From: Nitrospirota bacterium
GTDB taxonomy: Bacteria > Nitrospirota > UBA9217
NCBI GenBank assembly: GCA_963754875.1
Contig: CAVWHO010000020.1
Location: 128,001 to 192,000, forward strand
Direction of reading: 5' to 3'
Length of the DNA stretch: 64,000 nucleotides
How positions within the stretch are numbered: position 1 is the first letter of the stretch; each line of letters begins with the position of its first letter. Shown piece by piece: positions 1 through 64,000 of this stretch. The translations under genes and the position numbers were made by a program. The notes below the pieces were generated by a model, which was given only the letters and a program-made list of their open reading frames with translations, made no database searches and had not been told where the DNA came from.

Positions 1-1252
1 TCAGGCGCTCGTGCCGGATGCAGACGGTCCTGGTCGGGAAGTTTCCCGTGGGTAGAGCGCCGCCGCCGCTCTGCGAGGTGTCGTCCTGCAGAGAGACCGT
101 AATGCCCGGGTTTCCGATTTGCCTGATGCCGTCGGACAAGAGGACGGCTTTTCGTTCGATCTCGGAAAGCGGCTGGGTCAGCATCCAGAGCGTGGGGATT
201 TCTTTTATCGCCTTGTCCCTGTCCAGGTACTGGCGGAGCGTAGCGTCGAGCGCAGCAAGCGTGAGTTTGTCGATCCTGAGCGCGCGGGCAAGGGGATTGG
301 ACCGGATCGGGTCGAGATAGATTTTTTTGCCGAGGATCATGCCGGCCTGAGGGCCGCCCAGGAGCTTGTCTCCGCTGAAGGTGAGCACGTCGACTCCGGC
401 ATCGACGGCCTGCTGGACGGTCGGCTCATCTCCCGCGCCATAGGGCGAAAGGTCGATGAAACTGCCGCTGCCCAGGTCCCACATGACGGGCAGGCTGTGT
501 TTTTTGCCGAGCTTCGCGAGTTCTCCCGCAGGGACCTCTTTCGTGAAGCCGACTATTTTATAATTGCTCGTATGGACCTTGAGGATCAGGCCGGTGTTCT
601 CATTGATCGCTTTTTCATAGTCTTTGAGATGGGTCTTGTTCGTCGTGCCGACTTCGTGCAAGATTGCCCCGCTCCGCTCCATTACATCGGGTACGCGGAA
701 CGAGCCGCCGATCTCCACCAGTTCGCCTCGGGACACGATGACCTCTTTGCCGCGGGCGAGAGTGTTCAAACAGAGGAGCACCGCTGCCGCATTGTTATTG
801 ACTGCCGTGGCGGCCTCGACGCCGGTGAGGCGGGTGAGGATGCTCTCTACGTGCACGTGGCGTTTGCCGCGCTCACCTGCGGGGATGGCGTACTCAAGGT
901 TGGAGTAGCTGCGGCTCATTTCAACGACGCGCTCTATTGCCTTTTCGGACAGAAGGGAACGGCCGAGGTTCGTATGAACGATGACGCCCGTCGCATTGAT
1001 GACCGGACAAAGGCTCGGTGCGGAGAGTTCCCCCAGGATCGTGTCCGTCTGGTCGAGGATTTCAGGCAGGGAGACCGTCGGTTGATGCGATCCGTTTTTC
1101 TCTCCCTGGAGGATGGCCTTGCGCCGTCTGTCGATGGCGGTCCTGATCGCTTCGAGCACGAGGACGCGCGGGTGTGTTTCAAGCCACTGCCTGGCCCTGT
1201 TTTCCTTCAGGATTTCGTCAACTGAGGGAAGTTGTCTCAACAATTCCTTCAT
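1..1252 (-). CDS. selA: L-seryl-tRNA(Sec) selenium transferase, 3' end outside window
   Basis: Manual minus-strand translation from ATG at 1252: MKELLRQLPSVDEIL...VINATGVIVHTNLGRS...VSRGELVEIGGSFRVPDVM...FSGDKLLGGPQAG (SelA PLP-lysine motif). Absent from the ORF track because it runs off the edge. Confidence 0.93.
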   Translation of the reverse strand, partial: MKELLRQLPSVDEILKENRARQWLETHPRVLVLEAIRTAIDRRRKAILQGEKNGSHQPTVSLPEILDQTDTILGELSAPSLCPVINATGVIVHTNLGRSLLSEKAIERVVEMSRSYSNLEYAIPAGERGKRHVHVESILTRLTGVEAATAVNNNAAAVLLCLNTLARGKEVIVSRGELVEIGGSFRVPDVMERSGAILHEVGTTNKTHLKDYEKAINENTGLILKVHTSNYKIVGFTKEVPAGELAKLGKKHSLPVMWDLGSGSFIDLSPYGAGDEPTVQQAVDAGVDVLTFSGDKLLGGPQAGMILGKKIYLDPIRSNPLARALRIDKLTLAALDATLRQYLDRDKAIKEIPTLWMLTQPLSEIERKAVLLSDGIRQIGNPGITVSLQDDTSQSGGGALPTGNFPTRTVCIRHERL

Positions 1253-1402
1253 AGCGGTAACATAGCATAGCCGATGGGTAATTTCAACAGGGCATTTCCC
1301 AGTTTATTTGGGCCTCCCTTTTTGCTCTTGACATCCTGGCGATAATATGTCAATTTTATGCGCAGAAAGCAAATAAATCCTGATCACGATGAGGTGCTGC
1401 TC

Positions 1403-2410
1403 ATGAACAGACGTTCATTTATCAAGGGTGCAGCTGCCGCGGGCGCAGCGCTTGCGGTCGGGGACCTGTTCATCCCTTTTGCCGAGGCGGTGGATGTTCC
1501 CAAGTTCAACTTCGTCCACATGACGGACCTGCATCTCGATGTCAGGGGAGAAAGCAGCTGGCAGCACCGGGCAGAAAGCGTGCCCCTGTTCATCGACGCG
1601 CTGCGCCAGTTGTCCCATCTGCCCAAACTGAACTTCATTGTCTTCGGCGGGGACCAGGTCCACTACAGCCCGAATGACAAAGAATCTCTCGCTGTGTTCC
1701 AGAAGTGGGCGTCCCACCTTGACATGCCCTATTATATATTGCTCGGCAATACGGAGGTGTCGCCGATCAGGGGTGTATCGAAACTGGGCAAGGACGATTA
1801 TCTCAAAGCATGGAGCGGGAGAGGGCTCAAGCCGGGGAACTCATCATGGGCGTTTGATCCCGTGCATGGCGTACGGGTCATCGGTTTTGACGTTACCGTG
1901 GACGGCAGTCCCCACGGCGAAGCAACTGCCGACGGTCTGAAATGGCTAGAAAACGAGCTCAAAGCGAACCATAAAAAGAAGCTCATCATCGTCTTCACCC
2001 ACCAACTGCTCATGCCGACGACGCAGAAGGATGACAGCCCTGAATGGTCGTTCTGGATGGTGAAGAACCACGAAAAGGTCCGCAGCGTTCTCGATCAGTA
2101 TCCGAATGTACGACTTGTCGTCTCAGGACATCATCATGTGTCCCGTGTCATAACCTCCGGCAGGATCACCTATGTCGCCGACCCTGCCGTTGTGTCCTAT
2201 CCCTGCGCGTTCCGTTCCTACGCCGTGACGAGGGAGGGCATTCACCTGAAAAACATCAGTCTCGACGACAAGGCTACGGTGGACAAGGCATTGGAACTGC
2301 TCGTTACCGACCCCTATGCCAAGATGTACGACGCAGCCGATCCGAAAAAAGCGGCCGACTACAGCGCCGGCTTGACACCGAAGGACCGGGAGACGACGAT
2401 AAAAATATAA
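1403..2410 (+). CDS. Tat-exported calcineurin-like metallophosphoesterase
   Basis: MNRRSFIK twin-arginine signal; DLH, GGD, GNTE, GHHH metallophosphoesterase motifs. Confidence 0.8.
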   Translation: MNRRSFIKGAAAAGAALAVGDLFIPFAEAVDVPKFNFVHMTDLHLDVRGESSWQHRAESVPLFIDALRQLSHLPKLNFIVFGGDQVHYSPNDKESLAVFQKWASHLDMPYYILLGNTEVSPIRGVSKLGKDDYLKAWSGRGLKPGNSSWAFDPVHGVRVIGFDVTVDGSPHGEATADGLKWLENELKANHKKKLIIVFTHQLLMPTTQKDDSPEWSFWMVKNHEKVRSVLDQYPNVRLVVSGHHHVSRVITSGRITYVADPAVVSYPCAFRSYAVTREGIHLKNISLDDKATVDKALELLVTDPYAKMYDAADPKKAADYSAGLTPKDRETTIKI

Positions 2411-2457
2411 GATCGGGTGATGCCTCCGCATAATGAGCCGACTTTTTCCCCCTGTCC

Positions 2458-4603
2458 TTACTCTTGCGCCAGTGAAAAATCGATCCGCTTCCTCGCCGTA
2501 TCCACGCGGTCGACGCGAACCCTGACTCGTCACCGATCCGGTAAACGCTTTTTTTCTGTTCTCCCCGCAGGCAGTGCAGCTTTTCGACGAAATGATAGTA
2601 GTCGTCGGTCAGCGTCGAGACATGCACCAGCCCCTCGACGAAAAGCTCACTGAGCTGTACGAAAAAGCCGAATTGAACCACGCCGGTAATGATCCCGCCG
2701 TACACCTCTCCCAGCTTGTCCTCCATGAACCGGAGTTTCAGCATCGTGATCACGTCGCGCTCCGCCTCCATGGCCTTGCGTTCCCGCTGTGAACAATGCA
2801 GTCGCAGCCTCGGGCAGTTTTTCGGCGAGCGCCTCGACGAAGGCCTCGTCCCTGAGCTTGCCCCGCATGTCCGCCTTCAGGATGCGGTGGACGATGAGAT
2901 CGGGATAACGTCTGATCGGCGAGGTGAAGTGCGTATAGGTTTCCGCGGCGAGGCCGAAGTGGCCGACATTTTCCTCGGAGTACCGCGCCTGCTTCATCGT
3001 GCGCAGGAGGACGGTGTTGATCAGCGTTTCCTCGGGGGTGCCCTTGGCTTTGGCCAGCGCCTTCTGCAGGTGCACGGGCTTGAGCTTCTTTCCCGCAGGC
3101 AGCGAAATGCCGAGCGTGGCGAGGAACTCGACGAGGTCCGCCAGTTTTTCTTCATCCGGTTCTTCGTGGATGCGGTATACGAAAGGCGCTTCCTTGTTTT
3201 CGATGTGGTGAGCTACGGTTTCGTTCGCAGCGAGCATGAATTCCTCAATGATCTGGTGCGCCATATTACGCTCGGCCCTGATGATGTCGGTCATGCGCCC
3301 CTGCAGGTCGAGCACGAGTTCCGGTTCGGGAAGGTCGAAGTCGATACTCCCGCGTTTCGTCCTTTTCGCCCGGAGAATATCCATCACCTCGGCCATCAAA
3401 TCGAACTCGGCGAGAAGCCCGGCGTACCGCTTCCGCTGCGCCGGGTCACGGTCCACGAGGATTTCGCGCACCGCCGTGTAGGTCATGCGTTCGTTGCTGT
3501 TGATGACGCTCTCATAGATGTCGTAGCGCAGGATGTCCGCCCGCAGGAGAAATGTCCATTTCGCAGGTGAGGGTGAGCCGGTCTACGTTCGGGTTCAAAC
3601 TGCAGATGCCGTTCGACAGCTGCATGGGGAGCATGGGGATGACACGGTCGGGAAAATAGACGCTCGTGCCGCGCTGGTAGGCCTCCTCGTCCAGCATGGT
3701 CTTTTCCTTGACATACTGCGCGACGTCGGCGATATGGACCCAGAGGCGGTAGCCGTTTTTGATCCGGGTTATCGAGACGGCGTCATCGAAGTCACGCGCT
3801 TTCTCTCCGTCGATGGTCACCGTGGGCAGGTCCCGGAGGTCCTTCCTGTTTTTCCGCAGAGCCGGAGTGACCTGCTGGGGAACGTCCGCTGCTTCGAGTA
3901 CGGCTGCGGGAGAGAACTGCGTCGGCAGCTCATACTGTTCTATGATCAGCTCCGAGTCGATGCCGGGATCGCCCGGTTTGCCGATGATCCTGACGATCCT
4001 GCCTTCCGGCGGTCTGTTTCGCAGGGGGTAGGCAATGATATCGGCTGCCACGATATCGCCCGGTTTCGCCTCGCCGGCATTCTCGCGGCCGATGATGAGG
4101 TCATGGGTGATCCGCGTATCAAAGGGCGACAGGAACCCGAAACCGCCGGTCCGCGGCCCGGGCAGCTCGTAGGTGCCGACCACCCTGGTCAGGGCGCGTT
4201 CGAGGACGCGCACGATCATGCCCTCGCGTTTGCCTTCGGTTTTTTTTCGTCCTGCAGAAGGCGTGACGCGGACCACGACCTTGTCGCCGTTCATGGCGTC
4301 GAGCGTGCTCCGCGCGGAAACGTAGACGTCGGTTTTTCCCTTTTTCTCAGGAATCACGAAACCGTACCCCTGGGGATGGGCCTGGAAGATGCCGGTTTCG
4401 AGGTCCATTTTCTCGGGCAGACCGTATCGGTTTCCGCGCGTTTTGATGATCTCGCCGGTGAGCACAAGCTCGTTCAGCACTTGCTTCAAGTCGCGGCGGT
4501 CATCGGCCTTGAGCCGAAGCAGCCGCATGAGCTCGCGCACGAGCATGGGCTTGCCTGCCCTGGCCTTGATTAATTCGATGATCTGTTTGTGGGTGTATTT
4601 CAT
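2458..4603 (-). CDS. rnr: Ribonuclease R, split by about 3 frameshifts (~3520, ~2790, ~2525)
   Basis: Segments 3512-4603 (HTH, cold-shock domains, TIDGEKARDFDDA), 2647-3486 (HFTSPIRRYPD), S1 domain in 2304-2771, last piece VRVRVDRVDTARKRIDFSLAQE* ending at 2458. Confidence 0.9.
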
Positions 4604-4701
4604 AATTTTCCTAGAAGGGAGCCTTGACAGGAGCTTGTTACCAATTAGAGGAAATCAATAGGGATAGAATTTTACCCCGTCTCTTGCCTGACGTATGCTA
4701 T

Positions 4702-5106
4702 TTACTTTTTTCCCATTATTAACAGCTTGCCCTTTGCTTCCGCAATCACTACCGGTCCCCGTTCGATTTTTGCTTCTGCCAGGATCAAACGCCTGGTTTC
4801 CTGCGTCAGCCTGCCGGTGACGAGCAGCTCCTGGCCCGGAGCAGTAGACGCCTTGAACTTGACCGTGATCTCGGCAGTCACTGCCGGGAGCCCCACGGCA
4901 AAGGCCAGCTTTGCCATGGCCTCGTCGAGCAGAGACGAGAGGATGCCTCCGTGGACGATCCCTTCGTAGCCCTGGTGGGCGTCAACTGGGATGAATGCTG
5001 CCTTGATGGTGCGTGCGTCCTTGTCTATTTCGAAATCGACGGCAAGGCCGATAGGATTTTTTTTGCCGCATACATAGCAGCTTTGGTTGTCGCGGAGCTG
5101 GTTCAT
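4702..5106 (-). CDS. PaaI-family hotdog thioesterase
   Basis: CYVCGKKNPIGL and HQGYEGIVHGGILSSLLDEAM motifs. Confidence 0.85.
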   Translation of the reverse strand: MNQLRDNQSCYVCGKKNPIGLAVDFEIDKDARTIKAAFIPVDAHQGYEGIVHGGILSSLLDEAMAKLAFAVGLPAVTAEITVKFKASTAPGQELLVTGRLTQETRRLILAEAKIERGPVVIAEAKGKLLIMGKK

Positions 5107-5231
5107 GGAGTATTAAGACAAGTAACAGGACATGCCGGACAACAGAATAAATTCGATTTTCACGCTCGTTCTCTCGAAGTGCCTCTAGCTTGTTCTTGTA
5201 TCTCCCGTTACTAGTCAGTATAATATAAAAA

Positions 5232-8200
5232 ATGTCTTTTGACAATCAGATAAGGTTGACAACAGCAGAGCTGGACGCAGCAGGGATCCTCAACGCAGCG
5301 CAGGCGTTTCGGAATTTTGACCTTCTGCAATCGGAGCTGGGGCAGGACGGCTGTTCCGTGCTGCTGCGACCGCTGTTGAACGAGCTGTCACGGTCGGCGG
5401 ATCCCGATCTCGCACTGAATAATTTTGAACGTTACGCGGGCGCGCTCAATAACAAGATCCAGCGGTTAGTATCACTTTGCCGCGCCCGCCCAGATATCCT
5501 TCATTCCCTCGTTACCATCCTCGGCGCAAGCCGGTTCCTTTCTACCTATCTCATCACCAGTGCAGATGATAGTTTGGCCTTCCTGGAGGCCCCCGATTTT
5601 CTTACACCTCCCGCGGGCAAAGAGGCACTGTTCAAACGGCTGGACGTCATGATCAACGAAGTTCGTGACGACGCAGGCTTCGTCCGAACGCTTCGCATGT
5701 TCCGCAAACAGGAAATGCTCAGGATCGGTTTGCGCGACCTGCTTGGCAAGGCAGACCTCCAGGAGATCGTAGGGGAACTGTCCGACCTGGCAGAGGCCTG
5801 TCTCGAACATGCCTCTGCATGGATGGACGCCGGTCTCCGGAAGCGATACGGCAGGCCGGTCATTCTTCATGACGATGGAAGCACGACGGGTGCCGGTTTT
5901 GCGGTCATCGCCATGGGGAAGCTCGGGGGTCGGGAATTGAACTTCAGTTCCGACATAGATCTTATGTACGTCTACACGTCTGATGGTGAGACGGAGGGGA
6001 CGCTGTCCGCCGCCGGCGCCATGACGAACCGCATCACGAACCATCAGTATTTCATTAAACTCGCGGAAAAAATGACCGCGGCAATAGGCCAGAAGACCGA
6101 GGACGGGTTCGTGTTTCGCGTTGATCTCCGGCTGCGGCCCGAGGGGCAGCGCGGACCGCTGGCGCAGAGTCTGGGCGGGTACGAGATCTACTACGAATCG
6201 TGGGGCCAGACCTGGGAACGGTCGGCGCTGATCAAGGCCAGGCCCGTGGCAGGCGATGAGACTGTGGGCAGGGAGTTTCAGAACAGGATCTCCCCATTCG
6301 TGTACCGGAAATACCTCGACTACAGCGCTATCGCCGAGATCCGCGACATGAAACAGAAGATCAACAAGGACGTGGAGCAGAAAGGAAAGACATTTCGCGA
6401 CGTCAAGCTCGGCTATGGGGGCATCCGCGAGATCGAATTCGTGATCCAGGCTCTCCAACTCATCTATGCAGGGAGGGACCGGTCGCTGCGGGAGAGAAAC
6501 GCGTTGAAGGCCCTGCACATGCTCTCGCAAAAGGGCCTGATCACCTACCAGGAGCACGAAATCCTCGCGAAGGCCTACGTATTTCTTCGTACAGTGGAGC
6601 ACCGAATCCAGATCCTCGACGATCTTCAAACGCAGACGCTGCCGTCAGATGAGCGCGAGTTACGGGCCCTTGCCCGGCGTACGGGATATCTTGAACGGGG
6701 GAGAGAGGCGGAACTGCTGCTTCGGGACTACGCGGACCATACGCGAAAGGTACGAAGCATTTACGACAACCTGTTTTCCTTCACCGGAGAAGAGGGGGGG
6801 CCGCAATCGCCGACCAAAGACTATTCTGCGCTGCTCGATCCGGAAACGTCTGAGCAGGAGTCGGTCCCCCTCCTCGGGAGGCTCGGGTTCCGCGACCCCG
6901 GGAAAGCATATCGGAACCTGCTCTTGCTTCGTGACGGCGAAGCATTTGTTCATCAGACTCCCCGCAGCCGCAAGCTGTTCAATGAAATGTTCCCGCAGCT
7001 CTTCGACGAGATCATCGCATCACCGGATCCTGATATGGCATTGAACCACTTCGAATCGTTCCTTGCGGCCCAGGGCTCCTGGGACGCGATTCAGTCCCTG
7101 GTAAAAATCGATACGTCGGCCCTTCGTGTCCTGGTTGCCGTTTTTGCAAACAGCGAGTATTTGTCGAGAATGCTCGTCAGCCGGCCGCAGTACCTGCAAA
7201 ACCTGCTCGAGTCCCGCCGGGCTTCAGGCGCGGGTACCTGTGCGAAATTTGCGAAGGACCTGGCGGATACCCTCGAACTCGCAGAGGACACAACGGAGAA
7301 ACTCGATGCGCTGAGACGGTTCAAACACCAGGAGGAAATCAGGATTGGGATGGCGGACCTCCTTTCTCACGCGCAGCCCATGACGGTGTTCCATGACTTG
7401 TCGAAGCTCGCTGAAGTGTGCCTCGACGCCGCCCTTGACCTGGCCGCAAAGGAAACGGGAAAACGATACGGCGGCACAGGTTCTCTTTCCGGCCTTGCCG
7501 TCATCGGTGTGGGCAAGCTGGGCGGCAGAGAACTTACGTATGGATCGGACCTCGATATTCTGTTTGTATTTTCCGAACCCCGCGCCGCCGCGCCCCCCAC
7601 GGGCCTGACGGTCTTCGAGTATTTCAATAAGGTGGCGGAAAAAACACTGGCCTATTTATCAACGCTCACCCGGGAAGGGTTTGTCTTCCGCATGGATACG
7701 CGGCTGCGACCGACGGGATCCAAAGGACCGCTCGTACAGAGCATCACAGCGTTCAAACAATACTATGCAGAACAGGCCGAGACCTGGGAGCTCCAATCCG
7801 TACTTCAGGCGAGGTGTGTGGCAGGTGACCGGATGGTGGGTGCTGAGTTCACGACGGCCATTCAGAACCTGATCTATCAGAAGCGTGACCACGCGGCGCT
7901 CGCCCGCGACGTCCTTGCGATGCGTCAACGTATGGAAGAAGAAATCGGCAGGGAAAGTCCGGCCCTTTACAATATCAAACAAGGCGCGGGAGGAATTGTA
8001 GACATCGAATTCCTGGTCCAATATCTTCAGCTCTTGTACGGACATGAGCACGCATTGCTGCGGGTCCCCGGCACGTACAATGCCCTTCGCGCTCTCCAGA
8101 AAAGGAAACTCATTAAGTCCGGCACGTACGATGTCTTGAAACGGGCTTATCTCTTTATGCGTCAGTTGGAAAGCAGGATGCGTATCATCTCGAACCAGGC

Positions 8201-8369
8201 CACGAGCGAGTTGAGCAGAGACCCCGAAAAACTGCATCTGCTTGCGCGCCGAATGGGATATGCAGACTCGGACAGTTCAGCCGGACAGAAACTTCTTTCA
8301 GAGTATGAACGTCTGAGCCTCAAGGTGAGGGAAATATATGATCAGGTTCTTCGCACAGGAGCTGGATGA
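5232..8369 (+). CDS. glnE: Bifunctional glutamine synthetase adenylyltransferase/deadenylyltransferase
   Basis: Two nucleotidyltransferase repeats (GKLGGRELNFSSDIDL and GKLGGRELTYGSDLDI; DLRLRPEG and DTRLRPTG); 1045 aa. Confidence 0.95.
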   Translation: MSFDNQIRLTTAELDAAGILNAAQAFRNFDLLQSELGQDGCSVLLRPLLNELSRSADPDLALNNFERYAGALNNKIQRLVSLCRARPDILHSLVTILGASRFLSTYLITSADDSLAFLEAPDFLTPPAGKEALFKRLDVMINEVRDDAGFVRTLRMFRKQEMLRIGLRDLLGKADLQEIVGELSDLAEACLEHASAWMDAGLRKRYGRPVILHDDGSTTGAGFAVIAMGKLGGRELNFSSDIDLMYVYTSDGETEGTLSAAGAMTNRITNHQYFIKLAEKMTAAIGQKTEDGFVFRVDLRLRPEGQRGPLAQSLGGYEIYYESWGQTWERSALIKARPVAGDETVGREFQNRISPFVYRKYLDYSAIAEIRDMKQKINKDVEQKGKTFRDVKLGYGGIREIEFVIQALQLIYAGRDRSLRERNALKALHMLSQKGLITYQEHEILAKAYVFLRTVEHRIQILDDLQTQTLPSDERELRALARRTGYLERGREAELLLRDYADHTRKVRSIYDNLFSFTGEEGGPQSPTKDYSALLDPETSEQESVPLLGRLGFRDPGKAYRNLLLLRDGEAFVHQTPRSRKLFNEMFPQLFDEIIASPDPDMALNHFESFLAAQGSWDAIQSLVKIDTSALRVLVAVFANSEYLSRMLVSRPQYLQNLLESRRASGAGTCAKFAKDLADTLELAEDTTEKLDALRRFKHQEEIRIGMADLLSHAQPMTVFHDLSKLAEVCLDAALDLAAKETGKRYGGTGSLSGLAVIGVGKLGGRELTYGSDLDILFVFSEPRAAAPPTGLTVFEYFNKVAEKTLAYLSTLTREGFVFRMDTRLRPTGSKGPLVQSITAFKQYYAEQAETWELQSVLQARCVAGDRMVGAEFTTAIQNLIYQKRDHAALARDVLAMRQRMEEEIGRESPALYNIKQGAGGIVDIEFLVQYLQLLYGHEHALLRVPGTYNALRALQKRKLIKSGTYDVLKRAYLFMRQLESRMRIISNQATSELSRDPEKLHLLARRMGYADSDSSAGQKLLSEYERLSLKVREIYDQVLRTGAG

Positions 8370-8835
8370 ATTTATACCTTTGCCGCTCAGAGACATTTGG
8401 GGATCTCGTAAGAAGTCTTTATTTCCCCGGGGCGGGGTACATGAAGAAAGGACCTTGATAATGAAGGCTTTTTCTCTTTTGTGACTTCGTGGCTTTGTGT
8501 GAGACTGGAATTTTAGGACTTTATCAACGTTGGTGAAGATGAGGAAGTTGCCGCTGCTGCTCGTCGGCAGGCATTCCACAAGATAACGCACTGAAACAGA
8601 AGGATTTCGGGCAAGCCCCCCCTCGCACTTGCCATAATGCGGTGGCAGGCGGAATGATTGGGAAAAGGTTTATCACGAGTCATCGAAGAAACGCTTTCTA
8701 TATATAATATATAGGAACTGCTATAGGGACAGGGCAGTCGTCGCAACAACTACCAGCATTTACATTCAGTCTTCTCGCCTCCAGACTGCACTCGCTTAAT
8801 ATAATCCGAAAATTACATTGTTTACAGTATACGCT

Positions 8836-8887
8836 CCTGAATCCCGCGACTTGCAATCCCCCGGCTCCTGCCGGAGGTGGCTTCACT
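8836..8887. repeat. Dispersed ~52-bp palindromic repeat, copy 1
   Basis: cctgaatcccgcgacttgcaatcccccggctcctgccggaggtggcttcact; near-identical copy (3 differences) at 62410-62460. Confidence 0.8.
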
Positions 8888-9065
8888 TATATTCTTAACT
8901 GAAGGACGTTTTCCATTTTTTTTGGAAGTGACAAAAAATGCTATTTTATGTCAAAAAAACTGAAACACAAAAAAGCACAATATATCAATATGTTTTGTTG
9001 TGTAGGTCGTTAAAATGAGAAATATAGCGACGGAAATTTGGCGCCTTCTTCGCACAGTAAATATT

Positions 9066-9078
9066 TAATTCATTGATT
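9066..9078 (-). promoter_or_regulatory. IHF-binding site
   Basis: Minus strand AATCAATGAATTA fits WATCAANNNNTTR, just upstream of the sigma54 promoter. Confidence 0.55.
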
Positions 9079-9095
9079 TATTGGACAAAAGTATA

Positions 9096-9111
9096 TGGCA
9101 AGATAATTGCT
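9096..9111 (+). promoter_or_regulatory. sigma54 (-24/-12) promoter
   Basis: TGGCAAGATAATTGCT: GG-N10-GC with TGGCA/TTGCT consensus. Confidence 0.7.
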
Positions 9112-9429
9112 TTTTAGCAGCAAGATAATATTAGTCGCTCACGGAGTTTCTATTTTTCTTGTCTGGATAGCCTAACAGTCAGCTGAAAAAGTTTTTGAGA
9201 GGTTCGACAGCCCCACTACAAACGGACAAAAAAATCAATCGCTTCGATACTCCCGTGGTTCGCTCTGTCAGGCAAAAAATGAGCAAGGAAGAGTGCCACG
9301 CCAGCACGCTAAAGTTTTTCCATAGGTATCCGATAAGAGGGAAGGTCATAGCTTTTACTTTAGTAAGCCTATTCGGGAAATTAATTTGTTGGGGAAGTAT
9401 TAAACTCGAGTTAGATAAGGAGGAGGAAC

Positions 9430-12018
9430 ATGAAAAGGAACCTGATAAAGTTTTTGGTGCTGTTGCTTGTTGCGATTCTGCCATTAGCACTCAGTGCATG
9501 TGGTGGCGGAGGCGGCGGAAGCAGTAGCAGTTCAAGCAGCAGTAGCAGCAGTAGCGGCACAACAAGCAGCAGTAGTAGCAGCAGCGGCACGGTCGTCGCA
9601 GCTACTACCCCGCTGACGGTCGCCACACAAGTGAGCGTCGTCGATCCTCATCTCTCCGGTTCCGTAGCAGCCGCAAAACCGCTTGCAGTTGCATGGTACA
9701 GTATGCGCTCATTGCTCAGGTCTGCCCCCAGCGGGACCTCGGATTATAACACCGACAAAACGGAGGTTTATGTACAGGAGCAATCTACGAAGTCCTTCGA
9801 CACGATCAACATGATCCTTTGTATGATGGGACAAACCAAATATGACGCAATGCTGAATCAGGGCAACTATTTGGCCCTCGTTGACAATAATCAGTGCAGC
9901 AGCAATAAATCGGATGCGTCGGCAGCAGGTCAGCAGTCGCAAAACCAATCATCGAGCACTGACATGCCCGATTACTGGAAATTTACGACAGTTTCGACCC
10001 GGGCCGACAATACATCAGATGAGTTTGTGAAGATCTGGCTGCACCAGCCTGCGAACGATGGCGGCGGTCAGGATCCGGAAATGCTGATTTATGTAAACAT
10101 AGTGATTTCTGAAGGTACAAGCTCATTAAACCCCTACGGCATCTTCACCTTGAACTTCGCAGGATACCCCGTCATAAACGGCAGTCCGGACCTCTCTTCA
10201 TCTAAGATGCACGGTACGTTAAAGGCCGTGCGGGCAGTAGCTGGCGATCCCACGAGTAAAGTGCTGCTTCAGTTTGTTCAAAATGACCAACATAGCGACG
10301 GGAATGGCGGTACTGAAAACTCGCAGGAAAAGGTTACCTTGGACAGGCAGCCAGACGGCTCAGCAGGCGCAGGACATGTTTTCCAGAGCTACATAAACTC
10401 CATGGGATCAGGCACTACAGATTTGGATATTGCCTTTAATTCAAGCGACTTTTTCAGACAAGACGTGGTGACCAGCAATAAATTCTGCTTGAGCAGGACT
10501 TTGTTCGACGAAAGTGCCTGGAGCTACGGCCTCTACGACACTACCGGCGCGCGGGTGACACGCAACTCCGGGTTCCCGATATCGTTTACCGATAGTAACA
10601 GCATGCAGCATCAGGGCTATGTCGGTTATTGGGGGGTTTGGACGGACGGTACGACCACTCTCAGTAATGGCGACACGGTAAACAAGATGGACTACAACGG
10701 CGGCAATACGACAACCACGCCCTATACTGTCTTCATTGCCGGCGGCAAACTGCATAAGCATATAAAGCAGACGCTGACGCTTGGCAATATCATCAACGTT
10801 CCGATTCAGTATAGCGAGTGGTCGGGTTCCACAGGCACGAATTACCAGGTTGTGTGGGACGGCACGAATCTCAATAAAGTAGCTTATATGCCCCAGATGT
10901 GCAATGGTAACTGCACGTGGGCGAATATGTCCACCCCTGTGGCGATTGACGTCACTCATCTCACCAACGGAGGAGGAAGCATCAACTTCTGGTCCGATTC
11001 TCTTGGCGGCTCGGGACAGATCGTGCTGAGCAACTGCACGTTCACGTTCGATATGACGACCAATAGTGGTATCACGAGTTGCGCTACGCCGACGAGCGGC
11101 AGCCCGGTAATCTTCTATGCGGACTCTGTAGTGTACCCGGGAGATACGGTGCCGACGTCGTTCGCCTGTTATGACAACTGCCCCACCGTTGATCCCTCTT
11201 CCGGACAGGCGACCATGAATATGATGTCCGCCCCGACCATGACGCCGACAGCAACGAACTATACGTTCAGTGCAACTACCGGTGCTAACGGGATGACGCT
11301 CATGCTTGGAGCAGATCCGGTGCTTATGACAATGCTCACCCCAACGCAGCAGTACGGTATCCAGAGCGGACCGATCTTCGACCCCAGTACAGCGAACATG
11401 AATGCGCTCGATTGCAATTGGGATGGAGACAATGATCCTGCGACGAATACCCAGATATGCAGTTGGAAGGCTTGGAGTGCTCTGCCGGTATTCTACACCT
11501 GGGAAACAGGCCCGGACAACTGGAACCAGTTTGTCGGTGTGAAAGATTCTAATGGCACTTTCGTGAATTTCGATACCCCTCTGATGGTCAAGTACGTCGG
11601 CACCGGCGATCCCTATGGCACGCTTGGCGCTACGTTCATGCTGCAGTACGGTGGGTTCGGACAGTTGCAAGGCATTCCCGGAAAGTGCGTGGACATGAAT
11701 ACCGGAGCGGATGCGGACTGCAGTTTGAGCAACGGCAGCAGCAGCATCAGATACGTCCCACAATTTACGATCCCGACATTGACCGGCGGACAACCTACAA
11801 CAGTAACAGACGGAAGCAACACGTACTATGTGAAGCCGCTCCAGGTTGAGCAGAGGATGAAGGCAGACCCGGCGGACCAGTGCTCAACGCTTGCAACGAC
11901 CGACTTTACCGCATACACGCTGCCCGATATCAGCATCTGGTCAGATCCAACTGTTGCTAACGGTGTTGAGCCGTCGGTAACTTCAGCGCCTGCGGTCATC
12001 GGAGGAGTCGTTCAGTAA
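9430..12018 (+). CDS. Large Ser/Thr/Gly-rich lipoprotein of unknown function (862 aa)
   Basis: RBS AGGAGGAGG; lipobox LSA-C; poly-Gly/poly-Ser linker; many Cys; no CxxCH motif seen. Confidence 0.8.
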   Translation: MKRNLIKFLVLLLVAILPLALSACGGGGGGSSSSSSSSSSSSGTTSSSSSSSGTVVAATTPLTVATQVSVVDPHLSGSVAAAKPLAVAWYSMRSLLRSAPSGTSDYNTDKTEVYVQEQSTKSFDTINMILCMMGQTKYDAMLNQGNYLALVDNNQCSSNKSDASAAGQQSQNQSSSTDMPDYWKFTTVSTRADNTSDEFVKIWLHQPANDGGGQDPEMLIYVNIVISEGTSSLNPYGIFTLNFAGYPVINGSPDLSSSKMHGTLKAVRAVAGDPTSKVLLQFVQNDQHSDGNGGTENSQEKVTLDRQPDGSAGAGHVFQSYINSMGSGTTDLDIAFNSSDFFRQDVVTSNKFCLSRTLFDESAWSYGLYDTTGARVTRNSGFPISFTDSNSMQHQGYVGYWGVWTDGTTTLSNGDTVNKMDYNGGNTTTTPYTVFIAGGKLHKHIKQTLTLGNIINVPIQYSEWSGSTGTNYQVVWDGTNLNKVAYMPQMCNGNCTWANMSTPVAIDVTHLTNGGGSINFWSDSLGGSGQIVLSNCTFTFDMTTNSGITSCATPTSGSPVIFYADSVVYPGDTVPTSFACYDNCPTVDPSSGQATMNMMSAPTMTPTATNYTFSATTGANGMTLMLGADPVLMTMLTPTQQYGIQSGPIFDPSTANMNALDCNWDGDNDPATNTQICSWKAWSALPVFYTWETGPDNWNQFVGVKDSNGTFVNFDTPLMVKYVGTGDPYGTLGATFMLQYGGFGQLQGIPGKCVDMNTGADADCSLSNGSSSIRYVPQFTIPTLTGGQPTTVTDGSNTYYVKPLQVEQRMKADPADQCSTLATTDFTAYTLPDISIWSDPTVANGVEPSVTSAPAVIGGVVQ

Positions 12019-12050
12019 CGGCTATTTATAACTCAAAACTCATAACCTTG

Positions 12051-12082
12051 AAGGGCGGGACAAAATCCCGCCCTTTCTTTTT
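12051..12082 (+). terminator. Rho-independent terminator
   Basis: aagggcggga-caaaa-tcccgccctt followed by T-tract. Confidence 0.85.
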
Positions 12083-12299
12083 CCCTTCGCTTTCCATAAG
12101 TGATGCTTATATCTTGTTATATCGAATTTATGGATTTAGAGCGCTATTTTCCTTGACAACTTCTCAATCATTATAATAACATAACAAATCATGCAAAATG
12201 AAACCCCATACTGCATAATGCAATAGTTTGTATGGTGCAGCATGGCGACTTCATTTAATAGATATAGCTGAGACACTGTAAGGGGAGGATGAATAAGAA

Positions 12300-13322
12300 A
12301 TGCTCCAACGCAAGGCTAATGTTATAATGCTACTTTTGATCATAGCAACAGCGATTTTCGCGGTCACGGCGACTGCTGCGGCACAGAATGAGGCTCCGGC
12401 GGCAGTTGCCACGGAAACGGAAAAGCACGGCGATGCTCAGCCGGTAACTGCGGGCCCGGCTGTCTCCGGAACAGCCGTGCCGTGGTGGATTTGGCCTTTG
12501 GCATTATTCATCGTGACGTTTATCCTCGGCATTCTTGCGGTACTCGGCGGCGTCGGCGGCGGAGTGCTGTTCGTGCCGATCGTGGGCGGATTTTTCCCAT
12601 TCAACATCGATTTCGTGAGAGGCGCCGGTCTTCTCGTAGCTCTTGCCGGAGCGCTCGCTGCTGGGCCCGGCCTTTTGAAAAGGAACCTCGCGAGCATCCG
12701 ATTGGCGCTTCCTGTCGCGCTGATCGCGTCGGCCGCAGCGATCGTCGGCGCAATGGTCGGTCTGGCCCTCAAACCCGACGTCGTCAACACGCTGCTCGGG
12801 GCGACTATCCTCTTCATTGTGGTGATCATGGCTACTGCAAAAAAGTCCGACTTCCCCGTCGTGCCGAAAGCTGACAACCTTGCTCAGAGCCTCGGGATCA
12901 TGGGCATTTATCGGGAGGAGTCGCTCGGCAAGGACGTGGAGTGGACCGTCCACAAGACGCCGCTGGGGCTGGCCCTGTTTATCATTATTGGCATCATGGC
13001 CGGTATGTTCGGCCTCGGCGCCGGCTGGGCGAACATACCCGTGCTGAACCTGCTGATGGGCGCGCCGCTCAAGATTTCCGTTGCCACGAGCAAGTTCCTG
13101 CTCTCGATCACCGATACCTCGGCTGCGTGGGTGTACTTGAACCAGGGTGCGGTGCTTCCTATGATCGTGGTACCGTCCCTCGTGGGCATCATGCTGGGCT
13201 CCATCGTGGGTGTGAAGATCCTCGCCAAGGCGAAACCAAAGGCGATCAAATGGATGGTCATCACGCTCCTGCTCTTTGCGGGACTGAGGTCCCTGCTCAA
13301 GGGACTCGGAATCTGGCCTTAG
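12300..13322 (+). CDS. TauE/SafE (TSUP) family sulfite exporter-like membrane protein
   Basis: GGVGGGVLFVP and GMFGLGAGWANIP repeats; many TM helices. Confidence 0.85.
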   Translation: MLQRKANVIMLLLIIATAIFAVTATAAAQNEAPAAVATETEKHGDAQPVTAGPAVSGTAVPWWIWPLALFIVTFILGILAVLGGVGGGVLFVPIVGGFFPFNIDFVRGAGLLVALAGALAAGPGLLKRNLASIRLALPVALIASAAAIVGAMVGLALKPDVVNTLLGATILFIVVIMATAKKSDFPVVPKADNLAQSLGIMGIYREESLGKDVEWTVHKTPLGLALFIIIGIMAGMFGLGAGWANIPVLNLLMGAPLKISVATSKFLLSITDTSAAWVYLNQGAVLPMIVVPSLVGIMLGSIVGVKILAKAKPKAIKWMVITLLLFAGLRSLLKGLGIWP

Positions 13323-13334
13323 GAGGGAAGAACA

Positions 13335-13754
13335 ATGGCGAACGAAAAAACGAAAGCATCAGAAGAACAAATAGCATACGCAAAAATCCTCAATGTGGGC
13401 ATGTGGTTCGGGCTCGCTCTGCTCGTAGTCACCTTTTTTATTTACATATCGGGAGTGCTTCCGACCTTTGTGCCGATCAACGATCTGCCGAAGTACTGGA
13501 CCATGAGAGTCCACGATTTCAACCATGAGCTCCATGCGCCCATTGGTTGGGGATGGACAGCGCTTGCCGGCAAGGGTGATTATCTGAATTTCGTTCCCAT
13601 CGCGATTCTGGCCGGATTGACGATCCTGTGCTACCTTGTCATCCTGCCGATCCTGGCAAGGAAGAAAGACACAGCCTACGTCGTTATCGCGATCGTTGAG
13701 GTGCTGGTGCTGGCCCTTGCGGCGAGCGGGATTTTGAAAGTCGGCGGGCATTAG
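13335..13754 (+). CDS. DUF1634-like membrane protein (usual TauE partner)
   Basis: 3 TM helices, directly downstream of the TauE gene. Confidence 0.65.
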   Translation: MANEKTKASEEQIAYAKILNVGMWFGLALLVVTFFIYISGVLPTFVPINDLPKYWTMRVHDFNHELHAPIGWGWTALAGKGDYLNFVPIAILAGLTILCYLVILPILARKKDTAYVVIAIVEVLVLALAASGILKVGGH

Positions 13755-13781
13755 ATACTTCAATACAGGAACATTCCCATC

Positions 13782-13810
13782 AAGAGGCGGCCGAAAGGCC
13801 GCCTCTTTTT
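13782..13810 (+). terminator. Rho-independent terminator
   Basis: aagaggcggcc-gaaa-ggccgcctctt followed by T-tract. Confidence 0.85.
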
Positions 13811-13891
13811 CGTGCGCCAGGCAGGGCGATCCAAACAACAGCATGATAACCTGAAGAATGGTCCTTGAAGTGGAGCAGATTTAATTTTTTC

Positions 13892-13919
13892 TTGACAAAA
13901 TGACTTAATGGAATATACT
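13892..13919 (+). promoter_or_regulatory. sigma70-type promoter of the first Ehr operon
   Basis: TTGACA-16 nt-TATACT. Confidence 0.55.
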
Positions 13920-13982
13920 ACGGCATCGTTACTCGGTTTTCTTGTAAAACCTGATTTTTGACAGAGCGGGATTATCTTTTAG

Positions 13983-15974
13983 ATGGAAACGGAACAGTAT
14001 TTTCTTTCAGGCATTCTATTCTTCGTAATCAGCGCAGGCGCCGCACTCGTACCAGCAAAAAAAATCAGAACAACGGCTTACCTTGTCTCCCTGCTCGGCT
14101 CCCTTAGTTTTCTCTTCCTTGGTGTTTACCTAACCGTTGCCGCCCCCATAACGTTCCCTGCGACCTCGGTAACCTCTATTTTCGAGTTTGCCTTGCGCGG
14201 CGACGCGCTCTCCGGTTTCTTCATCATCGTCATTTCCCTGATAACGCTCGCCACGTCTCTCTATTCCATCGGGTTTACGCGCGACATGGAATATGCCGGC
14301 TTCATCGGGTTTTTTTACAACATCCTGATCCTGAGTCTGTACGCAGTTGTGCTGTCTGCGAACATCTTCACGTTCCTGATCTCCTGGGAAACCATGGCGA
14401 TCGCCTCATATCTGCTCGTTATAGTCGAACGATCGGACAAAGCGTCCCGCGCCGGGCTTTTTTACGCAGTGATGACCCACATCGGGACGGCATTCATCAT
14501 CGCGTTGTTCTTCATCCTGTACCGCGCCACGGGGAAAATGGATTTTGAGGGGATGAAAGCAGGCATTACCGTCATGCCGGTCGGTATAAAATCCGTCGTT
14601 TTTATCTTCGCCCTTGTCGGGTTCGGCACCAAGGCCGGCATCATCCCGCTCCACACCTGGATCCCCCGCGCCTACCGGGTTGTGCCTCCGCACATCGCGG
14701 CTTTGATGTCCGGCCTGATGGTCAAAATGGGCATCTACGGCATCATACGCATCTGCATGGACGTCATGGGGCAGGGGCCGGAATGGTGGGGAATCACGGT
14801 CATCGCCGTGGGCGCGGTTTCTGCCCTGCTCGGTATCCTCTATGCAATCATCGAAAACGAACTGAAAGTATTTCTTGCCTATTCTAGCGTCGAAAACATC
14901 GGAATCATTCTGCTCGGCGTGGGCGCATCCATGTTGTTCAAGAGCAACGGTCTTCCTGCGCTGTCTGCGCTTGCGCTCTCGGCGGCGCTTTTCCACGTGC
15001 TGAACCATGCCTTCTTCAAGGGTGCGCTCTTCCTCGGTGCGGGGTCGATCATCCGCGGCACGGGCATCGGAAATATGGAAAAAATGGGAGGCCTGCTCAA
15101 ACGAATGCCCTTCACCGGCCTGTTCTTTCTCGCAGGATCACTCTCGATCTGCGCGCTTCCTCCTTTTAATGGTTTTGTGAGCGAATGGCTTACATACCAA
15201 GCGCTGCTTCTCGGCTACCAGGCGCCGTCCATAACGGCAAAGATCGTGTCCCCGCTCGGAGGCGCGGCCTTGGCGCTCACCGGCGCTATTGCCGCTGCGG
15301 GGTTCGTAAAGGCCTTCGGCATTTCCTTCCTGGGCATGCCGAGGACCGCAGAAGCGCGTGAAACGCGGGAGGCATCGCCTTCCATGCTGATCGGCATGGC
15401 CCTGCTTGCCGTGCCCTGCCTCCTCTTCGGCCTCTTTCCCGGCGCAGCCTTATCGTCCCTGCTTCCGGCAGTCTCTGTCGTTACCGGTGCGACCCCGACG
15501 CTGGAGTATCGCGGCATGCTGAGCATCGGGCAGACGTCAGCCACGCTGTCGCCGGCGTTTCTGCTCGTCACGATGGTCGTCCTGCTGGCCGCAACCCTCG
15601 TCTTCATCCGGATCATCGGGGGAAAACGGCAGACCGTGTATGCCGATTCCTGGGCTTGCGGCATCCCCGGACTCTCGCCCCGCATGCAGTATACGGCCAC
15701 GGCATTTACCAAACCGCTCCGCATCATCTACAAACGCATCTATCTCCCGAGCCGCGACCTCAAAGTGCAGTACACGACGAAGCCTTTTTTTGTCAAATCG
15801 ATCCGTTACGGAAGCGAGATCACGCCGTTCTTCGAACGGTACCTCTACGAGCCGATAACCCGGCTCATCAATATCATTGCCGGCAGGGTCAAACTGCTGC
15901 AGTCGGGGAGTCTTCAGCTGTACTTGGGGTATATTTTGCTGACGCTGATTGTTTTGCTGATCTTCGGAACGTAA
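13983..15974 (+). CDS. hyfB: HyfB/EhrA-like antiporter-type membrane subunit (copy 1)
   Basis: GFGTKAGIIPLHTW, LAYSSVENIG, LPPFNGFVSEW, RMQYTA motifs. Confidence 0.85.
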   Translation: METEQYFLSGILFFVISAGAALVPAKKIRTTAYLVSLLGSLSFLFLGVYLTVAAPITFPATSVTSIFEFALRGDALSGFFIIVISLITLATSLYSIGFTRDMEYAGFIGFFYNILILSLYAVVLSANIFTFLISWETMAIASYLLVIVERSDKASRAGLFYAVMTHIGTAFIIALFFILYRATGKMDFEGMKAGITVMPVGIKSVVFIFALVGFGTKAGIIPLHTWIPRAYRVVPPHIAALMSGLMVKMGIYGIIRICMDVMGQGPEWWGITVIAVGAVSALLGILYAIIENELKVFLAYSSVENIGIILLGVGASMLFKSNGLPALSALALSAALFHVLNHAFFKGALFLGAGSIIRGTGIGNMEKMGGLLKRMPFTGLFFLAGSLSICALPPFNGFVSEWLTYQALLLGYQAPSITAKIVSPLGGAALALTGAIAAAGFVKAFGISFLGMPRTAEARETREASPSMLIGMALLAVPCLLFGLFPGAALSSLLPAVSVVTGATPTLEYRGMLSIGQTSATLSPAFLLVTMVVLLAATLVFIRIIGGKRQTVYADSWACGIPGLSPRMQYTATAFTKPLRIIYKRIYLPSRDLKVQYTTKPFFVKSIRYGSEITPFFERYLYEPITRLINIIAGRVKLLQSGSLQLYLGYILLTLIVLLIFGT

Positions 15975-16051
15975 AGCATCTGCCACAGAAGGGATCGTTA
16001 ACACCGAAAAGTCAGAAAGCAGGGGCCGGGGTCAAGGGGCAAGTTTAACAG

Positions 16052-16969
16052 ATGGCGCATTTTCAATTTATCATCATCATTCTGTTCTCTCCGTTGGTGA
16101 ACGGAGTGATCAAAAAACTCAAGGCGAACATGCAGGGCCGAGTTGGTCCGGGTGTGTTGCAGCCGTATTACGATCTCCTGCGCCTTTTTAAAAAAGACAT
16201 GGTCGTTTCCACGGTAACGTCCTGGATCTTCAAGGCGACCCCGTATATCGTTTTCACGGCAACCATCGCTACGGCCATGATCGTGCCTATAGTGTCTACG
16301 GCATCTTCCTATAGCATGATGGGAGATGTGATTGCGCTCATTTATCTCTTCGCTCTTGCGCGGTTTTTCATGGCCCTCGCCGGACTCGATGCAGGGACCG
16401 GCTTCGGCGGAGAGGGGAGCAGCCGCGAAATGACCGTCGCGATCCTGGTCGAACCCATGATGATGCTCGCGCTCTTCACTGCCGCCATCTCGGCAGGTTC
16501 GACGAACATCGCACGTATCGCCGCGACTTCGAGCGCCGTCTATTCGCCGTCCCACGTGCTTGCGCTGTCGGCGTTCATTGTTGCGATCATCGCCGAAACG
16601 GGCAGGGTGCCGGTCGACAACCCGGACACACATCTGGAGTTGACCATGATCCATGAAGGCATGATCCTGGAGTATTCAGGACGGTATCTTGCCCTCATGG
16701 AATGGGCGCACTATATAAAGCAGATGGTGCTGTTCACGCTTGCGGTGGATATCTTCTTCCCGGTAGGAATTATGCAGGCAGAGGGAACCTCAACAATCGT
16801 TGCGGCATCCGTGGCGTACGCGGGCAAGATGCTCGTCCTGGCGCTTCTGATGGCGCTTGTTGAGTCCACGCGGGCGAAAGTCCGGTTCTTTCGGCTCCCG
16901 TCGATCCTGGGCGGAGCCTTTGTCCTGGCGTTTTTGTCGCTGGTGACGCACATTATGCTGGGGAAGTAG
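16052..16969 (+). CDS. hyfC: HyfC/NuoH-like membrane subunit (copy 1)
   Basis: QGRVGPGVLQPYYDL; ETGRVPVDNPDTHLELTMIHE. Confidence 0.88.
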   Translation: MAHFQFIIIILFSPLVNGVIKKLKANMQGRVGPGVLQPYYDLLRLFKKDMVVSTVTSWIFKATPYIVFTATIATAMIVPIVSTASSYSMMGDVIALIYLFALARFFMALAGLDAGTGFGGEGSSREMTVAILVEPMMMLALFTAAISAGSTNIARIAATSSAVYSPSHVLALSAFIVAIIAETGRVPVDNPDTHLELTMIHEGMILEYSGRYLALMEWAHYIKQMVLFTLAVDIFFPVGIMQAEGTSTIVAASVAYAGKMLVLALLMALVESTRAKVRFFRLPSILGGAFVLAFLSLVTHIMLGK

Positions 16970-17017
16970 ACAACAGGGGGAGCGTTTGTTCTGGTACGTG
17001 GACGTGGGTGCGATGAT

Positions 17018-17677
17018 ATGAAAACCTGGATCGAAGCATTTTCCATAATCGATTTTATTTCCGTCGGCATCCTGCTGACGGCCGTGACCCTGAACGCGTT
17101 TAAAAGCATCGAGTCCTATGTCAAGGCATACACAATCAATTCCTGGCTCCTGGCTGGCCTGATTGCCGTGGTCGCGGTCCTGGTGGGAGAAACGCACTTG
17201 TATATCGCGGCCCTGCTGACCCTTGCGACGAAGGGCATCATCATCCCTCTTTTTCTCCGCAGGATTGTCCGCCAGATGCGGGTGACCCATGAAGTCCAGC
17301 CGTACATCGGCAACTCGCTGTCGCTCGCGATATCCGGCATCCTGGTCGCCGTCGTCTATGCGTCGCTCAAGGAAGGCATTTTCGTTACGGGTTTTTCGAG
17401 GAACGTGCTTCAAATATCCATCGCCGTGATCCTCATCAGCCTGTTCATTATGATCACGAGAAAGAAAGCGCTGACGCTGGTGATCGGGCTTTTGTTCATG
17501 GAGAACGGCCTCTTTCTCGCCGGGTTCTCGTTGACTTTCGGCATGCCCACGATGATTGAACTGGGCGTTTTGTTCGACATGCTCATGGGAGTCATCATCC
17601 TGGGCATCTTCGCAATCCAGATCAAGAAGGCCTTTGCGTCGGCCGACCTGGACAAACTGACCGTGTTAAAAGGATAG
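17018..17677 (+). CDS. hyfE: HyfE-like membrane subunit (copy 1)
   Basis: MENGLFL..GMP..ELGVLFD motif; operon position. Confidence 0.85.
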   Translation: MKTWIEAFSIIDFISVGILLTAVTLNAFKSIESYVKAYTINSWLLAGLIAVVAVLVGETHLYIAALLTLATKGIIIPLFLRRIVRQMRVTHEVQPYIGNSLSLAISGILVAVVYASLKEGIFVTGFSRNVLQISIAVILISLFIMITRKKALTLVIGLLFMENGLFLAGFSLTFGMPTMIELGVLFDMLMGVIILGIFAIQIKKAFASADLDKLTVLKG

Positions 17678-17766
17678 TTCAAAGTTCAGAGTTCGCCCTG
17701 CATTCGCGCTAAGCACTCATATGCGCTGGGTGCAAGCAAAGTACTGAGTACAAGGTAGAAGAAATA

Positions 17767-19255
17767 ATGATTGCAATACTTATCATACCGATCGTCACGG
17801 CGATCATCTGTTACAATATCTGGAACCCCCGCGTCGTCGGCTATGTAAGCCTCGCAGGGACCATCGCCCTCGTGGTTGCCGCGTTCCCGGTCATTGCTGC
17901 GTCCCTCGTTGCGCCGGTTTCGGCAATGAACGATGCGTTCTCCATGGACGCCCTTTCCGGGTACATCATGGCGCTCGTGCTCTTTTTGAGCCTGGCCTCG
18001 GCGGCTTATTCCATCAGCTATCTCGAACACGAGTTCGAAGCCGGGCTCATGAACCCCCGCGGGGTGCGGACCTATTACGGACTGCTCCACCTCTTCATCT
18101 TTACCATGCTGCTCGTGACCATGGCGAACAACCTCGCCATCATGTGGATCGGGATCGAGGCCACGACGATCGTGTCGGCCCTCCTTATCGGCCTCGGGTT
18201 CCACAAACGGCCGCTGGCTGTCGAGGCGGCATGGAAGTATATCATCCTCTGCACCGTCGGCATCACCTTTGCTCTTCTGGGGACGTTCATCACCTATTAC
18301 GCGTCCACCGCGATCATGGGGACCGAAGGCGCTCTGAACTGGACCGAACTGAGAGGCGTTGCCGACAAACTGAATCCCGAGACCATGAAGCTCGCCTTCG
18401 TTTTTGTGCTGGTCGGCTACGGCACCAAGGCGGGTCTCGCGCCGGTGCATAACTGGCTTCCCGACGCCCACAGCCAGGCGCCGAGCCCCATCAGCGCGCT
18501 GCTTTCGGGCATCCTCCTGAACACGGCGTTCTACGGCATCATGCGCTTCGTTTCCATCGTCGAACCGTCGACAGGCAGCGCTTTCACCGGCAACCTGCTC
18601 ATCGTCTTCGGCCTCATATCCGTCGGCATTTCGTCCATCTTCATCCTGGTGCAGGACAATTTCAAACGGCTGCTTGCCTACAGCAGTATCGAGCACATGG
18701 GCATCATCTCCCTCGGCGTCGGCATCGGCGGTCCCATCGGCATTTACGGCGCCCTTCTGCACATTCTGAACCACGCAATTTCCAAGCCCCTCATGTTCTT
18801 TGCCTCGGGAAAGATCCAGTCGCGTTTCGGATCCACGAACATCGCGAACGTGCGCGGCGTGCTTACCTCCATGCCACTCCTGGGAACACTTACCTTTATC
18901 GGCGCGCTGTCGCTTGTCGGGCACGCCGCCGTTCAATATTTTCGTGAGCGAATTTACGGTGCTCAAAGCGGCCGTGGACCGCGGGTTGTGGCCGGCGGTG
19001 ATCCTGTTTCTTGTGTTCGTGGTGATTGTATTCTACGGCGTCCTTTCAGGCTTCGGGAAAATGCTGTTCGGCAAGCCCGAAGAAGCGATCATGCCCGATG
19101 CCGGGCATCATCCGCAGCGCTTTACGATCGGAAGAGTGCTGGCCAACGCCGTCATGATCGTGATGGCGCTGTCGGTCATCGTCCTGGGCTTCAGAGTGCC
19201 TGAGTTTATCGACACGACGATCAAGACCTGCGTGCAGGTCCTCGGAGTGAAATGA
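17767..19255 (+). CDS. hyfF: HyfF-like membrane subunit (copy 1), frameshift near 18920
   Basis: EAAWKYIILC, GYGTKAGLAPVHNWLPDAHSQAP; C-terminus (GTPPFNIFVSEF) continues in ORF 18800-19255. Confidence 0.85.
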
Positions 19256-20827
19256 TGGAAAAGATCCTGAAAAATGCGATCAAGGCGTCGGAACACCTGA
19301 ATGAGTCCTATGATCGAGGTAAAGCGCGATGACTTCAGGAAGGTCTGTTCCTATTTATTCGAGGACCTCCATGCGCTCCTGCGCGTCATGTTTGCAACCG
19401 ACGAGCGGGAACGGGACGGCGTTTTCAAAATATACGCGGTTTTTTCCGTTCCCGGCGCAGACCGCTTTTTCGTTATTGTTCTGTCCGTGAAGCCGAGGAA
19501 GCGAGTTTTCCCTCCCTTACCGGCCGCGTTCCCTGCTGCTCACTGGTATGAGCGGGAGATCAGGGACCTGTTCGGTCTCACGCCGGAGGGGCACCCGGAC
19601 CAGCGCAGGCTGATCTTTCATGAGGCCTTTCCCGCAGGCTCCCATCCGCTCCGGAAAGACTGGTCGATTTCAGCGATCAGACCTCAAGGAATGGGAAGAG
19701 GGGACCACGGTCAAGGTCCCGCACCCCTTCATGGAAGTCGAGGGCGAAGGGATCGTCGAGATCCCCGTGGGCCCCGTGCACGCCGGGATCATCGAGCCCG
19801 GACACTTCCGGTTCAGCGCCGTCGGAGAGACGATTTTTTTTCTTGAACCGCGGCTGTCCTATACCCACAAGGGGACGGAAAAACAGTTCGAGAAACTGGG
19901 GTTCATCGAGGGCGTGAAGCTTGCCGAGCGCGTCTCAGGCACGTCTTCGTTTGCCCACGGCGCCGCCTATTGCATGGCAGTGGAGCGGATGATGGACGTC
20001 GAGATCACGGAAAAAGCGGCAGCCGTCAGGACGCTCGTGCTCGAACTGGAACGGCTCTACAACCACATCGGCGATATCGGAAACATGTGCGCGGGCACGG
20101 CGTTCGGCGTGGGCTACATGAACGGCGCGACCATCAAAGAACAGCTCATGCAGCTCAATGAACGGCTCACCGGCAGCAGATACCTGCGCGGCCTCACCGT
20201 TGTCGGCGGCGTTACGAAAGACCTGTTTGCCCAGGCCGACGATATTTTGAAGACCATCGACCAGGCGACGAAGGATTATAAGGACTTGAAGGAGCTATCT
20301 GCTCGGCTCGGTTTCTCACATCGAGCGGCTCGAGAATACGGGCAGGCTGTCGAAAGACATTGCGCGCAAACTCGGCGTCACGGGAGTGGCTGCCCGCGCT
20401 TCGGGCCTGCCCGACGACCTGAGGAAGTCGCATCCCCATCTGCTGTATGATCGCCTGATCTTCGAAGCCCATACCTTCGAAAAAGGCGACGTCTTCGCCC
20501 GCATGATGGTCCGGTCGGAAGAAATAGAGTGCTCGATCTCCATGGTCCAGGCGCTTATCGAAAGCGGCTACTCCGGCGATCTGGCCGTATCGCTCAAGTC
20601 GGCTGCTCCCTATGCTTCTGCGTTGGGCTATGCGGAATCGCCCCGCGGGATCGCTGTTTTACTGGGTGATGGCGGACAAGGACGGAAAACCGCTTCGCGT
20701 GAAGCTCCGTTCTCCTTCGTACTGCAACTGGCCTGCGGTGCCTTTTGCCGTGCATGGAAATATCGTGCCGGATTTCCCGTTGTGCAACAAGAGCTTTAAT
20801 TTGTCCTACTCCGGTACGGACATGTAA
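19252..20827 (+). CDS. hyfG: HyfG/EhrL-like NuoCD-type large subunit (copy 1), multiple frameshifts, no Ni-binding Cys motifs
   Basis: Pieces 19301-19846, 19620-20450, 20386-20799, 20612-20827: WYERE, PVGPVHAGIIEPGHFRF, ERVSG, C-terminal VPDFPLCNKSFNLSYSGTDM. Confidence 0.82.
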
Positions 20828-20897
20828 ATAGGCAGAAGCAGAAGAAAGGTACCTTCGTAGCCGCAGGCTTCAGCCTGCGAAATGAGAGACATCCATC

Positions 20898-21422
20898 ATG
20901 CTGAAAGAGATTCTGAAAAATTTAACCACCCGAAAACAGACCATCCCTTTTCCAACAGGGTTCAACGTTACCCCGGAACAGGCGACGAAGATTGTTGACT
21001 TTCAGAAAAAGATTGATACAATCTTCGGTAGGTCGCTTCGCATCAGGCAGGTGGATGCGGGATCATGCAACGCCTGCGAATGGGAGTGCACGGCGCTCAC
21101 GAACCCCGTGTACGACATCCAGCGGTTCGGCATCGATTTCGTGGCTTCGCCGCGTCATGCAGATGTCCTGCTCGTTTCCGGCCCGGTGTCCCGCCAGATG
21201 GCATTAGCTCTCAAGAGGACATATATCGCGATGCCCACGCCGCGGCTCGTCGTGGCCTGCGGAGACTGTGCAAACAACGGCGGCATCTACCGGGACAGCT
21301 ACGCGGTCACGAACGGCGTGGCAAACGTTATTCCGGTGGATGGCTACATTCCCGGATGCCCGCCAACGCCGACAGCGATCTTACTCGGACTTTCCCGGCT
21401 CATCGAACAGTGCACGAAATGA
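20898..21422 (+). CDS. hyfI: HyfI/NuoB-like Fe-S small subunit (copy 1)
   Basis: DAGSCNACE, SPRHAD, GDCA, IPGCPP. Confidence 0.88.
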   Translation: MLKEILKNLTTRKQTIPFPTGFNVTPEQATKIVDFQKKIDTIFGRSLRIRQVDAGSCNACEWECTALTNPVYDIQRFGIDFVASPRHADVLLVSGPVSRQMALALKRTYIAMPTPRLVVACGDCANNGGIYRDSYAVTNGVANVIPVDGYIPGCPPTPTAILLGLSRLIEQCTK

Positions 21423-21511
21423 ACGGGATGGTGAGTTTCAGGCATGTATAGGTATGAATAAGAACTGATTTGTTTCAGGTTAAGATGCAGGGATAGACAG
21501 GGAGGTAGGGA

Positions 21512-23558
21512 ATGGAGCTTTCACCTATCAGCATCGTATCCTCATCTTTCGCGGCGCTTTTGCTTGTGCTGGTGCTGACGCCGATTCTGCGCCTGAAGCA
21601 GCATCTCCTCATCACGATCGGTTTCTCCCTCGCGAGCGTTGCATCGTTCCTTGCTGCGGGCGCGGGGATCTGGACCGTCGCCAGTAGGACCACGTATCAG
21701 GTCATTCTTCCCCTCGGCTTGCCTGATCTCCCTTTTCATCTGAGGCTCGACCTGCTGTCCGGTTTTTTTCTCACGGTCATCGGCCTCCTCACGTTTTTTG
21801 TGTCCCTTTACTCAATCGGTTACGTGAAAGGTTTTCTGGGGCACCGCTCGGTAACGAAACTTGTGGTCTTCTATACGTTATTTCTTGCAGGCATGTATCT
21901 GGTGGTCCTTGCCGATGACGCATTTTTCTTCCTGATCGCCTGGGAGATGATGGCGGCAGCATCGTACTTTCTCGTGCTCTTCGAGGACGAACGGGTCGAG
22001 AACAGGAGGGCAGCATTCCTCTATCTGGTCGTTGCCCACGTCGGGGCCATCGCCATACTTTTGTCCTTCGGCATCATGGCCGGGCTTGCGACGGGGTTCT
22101 CGGGGTTTGAAAGTTATGCCTTCGACGCCATGCGCAAGGCGGAACTTCCCGACGGGCTGGCCGCAGCGGCCTTTCTCCTGGCCTTCTTCGGGTTTGCCGC
22201 CAAAGCAGGCGTGATCCCGCTTCACATCTGGCTGCCCGAGGCCCATCCCGTAGCACCGTCCAATGTCTCTGCCCTCATGAGCGGCGTGATGCTCAAAACC
22301 GCTATTTACGGGATCGTTCGCGTCGTCTTCGACCTGATCGGCGTTTTCCCGTGGTGGTGGGGCGCCCTCGTGCTGGTCTTCGGTCTGGTGTCGGCTGTCA
22401 TGGGAGTCCTCTACGCCCTGATGCAACATGACCTGAAAAGACTGCTCGCATACCATTCCGTGGAGAACATCGGCATCATCCTCATCGGCATCGGCCTGTC
22501 GATGATTTTCACGTCCTTCGACATGTCTCTCCTGGCGGCACTGGCCCTGATCGCCGGTTTGTATCATACGCTGAACCATGCAATGTTCAAGGGCCTCCTC
22601 TTCATGGGCGCAGGAGCAGTGCTCCATGCAACGCATGAGCGCAACATGGAGGAGATGGGCGGCCTCATCAGGTTCATGCCCTGGACAGCGGTCCTGTTCC
22701 TCATCGGTTGCATTTCGATCTCCGCGCTGCCGCCCTTTAACGGGTTCGTGTCGGAATGGCTCACGTATCAGGCGTTCCTGCTTTCTCCCGCACTCCCCAA
22801 CCCGCTCTTGAACCTGCTGATCCCGCTGGGGGCGGCGCTCCTGGCCCTGACGAGCGCGCTGGCGGCGGCATGCTTTGTGAAGGCCTTCGGCGTCACCTTT
22901 CTGGGGCATCCGCGCGGGCACCATCAAGGACGCATCCATGAGGCGGACTGGTCCATGAGGATCGGCATGCTGCTTGCCGCGCTCACGTGCCTCGGACTCG
23001 GCGTTCTGCCCACCTACGTCATCGAATGGATGGACCCGCTCGCCGAGAAACTGGTCGGCGGTACGATCGCCGCATCCGCCTCGGGCTTCGGCTGGATGTG
23101 GCTCACGCCGGTTGCGGCGGAACGGGCCTCCTACTCGGCGCCGATTGCTTTCCTGGGCATCCTGTCCGTCGTGATCGTGACCTACCTCCTGCTCCATGCC
23201 CGGCCCGGCGCAATCCATCGCGACTCCGCTCTGGGACTGCGGGTTTGAAAAGGTCACGCCCCGGATGCAGTATACGGCCACGTCGTTTTCCATGCCCTTG
23301 CGCCGGATCTTCGGTTTTCTGTTCAGCATCAAGGAACATGTACGACAGCTCCCGCCGGAAACGCATCCTGCTTTCCCCGAACGAATGCACTACCATCTGC
23401 GGGTGGGCGACCGTTTCTGGATGCTGCTCTACCAGCCCGTCGTGGATGCCAGCTTCTGGATGTCGCGAAGGGTCGGGCGCATGCAACACGGCCGTATTCA
23501 GATTTACCTGATTTACTCCTTTGTGACGATCCTGGTCCTTTTGATATTTTCAAAATGA
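21512..23558 (+). CDS. hyfB: HyfB/EhrA-like subunit (copy 2), frameshift near 23220
   Basis: KAGVIPLHIWLPEAHPVAPS, LLAYHSVENIG; C-terminus WDCG..RMQYTA in ORF 23196-23558. Confidence 0.85.
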
Positions 23559-23656
23559 GCAGGAGACTCCTCCACAAGACATGATTTTGGCAATCAGTGA
23601 GCATCTTGGATTGATCTGCTTCACCGTGGTCATGAATTTATTTCAAGGAGTTTTCA

Positions 23657-24601
23657 TTGAACATTGATCCATTCATCGTAGAAATTCTCCAGGTCACTGT
23701 GCTTCTTTTAGCCGCCCCGCTCTTCGCGGGCTGGGTGAAAATGGTGAAATGCTGGTTTCAGGGCCGGACCTCGCCGAGTCTGTTCCAGCCGTTCAGGGAC
23801 ATCAGGAAACTTCTTGCCAAGGACGTAACGCTTGCCGAGAACGCGTCGTGGATATTCCGGTTCACGCCCTATCTCGTCTTCGGCGTCTCGGTCATGGCGG
23901 GCGGCATCATTCCCATGCTGTCCATGGACCTGCCGCTGTCCGCAACGGCCGACGTCATCGCTCTCGTGGCGCTCTTTGGCATCGCCCGTTTTTTTACCGC
24001 GCTCGCCGGCATGGACATCGGCACCGCGTTCGGCGGCATGGGGTCGAGCCGCGAGATGACCATTGCGTCTCTTGCCGAGCCCGCCATGCTGATGGCCGTA
24101 TTTGCCGTATCCCTGGTGAGTAAATCCACGTCCCTGTCGCAGATGGCCTCGGTTATCGCCCAAGGGCATTCCCTGCTCCGGCCGTCGCTGGTTTTCGCGC
24201 TCCTGGCGTTCATCCTCATCGCCCTTGCCGAGACGGGGAGGGTGCCCGTGGATAACCCGGCCACTCATCTTGAACTTACCATGATTCACGAAGCGATGAT
24301 CCTCGAGTATTCCGGCAGACATCTCGCCCTTATCGAATGGGCCAGCATGATGAAACTCTTTCTCTTTACGACCCTGGGTATTGCGTCGTTCTTTCCCTGG
24401 GGGATCGCGCAGGCCGGCGACCCGGTTAACGTGCTGCTCGCGCTGTTGGTCCTGCTGTTCAAGCTCGGGATCGTCGGTGTCGGGCTTGTGTTGATTGAGA
24501 CCGGTCTTGCGAAAATGCGGATTTTCCGGATAACGGAGTTCCTTGGCAGCGCGTTTCTCTTTGCGACGCTCGGGATGCTGTCGTATTTTATGCTGGAGTA
24601 G
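23657..24601 (+). CDS. hyfC: HyfC-like subunit (copy 2)
   Basis: GSSREM; ETGRVPVDNPATHLELTMIHE. Confidence 0.88.
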   Translation: MNIDPFIVEILQVTVLLLAAPLFAGWVKMVKCWFQGRTSPSLFQPFRDIRKLLAKDVTLAENASWIFRFTPYLVFGVSVMAGGIIPMLSMDLPLSATADVIALVALFGIARFFTALAGMDIGTAFGGMGSSREMTIASLAEPAMLMAVFAVSLVSKSTSLSQMASVIAQGHSLLRPSLVFALLAFILIALAETGRVPVDNPATHLELTMIHEAMILEYSGRHLALIEWASMMKLFLFTTLGIASFFPWGIAQAGDPVNVLLALLVLLFKLGIVGVGLVLIETGLAKMRIFRITEFLGSAFLFATLGMLSYFMLE

Positions 24602-24714
24602 GGAATTGAAAAAGTAGCATGTAGTAAGCAGCAAGGTGCAGGAAAAATAAAATAGGGAAGTCTGCATTCCCTTGCAACTTGACCCGTGCTGCTTGACCCT
24701 GACTGAGGTATGCC

Positions 24715-25380
24715 ATGAACATGCAGCTTGCATCGCAACTCAACAGTCTTCTCGCGGCCCTCATCCTCCTCACGGCATTTGCGCTGGTTGTTCAACGGAG
24801 AATGAACGCGCTTTTGCACCTGTTCGCATGGCAGGGGTTCCTGCTCGCCGTGAGTACTGCCATCGTCGGCTATGTCGGCGGGGCCCATGACTTGTACATC
24901 TCGTCTATCCTGACGCTTTCCATGAAGGTTGTTCTTCTCCCCTACATCTTGCACAAGCTCATCGTAAAATTGAAGATTCACCGGGAAGTGGAAACGGTCG
25001 TGAATGTTCCCGCTACGATGCTGATGGGGATTATCCTCGTCATTTTCTCCTATCATCTGACGGCCCCCATCAGGGAACTTTCCACGCTCGTGACCCGCTC
25101 GACCCTGGCAGTGGCCCTTGCCACGGTCCTGCTCGGTTTTCTCATGATGATCACCCGCAAGCACGCGGTCACTCAGATCATCGGGTTCCTTGCCATGGAA
25201 AACGGCCTCCTCTTCGCGGCAACGAGCGCCACCTACGGCATGCCGCTGGTCGTGGAACTCGGCGTGGCCCTGGACCTTTTGATTGCGGCGTTCATATTCG
25301 GAATGTTCTTCTTCCACATCAGAACGACCTTCGACAGCCTCGATGTGGACCAGATGGCGAAGTTGAAAGAAGAGGATTAA
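24715..25380 (+). CDS. hyfE: HyfE-like subunit (copy 2)
   Basis: GFLAMENGL..GMPLVVELGVALD. Confidence 0.85.
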   Translation: MNMQLASQLNSLLAALILLTAFALVVQRRMNALLHLFAWQGFLLAVSTAIVGYVGGAHDLYISSILTLSMKVVLLPYILHKLIVKLKIHREVETVVNVPATMLMGIILVIFSYHLTAPIRELSTLVTRSTLAVALATVLLGFLMMITRKHAVTQIIGFLAMENGLLFAATSATYGMPLVVELGVALDLLIAAFIFGMFFFHIRTTFDSLDVDQMAKLKEED

Positions 25381-25495
25381 GACAGTTTTTGTTTTCGCAA
25401 GGAGGCAAAGGACGCCGGAAAAACTTACGAGGTGAAGCTGCCTGTTTTCACCTTTGCGCCCCTGCGAGAAAAAGAACCAAGGGAATGAGGTTGAG

Positions 25496-26944
25496 ATGGA
25501 ACTGCTGGTCCTTTTAATGGTCCCCATAGTCGCGTCCCTGGCGCTGGCCTTCATCGGAGACAGGAAACTTGCGCCCGAAGTGAACATCCTCGGCTCGGCC
25601 GCGACCTTCGTTGCCGGCGTCAAGCTCGCACTCGAAGTCTACGAACGCGGGCCGATCCTGGCTGGAAACGATTTCTTCTTCGTCGATGCGTTCAGCGTCT
25701 ACCTGACGGTCCTCACTGCTTTCGTTTCCATGACCACCGCCATTTTCAGCAGGCGGTACATGCGGCGTGAACGCGAGCACGGCACCATCGGCCACAAGAG
25801 AATGCGCTTCTACCACTCCATGTTCCAGCTCTTTATCTTCGCCATGCTGCTCTGCCTGCTCACCAACAACGTGGGCATTCTCTGGATCGCCATGGAGCTC
25901 GCCACACTGTCCACGGTGCTGCTCGTTTCCCTCTACCGCACGCCCGCCGCGATCGAAGCGGCATGGAAGTATTTTATCCTCTGCGGCGTGGGTATCGCGC
26001 TTGCGCTCTTCGGTACGGTGCTCCTGTACTTTGCCGCGGAAAAAGTGCTCGGTGAAGGCGGCGCCGCTCTGCACTGGACGAACCTCGCCCAGGTGAGCGA
26101 CCAGCTGGAGCCGACCATCCTGTCCCTGGCCTTCGTGTTTCTCATGGTGGGATACGGCACCAAGGTGGGCCTCGTGCCGATCCATAACTGGCTCCCCGAC
26201 GCCCACAGCGAAGGCCCCACCCCGATATCCGCAGTGCTCTCGGGACTTCTGCTGAACATCGCCCTGTACGCGCTCGTCCGGTGCAAGGTGCTCGTAGACG
26301 GCTCGACCGGTACACACCATTCGGGCTACATCATGATGGGGTTCGGCATCCTCTCGATCATCGTCGCTTCTTTTTCGCTCCTGCGGCAGAAAGACATCAA
26401 ACGACTCTTCGCCTATTCGTCCATCGAACACATGGGAATCGCCACCTTTGCCTTCGGTCTGGGCGGACCGGTGGCCACCTTCGGCGCCCTGTTGCACATG
26501 CTGGTCCACAGCCTGACCAAGTCCTCCATATTCTTCACCGTGGGCCATGCTTCGCAGATGCACCGGACGCAGGAGATGGACAGGATCAGGGGGCTCATTC
26601 GCGGCAACCCTCTCGTGGGATGGGGACTGGCGCTCGGGGTCATGGCAATCGTGGGCATGCCTCCCTTCGGCGTATTCACCAGTGAATTCCTGATACTGAC
26701 GGCAACGATCAAGGATGCGCCGTGGTTTGCGCCCTTTCTGCTGCTCGGCCTCGGGGTGTCCTTTGCCGCCCTGTTCAGGAGGATGCAGCCCATGGTCTCG
26801 GGGGAACTGCCGCCCTATCAGCACCGCTTGAAGGTGGCGCACGTTCCGGTGATCCTCCATATGCTGATCGTACTCGTTCTCGGTCTGTATATCCCGAAAT
26901 TTCTCTCCGGGTGGTTCCAGACCGCAGTGGGGCTGTTGAAATGA
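25496..26944 (+). CDS. hyfF: HyfF-like subunit (copy 2)
   Basis: EAAWKYFILCGVG, WLPDAHSEGPTP; start reassigned to ATG 25496. Confidence 0.87.
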   Translation: MELLVLLMVPIVASLALAFIGDRKLAPEVNILGSAATFVAGVKLALEVYERGPILAGNDFFFVDAFSVYLTVLTAFVSMTTAIFSRRYMRREREHGTIGHKRMRFYHSMFQLFIFAMLLCLLTNNVGILWIAMELATLSTVLLVSLYRTPAAIEAAWKYFILCGVGIALALFGTVLLYFAAEKVLGEGGAALHWTNLAQVSDQLEPTILSLAFVFLMVGYGTKVGLVPIHNWLPDAHSEGPTPISAVLSGLLLNIALYALVRCKVLVDGSTGTHHSGYIMMGFGILSIIVASFSLLRQKDIKRLFAYSSIEHMGIATFAFGLGGPVATFGALLHMLVHSLTKSSIFFTVGHASQMHRTQEMDRIRGLIRGNPLVGWGLALGVMAIVGMPPFGVFTSEFLILTATIKDAPWFAPFLLLGLGVSFAALFRRMQPMVSGELPPYQHRLKVAHVPVILHMLIVLVLGLYIPKFLSGWFQTAVGLLK

Positions 26945-28513
26945 GCAGAATGGAACAAATCGTCAGGGCGGCCCTCGGGCCTGATGTGACTCGGGATGAT
27001 TCCCTGGCCCCGGCATCGATGTCCATGCTGGTCGTCCCGCGGGTGCGGTTTGCGGAAGCTGCCAAAGCACTGAGGAAAGAATATGCCCTGCTTGCCGCAG
27101 AGTGGGCGGCCGATGAAACGCTTTTGGAGAGAGGTTTCGGGATCTACGCCTGCTTCCGGAAGGAGATGGAATATCTTATCGTAAAAACATACGCCCCAAC
27201 AGATGATCCGACCTTTCCCAGCCTTACGAAAAAATTCGTCCCTGCTTACCGGTTCGAGCGGCAGATGAAAAGTCTCATGGGAGTGGTCCCTGTCGGCCAT
27301 CCCGATACACGGCCATGGATCAAGCACGAAGACTGGCCGGAAGATGCCTGGCCGCTCAGAAAGTCCTTTGACCCGTCACAGCCCCTGCCGAGAGTGTTCG
27401 GAGAATATCGCTGGATACGGGCTGAAGGCGAGGGGGTCTATGAAATTCCCGTGGGGCCCGTGCATGCAGGCATCATCGAGCCCGGACATTTCCGTTTTCA
27501 GGCCGTGGGAGAAGCAGTCATCAACCTTGAAGAGAAACTGGGCTATGTGCACAAGGGAATCGAGAAGCGGTTCGAGTCCCTGTCCTGGACGGAAGGCTCC
27601 CGGCTGGCAGGCCGGGTATCGGGAGACACGACCGTGGCCCATTGCCTGGCCTATTGCCGCGCCGTGGAGGAGATCAGCGGGTGTACGCCTCCTGAACGGG
27701 CGCTTTGGCTCAGGGCTCTCTTCCTCGAGCGGGAACGGATCGCGAACCACCTGGGCGATCTGGGCGCCATCTGCAATGATGTCGCTTTTGCGATCCTGTT
27801 GTATCAATTCCACCGGCTCAAGGAGATGCTGGTCCGGACGAACGGGAAACTCTTCGGTCACCGGTTCCTGATGGACACGATCGTGCCCGGCGGGACGACG
27901 GTTGACATCGATGCCGAAGGCGTAACAGCGGTCCTTGCCGAATTGGACTGGCTGGCAAAAGAGTTTGAGCGGATCGTGGTCATCTACGATGAAAGTGCTT
28001 CTGTCGAGGACCGGCTTCGGGACACGGGCATCCTGAGCCCCGAGAAGGCAAGAGACCTCGGCATGGTGGGGTTCGCGGCCAGGGCGAGCGGTCTGAATCT
28101 CGACTGTCGGATCCATCAGCCCTTTCCTCCCTATGACCGCATTACGGTGAACGTGCCGGTGCTGATCTCAGGCGATGTCCATGCCAGGGCATGGGTCAGG
28201 GTGGAGGAGATCAGGGATTCCATCCGCATCATCCGGGAAATACTGGACACGCTGCCCGAGGGCACCATCGCCCTGCCGATCGAAGCGCCGATGCCGGACA
28301 GGTCCGGATTCGCTGCTGTCGAGGGATGGCGCGGGGAGATCCTCTACTGGGTGCAGTCCGGCAGAAAAGGGGAGATCAAGCCGCTGCATGGTCCGGGACC
28401 CGTCGAGCCTGAATTGGCTGGGGCTGGAACAATGCATTCATGGAAACATTGTCCCCGATTTTCCGGTGTGCAACAAGAGCTTTAACCAGTCCTATTCGGG
28501 AAATGACGTGTGA
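26941..28513 (+). CDS. hyfG: HyfG/EhrL-like large subunit (copy 2), frameshift near 28380, no Ni-binding Cys motifs
   Basis: PVGPVHAGIIEPGHFRF, GRVSGD, C-terminal VPDFPVCNKSFNQSYSGNDV; ATGA overlap with hyfF. Confidence 0.85.
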
Positions 28514-28657
28514 AGCGCAAGAGGCGAAGGACGATGGAAGAGGGACGCAAAGGCTTTTCGTCCGTCGTCCGGGTGAGCGAAGCGAACGATTGTCCCTCGT
28601 GTTTAAGAACGTCGTCGCCGCGATATCTTGTTCGGACGGCATGTCTCTAGGAGCCTT

Positions 28658-29168
28658 ATGATCAGAATCCTTAAACAGATATTCCATACCGGTATCGTCA
28701 CCGAGCCGCTTCCCCCGATTACCGACCCCGAGCTCGAAAAAATATCCGTACGACTTCGAGGAGGTCATCCGACGGCGCTTCCAGGGCAGTCTCGCCATTC
28801 GCCAGGTGGACGCCGGTTCGTGCAATGCCTGCGAGCTCGAGATCCACGCGATCAACAATGCGATTTACAATTGCGAGCGTTTCGGCATCCATTTTACCGC
28901 GTCGCCGCGGTTCGCAGACATGCTGCTGGTCACCGGGCCGGTTTCCCGCAACATGGAGATCGCGCTGAAGAGGACCTACGATGCCACGCCGCAGCCGAAG
29001 CTCGTGGTCGCTGTCGGAGATTGCGGGTGCAACGGAGGCATATTCGGCGAGAGCTACGCGTCTTTGGGCGGCATTCATAATGTGATCCCGGTCGATGCGT
29101 ATATCCCCGGGTGTCCACCCACTCCCACGGCCCTTCTTCAAGGCATTCTTAGAACGATCGAAAAGTAA
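28658..29168 (+). CDS. hyfI: HyfI-like small subunit (copy 2), frameshift near 28745
   Basis: N-terminus MIRILKQIFHTGIVTE; DAGSCNACE, SPRFAD, IPGCPP in ORF 28806-29168. Confidence 0.85.
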
Positions 29169-29324
29169 CACTTGCCTTTACGCATCCTGCTTTTTCGTTG
29201 CTACCCTATCTGTCGGGTTGCCGTAGCCTGAAACAGTCGCGCAACACGAAAAAGTGGCCACGATAAATGTTTTTTGCTATACTTTGACCTAACATTGGCA
29301 AATCCATGCATCAGGGGGGGACTC

Positions 29325-29642
29325 ATGAAAATGGCTATGCTGGTCTTGCTTGCTTTGTTCTGTATTGTATCATCGGTCGCTCTGGCCGAAACCATAGGTG
29401 GCGGGGACCTGACGTTTAATCCGAAAAATGCAGCTCCTGTCATTTTCAGCCACCAGATACACGTAAACGAGAAAGGTCTCAAGTGCTCGGGGTGCCATTA
29501 CCAGGTGTTCCAGATGAGCAAAGGCTCCTATAAGATGGACATGAGCAAGATCACGAAAGGCGCTTTCTGCGGCAAATGCCATAACGGGCAAAAATCATTC
29601 GATGTGAAAGACCCCAACAACTGCGCCAAATGTCATAAGTAA
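29325..29642 (+). CDS. Periplasmic c7-type triheme cytochrome c
   Basis: Signal peptide; FSHQIH; three CxxCH motifs (CSGCH, CGKCH, CAKCH). Confidence 0.88.
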   Translation: MKMAMLVLLALFCIVSSVALAETIGGGDLTFNPKNAAPVIFSHQIHVNEKGLKCSGCHYQVFQMSKGSYKMDMSKITKGAFCGKCHNGQKSFDVKDPNNCAKCHK

Positions 29643-29653
29643 TCATTTCTTCA

Positions 29654-30520
29654 TTGACGATGCTGTTGCCGGAGGAAGTCGTGAACAGGGTAAAATTATT
29701 CTCCCGGTCCCTCAAAAGCGCACTCTTTCTCGGCCTGGTCTTTGTTGCCGGATGTCTCCAGCCGATCACGGTCCCGATGGAGACGATCCGTTATGACGCT
29801 CCGGCCGGTCAGGCCCACCGGCTGCTGTTCGTGTTTCTGCCCGGGAACGGCGATCCGATTACCGTGTTCCGGAAAGAAGGGCTTGTCGAAGCGGTGAGGC
29901 GGCGGGGCCTGCCCGCCGACATGGTCGCGGTGAACGCCCACATCGGCTACTACGAGAACGGCACGGTTTTGACCCGGCTCAAAGAAGACGTGATCGGCCC
30001 TGCAAAGGCCAAAGGATATGAACAAATCTGGCTCGTCGGCAATTCTCTCGGAGGCTACGGGTCCTTGTCCTATGCCCGCGAGTATCCCGACGACGTGACC
30101 GGCGTCGTGTTGCTGGGCCCTTTTTTGGGCCGGGAAAAAAGCGTCGATGAGATCAAACGGGCGGGCGGGATACTGCAGTGGACGCCCGCCGAAATTAAGT
30201 TGAAAACAGAGGATGAATGGGACAAGTATTTATGGCTCTGGATCAAGGACCGTGTCCAACAGGAAAAATTACGGCTCTCGGCCGGGGAATGCGTGCAGAA
30301 AGAATGCAATCCGAAGGTCTATCTGGGGTACGGCCGCAGGGACCGGTTTTCGTACGGTCAGGAGTTGCTGGCGTCGCTCCTGTCGCGGGAGCAGGTAATC
30401 GTCATCGACGGCGGACATGACTGGACGACATGGACCAGGCTGTGGAACCTGTTTCTCGACAGGAACATCTTCAGTGTGAAACCGCACTATGCTGCGGTCC
30501 CTCATGAAGCGGAAAAATAA
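29654..30520 (+). CDS. Alpha/beta hydrolase lipoprotein
   Basis: VAG-C lipobox; GNSLGG nucleophile elbow; GGHDW; start uncertain. Confidence 0.75.
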   Translation: MTMLLPEEVVNRVKLFSRSLKSALFLGLVFVAGCLQPITVPMETIRYDAPAGQAHRLLFVFLPGNGDPITVFRKEGLVEAVRRRGLPADMVAVNAHIGYYENGTVLTRLKEDVIGPAKAKGYEQIWLVGNSLGGYGSLSYAREYPDDVTGVVLLGPFLGREKSVDEIKRAGGILQWTPAEIKLKTEDEWDKYLWLWIKDRVQQEKLRLSAGECVQKECNPKVYLGYGRRDRFSYGQELLASLLSREQVIVIDGGHDWTTWTRLWNLFLDRNIFSVKPHYAAVPHEAEK

Positions 30521-30676
30521 TCCGTCATCATGTCCTCCCGCTTGAGAACGAAGATACTCTCCGATTCTCCTTCTTTGGTCATCTTGTAGCGCTATACTTG
30601 AATCAGATTATAGCCGATCCGGTGTCCCCGGCGCTGCTGCCTTGATCTTGACTTTTTTACCGCTTAGGAGAGAGAG

Positions 30677-31708
30677 ATGGAACCTGAGGTAAAACCGGTC
30701 CCGGGAAGGCTCGTTGTCTTTCTCATCGGCAAAACCGAAGAGAATCTCGAGACCGCTGAGGTCGTCGAGATTAGGGCCGTGAAAAGCGCGCCGAGCTATC
30801 CCGACGTCATACCCAAACAGAAGATCATCAAACTGGAAAAACACCCCATAGACGGCATCGAGGTCGGCTTCCTGGTCAAGACCTATCTGCCGGACGTGGT
30901 CGTGGTAGAAGCGTCGCTGGACCTCGACGACATCCTGGGCGACGTGACCCTGGATGTCAAGCGGTCGCTTATCAACGAATGCAGGAGTATCATGAGAGAG
31001 TTCACCTGCGACCAGGAGTATGACGAGGAGTACAGCGTTTACTGCATCTCCGGCTACACCGGCGACCCGGAAGTGTATTTGTCCATGCACGGCGGGCGGA
31101 TCGCGGAGTTCCTTAAAAATGAGCGGATGCCGCTCGATGAAGAAGAAGTCCAGGCCACGCTTTCGACGTACCTGAAATACGGGAAGGACGATATTACGGT
31201 CGTGGACTGGGACGGCGCGTTCATTTTCGATTCAGACGGAGACTTCGACAGCAATATCGAACTTTTCGAAATCGCCAATTTGCAGCTCTTGAAATCCCGC
31301 ATCCTCGCAGACGACCTTGATGAACGCCTGGAAAAAACGCTTCGGCTCATCGGCGCATCAAAGAAGCGGCTGCCGATCATCCGATCGGGTGAAGTGAGGA
31401 AGATCGTGAAGGAAATTATCGAGACCCGGACCCAGTCCATCCTCGAGTCGGAAGCGGTGGAACGGAACATCAAACTGATCGGCGACTGGTATTCGGCAAA
31501 GCTCTATTCGCTCATCTCAAAGAAATTCCACCTCGACAGCTGGAAGGCCAACATCAAGGAAAAGCTCGATACCCTCGAAGACGTCTACACCATGGCAACG
31601 GAAAACTTCAGTGTGTCCTACCGCGCGACGTTGGAATTCGTCATCCTTGCAGGGTGGTTCGTGCTCCTGCTCCTCTATGTTGCCGAGTTCCTGTTCACCA
31701 AGAAGTAG
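30677..31708 (+). CDS. Hypothetical protein with C-terminal TM helix (RMD1/DUF155-like)
   Basis: RBS AGGAG; 343 aa; helical core and terminal TM; family by resemblance only. Confidence 0.6.
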   Translation: MEPEVKPVPGRLVVFLIGKTEENLETAEVVEIRAVKSAPSYPDVIPKQKIIKLEKHPIDGIEVGFLVKTYLPDVVVVEASLDLDDILGDVTLDVKRSLINECRSIMREFTCDQEYDEEYSVYCISGYTGDPEVYLSMHGGRIAEFLKNERMPLDEEEVQATLSTYLKYGKDDITVVDWDGAFIFDSDGDFDSNIELFEIANLQLLKSRILADDLDERLEKTLRLIGASKKRLPIIRSGEVRKIVKEIIETRTQSILESEAVERNIKLIGDWYSAKLYSLISKKFHLDSWKANIKEKLDTLEDVYTMATENFSVSYRATLEFVILAGWFVLLLLYVAEFLFTKK

Positions 31709-31794
31709 CTGACATCCTCATCATCTCCCTGCTTTACATTCCTCCGCTCTTTTGTTACTATACCCGCCTCATATCTCACTCAAAAGGATTTTTT

Positions 31795-34026
31795 ATGACA
31801 TCATCTCATATACAAACGATCGCCCAGGAACTCTCGATAACCGAAAAGCAGGTGAAGGCTTGCGCAGCTCTCCTTGACGACGGCGCCACGGTCCCGTTCA
31901 TCTCGCGCTACCGCAAGGAGGCAACGGGCTCGCTCGACGAAGTGGCCGTGACCGCAATCCGGGACCGGCTGGCGCAGCTCAGGGAACTGGACAAGCGGCG
32001 CGAGGCCATCCTCACGTCGCTCGAGGAAACGGGAAAGCTCACCGACGAGTTGAAGACCAGGGTCCGTGGCGCACAAACCTTGACGGAGCTTGAGGACATT
32101 TACCTTCCCTATCGTCCCAAGCGACGTACCAAAGCGACGATCGCGCGGGAGAAGGGGCTGGAACCCCTGGCCCAGCGTCTGTTCTCTCAGGAGGCCGGGA
32201 TCGATCCTGCGGCAGAGGCTGTTGCTTTCGTTGATAAGGAAAAGGGTGTTGAGACCGCAGACGATGCGTTGGCAGGGGCGCGCGACATCATTGCCGAGTG
32301 GGTCAATGAAGACCCAAGCGCGCGTCAGAAGATGCGCGGGCTCTATGCGGAAAAAGGACGGTTCAAGACCAAGGTGTTGATGGGCAAGGAAGAAGAGGGG
32401 GTCAAATTCAAGGACTACTTTGACTGGCAGGAGCCGGTCGCAACAGCTCCCTCGCACCGAATCCTGGCCATGCGGCGGGGGGAGAAAGAGGGCTTTCTGG
32501 TCCTGCGACTTTCTCCGCCGGAAGATGAAGCCCTTGCGCTGCTCGAAGCATTGTTTATAAAAGGCGCTGGTCCAGCGTCGCAGCAGGTGAAATCGGCAAT
32601 CCACGACAGCTACAAGAGGCTCCTTTCGCTCTCCATGGAAACGGAGATGCGCGTCGCTACCAAAGAGCGGGCGGACGCCGAGGCCATCCGCGTCTTTGCC
32701 GGGAACCTGAAACAACTCCTCCTTGCGCCGCCGCTTGGACAGAAGAACGTACTTGCCATCGATCCCGGATTCCGCACAGGGTGCAAAGTCGTGTGTGTGG
32801 ACCAGCAGGGGAAACTTCTTCATACGGACACGATCTTTCCTCTTTTTTCTGAAAAGAACGCAGGCGAAGCCGGGGAAAAGGTCGTAAACCTCTGCACGAA
32901 ATTCAGCATCGAGGCCGTCGCGATCGGAAACGGAACAGCCGGACGGGAAACGGAAGCCTTCATCAAGCAGCTCGGCCTGTCAAATTCGATCCAGATCGTG
33001 ATGGTGAACGAGAGCGGTGCTTCCGTCTATTCAGCCTCGGACGTTGCCCGGGAGGAGTTTCCCGATCACGATCTGACCGTGCGGGGATCAGTCTCGATCG
33101 GCCGCAGGCTCATGGACCCGCTGGCAGAGCTGGTCAAGATCGATCCGAAGGCTATCGGCGTGGGCCAGTATCAGCACGATGTCGATCAGACTGCGCTGAA
33201 AAGGACCCTCGACGACGTGGTCGTTAATTGCGTCAACGGCGTGGGCGTCGAAGTCAATACCGCGAGCAAACAGCTCCTGATGTACGTCTCGGGCCTCGGG
33301 CCGCAGCTTGCCGGTAATGTCGTCGAGTACCGGAACCAGCACGGCCCCTTTCAAGCGCGGAGCGAATTGATGAGCGTTTCGAAGCTCGGGCCGAAGACTT
33401 ATGAACAGGCGGCGGGCTTCCTGCGCATTCGCGGCGGCCGCAACCCGCTCGATGCGAGCGCGGTCCATCCCGAGAGTTATCCCGTCGTGGATGCCATGGC
33501 GAAGGACATGAACTGCACGGTCCTCGATCTCATGCAAAGCGCCGAACTGCGCAAGAAGATCGACCTCACTAAGTATGCGAGCGATACCGTGGGCCTGCCC
33601 ACGCTTAAGGACATCATGGCGGAGCTTGCCAAACCCGGCAGGGACCCGCGGGAAACGTTCGAGGCCTTCAGCTTTGCCGAGGGCGTCGGGAAAATCGAGG
33701 ACGTGCAGCCCGGGATGAAGCTGCCGGGCGTGGTGACGAATATCACCGCCTTCGGAGCTTTCATCGACATCGGCGTGCACCAGGACGGACTGGCGCATAT
33801 CAGCCAACTGTCGGACCGCTATATAAAAGATCCGAACGAAGCGGTCAGGGTCCATCAGAAGGTCGAGGTCACCGTGCTGGAAGTTGATGTGAAGAGGAAA
33901 CGGATAGCGCTGTCGCTCAAGAAAAACCCGGAGAAGCCCCGACAGGAACAGGACCGGCAGAGAACAGAGAAGCCGCAAGCCGATATCAATGCGTTACAGA
34001 AGGCGTTCATGAAGAACCGGACATAA
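31795..34026 (+). CDS. tex: Tex-family RNA-binding transcriptional accessory protein
   Basis: GATVPFISRYRKEATG, IDPGFRTGCK, VNESGASVYSAS, C-terminal S1 domain; start reassigned to 31795. Confidence 0.95.
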   Translation: MTSSHIQTIAQELSITEKQVKACAALLDDGATVPFISRYRKEATGSLDEVAVTAIRDRLAQLRELDKRREAILTSLEETGKLTDELKTRVRGAQTLTELEDIYLPYRPKRRTKATIAREKGLEPLAQRLFSQEAGIDPAAEAVAFVDKEKGVETADDALAGARDIIAEWVNEDPSARQKMRGLYAEKGRFKTKVLMGKEEEGVKFKDYFDWQEPVATAPSHRILAMRRGEKEGFLVLRLSPPEDEALALLEALFIKGAGPASQQVKSAIHDSYKRLLSLSMETEMRVATKERADAEAIRVFAGNLKQLLLAPPLGQKNVLAIDPGFRTGCKVVCVDQQGKLLHTDTIFPLFSEKNAGEAGEKVVNLCTKFSIEAVAIGNGTAGRETEAFIKQLGLSNSIQIVMVNESGASVYSASDVAREEFPDHDLTVRGSVSIGRRLMDPLAELVKIDPKAIGVGQYQHDVDQTALKRTLDDVVVNCVNGVGVEVNTASKQLLMYVSGLGPQLAGNVVEYRNQHGPFQARSELMSVSKLGPKTYEQAAGFLRIRGGRNPLDASAVHPESYPVVDAMAKDMNCTVLDLMQSAELRKKIDLTKYASDTVGLPTLKDIMAELAKPGRDPRETFEAFSFAEGVGKIEDVQPGMKLPGVVTNITAFGAFIDIGVHQDGLAHISQLSDRYIKDPNEAVRVHQKVEVTVLEVDVKRKRIALSLKKNPEKPRQEQDRQRTEKPQADINALQKAFMKNRT

Positions 34027-34075
34027 GGGAGGGCGTTTTTCCGCGCCTTGCACGCTCCGCTCGGTGCGACGTTGT

Positions 34076-34345
34076 TCACCTGGGAAACCTCTGAGCAGCA
34101 CGTGCCCGTGCCTTTGCAGCCTCTTCTGCACGGTTTTTCGGCGGTGCGTTCGTTTCAAGCGCGCTCAGAAGGCTTCTGGAAGCTGTTGCTATCTCGTCCA
34201 CAGCCGCAAGGAATGCAGCTTCGTTGGCCTTCGATGGCTTGTTGAAGCCGCTCACTTTTCTGACGAATTGAAGCGAGGCTGCACGAATCTCTGCGTCTGT
34301 CACGGGCGGATCGAAGTTGAAGAGAGTCCTGATGTTTCTGCACAT
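34076..34345 (-). CDS. DUF2277-family protein (cassette)
   Basis: MCRNIRTLFNFDPP..EIRAASLQFVRKVSGF. Confidence 0.85.
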   Translation of the reverse strand: MCRNIRTLFNFDPPVTDAEIRAASLQFVRKVSGFNKPSKANEAAFLAAVDEIATASRSLLSALETNAPPKNRAEEAAKARARAAQRFPR

Positions 34346-34370
34346 AAGCGTTACCTCCCTGTATCGAATT

Positions 34371-34431
34371 GCCTAACGCGCGGGCGAGAGCGTGCCTTTT
34401 TGCGCGTCGGATTCGACCCGCATCGTTATCC
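34371..34431 (-). other. attC site
   Basis: Minus strand GGATAAC gatgcgggtcgaatccgacgcgcaaaaaggcacgctctcgcccgcgc GTTAGGC. Confidence 0.8.
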
Positions 34432-34883
34432 TTTCGTAGGGAATCGACCCTCTCGATTAATTCAGCCACGATAGGATTTTTCTTGAATGGTATCAGACTG
34501 GTTGGAGGCATAAATGTAACCTCGGGGCCAATACGGGACGGATGTCGAAGCACAAGGGTTACTCTCGCTGGATTGGTTACGTAAGAATAGCTAATATTCA
34601 TAATATCCGATAACGGGATTCGTACTTCTTCATTCTTGTTTTTAACAATCAGCGCATCACCCACATCCCAAGCCTCGTCTACAAGATCAAAAACGAGTTT
34701 TTTCATTATTAAATATCCGAAGACCGTCATTACTATGGGGGTGATAAAAAATACTATTTGGAACACTCCCTTTTTAATCATGGAATATATTGAAATGACG
34801 ACAAAGAAGGCTAGGAACCCGAACCAAACTAATGGGAAAAGACGTTTATTTACAAATGTCATGCGGGAAGATATGCGACGCAT
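34425..34883 (-). CDS. Two-TM membrane protein (cassette); stop apparently lost at the attC
   Basis: RBS GAGGTGG then MRRISSRMTFVNKRLFPLVWFG; the frame reads through the attC (track ORF 34155-34976). Confidence 0.6.
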
Positions 34884-34895
34884 TTTCCACCTCGA

Positions 34896-34952
34896 GGTTA
34901 ACATCAAAATCAGCCGTGGCTGCAAGACGTCGGCTGCATTGTCTCGTTGGGC
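34896..34952 (-). other. attC site
   Basis: Minus strand GCCCAAC gagacaatgcagccgacgtcttgcagccacggctgattttgat GTTAACC. Confidence 0.8.
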
Positions 34953-35036
34953 GGTCATATGGGGTTTTGCACTCAATCACATTTCAACATTTCCAGAGTG
35001 TCCCCATCGCCTGCTCAGATTATTCAATCGCTTTAT

Positions 35037-36917
35037 CTATTTCCCCTCATGTTTCGGTGTGTTTTGAGAAATCATTTGAGATAACCATGCATTGAATAGG
35101 TTGCCGCTCGCTGAGCCCTCCCCACCTCCAACCAGAACCTGGGGCACAATCTGAATCTTACCAGCCGCTATCTCCTGAATGAGCTTGATTATCGCTACAT
35201 TCTGCTGACCAATGGCCTCTTTCTGGGCATTGTAAGCAGCGGCAACACCGTCGCCCTCAATCTTGCTTTTGTAAGAATTGCCGTCAGCCACCAGTATTGT
35301 AGCTTCTTTAGTCCCTTGAGCTTGGAGAATCACAGAACGCCTGTTCCCGTCAGCTTCTTTAACCGTGGCTTCAGCCCTATCATTATTGATGTCTATAGAT
35401 AATTTGGCATCAATAACATCTTTTTGTTTATCCGCCCGGGACGATTTCTCCATGACCGCAATGCGTTTTTCTTGAGCTAGTGCCTCTTGGTCATACTGGG
35501 CTTGCTGCTGATTGGCAATTTCCTTCTTGGTTTGCGTATCCAACAAATCTTTAGGTATATCGATATAAGCAATGAGTAAGTTTTGGGCCTCAACGTTGTA
35601 CTCAGAAAATCTTTCTTGGGCGTGTGCCAGTGCTTCGGTCTGCAAGACCGTCCGGCTTTGGAAAAAGTCAATCGCTTTCTTCTCGCCGGCTTTATTCCTG
35701 AACGATGAATCAATCAGCGGATGTACGATTTGATCAATCAGATTGGCCACTGACCCGAATCTAGCTATGATGTAGGCCGCATTCCCCGGTTGAATTCGAA
35801 TCACCATTCGAACATTGACTTCCAATTGAAAGCCATCTTTAGAAGTCACCTTCAAGGGATCAAAACTGTACAGGACCCCCGCAGCCTTAGCCACCGTTGG
35901 TTTGACTCCCTTTACCTCTGTCCCGATTTTTCCCTCGCTTGCCCAATCGATGGTGACGGCGGAAGTAGGCACTTGATAGGCTGTGAAAGCAATCGCATTT
36001 AGATTGTATTTCCCAGGTGCTATCGGCTCTCTCCAAATACCGCGAGTATATTTATCGATTATCAGTATTTTCTCAACATCTTCATGGATCGGACCACCGA
36101 GTTTTCCTTCTTTGGTAGTTAGCTCGGGCCCTACCGGCGTCCTCTCCAACTCCGACCCAACGTTGGACCTGATTACTGCCACATATCCTGGAAGGACCTC
36201 AGCTACATCTTCAACTTTAATCTCAAATAAGTTCGGATTGATGAAATATATTCCCGGTTGCAGGGTATCTAACTGCGGTCCCCGGTATCCTTTGCTATCG
36301 ATAAAGAGCTGTCCATTTTGATAAGCTCTGTGGTCTGCTTGGGTACCGTCATCATTTTGAGCCTTTGGGGCGATGACATAGCCCGTCGGTAAGGGAATAC
36401 CATCTTTAGCAACAGCGATACCAATGGTATTCTCCTCTATTTTTACCGCGGGAGCTTTGTTAATATTGAACAGTATGGAATTGATCCGGTAGGTGCCTGG
36501 ACGTAGAATCCCAATCTGCGGTCCCTTCTTTCCATGGTTGGCTAAAAACATCTCTGCATCTTGAAATTGATTGCACTCGACTTCATCGGCTAACACTCTG
36601 CCTTTAGGTAGTGGTTCGCCGTCAATAGATTCGACGATACCGATACTGGCAATGTCTACCGTCACTACCGGAACTTTGGTAAATGACCAGACTATAGGTA
36701 ACCTCCAGTAGAGCCCTGGCATCAAAGTCCTCGCCTGAACCCCTATTTCTCCATGACGCGCGATTATTTGTCCTTCAGACATTTTTTTGCCAAACATATT
36801 TTTAGTAAGGATGCCGACTTGATTGGCCCCAATTAAACAAAAACCTTTAAGGACAACCATCAGAACAATAAAAACAACCACAATTGAGACAATCCATCCT
36901 ATCATTACTGTCATCAT
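35037..36917 (-). CDS. SPFH/flotillin-like membrane protein (cassette)
   Basis: N-terminal TM; repeated G.Q..L.PG.Y motifs; SKDGFQLEVNV band-7 region; coiled-coil tail and IVPQVLVGGG. Confidence 0.85.
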   Translation of the reverse strand: MMTVMIGWIVSIVVVFIVLMVVLKGFCLIGANQVGILTKNMFGKKMSEGQIIARHGEIGVQARTLMPGLYWRLPIVWSFTKVPVVTVDIASIGIVESIDGEPLPKGRVLADEVECNQFQDAEMFLANHGKKGPQIGILRPGTYRINSILFNINKAPAVKIEENTIGIAVAKDGIPLPTGYVIAPKAQNDDGTQADHRAYQNGQLFIDSKGYRGPQLDTLQPGIYFINPNLFEIKVEDVAEVLPGYVAVIRSNVGSELERTPVGPELTTKEGKLGGPIHEDVEKILIIDKYTRGIWREPIAPGKYNLNAIAFTAYQVPTSAVTIDWASEGKIGTEVKGVKPTVAKAAGVLYSFDPLKVTSKDGFQLEVNVRMVIRIQPGNAAYIIARFGSVANLIDQIVHPLIDSSFRNKAGEKKAIDFFQSRTVLQTEALAHAQERFSEYNVEAQNLLIAYIDIPKDLLDTQTKKEIANQQQAQYDQEALAQEKRIAVMEKSSRADKQKDVIDAKLSIDINNDRAEATVKEADGNRRSVILQAQGTKEATILVADGNSYKSKIEGDGVAAAYNAQKEAIGQQNVAIIKLIQEIAAGKIQIVPQVLVGGGEGSASGNLFNAWLSQMISQNTPKHEGK

Positions 36918-36982
36918 GGTATTTCTCCTTTTTATTCTCAATGCCCTTCGGGCTTAGCGTTCTTGCTCCAGCGAGATTGAAA

Positions 36983-37041
36983 GCCTAACGAACAGGTGTA
37001 GGGCGCGATTTTCCGCGTCCCACACGACCCGCATGTTGTGA
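36983..37041 (-). other. attC site
   Basis: Minus strand TCACAAC atgcgggtcgtgtgggacgcg-gaaaat-cgcgccctacacctgttc GTTAGGC; arms pair with bulged bases. Confidence 0.85.
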
Positions 37042-37106
37042 CATCATCTCCTCATGTTCGATTTTCGCAATCGGCTCACTACCCGACCGAGCTACTGCCG
37101 GCTCTT

Positions 37107-37811
37107 TCATCGAATACCTGTATCGAACGTGAGACTGACCCGGGTCCACACATTTGGCCCTACAGACACATTCTGCGTCTGGGATTGAGGAGACAGGATG
37201 GGCGCATCAGCATCCGGCACGATTAGATAGTTCCCAGCGGGAACTTGGACTGCGAAGCAACCCTCCGAGGTCGATCGGAATGCGCCGACAGCAACGTTAT
37301 TCTTTTTGATCTGGAATCCAGCGGAAAAAGGCTCCTCGCATGATACGGTATCACTGCAAACCGGCTGTGTTGGCCCTCGCATAACGAATCCGCTCAGTCC
37401 GGCAGCAGTTTCAGGAATGATAGAGCACTGACTGGAGAGAATAGTTGAAGGGGAAGACGTGCAAATCGCGGCACTTTGAGCTGATTCAATCCCGGCCGCA
37501 TCATAAGCCGAGACGGTGTAGCAATATTGAGTCGATCCAGTGACTGAGCTATCAAGGGCAGCCGAGATTGCGACGGACTGAAGATAGAGGCCATCTCGGA
37601 ATATTTCATATCCGGTGACTTCACTATTATCGGTCGATGCCGACCAGGAAAGTCCGACTTGACCTGTCGATACAATAGCGGTCAAGTTTGAGGGGACCGT
37701 GGGCGGTGTGTTGTCCCGGTTACTGCATCTTTGAAAAATAAAGCTAATCACTATCAAAAAGAAAAACCACAAAACATACGGGATCCTATTTTTTAAACAC
37801 ATCATCTCCAT
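37107..37811 (-). CDS. Fibronectin type III domain exported protein (cassette)
   Basis: DNTPPTVPSNL..LSWSASTDNSEVTGYEIFRDG..YCYTVSAYDAAG. Confidence 0.8.
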   Translation of the reverse strand: MEMMCLKNRIPYVLWFFFLIVISFIFQRCSNRDNTPPTVPSNLTAIVSTGQVGLSWSASTDNSEVTGYEIFRDGLYLQSVAISAALDSSVTGSTQYCYTVSAYDAAGIESAQSAAICTSSPSTILSSQCSIIPETAAGLSGFVMRGPTQPVCSDTVSCEEPFSAGFQIKKNNVAVGAFRSTSEGCFAVQVPAGNYLIVPDADAPILSPQSQTQNVSVGPNVWTRVSLTFDTGIR

Positions 37812-37906
37812 TGGCCTCCTCTAAGATTGATCGGTTCCTGTCAGGCGCACTTATGAGGAGCGTTCGGCAGTTACAACGCGGCCGTGAGACGGGCGCCGTT
37901 TAAGCA

Positions 37907-38847
37907 ACCTTTAGGGTCAGGTCCTTTGTTATGGTATTAGCCCCTCATCCTCACAATGTTGCTCACTGTTGAGGTGTGGAGCCCCAGGTGTCGGGCGATT
38001 TCGCTCTGCCGATATCCATGCTTCTCAACAGCCTCGATCATCTTTCTGTCCCGCTTTCGTTTGTCCCCAAGTATACTCTCTTGGAATATTTTCTCAAGCA
38101 GCGGCCGATTCGCGTAGCGCTGACTCCTCGGTATCTCAGGAACATGCTTGTGTTTCTCCAGGTGATCTACGAGGCTGTCTACGAAATCATCTTCGCCCAG
38201 AATGATCTGCCCTTTGACGTCCGTCCAGATCGGCTTTGCCCCGATCCCCCATTTGACGAACTGGCGGTATTCTTTCTCGGCCTTGGCTCTCTTCCCGCTG
38301 AATTGCCCGAGGATCCAGTCCGTAGTGAGACAGGGGTGAGGCGTTTCTTTGCCTGCGGTTGCACGGTAACTGCTCCATTTCCACCGTTCAGGGCGTTCTA
38401 TCATCCGTGCCCGGACAGGATTTAATACAACGTATCGGCAGACTTCGAGAAGGTAGCTGTCTTTCTGGATAAGAATTCCTTTAAACCTGCCTTGGAAGAG
38501 GTGCCCCGTTCGTTGATGCCGATTGTTAAATAACTGCGTGTAAACGCCATTTAACTGTCTCATTCCAAGCGAGAGGTTCCCGTCTGGGGTTTCGATGAGC
38601 AGATGGTAGTGATTGTCCATGAGGCAGTAGGCATGGCACAGCCAGTTATAGCGCTTGCAGACGTGCTGAAGGGTGCGGAGAAAAGTTTCGCGGTCGGGGT
38701 CATCTTTGAAGACGGGCTTCTTTTCGTTGCCGCGAGTGGTAACGTGATACACGGCGCCGGGATATTCGATGCGAAGGGGTCGAGTCATGATGCGAACGTA
38801 GCATAGCCAATATAAAATGTCAACACAAAAGACCTGACCCTATAGGT
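37907..38847 (-). mobile_element. RAYT-like Y1 transposase unit 1 with 23-bp terminal inverted repeats
   Basis: acctttagggtcaggtcctttgt (37907-37929) vs acaaaagacctgaccctataggt (38825-38847), 2 mismatches. Confidence 0.75.
37937..38788 (-). CDS. REP-associated-type tyrosine (HUH/Y1) transposase with C-terminal HTH
   Basis: YHVTTRGN, LMDNHYHLL (HUH), HLFQGRF, YVVLNPVRA, WSSY. Confidence 0.9.
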   Translation of the reverse strand: MTRPLRIEYPGAVYHVTTRGNEKKPVFKDDPDRETFLRTLQHVCKRYNWLCHAYCLMDNHYHLLIETPDGNLSLGMRQLNGVYTQLFNNRHQRTGHLFQGRFKGILIQKDSYLLEVCRYVVLNPVRARMIERPERWKWSSYRATAGKETPHPCLTTDWILGQFSGKRAKAEKEYRQFVKWGIGAKPIWTDVKGQIILGEDDFVDSLVDHLEKHKHVPEIPRSQRYANRPLLEKIFQESILGDKRKRDRKMIEAVEKHGYRQSEIARHLGLHTSTVSNIVRMRG

Positions 38848-38959
38848 CCTTTTTCGCCATACGCCTCCCGTGGGTGAGGGGTTTTGATGGTTCACAGCGT
38901 CCCACACGAACCGCAGGTTGGAATCATCGTTCTGTTCTACTTCGATCAATGGAAAAAGC

Positions 38960-38989
38960 TTGACATGTTGTTACCCTTTAGGTTACAAT
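38960..38989 (+). promoter_or_regulatory. higBA promoter with overlapping operator palindrome
   Basis: TTGACA-18 nt-TACAAT; TGTTACC-cttta-GGTTACA imperfect inverted repeat. Confidence 0.65.
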
Positions 38990-38992
38990 TTA

Positions 38993-39274
38993 ATGGTGAT
39001 CGCTTCCTTTGCTCATAAAGGGCTTGAACGCTTCTACCGCACCGGAAACGTTTCAGGCATCCAGGCGATTCACGCTGCTAAACTGCGGTTAATTCTAAGC
39101 CTGCTTGACGCCGCACAAACCGTCGAGGGTATGAGGCTGCCGGCGTTAAAACTGCACAAACTGAAAGGGACGCGGAACGATACATGGGCCGTGACGGTTC
39201 AGGCAAACTGGCGGGTCACGTTCCGTTTTGAAAATGGCAATGCCCACGTTGTAAATTACGAAGATTATCATTAA
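38993..39274 (+). CDS. higB: HigB (RelE/ParE-family) toxin
   Basis: [39 protein letters not shown]. Confidence 0.9.
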
Positions 39275-39284
39275 GGAGAATCTC

Positions 39285-39575
39285 ATGGCTACAATGCATA
39301 ACCCGGCCCATCCGGGAGAAATAATAAAAGGTCTCTGTTTGGAGCCGAAAGACATGTCCGTCGCCGACGCGGCAGAGCGGCTCGGTGTTTCGCGAAAAAC
39401 ATTGTATAAGATTCTCAATGGAAAAGGCGCCGTTACGCCTGAAATGGCCCTCCGGCTTGAATTGGTCTTTGGTTCCACTGCACAAACGTGGCTCAATATG
39501 CAGACCACCTACGACTTGTGGCGGCTTAAAGACAAACGTAAGGCGCTGAAGGCCGCCTTGCGACGAGCGGCGTAG
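39285..39575 (+). CDS. higA: HigA antitoxin
   Basis: [30 protein letters not shown]. Confidence 0.9.
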
Positions 39576-39600
39576 TGTTTACACTCTCACCGGTCGATCT

Positions 39601-40040
39601 CTACACGTTTTTATGTCGAATTGGATTTTGGCCACCCATACCGACAGAGTTTCCGACGTATTCATCTCTGATATCCGACGCTACAAAGCCCTCAAACTCC
39701 CATCGTCCGTCATCCGTGACATCCTTCGCGTCGCGAGTATGGTATTTGAGAGTTCCTGAAGGATGCCATTTCTGGATGCGGTAGACTTCTCTGACGATCC
39801 CCTGAGACACAGCCATCGCGTATTCGCGTGTTCGCGCCTTGGTCCCACGACCCATATGCCGCAGGTTGCCTCATACAATTCTTCGGCAGTCATATCGCTT
39901 CGATAGAGCTTATATATCGTGATGAGAATCGCTCTATGCCGTGCATATACCGGTTTAGCGCTTAACATCGCAATAACCTCCCGTAATCCAATTCGTCCAA
40001 ATGATTTATCGTGATGACCTGCAACCCGATTAGTGAGGGA
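39601..40040 (-). pseudogene. C-terminal fragment of a LEM-3-like GIY-YIG protein, frameshifted
   Basis: LTNRVAGH..LYEATCGIW | YAMAVSQGIVREVYRI..RWEFEG..QNPI across ORFs 39681-40055 and 39601-39855; N-terminal nuclease part absent. Confidence 0.6.
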
Positions 40041-40338
40041 CCTGAAGCGCGCCACAAATGATTCTGGTCAATTTGGCAGTTACCTTAAAAAAGCAATTGC
40101 AATTAATAAACCGTAGATGCTGTAGAGAAAAGTCCAGAGTGACATAACAGTAAAAACAGCAATCTCACTGGCTATTTTTGACTTTGATGCTACTGTAAGG
40201 GCAGACATGTGTATTCTGGTGAATTCAGGCAGGCATTCGGTTTCGTTTCGGGCACGCATTCCGATTCAATTCGGGCACTCTCCAACGGGATAACCGATTG
40301 CTGGGTTAAAGCTACTATCTCATAGGGATTTTGACTTG

Positions 40339-41079
40339 TCAACGATTGATCTTTGATTTGCTCTTTCTCATTGATTCTCCTTTCAGGTCTATTTTGTAGG
40401 CGTTATGCACCAGACGGTCCATGATAGCGTCAGCCAAGGTCGGGTCGGCCAGGATATCATGCCAGTGCTTAACCGGCATTTGGGTAGTTATGAGGGTCGA
40501 CCGGCGATCATAACGGTCCTCGATGATTTCCAGAAGATCTCTTTGCTGTTCCGTCGTGAGCGGAGCAAGTCCGAAGTCGTCGAGGACAAGCAGGTCTGCC
40601 TTGAGAAGTGACTTCATCAGTTTCCGATACCGTCCGTCGTGATGCGATAGGGCCAGATCTTCAAGAAGCCTCGGCAGCCTCTGATACACGACGGCATGAC
40701 CATCACGGCAGGCTTTGTGGGACAGGGCGCAGGCAAGATAGCTCTTTCCCACGCCGGTCGGGCCGATGATAAGCAGATTGTGATGCTCGATAATCCACTG
40801 GTTCGACGCAAGCGACAGAATGAGCGATTTGTCCAGCCCTCGGGGCTGACGGAAGTCGATGTCTTCGATAGATGCTGAGATTCTCAGTTTTGCAGCTCGT
40901 AAGCGCGTAACAAGCCGTCTGTTCTCTCGTTCTGTCAGTTCTCGGTCAATAAGGAGCCCAAGCCGCTCCTCAAAGCTTAGTGAAGTCGCTTTTTGATTCT
41001 GCAGTTGTTCACGCAGGGCTTTTGCCATGCCAAAAAGACGGAGTTGTTCGATCTTGTCGAGTGTGGGATGCGCTAACAT
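40339..41079 (-). CDS. istB: IS21 helper ATPase IstB
   Basis: GPTGVGKS Walker A, LLVLDDFG Walker B, DRLVHNA. Confidence 0.95.
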   Translation of the reverse strand: MLAHPTLDKIEQLRLFGMAKALREQLQNQKATSLSFEERLGLLIDRELTERENRRLVTRLRAAKLRISASIEDIDFRQPRGLDKSLILSLASNQWIIEHHNLLIIGPTGVGKSYLACALSHKACRDGHAVVYQRLPRLLEDLALSHHDGRYRKLMKSLLKADLLVLDDFGLAPLTTEQQRDLLEIIEDRYDRRSTLITTQMPVKHWHDILADPTLADAIMDRLVHNAYKIDLKGESMRKSKSKINR

Positions 41080-41097
41080 AATAGTCTCCTTTTGCAG

Positions 41098-42639
41098 TTA
41101 GTTATAGTATTCGCTGCCACGGATGTTGCTGTGAGTGATCGCCTGTGATGCGGCTTTTGGCTCTGGTAACGGTTTTTTGTCTAAATTTGTTTCAAGGATG
41201 GACTTGACGCTTCCGAAACTGATGCCCCCGATGGCGAGTGCTCGCTTGCAGGCAGCCTCGACGCGTTCTTTGCCAAACTTCTTGGAAAGAGTGATGATCC
41301 CCATACAGGAACGAAAGCCTTGTTGTGGGTGAAGCTTCTTTGCGAGAATGGCCGTAACCAGCTCTGCCGTTGATTTGCCGGTTTCCGATGCCCAGCGTAT
41401 CAGGCGCTCTGGGGTCCAGTCAGCATAGTCCCGATGGGACTTCGGCATGTGCTCGGCAAGTGTCGTATGTCTTCCCTTGGCATAGGACCGGATATGTGAG
41501 GCGATGCGTTTGTTGTGAAAGAAGACTTCTACAATCGATTCCGTTAGCCGTACGTCCAGGTATTCATTGCGGAGTTGGTAGGGTACGCTGTAATAGTGGT
41601 CATTGACTTCGACGTGGTAATCGATGCCGGAACGTTTTTTTATCTTCCATTCTGCGTACTCGAAGGCCACAGCAGGCAGCGGTTGTAATGCAGGCTTATC
41701 GATCTCCAGAAAACGGCTCATACGGCTGCCGGAGAGCTTCTTGAAGGGCCGGTTATTGAGTCTATCCAGCAGTTCCCGGATAGCGGCATTGAGTTCTGCG
41801 AGGCTGAAGAAGGTACGGTTCCTGAGGGCTGCCAGGATCCAACGCTGCACCAGAAGGACTCCGGCTTCAACTTTCGCTTTGTCTTTAGGCTTCCTGACGC
41901 GGGCAGGAATGACCGCAGCACCGTAATGAACTGCAAGCTCTTGATAGGTGCGATTGACGCCTGGCTCATAGCGACAGACCTTGGTGATGCCGGAGAGAAG
42001 ATTATCAGGGATCAGGATCTCGGGCACACCGTCGATGAACTTAAGGGTCCGGACATGGGAACCGATCCAGTCTGGCAGACCCTGCGTAAACGTTGCTTCG
42101 GCATATGTAAAGTTGCTGGCGCCTAGGACGGCGACGAAGATCTGACAGTTGTGTACCTCTCCGGTGGATTTGTCGATTACCGAGACTGTTTGGCCACAGT
42201 AATCAACAAACAGCTTTTCTCCTGCAAGATGAACCTGTCGCATGGAGATATCGAGCTTTTTTGCATAGGCGCGATAGAGGTCACAAAAATGTGCGTACTG
42301 ATATCCTTCAGGATATTGCGCTTTGTACTCGTCCCACAGGAGCATCAGGGTAACACTTTTACGCGCAAGCTCGCGGTGAACATCCTCCCATACAGGGAGC
42401 GGACGTGGAGATGTGGAGACAATGACCGGCGGGTAGAGAAGATGCTCGAGGGCGGTATCGTCCAGGTCTGCCGGCAGGGGCCATGATAGCCCGGCCTGTC
42501 TGGCTCGTTTCGTATACTCGTCAACGGTGCTTCTGGCTATTCCACAGCTTTTGGATATAGCGCGGCGGTCTAGGCCGCAGGACCATTTGAGGCGTAAAAC
42601 TTCTTTAATTGTTCGCACGGGTATTCTTTCTCTCGTCAT
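41098..42639 (-). CDS. istA: IS21 DDE transposase IstA
   Basis: GEKLFVDYCG, IPDNL, KPKDKAKVE, YSVPY. Confidence 0.95.
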   Translation of the reverse strand: MTRERIPVRTIKEVLRLKWSCGLDRRAISKSCGIARSTVDEYTKRARQAGLSWPLPADLDDTALEHLLYPPVIVSTSPRPLPVWEDVHRELARKSVTLMLLWDEYKAQYPEGYQYAHFCDLYRAYAKKLDISMRQVHLAGEKLFVDYCGQTVSVIDKSTGEVHNCQIFVAVLGASNFTYAEATFTQGLPDWIGSHVRTLKFIDGVPEILIPDNLLSGITKVCRYEPGVNRTYQELAVHYGAAVIPARVRKPKDKAKVEAGVLLVQRWILAALRNRTFFSLAELNAAIRELLDRLNNRPFKKLSGSRMSRFLEIDKPALQPLPAVAFEYAEWKIKKRSGIDYHVEVNDHYYSVPYQLRNEYLDVRLTESIVEVFFHNKRIASHIRSYAKGRHTTLAEHMPKSHRDYADWTPERLIRWASETGKSTAELVTAILAKKLHPQQGFRSCMGIITLSKKFGKERVEAACKRALAIGGISFGSVKSILETNLDKKPLPEPKAASQAITHSNIRGSEYYN

Positions 42640-43224
42640 CCAGCTCTCCTTAGAAGCGAATTTTAAGGAGCAGGATATACGAATTTGTAGAATTTACCCA
42701 GCGTCGTTTAATGCGTTAGAGGGTGCCTGAATTGGAGCGGAACACCGGCCCGAATTGCAGTGGAATGGGTGCCTGAATTGGAGCAGAACAGGTGCCTGAA
42801 TTGCAGTGGAATGGCTGCCTGAATTGGAGCAGAATACTCAGCAGACAAACTTAAATTGATAGAAATAAACATCGTTAATATTGTAGATAGATCAAAACAC
42901 AGATAATAATTATGCTGATCGGATCGAGCGACTGGCGTATTAACCAATGATGTTAAAAAATGATATTGTCACTATCGAATAAAGAAAAGGAATTAGCGAA
43001 TGCAGTAGGTATCGTCTTCGGAGGAGTTTAATGTCCGGTTTATCCAGGATTAACAAGCTCAATGAATTGGAGGTCATCCCTTTTGATTTCAGATAATACC
43101 TTGCTAAACATTCTCTATTTAAAAGAAATCAATTGAAGGACGCCAAGAGTTATCTAAACTAACATGATCCCCAAGCATCTTTCATCCTCACTTGTCAACC
43201 AATGTGTTCTTGCCTGTGAACCAA

Positions 43225-43280
43225 AACTAACGACAGAGGGACACGCCGCGAAGCGGTCGGCGTGGAACGACGGGTTAACA
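43225..43280 (-). other. attC site
   Basis: Minus strand TGTTAAC ccgtcgttccacgccgaccgc-ttc-gcggcgtgtccctctgtc GTTAGTT. Confidence 0.8.
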
Positions 43281-43302
43281 TCATTATTAAGAAAGGCCAA
43301 GT

Positions 43303-43734
43303 TCAAAAACAACTGGCAGCATAATCAGACAGATCAACATCTGTAAAAGTAAAAACGACCGGTGTGCACGTCCCACTTACTTCAGTTTGTCTTGTACATG
43401 GATGTGTGCTCCCGATGGTCAGGCCTTTACTAAGAAGATAATTAAGCGGAGGATTTTTGCCGTCGCCGACCGTAAGTACGCGATTTTTGTCTGTTGCATC
43501 GTTTGCGTCGGCCGGATTGGCAGGTGTAAAGTCAAAGACAGCTTCGACAGGATTATTATTACAATTATTACTGCCTGTACTCGCACCGTTGAGAGAGACT
43601 ATCGTCGCTGTCCCCGTCGTGCTTGTGTAAGTACAAGGTCCACCGGTTGGATCCGAGTTGCCAGACGAACAAGAGAGAAATAAGAAGATAGACATGAAAC
43701 AGACTGCTGCTTCGACTCTGATGTTATTTGGCAT
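43303..43734 (-). CDS. Small Cys-containing lipoprotein (cassette)
   Basis: FLS-C lipobox; RBS AAGGGG right after the attC. Confidence 0.7.
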   Translation of the reverse strand: MPNNIRVEAAVCFMSIFLFLSCSSGNSDPTGGPCTYTSTTGTATIVSLNGASTGSNNCNNNPVEAVFDFTPANPADANDATDKNRVLTVGDGKNPPLNYLLSKGLTIGSTHPCTRQTEVSGTCTPVVFTFTDVDLSDYAASCF

Positions 43735-43742
43735 ATTTATCC

Positions 43743-43860
43743 CCTTAACACCCCGGGTGAGCGGCTGACACCGCAGGGGTCAAGTCCGTCTCGAACCGGT
43801 TTGATCTGCCGCGCTGGTTTCGCGGCAGATCAGGTTCGGCCGCTCACCCGTTTGTTGGCG
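43743..43860 (-). other. Long (118-bp) attC site with branched variable terminal structure
   Basis: Minus strand CGCCAAC aaacgggtgagcggc ... gccgctcacccggggt GTTAAGG; inner hairpin tgatctgccgcg/cgcggcagatca. Confidence 0.75.
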
Positions 43861-43877
43861 GCATTTTCCCGTTTATG

Positions 43878-44762
43878 CTATTTGGCTAAAAAGCGTGTAA
43901 TGAGTTCATTGACTACTTCCGGTTGTTCCTGATGAACGAAATGGCCGGCAGAAGAAATAATATGTCTTTCAAAATCACGGAGAAAAGCAGACTCCATTCC
44001 TTCAGTTGTCTCGACGCCTATGCATCCGTCATTGGCGCCATGCAGATACATTGTTGGAACGGGGATGGGATCGCTTAAGCGTTTCCGTATATCGGCCAAG
44101 CCCGGCTGATGAAGGGCCGGATTGAACTGGGAACGATAATACCCCAAAGCAGCTTTCAATACAGAAGGTTGTCGAAAAGCTTTCTTGATTTCGTTCATTA
44201 CCGATTTGGGGTAGAGCCAGCCAGGAGACCACTCTTGCCATAACCTTTCTATAAACTCGAAATCGTTATGGGCTATCGCCATCTCAGCGATGGGTAGCTG
44301 GAAGAAAAACATGTACCAGGATCGACGTTGTTGTTTTGGGTTTGATACCAGCGCTCGTCCAAAATTTGCTGCGGTCGGTACGGACATGCAGACAATTTTC
44401 GAGATTTTTTCGGGTGCAAGGATGGCAGCGCTGCGAGCAACTATGGCACCCCAATCGTGCCCGATAAGAATCGCGGGTTGTCCCGTCAGTTGATCAATCA
44501 ACGACAATACGTCTTGGGCAAGAGCTGCGACTTCATAAGGACCTTCGGACTCAACATCTGACGGAAAATATCCACGCATGTACGGAGCTACCACTCGGTA
44601 GCCTTTTTTTGCAAGGACAGGAATTTGATGCCGATAGGAAATCGGGAGATCGGGAAAGCCGTGCAATGCTACGATGAGCGGCCCCTTTCCCTCTTCGAGT
44701 GCATGGATTGTGTGACCATTCGACTCAACAGTGATGCGGTTATAAATTGGATCTTCGGCCAC
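43878..44762 (-). CDS. Epoxide-hydrolase-like alpha/beta hydrolase (cassette)
   Basis: LHGFPD, GHDWG, RRSWYMFFFQ, AGHFVHQEQP. Confidence 0.88.
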   Translation of the reverse strand: MAEDPIYNRITVESNGHTIHALEEGKGPLIVALHGFPDLPISYRHQIPVLAKKGYRVVAPYMRGYFPSDVESEGPYEVAALAQDVLSLIDQLTGQPAILIGHDWGAIVARSAAILAPEKISKIVCMSVPTAANFGRALVSNPKQQRRSWYMFFFQLPIAEMAIAHNDFEFIERLWQEWSPGWLYPKSVMNEIKKAFRQPSVLKAALGYYRSQFNPALHQPGLADIRKRLSDPIPVPTMYLHGANDGCIGVETTEGMESAFLRDFERHIISSAGHFVHQEQPEVVNELITRFLAK

Positions 44763-44835
44763 TTTATCTCCTTTTGAATGTTAAGCGGTCATATCCGCTT
44801 GGACTACTGGTTAGCGCAGTACGTTATTTTCCCTG

Positions 44836-44886
44836 AGCCAACGACGAGTTGAGCCCCGCGCCGCAGAGCGCGGGACTCGGAACAAC
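44836..44886 (-). other. Partial attC (L''-R' part) abutting RAYT-like unit 2
   Basis: Minus strand gttgttccgagtcccgcg-ctctgcgg-cgcggggctcaactcgtc GTTGGCT; the R'' box is displaced. Confidence 0.65.
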
Positions 44887-44897
44887 TTAGAAAAAAA

Positions 44898-45835
44898 CTT
44901 AGGGTCAGGTCCATACTGTTTACCTTTTATAGTGTCCGCACAGAATTCTGCTCACATATGTGGAGTGTACGCCGAGGTGATCAGCAATTGTACGCTGAGT
45001 GTATCCGTACTTCTCAACAGCCTCGGCAATTTTCCTGTCCCGTTTGCTTTTGTCGTCCAGTATACTCTGACTGAATATTTTATTAAGTGTTGGCCTGTTA
45101 GCGTAGCGTTGGCTCTTGGGGATTTCAGGAATATCTTTTTGCCTTCTGAGATGATCGGCAAGGCTGTCAACAAAATCATCTTCGCCTAGAAGGACTTGGC
45201 CCTTAACATCAGTCCAGATCGTTTTCTTGCCGATCCCCCATTTCACAAACTGGCGGTATTCTTTCTCTGCCTTGCCTCTTGTTCGGCTGAATTGTCCGAG
45301 TATCCAATCTGTGGTAAGGCACGGATGGGCCGTTTCTTTCCCCCCTGTGGCCCGGTAGCTTGACCATCTCCAGTCTTCGGGTTTTTCTACCATCCTGGCT
45401 CGGACTGGATTCAGCACCACATAGCGGCAGACTTCAAGAAGGTGTGTGTCTTTTTGGATGATGATGGCCTTGTACCTGCCCTGGAAAAGGTGTCCGGTTT
45501 TGTTGTAGCGCTTGTTCCGTGCCTGAGTATAAACGCCGTTTAATTGCCTCATGCCGAGGGAAAGATTACCGTCGGGAGTTTCTATCATGAGGTGGTAGTG
45601 ATTGTCCATGAGGCAGTAAGCGTGACAGAGCCAGTGATAGCGTTTGATGACGAAGGCAAGGATTTTGAGAAATGTCTCCCGGTCCTGGTCGTCTTTGAAT
45701 ACGGCTTTTTTATCGTTGCCCCGATTGGTGATGTGGTACACCGCGCCGGGGTATTCTATGCGTAATGGACGAGTCATAAAGGTGAGTTTAGCAGAAGTTT
45801 AAAGAAAAATCCAACAGTATGGACCTGACCCTAAG
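44898..45835 (-). mobile_element. RAYT-like Y1 transposase unit 2 with perfect 23-bp terminal inverted repeats
   Basis: cttagggtcaggtccatactgtt (44898-44920) is the exact reverse complement of aacagtatggacctgaccctaag (45813-45835). Confidence 0.8.
44920..45777 (-). CDS. REP-associated-type tyrosine (HUH/Y1) transposase, paralog of 37937-38788
   Basis: Same motifs (NHYH, YVVLNPVRA, WSSY); clearly similar but diverged from copy 1. Confidence 0.9.
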   Translation of the reverse strand: MTRPLRIEYPGAVYHITNRGNDKKAVFKDDQDRETFLKILAFVIKRYHWLCHAYCLMDNHYHLMIETPDGNLSLGMRQLNGVYTQARNKRYNKTGHLFQGRYKAIIIQKDTHLLEVCRYVVLNPVRARMVEKPEDWRWSSYRATGGKETAHPCLTTDWILGQFSRTRGKAEKEYRQFVKWGIGKKTIWTDVKGQVLLGEDDFVDSLADHLRRQKDIPEIPKSQRYANRPTLNKIFSQSILDDKSKRDRKIAEAVEKYGYTQRTIADHLGVHSTYVSRILCGHYKR

Positions 45836-45839
45836 ATGT

Positions 45840-46577
45840 TGGGACTTTCTCTACGGCAATTCAGGAGCTGTGTTGATCGACCGGTTCGGCTGCAATCCGT
45901 ACCGAATCATCGAGACCGGGTACGACACATTCGCTGCATCCATGAAACAGGCGATTCCCCGTATTCGGCGGGATACGATCACCCGGCTCTGGCAGGATTC
46001 TGAAAGCTCGATTCTGAATGAGCTGCCATCAAGCTATCGCGATGTTCTGGAAGACCAGTTCCAGGACCTGATCGCTCAGTTTCGGGACAGAGAGCATCGG
46101 AAAGAACAGATCGTGGAGCAGATGACGATTATCTTCCGAAGGCTTCGCGATGACGACCCCAGAATCCCCCCGCCGACCGCCGGGGTCATCTCGGAAAAGA
46201 ACCTTGCGCTGCTTATCGCCGAGACCGGGCCGATGGCTGATTTCCGCAATTGGCGGCAGTTGATGCGGTATGCCGGTCTCAACATCCGGATGCGTCAGAG
46301 TGGAAAGTATCAAGGCAAAAACAAAATCTCCAAGAAAGGCAGCCCGCTGCTCCGAAAGGTTTTGAACCATATCGTGCTGCCGCTGGTGCGAAAAGGCTAC
46401 CTCTACGGAGATTACTATCACAAGAAGCGAGAAACGGAAAAGATGGCGGGGACGAAGGCCATGACCATTGTGTCGCGCCACTTTCTACGTAAGTTCCACG
46501 GCTGGTACAAATCAGGTGCTGCATTTGATGAAAAACGGTATTTTGCCTGTGAGGCGGAGTTTTTGAAAGCGGCCTAA
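45840..46577 (+). pseudogene. IS110/IS1111-family recombinase, N-terminal RuvC-like (DEDD) half missing
   Basis: LIAETG..FRNWRQLMRYAGL..RQSGKYQGKNKISKKGSPLLR (C-terminal Tnp domain with SG motif); 5' end abuts the RAYT inverted repeat. Confidence 0.8.
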
Positions 46578-46619
46578 AAATGAACCAACGAACAAAGTAA
46601 TACGACTACTCCGGTGGAC

Positions 46620-46781
46620 CCTGGTCCCGAGATGACCGCTTGCGCCTTGTAATCTCTCTCGAGAGAATTATCCTGTCGACATTCCGTCACTCGGGATCAG
46701 GCGTTCCCAACATGGCCTATAAAGTATGGGTGTCCTGCAAAAGCAAGGACCGAACCCAGGTATGCTTGCCAGTTGCGGAAC
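46620..46781 (+). ncRNA. Putative bridge/seek RNA of the IS1111-type element
   Basis: Two consecutive hairpins, each with a large internal loop (46620-46701; 46703-46781), in the non-coding end downstream of the recombinase. Confidence 0.65.
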
Positions 46782-46889
46782 ATTTATCGCCAGAGACTAA
46801 GGAGAAATTATCAAAGATCAAAAGATCGAAGGAGATCTCTGTCTCTTTTTCTTGACTATTTCCGCCTAAAGGTAGGCGCAGGTTAGTTT

Positions 46890-47381
46890 TCAATCTGTAT
46901 TTGCATCTTCGTCGTCTTTAGCCTTGTGCTTAATTTTGCCTGGCATTACCCAGCCGAAAATGAAGAATTCGATTGCCATCCGAATTTTGTCGAAAAGTGA
47001 ATAACCTTTAAAAGTGTCTTCGATCGGAACGCTCGTCTTCTCGATATAATCAGACAGAAGCTCTTTGGCCTTTTCGTATTGGTCGTCTTGAACCTGTATC
47101 ATCTTTGCATTATAAAGACCAATATGGGGCCCCACTTCCAGAGAGCCAAAATTATCATTCCTCACAAAATAGCTGATTTCCTCAGAATCGAGGATGCTTC
47201 TTATTAAACTCAACTCAGTTTCGTTTTTTGGGGAATACAGGTTGACGAAATTAACATATTCTGGCGCGGATGGTGCCTCTTCTCTGCGCAGTGTCTCCTC
47301 CTCGTGAATCAAAGGCACATCACAGTCCGGGCAAGTAAGAAGCATCCATTTATATTTTTTCTTGCACCTGGGGCAAAACAT
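46890..47381 (-). CDS. DUF2007 putative signal-transducing protein with N-terminal Zn ribbon (cassette)
   Basis: MFCPRC..CPDC; LIRSILDSEEISYFV; stop followed directly by R'' AACTAAC (46882-46888). Confidence 0.8.
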   Translation of the reverse strand: MFCPRCKKKYKWMLLTCPDCDVPLIHEEETLRREEAPSAPEYVNFVNLYSPKNETELSLIRSILDSEEISYFVRNDNFGSLEVGPHIGLYNAKMIQVQDDQYEKAKELLSDYIEKTSVPIEDTFKGYSLFDKIRMAIEFFIFGWVMPGKIKHKAKDDEDANTD

Positions 47382-47394
47382 AATAACCTTTCAA

Positions 47395-47455
47395 AACTAA
47401 CGATCGCATCACGCGCCGCCATATGGGCGCGTCGCTGTGGACGCGATTGGTGTAC
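47395..47455 (-). other. attC site with degenerate R'' box
   Basis: Minus strand tacaccaatcgcgtccacagcgacgcgcc-catat-ggcggcgcgtgatgcgatc GTTAGTT. Confidence 0.65.
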
Positions 47456-47466
47456 CTTATATGTTC

Positions 47467-48678
47467 TAGTGTAGTGTCTCTCAATTAACTGGTGTTATGC
47501 CATGACTTGTGATAGAATGCTGTTCATGGCACGACACGCTTTAATTATAGACCTTACGGCGTCAGATCGACAAGAACTGGAGCAATGGGTACAAGCTCAT
47601 CGCACCCCGCAACAAGTCGCTCAACGATGTCGAATTATTCTAGCAGCAGCGAGTGGCCAACAAGACAAGGCCATCGCAAAGCGAATTCAAATCAATTATA
47701 AAACGGCCGCATTATGGAGGCAGCGGTTCTGTAGCGAAGGTCCGGACTGCCTTTGGGAAGTTGCGGCAGGTCGCGGACGTAAACCGGAGTTAACGACAAC
47801 CAAAATTAATAAAATAATTAGATGCCACTCTGCAATCAAGGCCTGCTGGCGCGACCCACTGGAGTTGCCGAACAATGGCTGAAAAGCACGGCGTCAGCAA
47901 AGCAACGATCAATAGAATATGGCAGAGCCATAACATTAAACCGCACAGAACTAAGAGCTTCAAGTTGTCCCGCGACCCACGGTTTTTGGAGAAGCTTACC
48001 GATGTAGTCGGTCTTTATCTGAATCCTCCAGCAAAAGCATTAGTGCTCTGCGTGGATGAGAAAAGCCAGATTCAAGCGCTGGATCGCACACAACCTGGGT
48101 TGCCTTTGAAAAAAGGGCGTTGTGGAACAATGACCCATGATTATAAGCGCAACGGTACCACGACGCTATTTGCGGCGCTCGAATTGGCACAAGGTAAAGT
48201 CATTGGTCAGTGTTACGCGCGGCATCGCCATCAGGAGTTTCTCAAGTTCTTGAAGCAACTGGACGCTGAGTTCCCGGTCGAAAAGCAATTGCACCTGGTG
48301 ATGGATAACTATGGAACCCATAAACATCCCAATGTCCAGAAATGGTTATCACGTCATCCACGCTTTGTGACGCACTTCGTTCCGACCAGTTCAAGTTGGT
48401 TGAATCTTGTCGAGCGTTGGTTCGGAGAACTGACGGGAAAACGATTACGTCGTGGTGTCTTTGTCAGCGTGGACGCGCTCAAGAGCGCGATCGAAGAGTA
48501 TTTGGCTACTTGGAATAAAGACCCAAAACCGTTTGTATGGACCGCAACCGTCGAATCGATTGTTAAGAAACTTGGACGCTGCAAGCAGACATTGGAGAAA
48601 ATTCAGCCAGGCTGCACGTTACCTCGCTCTCGCAAGAAAAAGGCTGATAACACCAGTCGTTTGTGAGACACTACACTA
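47467..48678 (+). mobile_element. IS630-family element; transposase 47517-48666 with a frameshift near 47820
   Basis: TIRs tagtgtagtgtctc / gagacactacacta inside CTAG flanks; [37 protein letters not shown]. Confidence 0.92.
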
Positions 48679-48692
48679 GCTTATAAATAGAA

Positions 48693-49046
48693 TCACGGCT
48701 TCACTAAAGGCCACATCCGCAGAAAGCTTCGAATAAGAAATAGTACAAACAGTAGCACAACAGAATAGCGAACGCGCCGCCAGTAACGCCAACCATCTGG
48801 GGTGAAGTTTTCTTGCCCTGCGCATAACTTCGACCAGAGAGTAATGTTCCAATATTCGTCTTGCCCCTCTGGTGATAATAATGTCATTGCTCTAAACCCC
48901 CAGTATGAGCCGAGGAGTATACTGCCCGCCATCATTAAGTCAATGATTGAAGCTGGTGGATTCCACGAAGTAATTGCGGGTATAGCTAAAATGAGACTTA
49001 CAAACAACATTCCGATGACATTCATTATTGCCACTGCTGCTCGCAT
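48693..49046 (-). CDS. Small membrane protein (cassette)
   Basis: RBS GGAG after the attC; 3 hydrophobic segments. Confidence 0.6.
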   Translation of the reverse strand: MRAAVAIMNVIGMLFVSLILAIPAITSWNPPASIIDLMMAGSILLGSYWGFRAMTLLSPEGQDEYWNITLWSKLCAGQENFTPDGWRYWRRVRYSVVLLFVLFLIRSFLRMWPLVKP

Positions 49047-49056
49047 ATTGACTCCG

Positions 49057-49114
49057 GTATAACGCGCGCGTGAGGAGCGTGGTTTTCGCGACTCACTCGA
49101 CGCGCTCGTTATGT
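49057..49114 (-). other. attC site
   Basis: Minus strand ACATAAC gagcgcgtcgagtgagtcgcgaaaaccacgctcctcacgcgcgc GTTATAC. Confidence 0.82.
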
Positions 49115-49506
49115 CATTTATGTGCCTTTAATTTCCTTAATGTGAGTGAGTATACGAGCAAGATGTTGCCGATTAAGAAACTCAAAACGCAACCACCGCC
49201 GCAAATATTGCCTAACCAATCGAGCGATGGCCATACTGAAAGAAGAAGAGCAAGACCAGCAAGGAAGGAAGGTATTATCCAGATAAAAAATAGCGATACT
49301 TTTAATAATATTTCGTTAACGAGTCTATCGTTCACAAGGAAGATGAAAAATACACTTTTTATGATAATAAATAATCCACCGAAGATCTTTAGTTTTTCAA
49401 ATACAGTTAGACCTGGAATGAAAATCAGAGAAAGGGCTATTATCGCTTCAGCAGATACCGCGATCACAGCTGATTGGTAAATTCGCTTTTTGTTATGTGT
49501 TGTCAT
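49114..49506 (-). CDS. AT-rich 4-TM membrane protein (cassette)
   Basis: Stop abuts the attC R'' box; hydrophobic. Confidence 0.6.
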   Translation of the reverse strand: MTTHNKKRIYQSAVIAVSAEAIIALSLIFIPGLTVFEKLKIFGGLFIIIKSVFFIFLVNDRLVNEILLKVSLFFIWIIPSFLAGLALLLSVWPSLDWLGNICGGGCVLSFLIGNILLVYSLTLRKLKAHK

Positions 49507-49540
49507 TGTAGCGCCTCAGGAGGCAGCGTATAGACTTTCT

Positions 49541-49599
49541 GCCCAAATAATGTTAAGGCTTCTTTCTGAACGCATTATTCAGAAAGAAGCTGGTTGGAC
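49541..49599 (-). other. attC-like terminus of the YR-IS91 element
   Basis: Minus strand GTCCAAC ca gcttctttctgaa-taatgcg-ttcagaaagaagc cttaacatta TTTGGGC (13-bp perfect stem). Confidence 0.5.
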
Positions 49600-49857
49600 T
49601 AAGCCGTAGCGCGCCACGTTGCTATGGGATTTCAAATGATTTTTCAGTTTAAAGCGAAGTCCGTGGAGGCGGCATTGGCAGGGGCATGAGACTTGTTCGA
49701 TTGAAAAGCGGCGATTCCGGACTGCTCCGCAAGCCCCTTTCGTAAATGACTATACAGGAAAAAGGGCTTTGGAGCAATAGAGTATCGTTGCGAAAAACAG
49801 GGCTGTTTTCGGGGGTGGATGTCGGGGCTGGGTTGTTCATTACAGTACTTGCGATAA

Positions 49858-50970
49858 TCATATTTGCGGCGGTCCTTTGCAGCGCGCGGGCTGCATGATC
49901 TCGATGGTACGCATTGTTCGTTCGCCGCAGGCAGGGCATTTGGCGACGTCGATGCCGGCGATCCTGAGCAGGGATTCCTGCCACGTCTCGGTTTTCTGTT
50001 CCCCCTTGTTCTGCTCGGCGCAGGCTAGAAGCTCCCTGCAGCGATCGAGTTTCTTCTTACGGCATCTGTTGCCCAACAAACCGTAGTGCCTGATCTTCAC
50101 GAACCTGTCGGGAAGGACGTGAAGCAGGAACCGCCTGATGAACTCATCGGGCTTAAGAGGCATGATTTTGGTTTTGTTGTTATCGGCGTAGTCGCGCCAC
50201 CGGAAGGAAACTTCGTCTTTATCGATCTTCACGAGCCGGTGATTGCTGATCGCGATACGGTGAGTGTACCTGCCGAGATATTCAAGAACACCCTTGGTTC
50301 CGTCGAACGGCGGCTTGCAGTAAACGACCCATTTCTTCTTGTACAGATCGGTGATCAAAGCCTTGAATGCCCCCGGCGACGCAAAATGGCTTACGGCGCC
50401 GGGGTAAATGAGTTTATTTTCGGCACGGAGCTTTTCCAGATAAGCAATAAATTTTCCCCGAAAGAGCTTCGACATCACTTTGACCGGGAGGAAGAAGTCA
50501 TTCTTGCATGACTTCCATTTCCGTCCATCACGGGACAAGCCTCCGCCGGTGACGATGTTGTGGAGGTGCGGATGGTCCATGAGATTCTGTCCCCACGTGT
50601 GTAGGATCGAGATAAACCCGATGTCAGCGCCAAGATGCTTCCGGTTTTCCGAGAGCTGGGCCAGGGTTTCTGAGGCGGACTTGAACAGGATTCCGTAGAG
50701 AACTTCCTGATTCCGGAGCACCAGAGGATTGAGAAGATCGGGGAGGGTGAAGATAACATGGAAGTACGGGATGGGAAGCAGATCTTTCTCCCGAGCCTCT
50801 ATCCACTGCTCTTTTTTGAGGAACTGGCACTTGGGACAATGCCGGTTTCTGCAGGAGTTGTACGAGATCACTTTCGTTCCGCAGTGCTCGCACTCGTCCA
50901 CGTGGCCGCCTTGGTCGGCGGTACGGCAGGTTTCAATCGCCCGCATGGCGCGAAGACGATTCAAGGGCAT
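49858..50970 (-). CDS. IS91-family (Y2 HUH) transposase with N-terminal Zn-binding domain
   Basis: CRT..GG..CEHCG..YNSCRNRHCPKCQ, LHTWGQNLMDHPHLH (HUH), YLGRY; family-like IEVADIFRRYG begins near 51027 without an in-frame ATG. Confidence 0.9.
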   Translation of the reverse strand: MPLNRLRAMRAIETCRTADQGGHVDECEHCGTKVISYNSCRNRHCPKCQFLKKEQWIEAREKDLLPIPYFHVIFTLPDLLNPLVLRNQEVLYGILFKSASETLAQLSENRKHLGADIGFISILHTWGQNLMDHPHLHNIVTGGGLSRDGRKWKSCKNDFFLPVKVMSKLFRGKFIAYLEKLRAENKLIYPGAVSHFASPGAFKALITDLYKKKWVVYCKPPFDGTKGVLEYLGRYTHRIAISNHRLVKIDKDEVSFRWRDYADNNKTKIMPLKPDEFIRRFLLHVLPDRFVKIRHYGLLGNRCRKKKLDRCRELLACAEQNKGEQKTETWQESLLRIAGIDVAKCPACGERTMRTIEIMQPARCKGPPQI

Positions 50971-51072
50971 GGGATGAGCGTTCCGGTAAAGAGGACCGTA
51001 CCGGCGAAAGATGTCCGCGACTTCGATCTGTCGGCTATCTCGCGTCTACACGGCGGGTGTCGCGTGTGCAGG

Positions 51073-51267
51073 CTACGAGGGTTGCGAAGGATTTGAGAAG
51101 GGGCCTAAGTCCAGAGGGCTCACGATTTTCGAGAGGTTCTTTTTGCTCACGTGGAGATAAATGGTGGTCGTTCTCACCGACGCATGGCCGAGCAGAAGCT
51201 GAATATAGTGCAGATCAGCTCCCGACTCCAGCAGGTGTGTGGCGAAGCTGTGGCGGCTATTCCGCAT
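51073..51267 (-). pseudogene. C-terminal stub of the tyrosine recombinase paired with the IS91 transposase
   Basis: [42 protein letters not shown]. Confidence 0.8.
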
Positions 51268-51433
51268 GCGGAATAGCCGCCATTCATTTGCCACCCACCT
51301 TTTGCAGGCCGGCTATGACCTCCGCACGATCCAGGAACTGCTCGGGCACGCCGATATCCGGACGACGATGATCTACACCCACTGCGTGCCGAGCAAAACA
51401 TTGAAAGAGATGAAGATCCCGTTGGATTTCTAG
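51266..51433 (+). pseudogene. intI: C-terminal stub of integron integrase
   Basis: [40 protein letters not shown] matches the IntI-type GYDIRT.QELLGH.DV.TTMIYTH tail; oriented away from the cassette array. Confidence 0.75.
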
Positions 51434-51967
51434 GAAGGGAACATACGACTGAAGCTTGTGAACCGCGATGGCGACAGTTTATGCCGTGCCATGACAATAA
51501 CAGGGAACAGGGTACTTTCGTGCAGAAAACGAATATGTGGTTCTCTGTGCGGGATAATGAGTAGTTGAATTTTATCATGAATCGGATTATCATTGCTTAC
51601 TATCATTCGTATCAGCATTTAACTGGAAAAACTTTTAATTGTGCATTATCAAAAACCATCAGTTAACGGCTCACGTTTTGATCGATTTCATTTCATACTG
51701 CAATGCTGTTTACGCAATCCTTACGTTTTCTTTCATTAATGAAATATTCCTTTAAAGTTATTCGTCGTTTATGCCGATAAGTTAGATGAAGTGCGCGAGG
51801 TGCTTTTGCTCGAACAGGATGATCGGACGAGGCATTCAAGATGTCTGAATTCATTGTTTCTTTGCTCAAAAAAACATCCTCTTCGGTTGACAACTAAACA
51901 AAATGATGCTTAATTCCAGTCATCTGTTTTTTTATTTATTTAAAATCAATCGAGCCGGAGGTCGTAC

Positions 51968-52813
51968 ATGTATATTGTATTCCTCATCGCTGTAACTATG
52001 GGACTTATAGGCACCGCAGCCTACTTCTCGGTGTTCGGCATTGCCAGCATGTTCGCCTACAACTACATACCGGCCATGATCATGGGCATCACGCTCGAGG
52101 CGAGCAAGATCGGGGTTGCCGTTTACCTGTTTCGCTATTGGACGTTCATGTCCCGTCTGTTTAAAACGATTCTTATCGTATTTCTGGTGTCCCTCATGTT
52201 CATCACTTCTGTCGGCATTTTCGGCTTCCTGAGCCAGGGCTATCAGAAGACATCGGAGGATTTTAATCTCCTGTCCCTGGAACTGAAGAACCTCGAGGAT
52301 GACTATAAAGTCAAAACAGCCCGTTTGGAGGACATTAATTCTCAGATCGCCCTTCTTCCTGCTCAATCGGTAACCAACAAGATCCGCCTGTCCCGGGAGT
52401 TCAGCGACGAACAGGCCGAGATCCGGGACCGGCTGGCGGTGATCGGGCCGAAGGTCCAGGAACTGAAAGTCAAACGGCTCGCCTTTGAAACCCACATCGG
52501 TCCCATTGCGTATGTGGCCCGCATGCTGAAAGCGCCCCAGGACACGGTCGTCTTTTTTGCGATCCTGATGCTGGTGTTTGTCGCCGATCCTCTGGCCATC
52601 ACGCTCACGATTGCGAGCAATATGGTCCTCATCCGCTATTGGGAGCATGCCCGGCCGCAAGCCTCCAACCAGGCGTTCAAGTCTCCCATGGTGTTCAACA
52701 ATATCCTGAACCGGGTGCAGACCATGGCAAAGGAATCCTATGAGCACACGTTCAAGAAGAAGCGGGTCCGCAAAAAAGCCGCCAAGACCAAGACGAGCAG
52801 AAAAAAGAAATAG
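51968..52813 (+). CDS. Membrane protein with coiled coil and basic tail, unknown function
   Basis: RBS GGAGG; 3 N-terminal TMs (AAYFSVFG..LEASK..TSVGIFGFLS), coiled coil, IGPIAY..DPLAI. Confidence 0.75.
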   Translation: MYIVFLIAVTMGLIGTAAYFSVFGIASMFAYNYIPAMIMGITLEASKIGVAVYLFRYWTFMSRLFKTILIVFLVSLMFITSVGIFGFLSQGYQKTSEDFNLLSLELKNLEDDYKVKTARLEDINSQIALLPAQSVTNKIRLSREFSDEQAEIRDRLAVIGPKVQELKVKRLAFETHIGPIAYVARMLKAPQDTVVFFAILMLVFVADPLAITLTIASNMVLIRYWEHARPQASNQAFKSPMVFNNILNRVQTMAKESYEHTFKKKRVRKKAAKTKTSRKKK

Positions 52814-52834
52814 AAAAGGGAAGGCGGAGAATTC

Positions 52835-53542
52835 ATGAGGAAACTGCTGAGTATTGTTCTTCTCCTGACCGCGGCAGGCTGCGCCACAACACTCCGCGCA
52901 CCGGAACCGGCGCCCCCGGAAACTGCTCAGGCGCCGCAGACGGTTCGTATCGAACCGGCGCCAGTGCCGCCTCTCGAAAAACCGGCCGCAATAATCACAG
53001 AACCTGCGTCACCTGTGCCAGGACACGGGGCGTCCCGGCCGCTTGCCGGGGAAAAAGAAAAACCGGAGCATCATCCTGCAACGGCCCGGAAGCCTGGAGA
53101 TCAGGCACAACCTCCCGTCGTCGCATCGAAACAACCGGGGACGCCGGCTGTAGAACAGAGAACAAGGCCCTCTGAGGAGTTACGGGAAAAACCCGTGCCT
53201 GACCATAAACTGCGGCCCCTGGCTGAGTTTGCCGCTGCCAACGACGATAAATTAATGAACGTGTACGTGGGAATGTATAAGAAGACCGTGGAGACGATCA
53301 TGGGCCCGGACCGCCGCAATCCTTACCGGAAGACGACGATCACGGGTAGAGAAGACCAGGTTTACGAGGTCCTGTTCTACCTCACGAGGGAACCGCGCCA
53401 GGGCAAGCCGATAACAGACCGGATGCTGTCGCCGGTCATTTTCAGGAAAGGCCGTGTTGTGGCAATGGGAAACTATAAGCTCAAAAAGCTGATACGCGAC
53501 GGAACGCTTGAGCGCCGGAGACCGGTGCTGAGCGTTCAATAA
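52835..53542 (+). CDS. Lipoprotein with Pro-rich linker and DUF3192-like C-terminal domain
   Basis: AAG-C lipobox; NPY..YEVLFYLT..PVIF..GRVVAMG. Confidence 0.65.
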   Translation: MRKLLSIVLLLTAAGCATTLRAPEPAPPETAQAPQTVRIEPAPVPPLEKPAAIITEPASPVPGHGASRPLAGEKEKPEHHPATARKPGDQAQPPVVASKQPGTPAVEQRTRPSEELREKPVPDHKLRPLAEFAAANDDKLMNVYVGMYKKTVETIMGPDRRNPYRKTTITGREDQVYEVLFYLTREPRQGKPITDRMLSPVIFRKGRVVAMGNYKLKKLIRDGTLERRRPVLSVQ

Positions 53543-53559
53543 TAAGCTTACGAAAAATT

Positions 53560-53596
53560 AAAAAGGCTGGGGATTAAACACCCCCAACCTTTTTTT
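53560..53596. terminator. Bidirectional terminator between convergent genes
   Basis: aaaaaggctgggg-attaaacac-ccccaaccttttt. Confidence 0.65.
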
Positions 53597-53741
53597 ATTT
53601 TACTGCAGCAACGTCTCTTCCTCAATTTCTGAGATACTTCTCATAAAAAAAATTAGAATCAATTCCACAGGAGTAAAAGTCATTTTTTTGCGTCTCTGCG
53701 GCAAAAAAGGGTCTTGACGTGAAGTCCAAATAAACGGGCCT

Positions 53742-55106
53742 TTATGAGATCCCGAGTTTTTTCCTGAGTGTCAACCTGTTGATGCCAAGCAGCCTGGCGG
53801 TCTCGGACTGGTTCTCCCGTGTATGAGACAGGAGATAGGCGAACACATGCCGGTCCACTTCGGTATGGACCTTGTCATAGATGTTTTTCTCCTTGTTGTC
53901 GAGCGCTTTTTTTACAAAGGGGACGAGTACGGCTGCAAGGGCGTCTGCATCGCCTGCCGGGGGCCTTGCCGTGGAATGCGAACCCAGGTCCCTCAGTTCC
54001 TGCGTAGTCAGGTAGTCTGTTTTGCAAAGGGCGATTGCCGACCGGAGGGTGTTTTCCAGCTCGCGAATGTTGCCCGGCCAGTCATAGGTGAGAAGCCGGT
54101 CCATGAAGGCCTTGGTCACTCCCTTGATCGGCTTCTGCGCCGTATGGGCATGGCGGTAGAACAGGCACTGGACCAGCGGCGCGATGTCCTTCTTGCGTTC
54201 GCGAAGCGGCGGCACGTGGATCGATGCGACGCGGAGCCGGTGATAAAGGTCTTCCCGGAACTTTCCTTCGCGCACCATGTCGGCAAGGTCGCGGTTCGTT
54301 GCCGAGATCACGCGTACGTTCACCTGTACCTCTTTCGTGCTGCCCACAGGATAAAATGTCTGGGTCTGAAGAAAGCGCAGGAGCTTTCCCTGGAGCTGCA
54401 GCGGAAGCTCTCCGATCTCGTCGAAGAACACGGAGCCTCCGTCGGCAGCTTTGAGCATGCCTTCTTTGGAGGCCACGGCGCCGGTGAATGCTCCGCGTTC
54501 ATGGCCGAAGAGTTCCGATTCAAGCAAAGTGTCGGGCACGGCAGCTGAATTGATGACAACGAAGGGTTTGCCGAAGCGAAAAGAAAGCTGCGCAATCGCC
54601 TCGGCTACCAGTTCCTTTCCGGTGCCCGTCTCACCGGTGACGAGAACGGGGACCTCGACCTGAGCGATGCGCGCGATTTTTTCGCACAGGCTCATGACGA
54701 GCGTGGACCTGCCCACGATGACACACGTTGCGGCAGGCGCCAGCAGGTCCTTCGATATCGTTACGGTGTGCTCCATTTCCGTGGTGAGCCCCTGCAGCTC
54801 CGCCAGGAGCCGCTCGAACCGCTCCTTCCTGAGCGGCCTCCGCATGATTTCATAGGCGCCCCACGTGGCGGCCTCCATGACCGGACCGGTCCGTTCCTGG
54901 TCCGTGATAGCGATGACGAACGTCCGTTCGCTGTATCCCTTGATCACCTGGGCATCAATCGAATCGAGGTCCACAAGAACGAAATATTCATCCCGGCCGG
55001 AGATCCCCGACTTACGGCCGGTCGTCAGCTTGTACCCTTTCGGCAGGATGGCGGAAACCTCCTGCTCCAGAGACTGGTCTTTCGTCAACAGCAGCACTTT
55101 TTTCAT
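53742..55106 (-). CDS. sigma54-dependent enhancer-binding protein with degenerate receiver domain
   Basis: GETGTGKE, ESELFGHERGAFTGA, WPGNIREL, Fis-type HTH. Confidence 0.92.
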   Translation of the reverse strand: MKKVLLLTKDQSLEQEVSAILPKGYKLTTGRKSGISGRDEYFVLVDLDSIDAQVIKGYSERTFVIAITDQERTGPVMEAATWGAYEIMRRPLRKERFERLLAELQGLTTEMEHTVTISKDLLAPAATCVIVGRSTLVMSLCEKIARIAQVEVPVLVTGETGTGKELVAEAIAQLSFRFGKPFVVINSAAVPDTLLESELFGHERGAFTGAVASKEGMLKAADGGSVFFDEIGELPLQLQGKLLRFLQTQTFYPVGSTKEVQVNVRVISATNRDLADMVREGKFREDLYHRLRVASIHVPPLRERKKDIAPLVQCLFYRHAHTAQKPIKGVTKAFMDRLLTYDWPGNIRELENTLRSAIALCKTDYLTTQELRDLGSHSTARPPAGDADALAAVLVPFVKKALDNKEKNIYDKVHTEVDRHVFAYLLSHTRENQSETARLLGINRLTLRKKLGIS

Positions 55107-55129
55107 AGCGCCTCCCTAATGTTTAAATA

Positions 55130-55158
55130 ATATACAGTATGTATATTTATAAATCAAT
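55130..55158 (-). promoter_or_regulatory. sigma70 promoter overlapped by a palindromic operator
   Basis: Minus strand TTGATT-17 nt-TATATT; ATATACA-gta-TGTATAT at 55130-55146. Confidence 0.5.
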
Positions 55159-55445
55159 TCTTTTTCTTTATTGCCTAGCCGGAACCAACGTTTTGGTTGC
55201 AACAGTGTGCCGTCGTCCGGACGCGATATCTCGCAGGTTGATCCACACTTTATTTCCTTTACGCATTATTACCGTTTAACTCCATCACGAGTTCGATATC
55301 TGTTATTTTCTGGCCTGTCCTGAATTGTTCTGCACTTTATTATTCAGCATATGGACACTAGTAATCGGGTTTCGTGGGGAAATGTTATAGTAATTATGAG
55401 GGCTCTTTTCAATGCGAGTGACATCTGATTGAGTGGAGGATTGAC

Positions 55446-56387
55446 ATGTTTGGATGCAGAACCATTTTGGGGTTTGTTCTCGCGTGCATTATCGGCTTGA
55501 CCGGATGCAATGGAAAAGAAGCGCCGCGAAAAATTAGTCTTGAAAAGCGCCAAGAGACGCCCCGTCAAATTGATCTTCGGGAGCTGCATCTCCGCATCGC
55601 CGTCGGAGGCATGATCACCCCAAAGGCCGGGTACGGGTATTACCGGCAGTTTTTGGACTACATCGGCGAAAAGGTCGGCATGCAGGTGGATTTTGTGGAC
55701 CGCGATAATTATGCGGAGATCAACAAGCTGGTCAATACCGGCAACGTTGATGTCGCCTTTGTCTGCGGCGGCCCTTATGTGATAGGGCATGATAAATTCG
55801 GCATGGAGCTCCTGGCAGCGCCTCAGGCCTACGGCAAGACTGTCTACTATTCCTATATCATCGTTAACAGAGACAGTACCATAAGCGGGTTCGAAGGTTT
55901 GCGAGGAAAAAGCTTTGCCTTTACCGATCCTCTTTCCAACTCAGGCACGCTCGTGCCCACCTATATGCTTGCGCGGATGCATGAAACACCAAACACCTAT
56001 TTCAGCAAAACCATCTTCACACAGACCCACGATAAATCAATCAAGGCTGTTGCGCAGGGAATCGTGGACGGTGCGTCGGTGGACAGCCTCATCTGGGAAT
56101 ATGAGAACCGCGCGGATCCGGAATTTACTTCCCGGACAAGAATCATTAAAAAGTCTCTCCCCTACGGCATCCCGCCCGTTGTCGTTCGTCCGGGTTTAGA
56201 CCCCAAATTGAAGGAACAAATTCGTGTGGTCTTACTGAACGCCCATCATGATCCTAAAGGAAAGGCAATTCTGGCGGGCATGATGATCGATAAGTTCGTT
56301 CCTATCGGGGACAGCGCTTACGACTCCATCAGGGAAATGGATAAATGGATCGCGGACCATAGAGAAAAAGGAAACAAAAAACCGTAA
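55446..56387 (+). CDS. PhnD-like phosphate/phosphite/phosphonate-binding lipoprotein
   Basis: LTG-C lipobox; YYSYIIV, FAFTDPLSNSG, THDKSI; no ABC permease or ATPase adjacent. Confidence 0.85.
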   Translation: MFGCRTILGFVLACIIGLTGCNGKEAPRKISLEKRQETPRQIDLRELHLRIAVGGMITPKAGYGYYRQFLDYIGEKVGMQVDFVDRDNYAEINKLVNTGNVDVAFVCGGPYVIGHDKFGMELLAAPQAYGKTVYYSYIIVNRDSTISGFEGLRGKSFAFTDPLSNSGTLVPTYMLARMHETPNTYFSKTIFTQTHDKSIKAVAQGIVDGASVDSLIWEYENRADPEFTSRTRIIKKSLPYGIPPVVVRPGLDPKLKEQIRVVLLNAHHDPKGKAILAGMMIDKFVPIGDSAYDSIREMDKWIADHREKGNKKP

Positions 56388-56392
56388 GCATT

Positions 56393-57727
56393 ATGCAATC
56401 ACTTCGACTCAAGACAAAATTTTTTATCGGAACGATCAGCATCGTCGTGCTCCTTGGCCTGGCGATGATCCTGTTTGTCGAGATTGTCGTGTATAAACAG
56501 TTGTATGCCAATCTTGAAAAAAGGGGCATATTCATGGCCCGCAAGATCGCAACGGACAGCATTGACCCCATTTTGACGGAAAAGTTTTTTGAGCTCCAGA
56601 TGCTGATCAAGGACCAGAAAAACGCGGAAGATGATATAGAATATATTTTCGTTCAGAATGCACGAGGCGACGTCCTTGCGCACACGTTTGAACAGGGGTT
56701 CCCTGAAGACCTGCGACAGTTGGATGGCACCGGCAACGGCCGTACCAACGAAATCCAGCGTCTCTCCACCGAGCGGGGCGTAATCCTCGATTTCCCTTCT
56801 CCACTGCTCAATGGTACGATCGGTCGGCTGCACTTGGGGCTCTCGGAAGGGCCTGTCAGGGCAGGTGTGAATAAAGTCGTGGTTCTGTTGATGTGGACCA
56901 TCGTTGCTGTGCTGATCCTCGGCGGAGGATCGGCCGTGGTCCTTGCCAGGTCGATAACAAAGCCGGTCCACCTCCTTGCCGTTGCAGCCCAGTCCCTCGA
57001 GCACGGCAATCTTAACACCAGGGTTCCGGTCCGCACACAGGACGAGGTAGGACAGCTGGCAATGGCCTTCAACAGGATGGCCGAGACCTTGATGTTTGTA
57101 AATGATGCTCTTAGTGCCGGTGAAAAAAAGCTACGGGATATCACGTCGCATCTGGCGGAAGGACTCTATGTGATGGACTTGAACGGGAAGATCACGTTTA
57201 TGAATCCGGAGGCTGCGAATCTTCTGGGACGGAGCATGGACGAACTGAATGAGGGCGGACATTTTCTCATTCATAACCGAAAAGCCGATGGAACGCCGTT
57301 GCCGCTGGAAGAGTGCCGGATGCATAACGTCATCCGTACCGGGATACGATTCGTTTCGACAGAGGAAGTGTTTACCCGAAAGGACGGTACGGTCTTTCCG
57401 ATAGCCGTTGTCAGCAGTCCCCTTTTTGAAGAAGGGAAAATTGTGGGGTCCGTGACAGCTTTCCGGGACATCAGCAGGCAGAAAGAGCTGGAGCAGGACC
57501 GGGACCAGTTGATTCTCGCCTACCGGGATGCCCTTGAACGCGTCAAGACCTTGAAAGGATTCATTCCGATCTGTTCTTCCTGCAAAAAAATCCGCAACGA
57601 CAGCGGATTCTGGAGCCAGATCGAAGCATATATCAGCGAGCATTCAGATGTGGAGTTCAGTCACGGCATTTGTCCGGATTGTGCGCAAAAGCTTTATCCC
57701 GAATTTTACAAAGAAAAAGATCCTTAG
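56393..57727 (+). CDS. Membrane sensor: periplasmic domain, HAMP, PAS and C-terminal Cys-rich domain; no kinase domain
   Basis: 2 TMs; DEVGQLAMAFNRM; NPEAANLLG..RKDGT; IPICSSCKKIR..W..FSHGICPDC. Confidence 0.8.
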   Translation: MQSLRLKTKFFIGTISIVVLLGLAMILFVEIVVYKQLYANLEKRGIFMARKIATDSIDPILTEKFFELQMLIKDQKNAEDDIEYIFVQNARGDVLAHTFEQGFPEDLRQLDGTGNGRTNEIQRLSTERGVILDFPSPLLNGTIGRLHLGLSEGPVRAGVNKVVVLLMWTIVAVLILGGGSAVVLARSITKPVHLLAVAAQSLEHGNLNTRVPVRTQDEVGQLAMAFNRMAETLMFVNDALSAGEKKLRDITSHLAEGLYVMDLNGKITFMNPEAANLLGRSMDELNEGGHFLIHNRKADGTPLPLEECRMHNVIRTGIRFVSTEEVFTRKDGTVFPIAVVSSPLFEEGKIVGSVTAFRDISRQKELEQDRDQLILAYRDALERVKTLKGFIPICSSCKKIRNDSGFWSQIEAYISEHSDVEFSHGICPDCAQKLYPEFYKEKDP

Positions 57728-57993
57728 CCTTGGACTTCTTGACCATGAAATAATCATGTCCAGATGCGCTGTTATTATCACTAAGCCACGGGGCCCGTCT
57801 GTGTTCCACGTCATGCTGCTTTTTCCCGCCTCGCCATCTTCGTTGTCATTGCAAGATGCTTCGAGATAAAGGACGTTTCCGATGCCGGCATTTGCTTTGT
57901 TCGACAGAATGTGATATTAATCGAATAGGGCAGGGTATGAAACAGGACCTGTGTCTCTTTCCGTCTTTCAAACTGGGGGGAGGTATCCATATC

Positions 57994-59616
57994 ATGAAGG
58001 CGTCGGACTTGCTTGTCAAATGTCTCGAAAATGAAGGTGTGGAGTATATCTTCGGCATTCCCGGCGAAGAAACACTCGACCTCATGGAGTCGCTCAGGAC
58101 CTCTCCCATAAAATTTATCATCACCCGTCATGAACAAGCCGCGGCCTTTATGGCGGACGCGTACGGCCGGCTTACCGGCAGGGCCGGGGTCTGCATTGCG
58201 ACGCTGGGACCGGGCGCTACAAACCTTTTGACGGGCGTAGCCGACGCCTATCTCGATGCTTCCCCCGTGGTCGCGATTACGGGACAGGCCGATCTCAAGC
58301 GGATCCACAAGGAATCGCATCAGTACATCAATATCGTCGATATTTACGAGAGCGTGACCAAGTGGAACGGCAGGATCGAGACGCCGGAAGTCATCCCCGA
58401 AATGGTACGGAAGGCCTTCAAACTTGCTGAAGCGGAAAAGCCGGGCCCTACGCACCTGGAGCTTCCCGAGAACATCGCCTCAATGAAAACGCATGAGATG
58501 TATGCGGCAATGATCCCGCCCATCAGGGCCAGGAGGAGCTCTCCTGACCGGCAGTCCCTCAGGAAAGCCGCTGATTTGATAGAGTCGGCAAATTTCCCCG
58601 TCATCCTGGCAGGTCACGGCATTGTTCGCAAGGCGGCAAACGCCCAACTCCAGCAGTTCGCCGAACTGCTGTGCGTCCCCGTGGTAACAACCTTCATGGG
58701 TAAGGGGGCGATCAGCGCTAAAAGCCCGGCCTGCATCGGAAGCCTCGGCCTCTCGAACGACCTCCAGATCGAGGACGTTTTCAGCCGCGCCGACCTCATC
58801 ATCGCCGCCGGGTACGGCCTCGTCGAATATGCTCCGAAAAACTGGAACCCGAAAATCGACAAGCGCATCATTCACATTGATTTCACGTCGAGCGAGGTCG
58901 ATCTCCACTACGTGCCCGAGGTCGAGATCGTTTCGGACATCCGGGAGAGCATTGAGCTCCTCGAGGGCATGCTCAGCACGAACAAGAAGAGCCAGTGCGC
59001 CATCGACCTCCATGCCAACTTCCGCGGGGAATTTGAACGCATCGGCTCGGAGAAGACCTGGCCCGTCCGGCCCCCGCAGGTGTTATACGGCATCAGGAAG
59101 GTGCTCGGAGATCCCGATATTTTGATCTCGGACGTGGGAACGTGCAAATTCTGGGCGGCGAAATTCTACCCCGTCTATGCCAACAATACGTTCATTTTGT
59201 CCAACGGATTCGCATCCATGGGGTTTTCCCTCCCGACAGCTATGGTAGCCAAGCTCGTGCACCCCGACCGCAAGGTGGTCGCCCTCTCCGGAGACGGCGG
59301 TTTTCTCATGAACCTGCAGGACCTCGAGACCGCGGTCCGGTTGAAGCTCAACATGGCCATTGTCGTTTTCAACGACAGCAGCTACAACCTGATCAAATGG
59401 AAATCCATGAAGAAGTTCGGCGCCTCCTATGGCGTCGATTTCACGAACCCTGATTTTATCAAGGTTGCCGACGGTTTCGGCGCCATCGGCATGAGGCTGA
59501 AAACAGCTGAAGACTTTGAGCCCATGCTCCGTGAGGCCCTGACCAGGGACGTGCCGGTCATCATTGACGTTCCGATCGATTATTCGGACAATGAACTTAT
59601 TTACAAACTCCTTTAG
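57994..59616 (+). CDS. Acetolactate synthase large subunit (ThDP enzyme)
   Basis: FGIPGEE, RHEQAAAFMA, TLGPGATN, SGDGGFLMN; start reassigned to ATG 57994 after GGAGG. Confidence 0.9.
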   Translation: MKASDLLVKCLENEGVEYIFGIPGEETLDLMESLRTSPIKFIITRHEQAAAFMADAYGRLTGRAGVCIATLGPGATNLLTGVADAYLDASPVVAITGQADLKRIHKESHQYINIVDIYESVTKWNGRIETPEVIPEMVRKAFKLAEAEKPGPTHLELPENIASMKTHEMYAAMIPPIRARRSSPDRQSLRKAADLIESANFPVILAGHGIVRKAANAQLQQFAELLCVPVVTTFMGKGAISAKSPACIGSLGLSNDLQIEDVFSRADLIIAAGYGLVEYAPKNWNPKIDKRIIHIDFTSSEVDLHYVPEVEIVSDIRESIELLEGMLSTNKKSQCAIDLHANFRGEFERIGSEKTWPVRPPQVLYGIRKVLGDPDILISDVGTCKFWAAKFYPVYANNTFILSNGFASMGFSLPTAMVAKLVHPDRKVVALSGDGGFLMNLQDLETAVRLKLNMAIVVFNDSSYNLIKWKSMKKFGASYGVDFTNPDFIKVADGFGAIGMRLKTAEDFEPMLREALTRDVPVIIDVPIDYSDNELIYKLL

Positions 59617-59674
59617 AGTGAGCGTCGGGAATCATCAAAGAAATGACGCAAGAAGGCAAAGAGGTGCTTAAACC

Positions 59675-60154
59675 ATGAAATGGGCTGTGCTTTTGCTTTT
59701 TGGAACTATCGGCTTGGCCTCGCTTGTCAGCGGGACAAGGTGGGGACTTGAATCCTACCCCCTTTATCGTGACAGCGTGCCGACCCAGGGCACGGTCGTC
59801 GATCAGTACCAGAAAAAGGACGATAAAACATCGGAGGTCGTGTATTTCCCGGTGATAGAATTTTCCACTTCGGGCATGGAAAAAGTTCGCTTCCGGGGCA
59901 GTGCAGGGTCCTTCAGCAGCCCCGGATATGAGTTGGGAACTGTGGTCGATGTCCTTTATGATCCCCGCAATCCTGCGAACGCGAAGATGGGCAGCATTAA
60001 GCAATTGTGGATGGGACCCTTAACAGCAGCGGGCATCGGGCTTGTGCTTTTGCTGCTGAGCATAGTTCTTTTCGTGAAAATCGGAAGCTTTGAAAAACAT
60101 CTCCGATCCATGCGACCTCGTACAAAAGAGGACAGGGGGGAGCGAACGGTTTAA
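59675..60154 (+). CDS. DUF3592-like membrane protein
   Basis: TM, GTVV..YFPVIEF..G..V.VLYDPRNP, TM. Confidence 0.75.
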   Translation: MKWAVLLLFGTIGLASLVSGTRWGLESYPLYRDSVPTQGTVVDQYQKKDDKTSEVVYFPVIEFSTSGMEKVRFRGSAGSFSSPGYELGTVVDVLYDPRNPANAKMGSIKQLWMGPLTAAGIGLVLLLLSIVLFVKIGSFEKHLRSMRPRTKEDRGERTV

Positions 60155-60349
60155 AAGGCCGTACAACCTTGTTCATCCACTTCAACGAGTTTTTTCCTTA
60201 TCGAACACCGTTTCCCTCTCGAAGCCGCCATCCGACTGACTGTGCGCGGGTATTCATTGTATATATAAAAAATAAACAAATTGTATAATAAATTAACAGA
60301 TCTGAACGCTCCCCTTTGGTAAACCCTCTGAATTTGCCGTTGTTTTCGC

Positions 60350-60365
60350 TGGCATGCACGTTGCT
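60350..60365 (+). promoter_or_regulatory. sigma54 promoter
   Basis: TGGCATGCACGTTGCT (GG-N10-GC). Confidence 0.7.
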
Positions 60366-60488
60366 ATAACGTGCATAGCATCAATGCCGCGATGTGCGAA
60401 AGCATGAAGTGGGCCCCTTCCTCCCCTTAGGCAGTTCTTGCTTCGTGCCTTCACAACGCTGCGGCATACTTCTCTGAGAGGTGACAAA

Positions 60489-61634
60489 ATGAGCGAAGTT
60501 GCTGCGCAGGTTTCCGTCGACGAACTGAAACGGGTCGGGATCATCGGCCAGAAACAGAAGGATTTTTATCTCATTCGACTTCGGACCGTGGGCGGCGGAA
60601 TGACCGCCGAGGAACTGAACACGGTCTCGGAGGTCTCGCGGAAATACGGGAACGGGCAGGTGCACCTCACGACACGCCAGGCAATCGAGATCCACAACAT
60701 CCATGTCGAGAATCTTCAGGCCGCCCGTGAGGAAATAGAGGCGTGTGGGATCGTGCTTGGCGTATGCGGGCCGCGCGGCAGGGGGATCGTGGCCTGCCCC
60801 GGAAACGCAACATGCACCTCGGGTCTGATCGAAACCAGGGAACTGGCCGCAGAGTTCGACGAGGCCTATCTGCGCATGCCTGCTCCGCACAAGTTCAAAA
60901 TCGGCATTTCCGGTTGCCCGAACAATTGTTCTAAACCTATTGAGAACGATGTCGGCATTATGGGCGGCGTACTGCCGCGTTGGCACAAGGACACCTGCAC
61001 TGCCTGCCAGCTCTGCGTAAACATTTGTCCAACCAGGGCGATCGAGCAAAAAGGCGGGGATTTTGTCCTCGACAGCGGCAAGTGCCTCCTGTGCGGGCTT
61101 TGCATCAGTAACTGCCCGTCGTCGACATGGACTGCAGAGAAGACCGGTTACACGCTCTATCTCGGCGGGACCATGGGCAAGAAACCCCGCCTCGGGACCA
61201 GGGCAAAAGTATTAATTGAAACAAAGGAAGAGCTTGTAGCTGCGGTCCGCAAGGCGTTCGACTTTTACGTTGCCCACGGCAGGAAAAAAGAGCGTTTCGG
61301 CCACACCCTCGACAGGATCGGAGTGGACCAGGCTTTTGCCCAAATCTTTTCAGACAAGACTGAAAAGCCGGTGTCAGCACAGGATTCTACGGCAGCGTCA
61401 CCAATAAAAAGGAACCTCCTCGACCTGAGAGGCGTCTGCTGTCCCATGAATTTCGTGAAGGCAAAACTTGCAATGGACAAGATCAGGAACGGCGAAACGA
61501 TTGAGTTTTACCTTGACGATGGGGAGCCGATCGTAAATGTCACCCGCAGTCTCAAAGATGAGGGACATCAGGTGCTGAGTGTAGTGCCGCAGGACGCATA
61601 TTTCAAAGTACTGGTCGAGAAGAAGATCTCCTGA
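60489..61634 (+). CDS. Nitrite/sulfite-reductase-like protein with 2x[4Fe-4S] ferredoxin insert fused to a TusA/SirA domain
   Basis: LTTRQ, ACPGNATC, KFKIGISGCPNNC, CTACQLCVNICP, CLLCGLCISNCP, LDLRGVCCPMNFVKAK. Confidence 0.85.
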   Translation: MSEVAAQVSVDELKRVGIIGQKQKDFYLIRLRTVGGGMTAEELNTVSEVSRKYGNGQVHLTTRQAIEIHNIHVENLQAAREEIEACGIVLGVCGPRGRGIVACPGNATCTSGLIETRELAAEFDEAYLRMPAPHKFKIGISGCPNNCSKPIENDVGIMGGVLPRWHKDTCTACQLCVNICPTRAIEQKGGDFVLDSGKCLLCGLCISNCPSSTWTAEKTGYTLYLGGTMGKKPRLGTRAKVLIETKEELVAAVRKAFDFYVAHGRKKERFGHTLDRIGVDQAFAQIFSDKTEKPVSAQDSTAASPIKRNLLDLRGVCCPMNFVKAKLAMDKIRNGETIEFYLDDGEPIVNVTRSLKDEGHQVLSVVPQDAYFKVLVEKKIS

Positions 61635-61831
61635 GAGGATGAACACCCTTTTGGTTTCCCCGCGGGAGTTCAGGGACGTTGGCGCAGAAATTGATTCTTT
61701 AGGGGTTCGACGTGCTGCGTTCGATTTTACCGGAACGGCCTGAAAGCGGGGGAAATCAAGGTGGACGGAGAAGGAGAAAAAGGCTGATTGTCTGTCGAAT
61801 GCGGGGCCTGGGGTACTGAAGGCTGTCGCCG

Positions 61832-62371
61832 TTACAACACCTTTCCCATAAGCACTTCACTGATGAAATCCCTGCCCATCCGTATCCTGTTCTTCCTTAC
61901 ACCTTCTTCAATGAAGCCGGCCTTCTTGAACATGCTGAGAGAGCGCTGATTTGTCGTGAAGATATTTGCCTCCAGTTTTTTGAACCCCATCTCGGTGGCC
62001 CATTCTATCGAATAGTTGAGCAGGTTTGCCCCGATGCCGAGCCCCCGGAACTTCTCTTTCAAATGAAGCCCGATGTGCAGAATGTGGGCTGTTTCCGGCC
62101 TCATCCCGGCATCTGCCTGCAAAGCCGCCAGGCAACCGACGACCTCATCGCCTGCTGAAGCAACGATGAGAAGGTTGCTCGTGCGCTCCAGTCCGCTTAT
62201 ATATTCTCTCTCCGACGCGGAATCCTTGCCATACTGCTCCATGAGGACATAACTGCGCTCATTTGCATTTGATCGCACGGTGTCAATGATGGCGCAGGAA
62301 TCATCAGGCTGGGCCGGCCTGATCGTTATTTCCGACCCGTCTTTTGCCATGAACGTCCTGATCGTGTGCAT
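61832..62371 (-). CDS. GNAT N-acetyltransferase
   Basis: FRGLGIG motif A; NQRSLSMFKKAGFIEEG. Confidence 0.85.
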   Translation of the reverse strand: MHTIRTFMAKDGSEITIRPAQPDDSCAIIDTVRSNANERSYVLMEQYGKDSASEREYISGLERTSNLLIVASAGDEVVGCLAALQADAGMRPETAHILHIGLHLKEKFRGLGIGANLLNYSIEWATEMGFKKLEANIFTTNQRSLSMFKKAGFIEEGVRKNRIRMGRDFISEVLMGKVL

Positions 62372-62409
62372 GGTCCCCTCCTTGCGGCCTCTATGAATTT
62401 GATTATATA

Positions 62410-62460
62410 CCTGAATCCCGCGACTTGCAATCCCCAGGCTCCTGCCGGAGGGGCTCCACT
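62410..62460. repeat. Dispersed palindromic repeat, copy 2
   Basis: Near-identical to 8836-8887. Confidence 0.8.
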
Positions 62461-62715
62461 CGCAGCGATCACGATGCGTAATGAGAAAAAATGATGCTCA
62501 ACCGTTGAATGCCAATACCTCGGATCAACGGTCAAGCCATTGATCGACCTGATCGACCCGGCCCCGAGTATTATTTTGGAATTTGCAACGGCTCGTCTAC
62601 GGGGAAACTTTTGAGGGCATGCTCTTGGCGAGTACGGTGTACGGCTGGGATAAAATATCGCGGCAGGACGGGCGTTGAAAACAACACCCGGCCTGCCTTG
62701 TTCGGGGATCCTGTT

Positions 62716-62907
62716 TTACGGTTTCTTTTCTTCCAGTTTTTTCGCTTCTACCGTGTCTTCTTCCTTCTCAGACATGGCTTTCTTGAATCCCCGGATGCTT
62801 TTCCCGAGGCTTTCCCCGAGTGCCGGCAATTTCCCCGGGCCGAAGATGATCAAGACGATTACGAGAATCAAAAGCAAATGCATTGGCTGAAATAGTCCTC
62901 TACCCAT
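62716..62907 (-). CDS. tatA: Twin-arginine translocase subunit TatA/E
   Basis: LILVIVLIIFGPGKLPALGESLGKSIRGFKK. Confidence 0.92.
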   Translation of the reverse strand: MGRGLFQPMHLLLILVIVLIIFGPGKLPALGESLGKSIRGFKKAMSEKEEDTVEAKKLEEKKP

Positions 62908-62930
62908 GGTAGCACCCTCCAATATTCAGG

Positions 62931-63125
62931 TTACTTTTTTATATCGCGCGAAGATCGCGTCTTCTTTTTCAACGACGTTAAAATAAACATCACGAGGATC
63001 AGTATCCAGACAAATTTTAATGTTAAAAGAGTGAACGATAAATAGATAAATTGCTTTATCGACTTTAACGCTAAACCTGCAGCCACGATGAGGCCGCCGA
63101 TAAGTAATATTCTATCAAATTTCAT
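62931..63125 (-). CDS. Small AT-rich 2-TM hypothetical protein
   Basis: MKFDRILLIGG..; weak support. Confidence 0.35.
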   Translation of the reverse strand: MKFDRILLIGGLIVAAGLALKSIKQFIYLSFTLLTLKFVWILILVMFILTSLKKKTRSSRDIKK

Positions 63126-63243
63126 ATCACACAATGAGGAAAACGACGTGTATACTGTAAATCTTTTTCCTTTGTTCTGCAACCTCTTTTTTCACATTGA
63201 GAAACGCCTTTACAACGCACCCGGCAGTTTTATGTTCATACGC

Positions 63244-64000
63244 TCACTCGCTTTCTAACCCATACTTCTTGAGCTTTCTCCAGAGGGAGACGCGATCTAT
63301 GCCCAGTATCTGAGCGGCGAGGGTCTTGTTGCCGCCGACCTCGTTCAGCACCCACTTGATATAGGCTTCTTCCTGTTCATCGAGCGACGGAATTTTGCCT
63401 TCCTTTTTTCGGAACGTTTTGATGCTGAGTTCCCGCAGGTCCTCGGGCAGGTGGCCGGTCTCGATCGCTCCGCCGTTCGCGAGCGCCACGCCCCGCTCCA
63501 TGATGTTCTCTAGTTCCCGTACATTGCCGGGAAAGTCGTAGTGCATGAGCAGGGCGATCACTTCTTCCGCGATTTCGGTGACCTCTTTCTTCATAAGCAC
63601 CGCATATTTTTTGAGGAAGTAGTAGGAAAGGAGGGGGATATCGTCCTTGCGTTCGACGAGCGGCGGGATGCGAAGCGAAACGACGTTCAGCCTGAAGTAC
63701 AGGTCCTGACGGAATGAACCGCTTTTCATCGAATCGTGAATGTCCCTGTTCGTTGCCGCTACGAACCGTACGTCTACCTTGAGCGGGTCAATGCCCCCGA
63801 CGCGCAGCACTTCCTTCTCCTGGATCACGCGCAGCAGTTTTACCTGCATGGACTGCGGCATCTCGGTCACTTCGTCCATGAACAGGGTGCCGCCCGACGC
63901 CATCTCGATCAGTCCCTTTTTCATGGCGCTCGCGCCGGTGAAGGCGCCCTTTTCGTGCCCGAACAGCTCGTTTGACAACAGCTCCTCGGTGAAGGCCCCG
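63244..64000 (-). CDS. sigma54-dependent transcriptional regulator, 5' part outside window
   Basis: ELFGHEKGAFTGA, FPGNVRELEN, HTH LGIDRVSLWRKLK. Confidence 0.92.
   Translation of the reverse strand, partial: GAFTEELLSNELFGHEKGAFTGASAMKKGLIEMASGGTLFMDEVTEMPQSMQVKLLRVIQEKEVLRVGGIDPLKVDVRFVAATNRDIHDSMKSGSFRQDLYFRLNVVSLRIPPLVERKDDIPLLSYYFLKKYAVLMKKEVTEIAEEVIALLMHYDFPGNVRELENIMERGVALANGGAIETGHLPEDLRELSIKTFRKKEGKIPSLDEQEEAYIKWVLNEVGGNKTLAAQILGIDRVSLWRKLKKYGLESE

Follow-up and report, generated by a model that had tools for sequence, protein, structure and literature searches.

A truncated IS110-family element in a decayed integron

The window, as we call the whole stretch of 64,000 nucleotides that was analysed, carries the 3' remnant of an IS110-family recombinase gene, a non-coding region downstream of it and, in the opposite direction, a cassette gene whose attC site is interrupted (Table 1). 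The open reading frame of the remnant, with its stop codon at 46577, encodes the C-terminal 243 aa; the first 182 codons, the RuvC/DEDD domain and the left end of the element are missing, and the catalytic-serine motif QSG is kept. The best relative, the full-length protein P0003, is 93% identical to the remnant, and related contigs continue into recombinase sequence to the left of the break at 45841-45842. An attC half at approximately 44843-44885, left of the Y1 element, might have been the lost left flank but was not accepted as such, as it retains its own L'' start and by eye fits the second guide of the target loop poorly. Because both the RuvC domain and the left end are missing, the window copy is a relic unable to move by itself, and its RNA could act only in trans. 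The sequence-only reading had called for a full-length copy with its empty target: intact relatives were found, as were empty sites at one related locus (L003, see below), but blastn and tblastn found no other copy, and an end-motif search no full-length one, in the genome's own assembly (90% complete), nor was an intact partner recombinase found there.

Table 1. Features of the remnant element and its insertion site, in window coordinates.
Feature	Position	Strand	Remark
Y1 (REP-associated tyrosine transposase-like) element, 28-nt terminal inverted repeats	44893-45840	-	Occupies the expected place of the IS110 left half; abuts the break
IS110-family recombinase 3' remnant, about residues 183-425 of 425	45842-46577	+	PF02371, E 1.4e-14
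Predicted two-hairpin bridge RNA; both hairpins hold an internal loop with guides	46611-46786	+	Fold; consensus structure of relatives; span from model R1
Target loop (hairpin 1), predicted first guide TTGCGCCT	46640-46647	+	Same sense as the cassette strand of spacer and L'' up to the core T; 7/8 match here
Target loop, predicted second guide TGTCG, core A 46679, handshake CA 46680-46681	46674-46681	+	Guide tracks the left flank in relatives
Donor loop (hairpin 2), predicted first guide AAAGTATG	46721-46728	+	Complementary to left end CATACT, absent from the window copy
Donor loop, predicted second guide AGGT, core A 46762, handshake TG 46763-46764	46758-46764	+	Guide follows right-end variants; handshake tracks the target
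TTGACT, -35 half of the predicted junction promoter	46852-46857	+	17-18 nt from left-end CATACT after joining in 55/59 loci
Right end GCCTAAAGGT, 5-6 nt imperfect inverted repeat, shared core A at 46874	46864-46874	+	
Interrupted attC left arm: R'' AACTAAC, spacer CTGCG, first three bases of L''	46874-46888	-	Same layout in relatives
Cassette gene, DUF2007 domain, owner of the interrupted attC	46890-47381	-	Opposite direction to the element

The architecture of attC sites (R''-spacer-L''...L'-R') and the role of their extrahelical base are well established. The setting of the window is a decayed integron with many inserted elements. The other attC sites that had been cited for this DNA were located at 49110 and 34427 and, by eye, at about 47400-47455, and a C-terminal fragment of an integron integrase lies at 51239-51433 (best match TIGR02249, E 3.5e-20, below the cutoff). 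An attC scan of the DNA returned a single site under strict settings and many false sites under loose ones.

Several neighbouring elements were observed. The Y1 element of Table 1 and a second copy at 37907-38847 carry REP-associated tyrosine transposase-like genes with a C-terminal extension (NF047646, above cutoff), as do G000 C20 (near 374121-374957) and C6 (82-925); these genes are flanked by terminal inverted repeats of about 28 nt with a AGGGTCAGGTC core, and both window copies abut apparent attC right halves. An IS630-family element with 33-nt inverted repeats (47466-48679) adjoins the attC at about 47400-47455, and 23-nt tandem repeats (42721-42835 and 40222-40278) mark both ends of an IS21-like element with two genes (40339-42639). 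Two short adjacent open reading frames within the cassette array (38918-39575) presumably resemble a HigB/HigA toxin-antitoxin pair.

A predicted two-hairpin RNA downstream of the recombinase

The 311 nt that follow the stop codon fold into two long hairpins on the + strand (z -4.52; none of 100 shuffles was as good), in agreement with the two-loop RNA first proposed here from the letters alone. The - strand also folds well (z -3.83), so that folding alone does not fix the strand. The strings quoted in that proposal lie where it had placed them, among them the outer stem of hairpin 1 (46620-46636/46686-46701), the loop strand CCTGTCGA (46672-46679), hairpin 2 (46703-46781) and the TTGACT hexamer. 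In 20 chosen loci, a consensus two-hairpin structure showed double changes in 12 of its 29 pairs, a result equalled in 0 of 500 shuffles of the alignment from which the structure itself was derived. The span given in Table 1 comes from the RNA model R1, which was built with the window sequence included; an Rfam search of the region gave no match at E 1.

Each hairpin contains an internal loop whose two strands can be read as guides. In the target loop, the segment TGCGCCT (46641-46647) is, as had been claimed, the exact reverse complement of AGGCGCA in the flank (46874-46880). A lone match of 7 nt is weak, since by an arithmetic estimate chance alone would produce one within the 311 nt, both strands counted, with a probability of about 0.04; it carries weight here because guides and flanks covary across the family. 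The strands of hairpin 2 had been likened to the element end, which proved right for AGGTA, a match to the right end, and wrong for GCCTATAAAGTA, which is not a right-end copy and whose AGTATG is complementary to the lost left end CATACT. As the left flank of the window copy is lost, the second guide was compared with left flanks in relatives only; at L003, the second guide is identical to that of the window and matches the left flank at 5 of 5 positions. The target-loop ACA, comprising core and handshake, is present in 60 of 69 loci, and the donor-loop handshake TG of the window matches its flank at one of two bases.

Relatives of the remnant

A profile search of 1.84 billion representatives led to a block of proteins of 420-445 aa, and 690 candidates yielded 344 relatives of the remnant. 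Intact relatives have 425 aa and combine PF01548 and PF02371, that is, a RuvC-like DEDD domain and a Tnp domain with the catalytic SG; D21, E73, D116, D119 and S334 are invariant across 46 distant proteins. They score 107-117 bits against NF033542, under its cutoff of 140. The best fold matches of the predicted structure (pLDDT 77.7) are IS621 (E 6.6e-12) and ISCro4. No relatives of the element were found in the viral contigs searched.

For the comparisons that follow, 83 loci were examined, comprising the best 80 of 196 confirmed metagenome matches together with L001, L083 and, as L084, the window itself; L002 proved to be a short match of no significance and is left out. A first hairpin could be parsed in 69 loci, with a right flank of at least 12 nt in 51 and a left flank of at least 8 nt in 56. 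The remaining loci were cut by a contig end, interrupted or missed by the patterns (e.g. L031, L032), and two right ends were placed by hand.

Guides and flanks change together

The first guide of the target loop (guide 1) matched its own right flank at a mean of 5.28 of 8 positions versus 3.71 after permutation (46 distinct pairs from 51 loci), and the second (guide 2) matched its left flank at 3.93 of 5 versus 2.33 (44 distinct pairs, 56 loci). The donor-loop handshake, the two bases after GGTA in hairpin 2, matched the first two target bases at 1.04 of 2 versus 0.54 (28 pairs, 49 loci). In each case none of 20000 permutations reached the observed value, and two cross controls were null (z -0.5). 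Kinship was controlled by pairing neighbours in the recombinase tree along disjoint paths and swapping their targets: in these tree-independent pairs the own target fitted better than the swapped one 15:2 for guide 1 (5 ties), 17:2 for guide 2 (3 ties) and 13:0 for the handshake (1 tie). The signals of the handshake and of guide 1 are not independent of each other, and GG occurs in many loci regardless of the flank. Loops that fail to covary with insertion flanks had been named beforehand as evidence against a guide; covariation is what was found, and this behaviour in the relatives supports the proposal of a natural attC-programmed two-loop bridge RNA next to a truncated recombinase.

In the donor loop, the guide variants GAAA, GAGA, AAGA and GGGA follow the right ends in 6 of 6 loci, and one CGGTA end retains AGGTA; the putative match of this loop to both element ends holds, but rests on few variant ends. 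These data bear on a different division of labour, in which hairpin 1 selects the target, the protein reads the element ends at the inverted repeats and hairpin 2 is structural, with no donor guide. Such an arrangement would suit the IS1111 elements, whose main co-purifying RNA is a target-matching species of 82-96 nt (PMC11187229), as well as the small variation of the donor ends, which leaves the donor-guide match on few changes, and the fixed mismatch at the seventh base of the donor left-end guide. However, the matching hairpin 2 variants at all six altered right ends, the handshake bases of hairpin 2 that track the target and an inverted repeat of just 5-6 nt all argue against it, and we regard it as improbable.

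The matches of guide 1 are imperfect, with a mean of 5.3 of 8. Where R'' stands 6-7 nt from the core, as it does in 11 of 48 loci, the match counted from the core drops to 1.5-3.1, so that a bulge or a shifted register is needed. At L021, L023, L024, L034, L052, L070, L075 and L076, where only 6-7 nt separate R'' from the core, anchoring guide 1 at its 5' end improves the fit, which suggests a bulged guide base or attC sites with 4-nt spacers.

Correspondence between loop and flank might also arise in the reverse direction, if the flank were copied into the RNA region after insertion and the loops merely recorded the site, the protein being targeted by the attC hairpin or by bound integrase. 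The insertion does adjoin a structural landmark, the extrahelical base, and mismatch tolerance is high. However, within the pairs L007/L008 and L014/L015 the target loops are identical, yet the sites and the mismatches differ; the strands matched by the two guides are opposite ones, in flanks 1.7 kb apart; relatives of the same layout with another RNA scaffold insert at sites other than attC; and guide-directed targeting has been demonstrated for the IS110 family (PMC11208160, PMC11187229). We therefore consider this explanation very improbable and retain the reading of the loops as guides.

The insertion site in attC

In 48 of 51 loci the GTT of R'', read on the element strand, is found 6-9 nt away from the joint, and the other 3 right flanks show no R''. 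The joint base is T in all 48 distinct right flanks, and both of its neighbours vary and differ from the donor. On the cassette strand, 18 of 31 cases have the end of an open reading frame no more than 45 nt away, versus 2 of 31 in the control. When both flanks were rejoined, which was possible for 37 loci, many gave complete attC hairpins in which the joint falls after the third base of L'' and before the extrahelical base (clear examples are L005, L010, L016, L042, L043, L063, L067 and L076), and several did not fold as attC (e.g. L007, L024, L029, L066, L073). Insertion is at base 3 of L'', a T that immediately precedes the extrahelical base, and the element runs antisense to the cassette. 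Nothing in the genome matches the 13-nt predicted target perfectly; the many matches with 1-2 mismatches are mostly outside attC sites.

Distant relatives are also present in the phylum of the host, in which 48 of 401 genomes gave a match. Among eight multi-copy groups of these, a long 3' region is clear in six, short in G131 and ambiguous in G159, and by eye the flanks are not attC-like; model R1 matched none of 28 distant loci (L100-L127). Because these distant relatives show neither the R1 scaffold nor attC-like flanks, attC targeting seems to be a trait of the clade sharing more than about 50% identity. The distant long-IS110 relatives at L128-L147 (G013, G343, G095, G155, G173, G239) have a non-coding 3' region, a TTGAC close to the right end and RNA scaffolds of other kinds; the G013 copies terminate in a ribosome-binding-like GAGGAGG just upstream of host genes.

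Element ends, joint and predicted junction promoter

The family has conserved ends, A-CATACTATTAGG on the left and TTGAC-N-CCTAAAGGT-A on the right. The left ends measure 91-138 nt and the right ends 264-487 nt, leaving a long non-coding region downstream of the gene, and the terminal inverted repeat CCTAA/TTAGG is imperfect and spans 5-6 nt. These short repeats (46864-46869 in the window) resemble attC core boxes, and on the cassette strand the left end (ACCTAAT-AGTA-TGT) looks like an R'' followed by a 4-nt spacer and the beginning of L'', AAT replacing AAC.

At L003, contigs from 4 of 4 sequencing runs proceed from the left flank to the core and then into GGCGCAGGTT-like sequence (consensus agreement 0.66-0.77); these are empty sites with a single A at the joint. 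At L048 the right end is joined to the left end over a single A, one case among the 83 loci, which may be a captured circle junction or a donor-donor or tandem insertion; there (L048:1913-1950) the joined left-end sequence diverges after about 24 nt. No circle joint was found in the contigs of the sequencing runs aligned to the loci. Because the empty sites and the L048 joint each hold a single A, and the core T has variable neighbours, donor and target share one base only.

In the intact left ends (L001, L003-L083) a conserved hairpin covers the ribosome-binding site in 62 of 67 cases; by prediction, it would damp translation from outside or junction transcripts. An internal TAnAAT (TACAAT, TATAAT or TAGAAT) occurs in 57 of 67 left ends versus 16% in shuffles, with no obvious -35.

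Comparison with known RNA-guided recombinases

The layout found here is that of IS621, in which two loops hold four guides and two handshake pairs (PMC11208158). The likeness to IS621 and ISCro4/IS622 extends to the geometry of the RNA, with its two internal loops, its four guides and its pair of handshake dinucleotides (PMC11208160, PMC11208158, PMC13626964, bioRxiv 2025.05.14.653916; PDB 8wt6, 9t56), to the DEDD and serine residues, to the fold and, by prediction, to a junction promoter. In contrast to these systems, the RNA region follows the gene and, with respect to the guide-sense strand, the element is turned round, the protein is about 100 aa longer and 16-19% identical, the target is attC, and one core base is shared in place of their CT/GT dinucleotide core. 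The dinucleotide core is a feature of the two model systems, IS621 and IS622, and is not shown to define the IS110 family.

Programming of guides for attC has precedent. ISKpn4, ISPst6 and ISPa25 target attC with downstream seekRNAs, which for ISKpn4 and ISPst6 have been shown experimentally to carry attC-programmed guides, and in IS1111 seekRNAs the guide against the top strand of the element comes first, the order seen here (PMC11187229). The sequence-only reading had invoked this IS1111-attC group, and one may ask whether the element is a diverged member of it. With ISKpn4, ISPst6, ISPa21 and ISPa25 (PMC11187229, PMC13604230, PMC3001079) it shares a downstream guide RNA and an insertion antisense to the cassettes near the 5' end of attC. 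It departs from them in the length and motif of the protein, its place in the tree, the short inverted repeat and the base at which it inserts. IS1111 proteins have 330-350 aa with GL-P----S(t)G, and a long IS110 subgroup has 395-455 aa, in some cases with a 3' non-coding region (PMC11187229); the present protein has 425 aa with GLNIRMRQSG (GLNI----SG), without the proline. Its repeat of 5-6 nt, imperfect, compares with about 12 nt in the IS1111-attC group and with sub-terminal repeats of 7-17 bp in IS1111.

ISPa21 was compared through the copy in pME-1a, identified from PMC7232449. P0003 gave no significant alignment with ISPa21 (E 0.045) and scored far better against long Bacillota-type IS110 proteins, and model R1 had no match in the ISPa21 locus, in keeping with a different RNA scaffold. 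In a tree of 29 proteins (12 of them references; unrooted and without IS110, IS621 and ISEc21) the core family (15 rows, 100/100) stands apart from five IS1111 proteins including ISPa21 (100/100), on an unrelated branch. ISKpn4 inserts after the first base of L'' (PMC13604230, Table 1), as does ISPa21 at its junctions in pME-1a, a crossover at base 1|2; the present family inserts one base further into L'', at base 3, allowing for a shared T in both. By our reading the ISPa21 junctions also have a single shared T, and the one-base core may not be special to the present family. Membership of the IS1111-attC group is already largely refuted by these differences, and we give it almost no credence.

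The nearest named proteins belong to the long (395-455 aa) IS110 subgroup (ISBth13, ISSep2 and ISChy2-like), which has the same length and shares 20-25% identity; its distant loci have RNA without an R1 match and flanks that are not attC-like, and we have seen no attC target reported for elements of this subgroup. When six exact family motifs were sought in the ISfinder protein list of PMC11187229 (supplement 6), five were absent and AGLNI occurred only in ISChy2.

A probable bridge RNA programmed for integron attC sites

Taken together, loop 1 matches both sides of the insertion site and loop 2 both element ends, and their letters change together across relatives, as far as comparison of sequences can tell. 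We consider it highly probable that the region is the conserved non-coding tail of a truncated IS110-family element, likely encoding a two-loop bridge RNA that would guide an intact recombinase of 425 aa to join the circular element to an integron attC. By analogy with IS621 (PMC11208160, PMC11208158, PMC13626964), the element would excise as a circle whose joined ends would form a promoter (TTGACT, 17-18 nt, CATACT), and the bridge RNA would be made from the 3' end of the transcript of this junction promoter. A recombinase tetramer would then open both DNAs, the serine would cut and the strands would swap with the help of two handshake pairs, in an exchange relying on serine and DEDD residues. 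The tree suggests that this long-IS110 lineage would have reached attC independently of the IS1111-attC group, and it is likely that a separate lineage of known RNA-guided recombinases converged on integrons.

A bolder proposal sees in the family a second, independently evolved integron parasite, which would take the invariant T in the L'' of attC for its one-base core and rebuild the site arm with its left end (ACCTAAT-AGTA-TGT on the cassette strand), leaving a site that the integrase could still use, thereby moving the element within a cassette. We hold this to be rather unlikely, though worth stating.

The bridge recombinase mechanism has already been published, as have attC guides for ISKpn4/ISPst6 (PMC11187229), and the known underlying mechanism limits the surprise. 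We found no paper on an attC-targeting long-IS110 lineage in full-text searches; it could still be described in subscription papers, among them the two that first reported IS1111-attC elements, or in the supplements of PMC11208160 and of bioRxiv 2026.10.21.760802, the latter with 86 unnamed RNA models.

The relatives of the window copy form a natural library of retargeted guides, with 46 distinct guide/target pairs, tolerated mismatches, bulges and co-evolving handshake bases. The one-base core, if it proved true in a test, would loosen the dinucleotide-core constraint that limits bridge editing. Furthermore, the data argue for a true donor loop in an element with a downstream RNA, where the bridge and seek models differ. 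For the family, our results point to RNA-guided recombinases that converged on the integron attC from a protein branch unrelated to the IS1111-attC group, inserting one base apart from it.

Follow-up and report, generated by a model that had tools for sequence, protein, structure and literature searches.

Recombinase-in-trio (RIT) elements are widespread and carry the genes ritABC together with terminal repeats. Passages of Van Houdt 2012 (PMC3414803) report RITs in transposase and radC genes, describe a palindromic sequence flanking ritC and judge the features of the elements not to fit usual recombinase sites. The palindromes at the ends were read as hairpin intermediates in a passage of Nielsen 2017 (PMC5737581), and parts of Janssen 2010 (PMC2864759) and of PMC8138268 treat further RIT targets and classification. 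According to a passage of PMC10214605, RIT transposition was not reproduced, and target specificity and empty sites are stated there to be untested. In the passages on RITs in PMC3414803 and PMC2864759 the palindrome is assigned no role, and neither 6-bp spacers nor a solo footprint nor an intI target is mentioned. In the literature searched, no paper described a RIT footprint standing alone; Ricker 2013 and Van Houdt 2009 lay outside that search and may describe the target or the palindrome. The strand-biased circularizing elements (SE) and Tn554, as presented in part of PMC10214605, are transposons with a tyrosine recombinase and resemble RITs in that a 6-bp spacer is carried from site to site. 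However, SE and Tn554 have one junction site and two end motifs, whereas RITs have an extra back-to-back arm pair and two adjacent sites.

The locus described here lies in a window of 64,000 nucleotides, the whole stretch of DNA that was analysed, from a 4.3-Mb assembly (G000) of 22 long contigs that is 90% complete. By sequence comparison the locus is a solo end module of a known, mechanistically unstudied element family, and it marks an integron-inactivating deletion. It shares with RIT elements the HxxRH insertion position and the palindromic module, which in those elements lies beyond one end. Unlike them it has the module only, and is a footprint, not an element. The palindrome is a RIT end module that stands alone between the tails of two recombinase genes, and it was likely left behind as RIT recombinases removed the element and, with it, the fronts of both genes. 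The coordinates of the features are collected in Table 1.

Table 1. Positions of the palindrome, the two gene tails and the neighboring features in the window
Feature	Position	Strand	Basis
Last 60 codons, from RH on, of the tyrosine recombinase gene in an IS91-family element	51073..51255	-	
Perfect 32-bp palindrome: spacer 6, arm 8, centre 4, arm 8, spacer 6	51251..51282	.	
Left 6-bp spacer (putative crossover region), CCGCCA outward; overlaps RH codons of IS91-linked recombinase	51251..51256	-	
20-bp RIT terminal module: two outward-facing 8-bp arms (putative recombinase-binding sites), 4-bp centre	51257..51276	.	alignment
Right 6-bp spacer, CCGCCA	51277..51282	+	
C-terminal 51 codons (from RH) of integron integrase	51278..51433	+	
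IS91-family Y2 transposase frame	49858..51045	-	PF04986, PF14319, NF033538
Right end of IS91-type element, terminal hairpin, 6-bp boundary 49551-49556	49551..49605	-	comparison with copies on C16, C21, G037
attC-like site after first cassette ORF (49114-49506, -)	49057..49114	-	fold-based scan and inspection
Further attC-like candidates	near 43225-43280 and 34371-34431		fold-based scan and inspection
IS21 in island	40339-42639		
Two Y1/REP-type transposase genes in island	37937-38788; 44920-45777 (latter within 28-bp inverted repeats)		
IS110 fragment in island	45819-46577		
IS630 in island	47466-48679		

A perfect palindrome joining two recombinase tails had been described in a sequence-only reading of this DNA, and its presence was confirmed. 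It is the sole palindrome in the window with arms of at least 8 bp, its own arms being 16 bp long, and one other palindrome with 16-bp arms is found in the assembly (C17:140100). From base composition such a palindrome is expected by chance 1.6e-5 times per window and 1e-3 times per genome. Single-strand folding of the region gave z = -7.7, with none of 200 shuffles folding equally well. Read outward from the palindrome, both strands give the same 13 residues, and both tails match PF00589. The palindrome parses as 6 + 8 + 4 + 8 + 6, that is, a 20-bp core between two 6-bp spacers. The earlier reading had placed here a 22-bp linker of two 11-bp halves; the foreign DNA is instead the 20-bp core alone, with a 6-bp spacer on either side. 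Reading frames beginning MRNS were considered as selected genes and rejected as a by-product of the CATG centre, other modules having other centres.

TIGR02249 was the best-scoring model for the tail on the plus strand, which shares 84% identity with an intact IntI on contig C13, in agreement with the tail's earlier identification as IntI. Its score of 72.9 bits, against a cut-off of 265, comes from the last 51 codons only; the intact paralogue, of 475 amino acids, passes the cut-off and could act in trans. The tail on the minus strand is, as had been supposed, that of a different tyrosine recombinase: 48 of 61 residues are identical to an intact IS91-linked recombinase in G037, and it lies directly upstream of the IS91-family transposase gene. 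The N-terminal halves of both genes were held to be gone, and tblastn with three queries, full-length or N-terminal, found no matching N-half in the assembly.

The element on the left belongs to the IS91 family, having a Y2 transposase with a zinc-binding domain and a recombinase gene before the transposase gene. Its DNA is 77% identical over 1.7 kb to intact copies in G037, and both its left end and the greater part of its recombinase gene are missing. In the transposase frame the probable GTG start is followed immediately by a stop codon (51046-51048, minus strand), where the G037 homologue has Cys. Two other remnants of this kind were seen in the assembly. One, amid cassette-like DNA (C16:448438-448771), is an isolated piece of this IS91-type element's right end; in the other, a second IS91-type element (C21:200628-201992), an internal deletion fuses the recombinase and transposase frames.

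The layout is that of a normal divergent integron at the edge of an island, in which the IS91-type element separates the cassette array from intI. The cassette ORFs, on the minus strand to the left, are bounded by attC-like sites and run divergently from intI, with one strong site and two further candidates by fold scan and inspection. The island (window 34000-51550) contains cassette-like ORFs with attC-like sites and the mobile elements listed in Table 1. Its flanks are collinear in G037 and G035, and the island is absent at the same place in both. No intact orthologous integron beside the flanking gene was found in the 5 relatives examined. Integrons with a truncated intI likewise have cassette ORFs and attC-like sites on one strand and a divergent intI; here, however, the integron appears to have been inactivated by a deletion that is both precise and site-specific and lies at the integrase's catalytic HxxRH codons. 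From the layout, attI and Pc are expected to have lain within the deleted stretch and to have been lost with it. The locus itself is dead DNA.

The origin of the core was traced by a search, allowing 2 mismatches at most, of 301 genomes in the phylum. Matches were found in 8 genomes, of which only G000 and the same-genus G037, with 3 copies, had them linked to RITs. In G037 the module is found past one end of a complete ritABC element that interrupts an IS91-linked recombinase gene at HTLRH (L139), and past one end of each of two gene-less 430-bp mini-RITs (L137 and L138). The mini-RITs have both ends and the module (L137:9694-10132 and L138), and one copy lies inside a response-regulator gene. 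A fourth RIT (L175) has a variant module. The 20-mer of the window has no mismatch to the module of the mini-RIT L137 and one mismatch to those of L138, L139, L122 and L123. The usual RIT layout is N-half, 6-mer, end, ritABC, end, inverted 6-mer, 20-bp module, 6-mer, C-half, where the end consists of two 8-bp arms 9 bp apart and the module of two arms 4 bp apart. On alignment, the 32 bp in the window are exactly the 6-mer, module and 6-mer of this layout, and both flanks start at RH, the insertion position of the complete RITs in L139, L175, L165 and L176. The core of the palindrome is thus almost certainly a RIT-derived module, as judged from these alignments. The half-linker that the earlier reading would have sought does occur beside RIT ends in interrupted recombinase genes. 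A search for the 16-mer half followed by RH-S/C-FA codons gave 3 metagenome contigs, in all 3 of which the half lies within a whole palindromic core. In G037, L173 and L174 contain the same IS110, RIT and IS91-type composite with the RIT body inverted in one relative to the other; the two RIT ends thus appear interchangeable.

The module was also sought more widely. Two patterns had no match in viral contigs. A strict module pattern was absent from 201 genomes in the order of G301 and from the 5 other sequences searched, and matched 2 of 251 genomes in the phylum of G303, neither linked to a RIT. The scarcity of strict matches indicates that this module variant is rare and that the arms vary between RIT families. 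A looser pattern matched 54 of 64 family genomes and had many matches in the control too, and was uninformative. One match, L136, proved to have no module. The exact 16-mer half-palindrome, searched in one genome per species, occurs in at least 119 stretches; none of those listed precedes a recombinase tail, and they were taken as chance.

Twenty elements, RITs or mini-RITs, located in G037 or in plasmid records, were examined at both ends. These were picked from similarity matches and not at random, come from 11 of the 242 plasmid records of one search, from matches of further searches and from G037, and exclude L179 and L199, in each of which one end was not resolved. The module was present at exactly one end in 13 of the 20, on the ritC side in 8 (L139, L175, L137, L138, L165, L200, L203 and one pHG1 element) and on the ritA side in 5 (L176, L201, L202, L204 and another pHG1 element). 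In 5 others an IS91-type element splits the module from its end (L144, L172, L173, L174 and L178), one element (L180) has a module at both ends, and one (L177) has it at neither. For comparison, a loose module-like pattern arises by chance in 0.0002-0.003 of 50-bp windows in this genome. In L144 the module adjoins the C-half of a ritB gene; it had been predicted that the far RIT end, 6 kb away, would join the N-half of that gene and lack a module, and this was borne out. The partner halves on the other side of the L144 module are contiguous in a tandem IS91-type repeat (L163), a comparison that shows DNA to have been exchanged on both sides of the module. In one RIT of pHG1 the N-half at one end resembles ritB and the C-half past the module is that of ritC, gene identity being assigned by eye; these mixed halves indicate an exchange with a second target. 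In L180, a complete plasmid record, each of the two modules is joined to a different ritB C-half. In L123, a metagenome contig, a ritC tail and another recombinase tail are joined via two modules around an IS91-type element, and neither module adjoins a RIT end. Read outward, the spacers share nnGnCA (G in 38, C in 35 and A in 36 of 46), which matches the RH codons. They differ between junctions and recur between copies within one genome. The two spacers flanking a module are the same in 6 of 23 cases, compared with 17 of 506 cross pairs, values that kinship or repeated use of a target may inflate.

The core sites of tyrosine recombinases generally consist of recombinase-binding arms around a crossover region. 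On this pattern we read the arms of the module as recombinase-binding sites, and each of its two outward-facing arms would complete a core site of arm, 6-bp spacer and arm. An IS91-type element with its own recombinase gene would have sat between the cassette array and the divergent intI. One RIT would have entered one of the two recombinase genes at its HxxRH codons, either intI or, by symmetry, the IS91 recombinase gene. The inner site, formed by RIT end, spacer and module, would then have recombined with the same motif in the other gene; because that gene is divergent, the two sites point the same way and the product would be a deletion. This would remove the RIT, both N-halves and the promoter/attI region, leaving tail, spacer, module, spacer and tail. 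The N-halves lost would measure 867 bp to the IS91 left end, judged by the G037 homologue, and up to ~1.27 kb judged by the intI paralogue. The sequence-only reading had likewise invoked a RIT, targeting of HxxRH codons and an integron-inactivating deletion, and to that extent it stands. Its view of the linker as two like ends meeting centrally does not, since the whole 20-bp palindrome is already intact beyond one end of single RIT insertions, so one insertion suffices.

The route by one insertion is the most economical, and on the sequences compared we would call it about evenly balanced between right and wrong. In its favor, the core is identical to, or differs by a single base from, the modules of 3 RIT-type insertions in G037. 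Against it, all 5 split cases have an IS91-type partner at the inner site; they show that the inner site recombines, not that RitABC is the agent nor that HxxRH codons recombine there. Also against it, both spacers in the window are CCGCCA. The right one equals the 6-mer at the same position in the intact intI paralogue on C13, whereas near-identical intact relatives of the left gene in sequencing runs X1 and X4 carry a different 6-mer. Hairpin repair may have equalized the spacers, and their identity fits a copy moving from intI to the left gene at least as well. Such a move is part of an explanation by two RIT insertions, one in each divergent gene, which left one module between the tails either by excision through inner and outer sites or by homologous recombination between the copies followed by ordinary excision. 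If a copy carried the 6-mer across, the intI-type 6-mer on both sides is explained; in addition, the double-module L180 is an expected intermediate with identical spacers at the sites that would excise, L177 is of the reciprocal type, and G037 has several RIT copies in IS91-linked recombinase genes. L180 and L177, also expected from homologous recombination between RIT copies, count to that degree against one insertion. Two insertions, however, need three or more events instead of two, and no RIT copy remains in the assembly, although it is only 90% complete; we consider them a serious but less likely alternative. With G037 RitA, RitB and RitC as queries, tblastn against the assembly matched only Xer, IntI and other recombinases (23-30%). 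The RIT end, searched as two 8-bp arms 9 bp apart, had no exact match and 3 one-mismatch matches, compared with 2 for a control, and no reciprocal recombination product was found in the assembly.

The module could be RIT-derived and the second exchange at the RIT-end/module site the work of another tyrosine recombinase, IS91-linked, IntI or host Xer. The IS91-type elements that lie exactly in the inner site in 5 of 20 cases, with ends of their own resembling 6-bp-spacer sites, speak for this. Nevertheless, the crossover in the window falls on the RIT target motif within the IS91 recombinase gene and not at the IS91 ends, and the same motif is targeted by RITs in L139, L138 and L175, which makes another recombinase improbable. 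An assembler might also have jumped through the palindrome and skipped a loop of repeated RIT copies. RITs are often multicopy, and no junction-spanning read was found in the 8 of 24 listed sequencing runs searched, the best of which holds 0.23 of the sampled words. But neither RIT sequence nor an orphan N-half is present in the 22 long contigs, the flanks are collinear with the relatives, and module-joined C-halves also occur in the complete plasmid record (L180) and the metagenome contig (L123); such a collapse is very unlikely. Least probable of all, to the point of being negligible, is that hairpin-templated deletion or replication fold-back made the palindrome from the genes' own sequence. 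The region does fold strongly, and near the RH codons the two genes resemble each other; but the 20-bp core has no match in either gene and an exact counterpart in a module of another genome, and the symmetry ends precisely at the 6-bp spacer boundary. The earlier reading had listed both of these last alternatives, which the foreign core and the collinear flanks disfavor.

The preferred reading, a RIT module left by one insertion and a deletion, may be set beside the adjacent deletions and solo scars of transposons, in which an element end joins a new target in cis and the intervening DNA is deleted. Here, in contrast, the element itself is lost, the 20-bp module and not an element end marks the join, and the target is a specific codon motif. 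The scar and its relatives give the exact arms, the 6-bp spacer, the target motif and the predicted deletion product, so the mechanism of RITs can be tested with short substrates. They also point to a way in which an integron may be switched off, by a site-specific strike at the catalytic codons of its integrase. More broadly, each RIT insertion might leave a spare live site at a junction of two back-to-back sites, through which IS91-type DNA would be captured and genes with the target codons fused or deleted, so that RITs would be programmed destroyers of rival recombinases, integron integrases included. We lean slightly against this broader proposal. If the two-site model is true, the 20-bp module is a searchable signature, and the module alone a minimal 20-bp DNA adaptor.

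Several further observations concern the elements involved. Recombinase-bearing IS91-family elements sit between RIT end and module in L144, L172, L173, L174, L178, L123 and L211, and their ends there resemble recombinase sites with a 6-bp spacer and a terminal hairpin. This resemblance suggests that such IS91-type elements may integrate by a tyrosine recombinase and not only by rolling circle. In L124 (1213-1352) a RIT of another family is inserted in an IS91 transposase gene at FNSCR codons. Two tandem intact tyrosine recombinase genes in the assembly (C22:48122-50027) are not RIT-like by tblastn. The other 32-bp palindrome of the assembly (C17:140100-140131) also parses as 6 + 8 + 4 + 8 + 6, with arms TTATG/CATAA, and may represent a further RIT module, an operator or a dif-like site. 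It directly adjoins the apparent 5' end of a group II intron. The same 20-bp core is present in G003, and a form with a different centre in G030.
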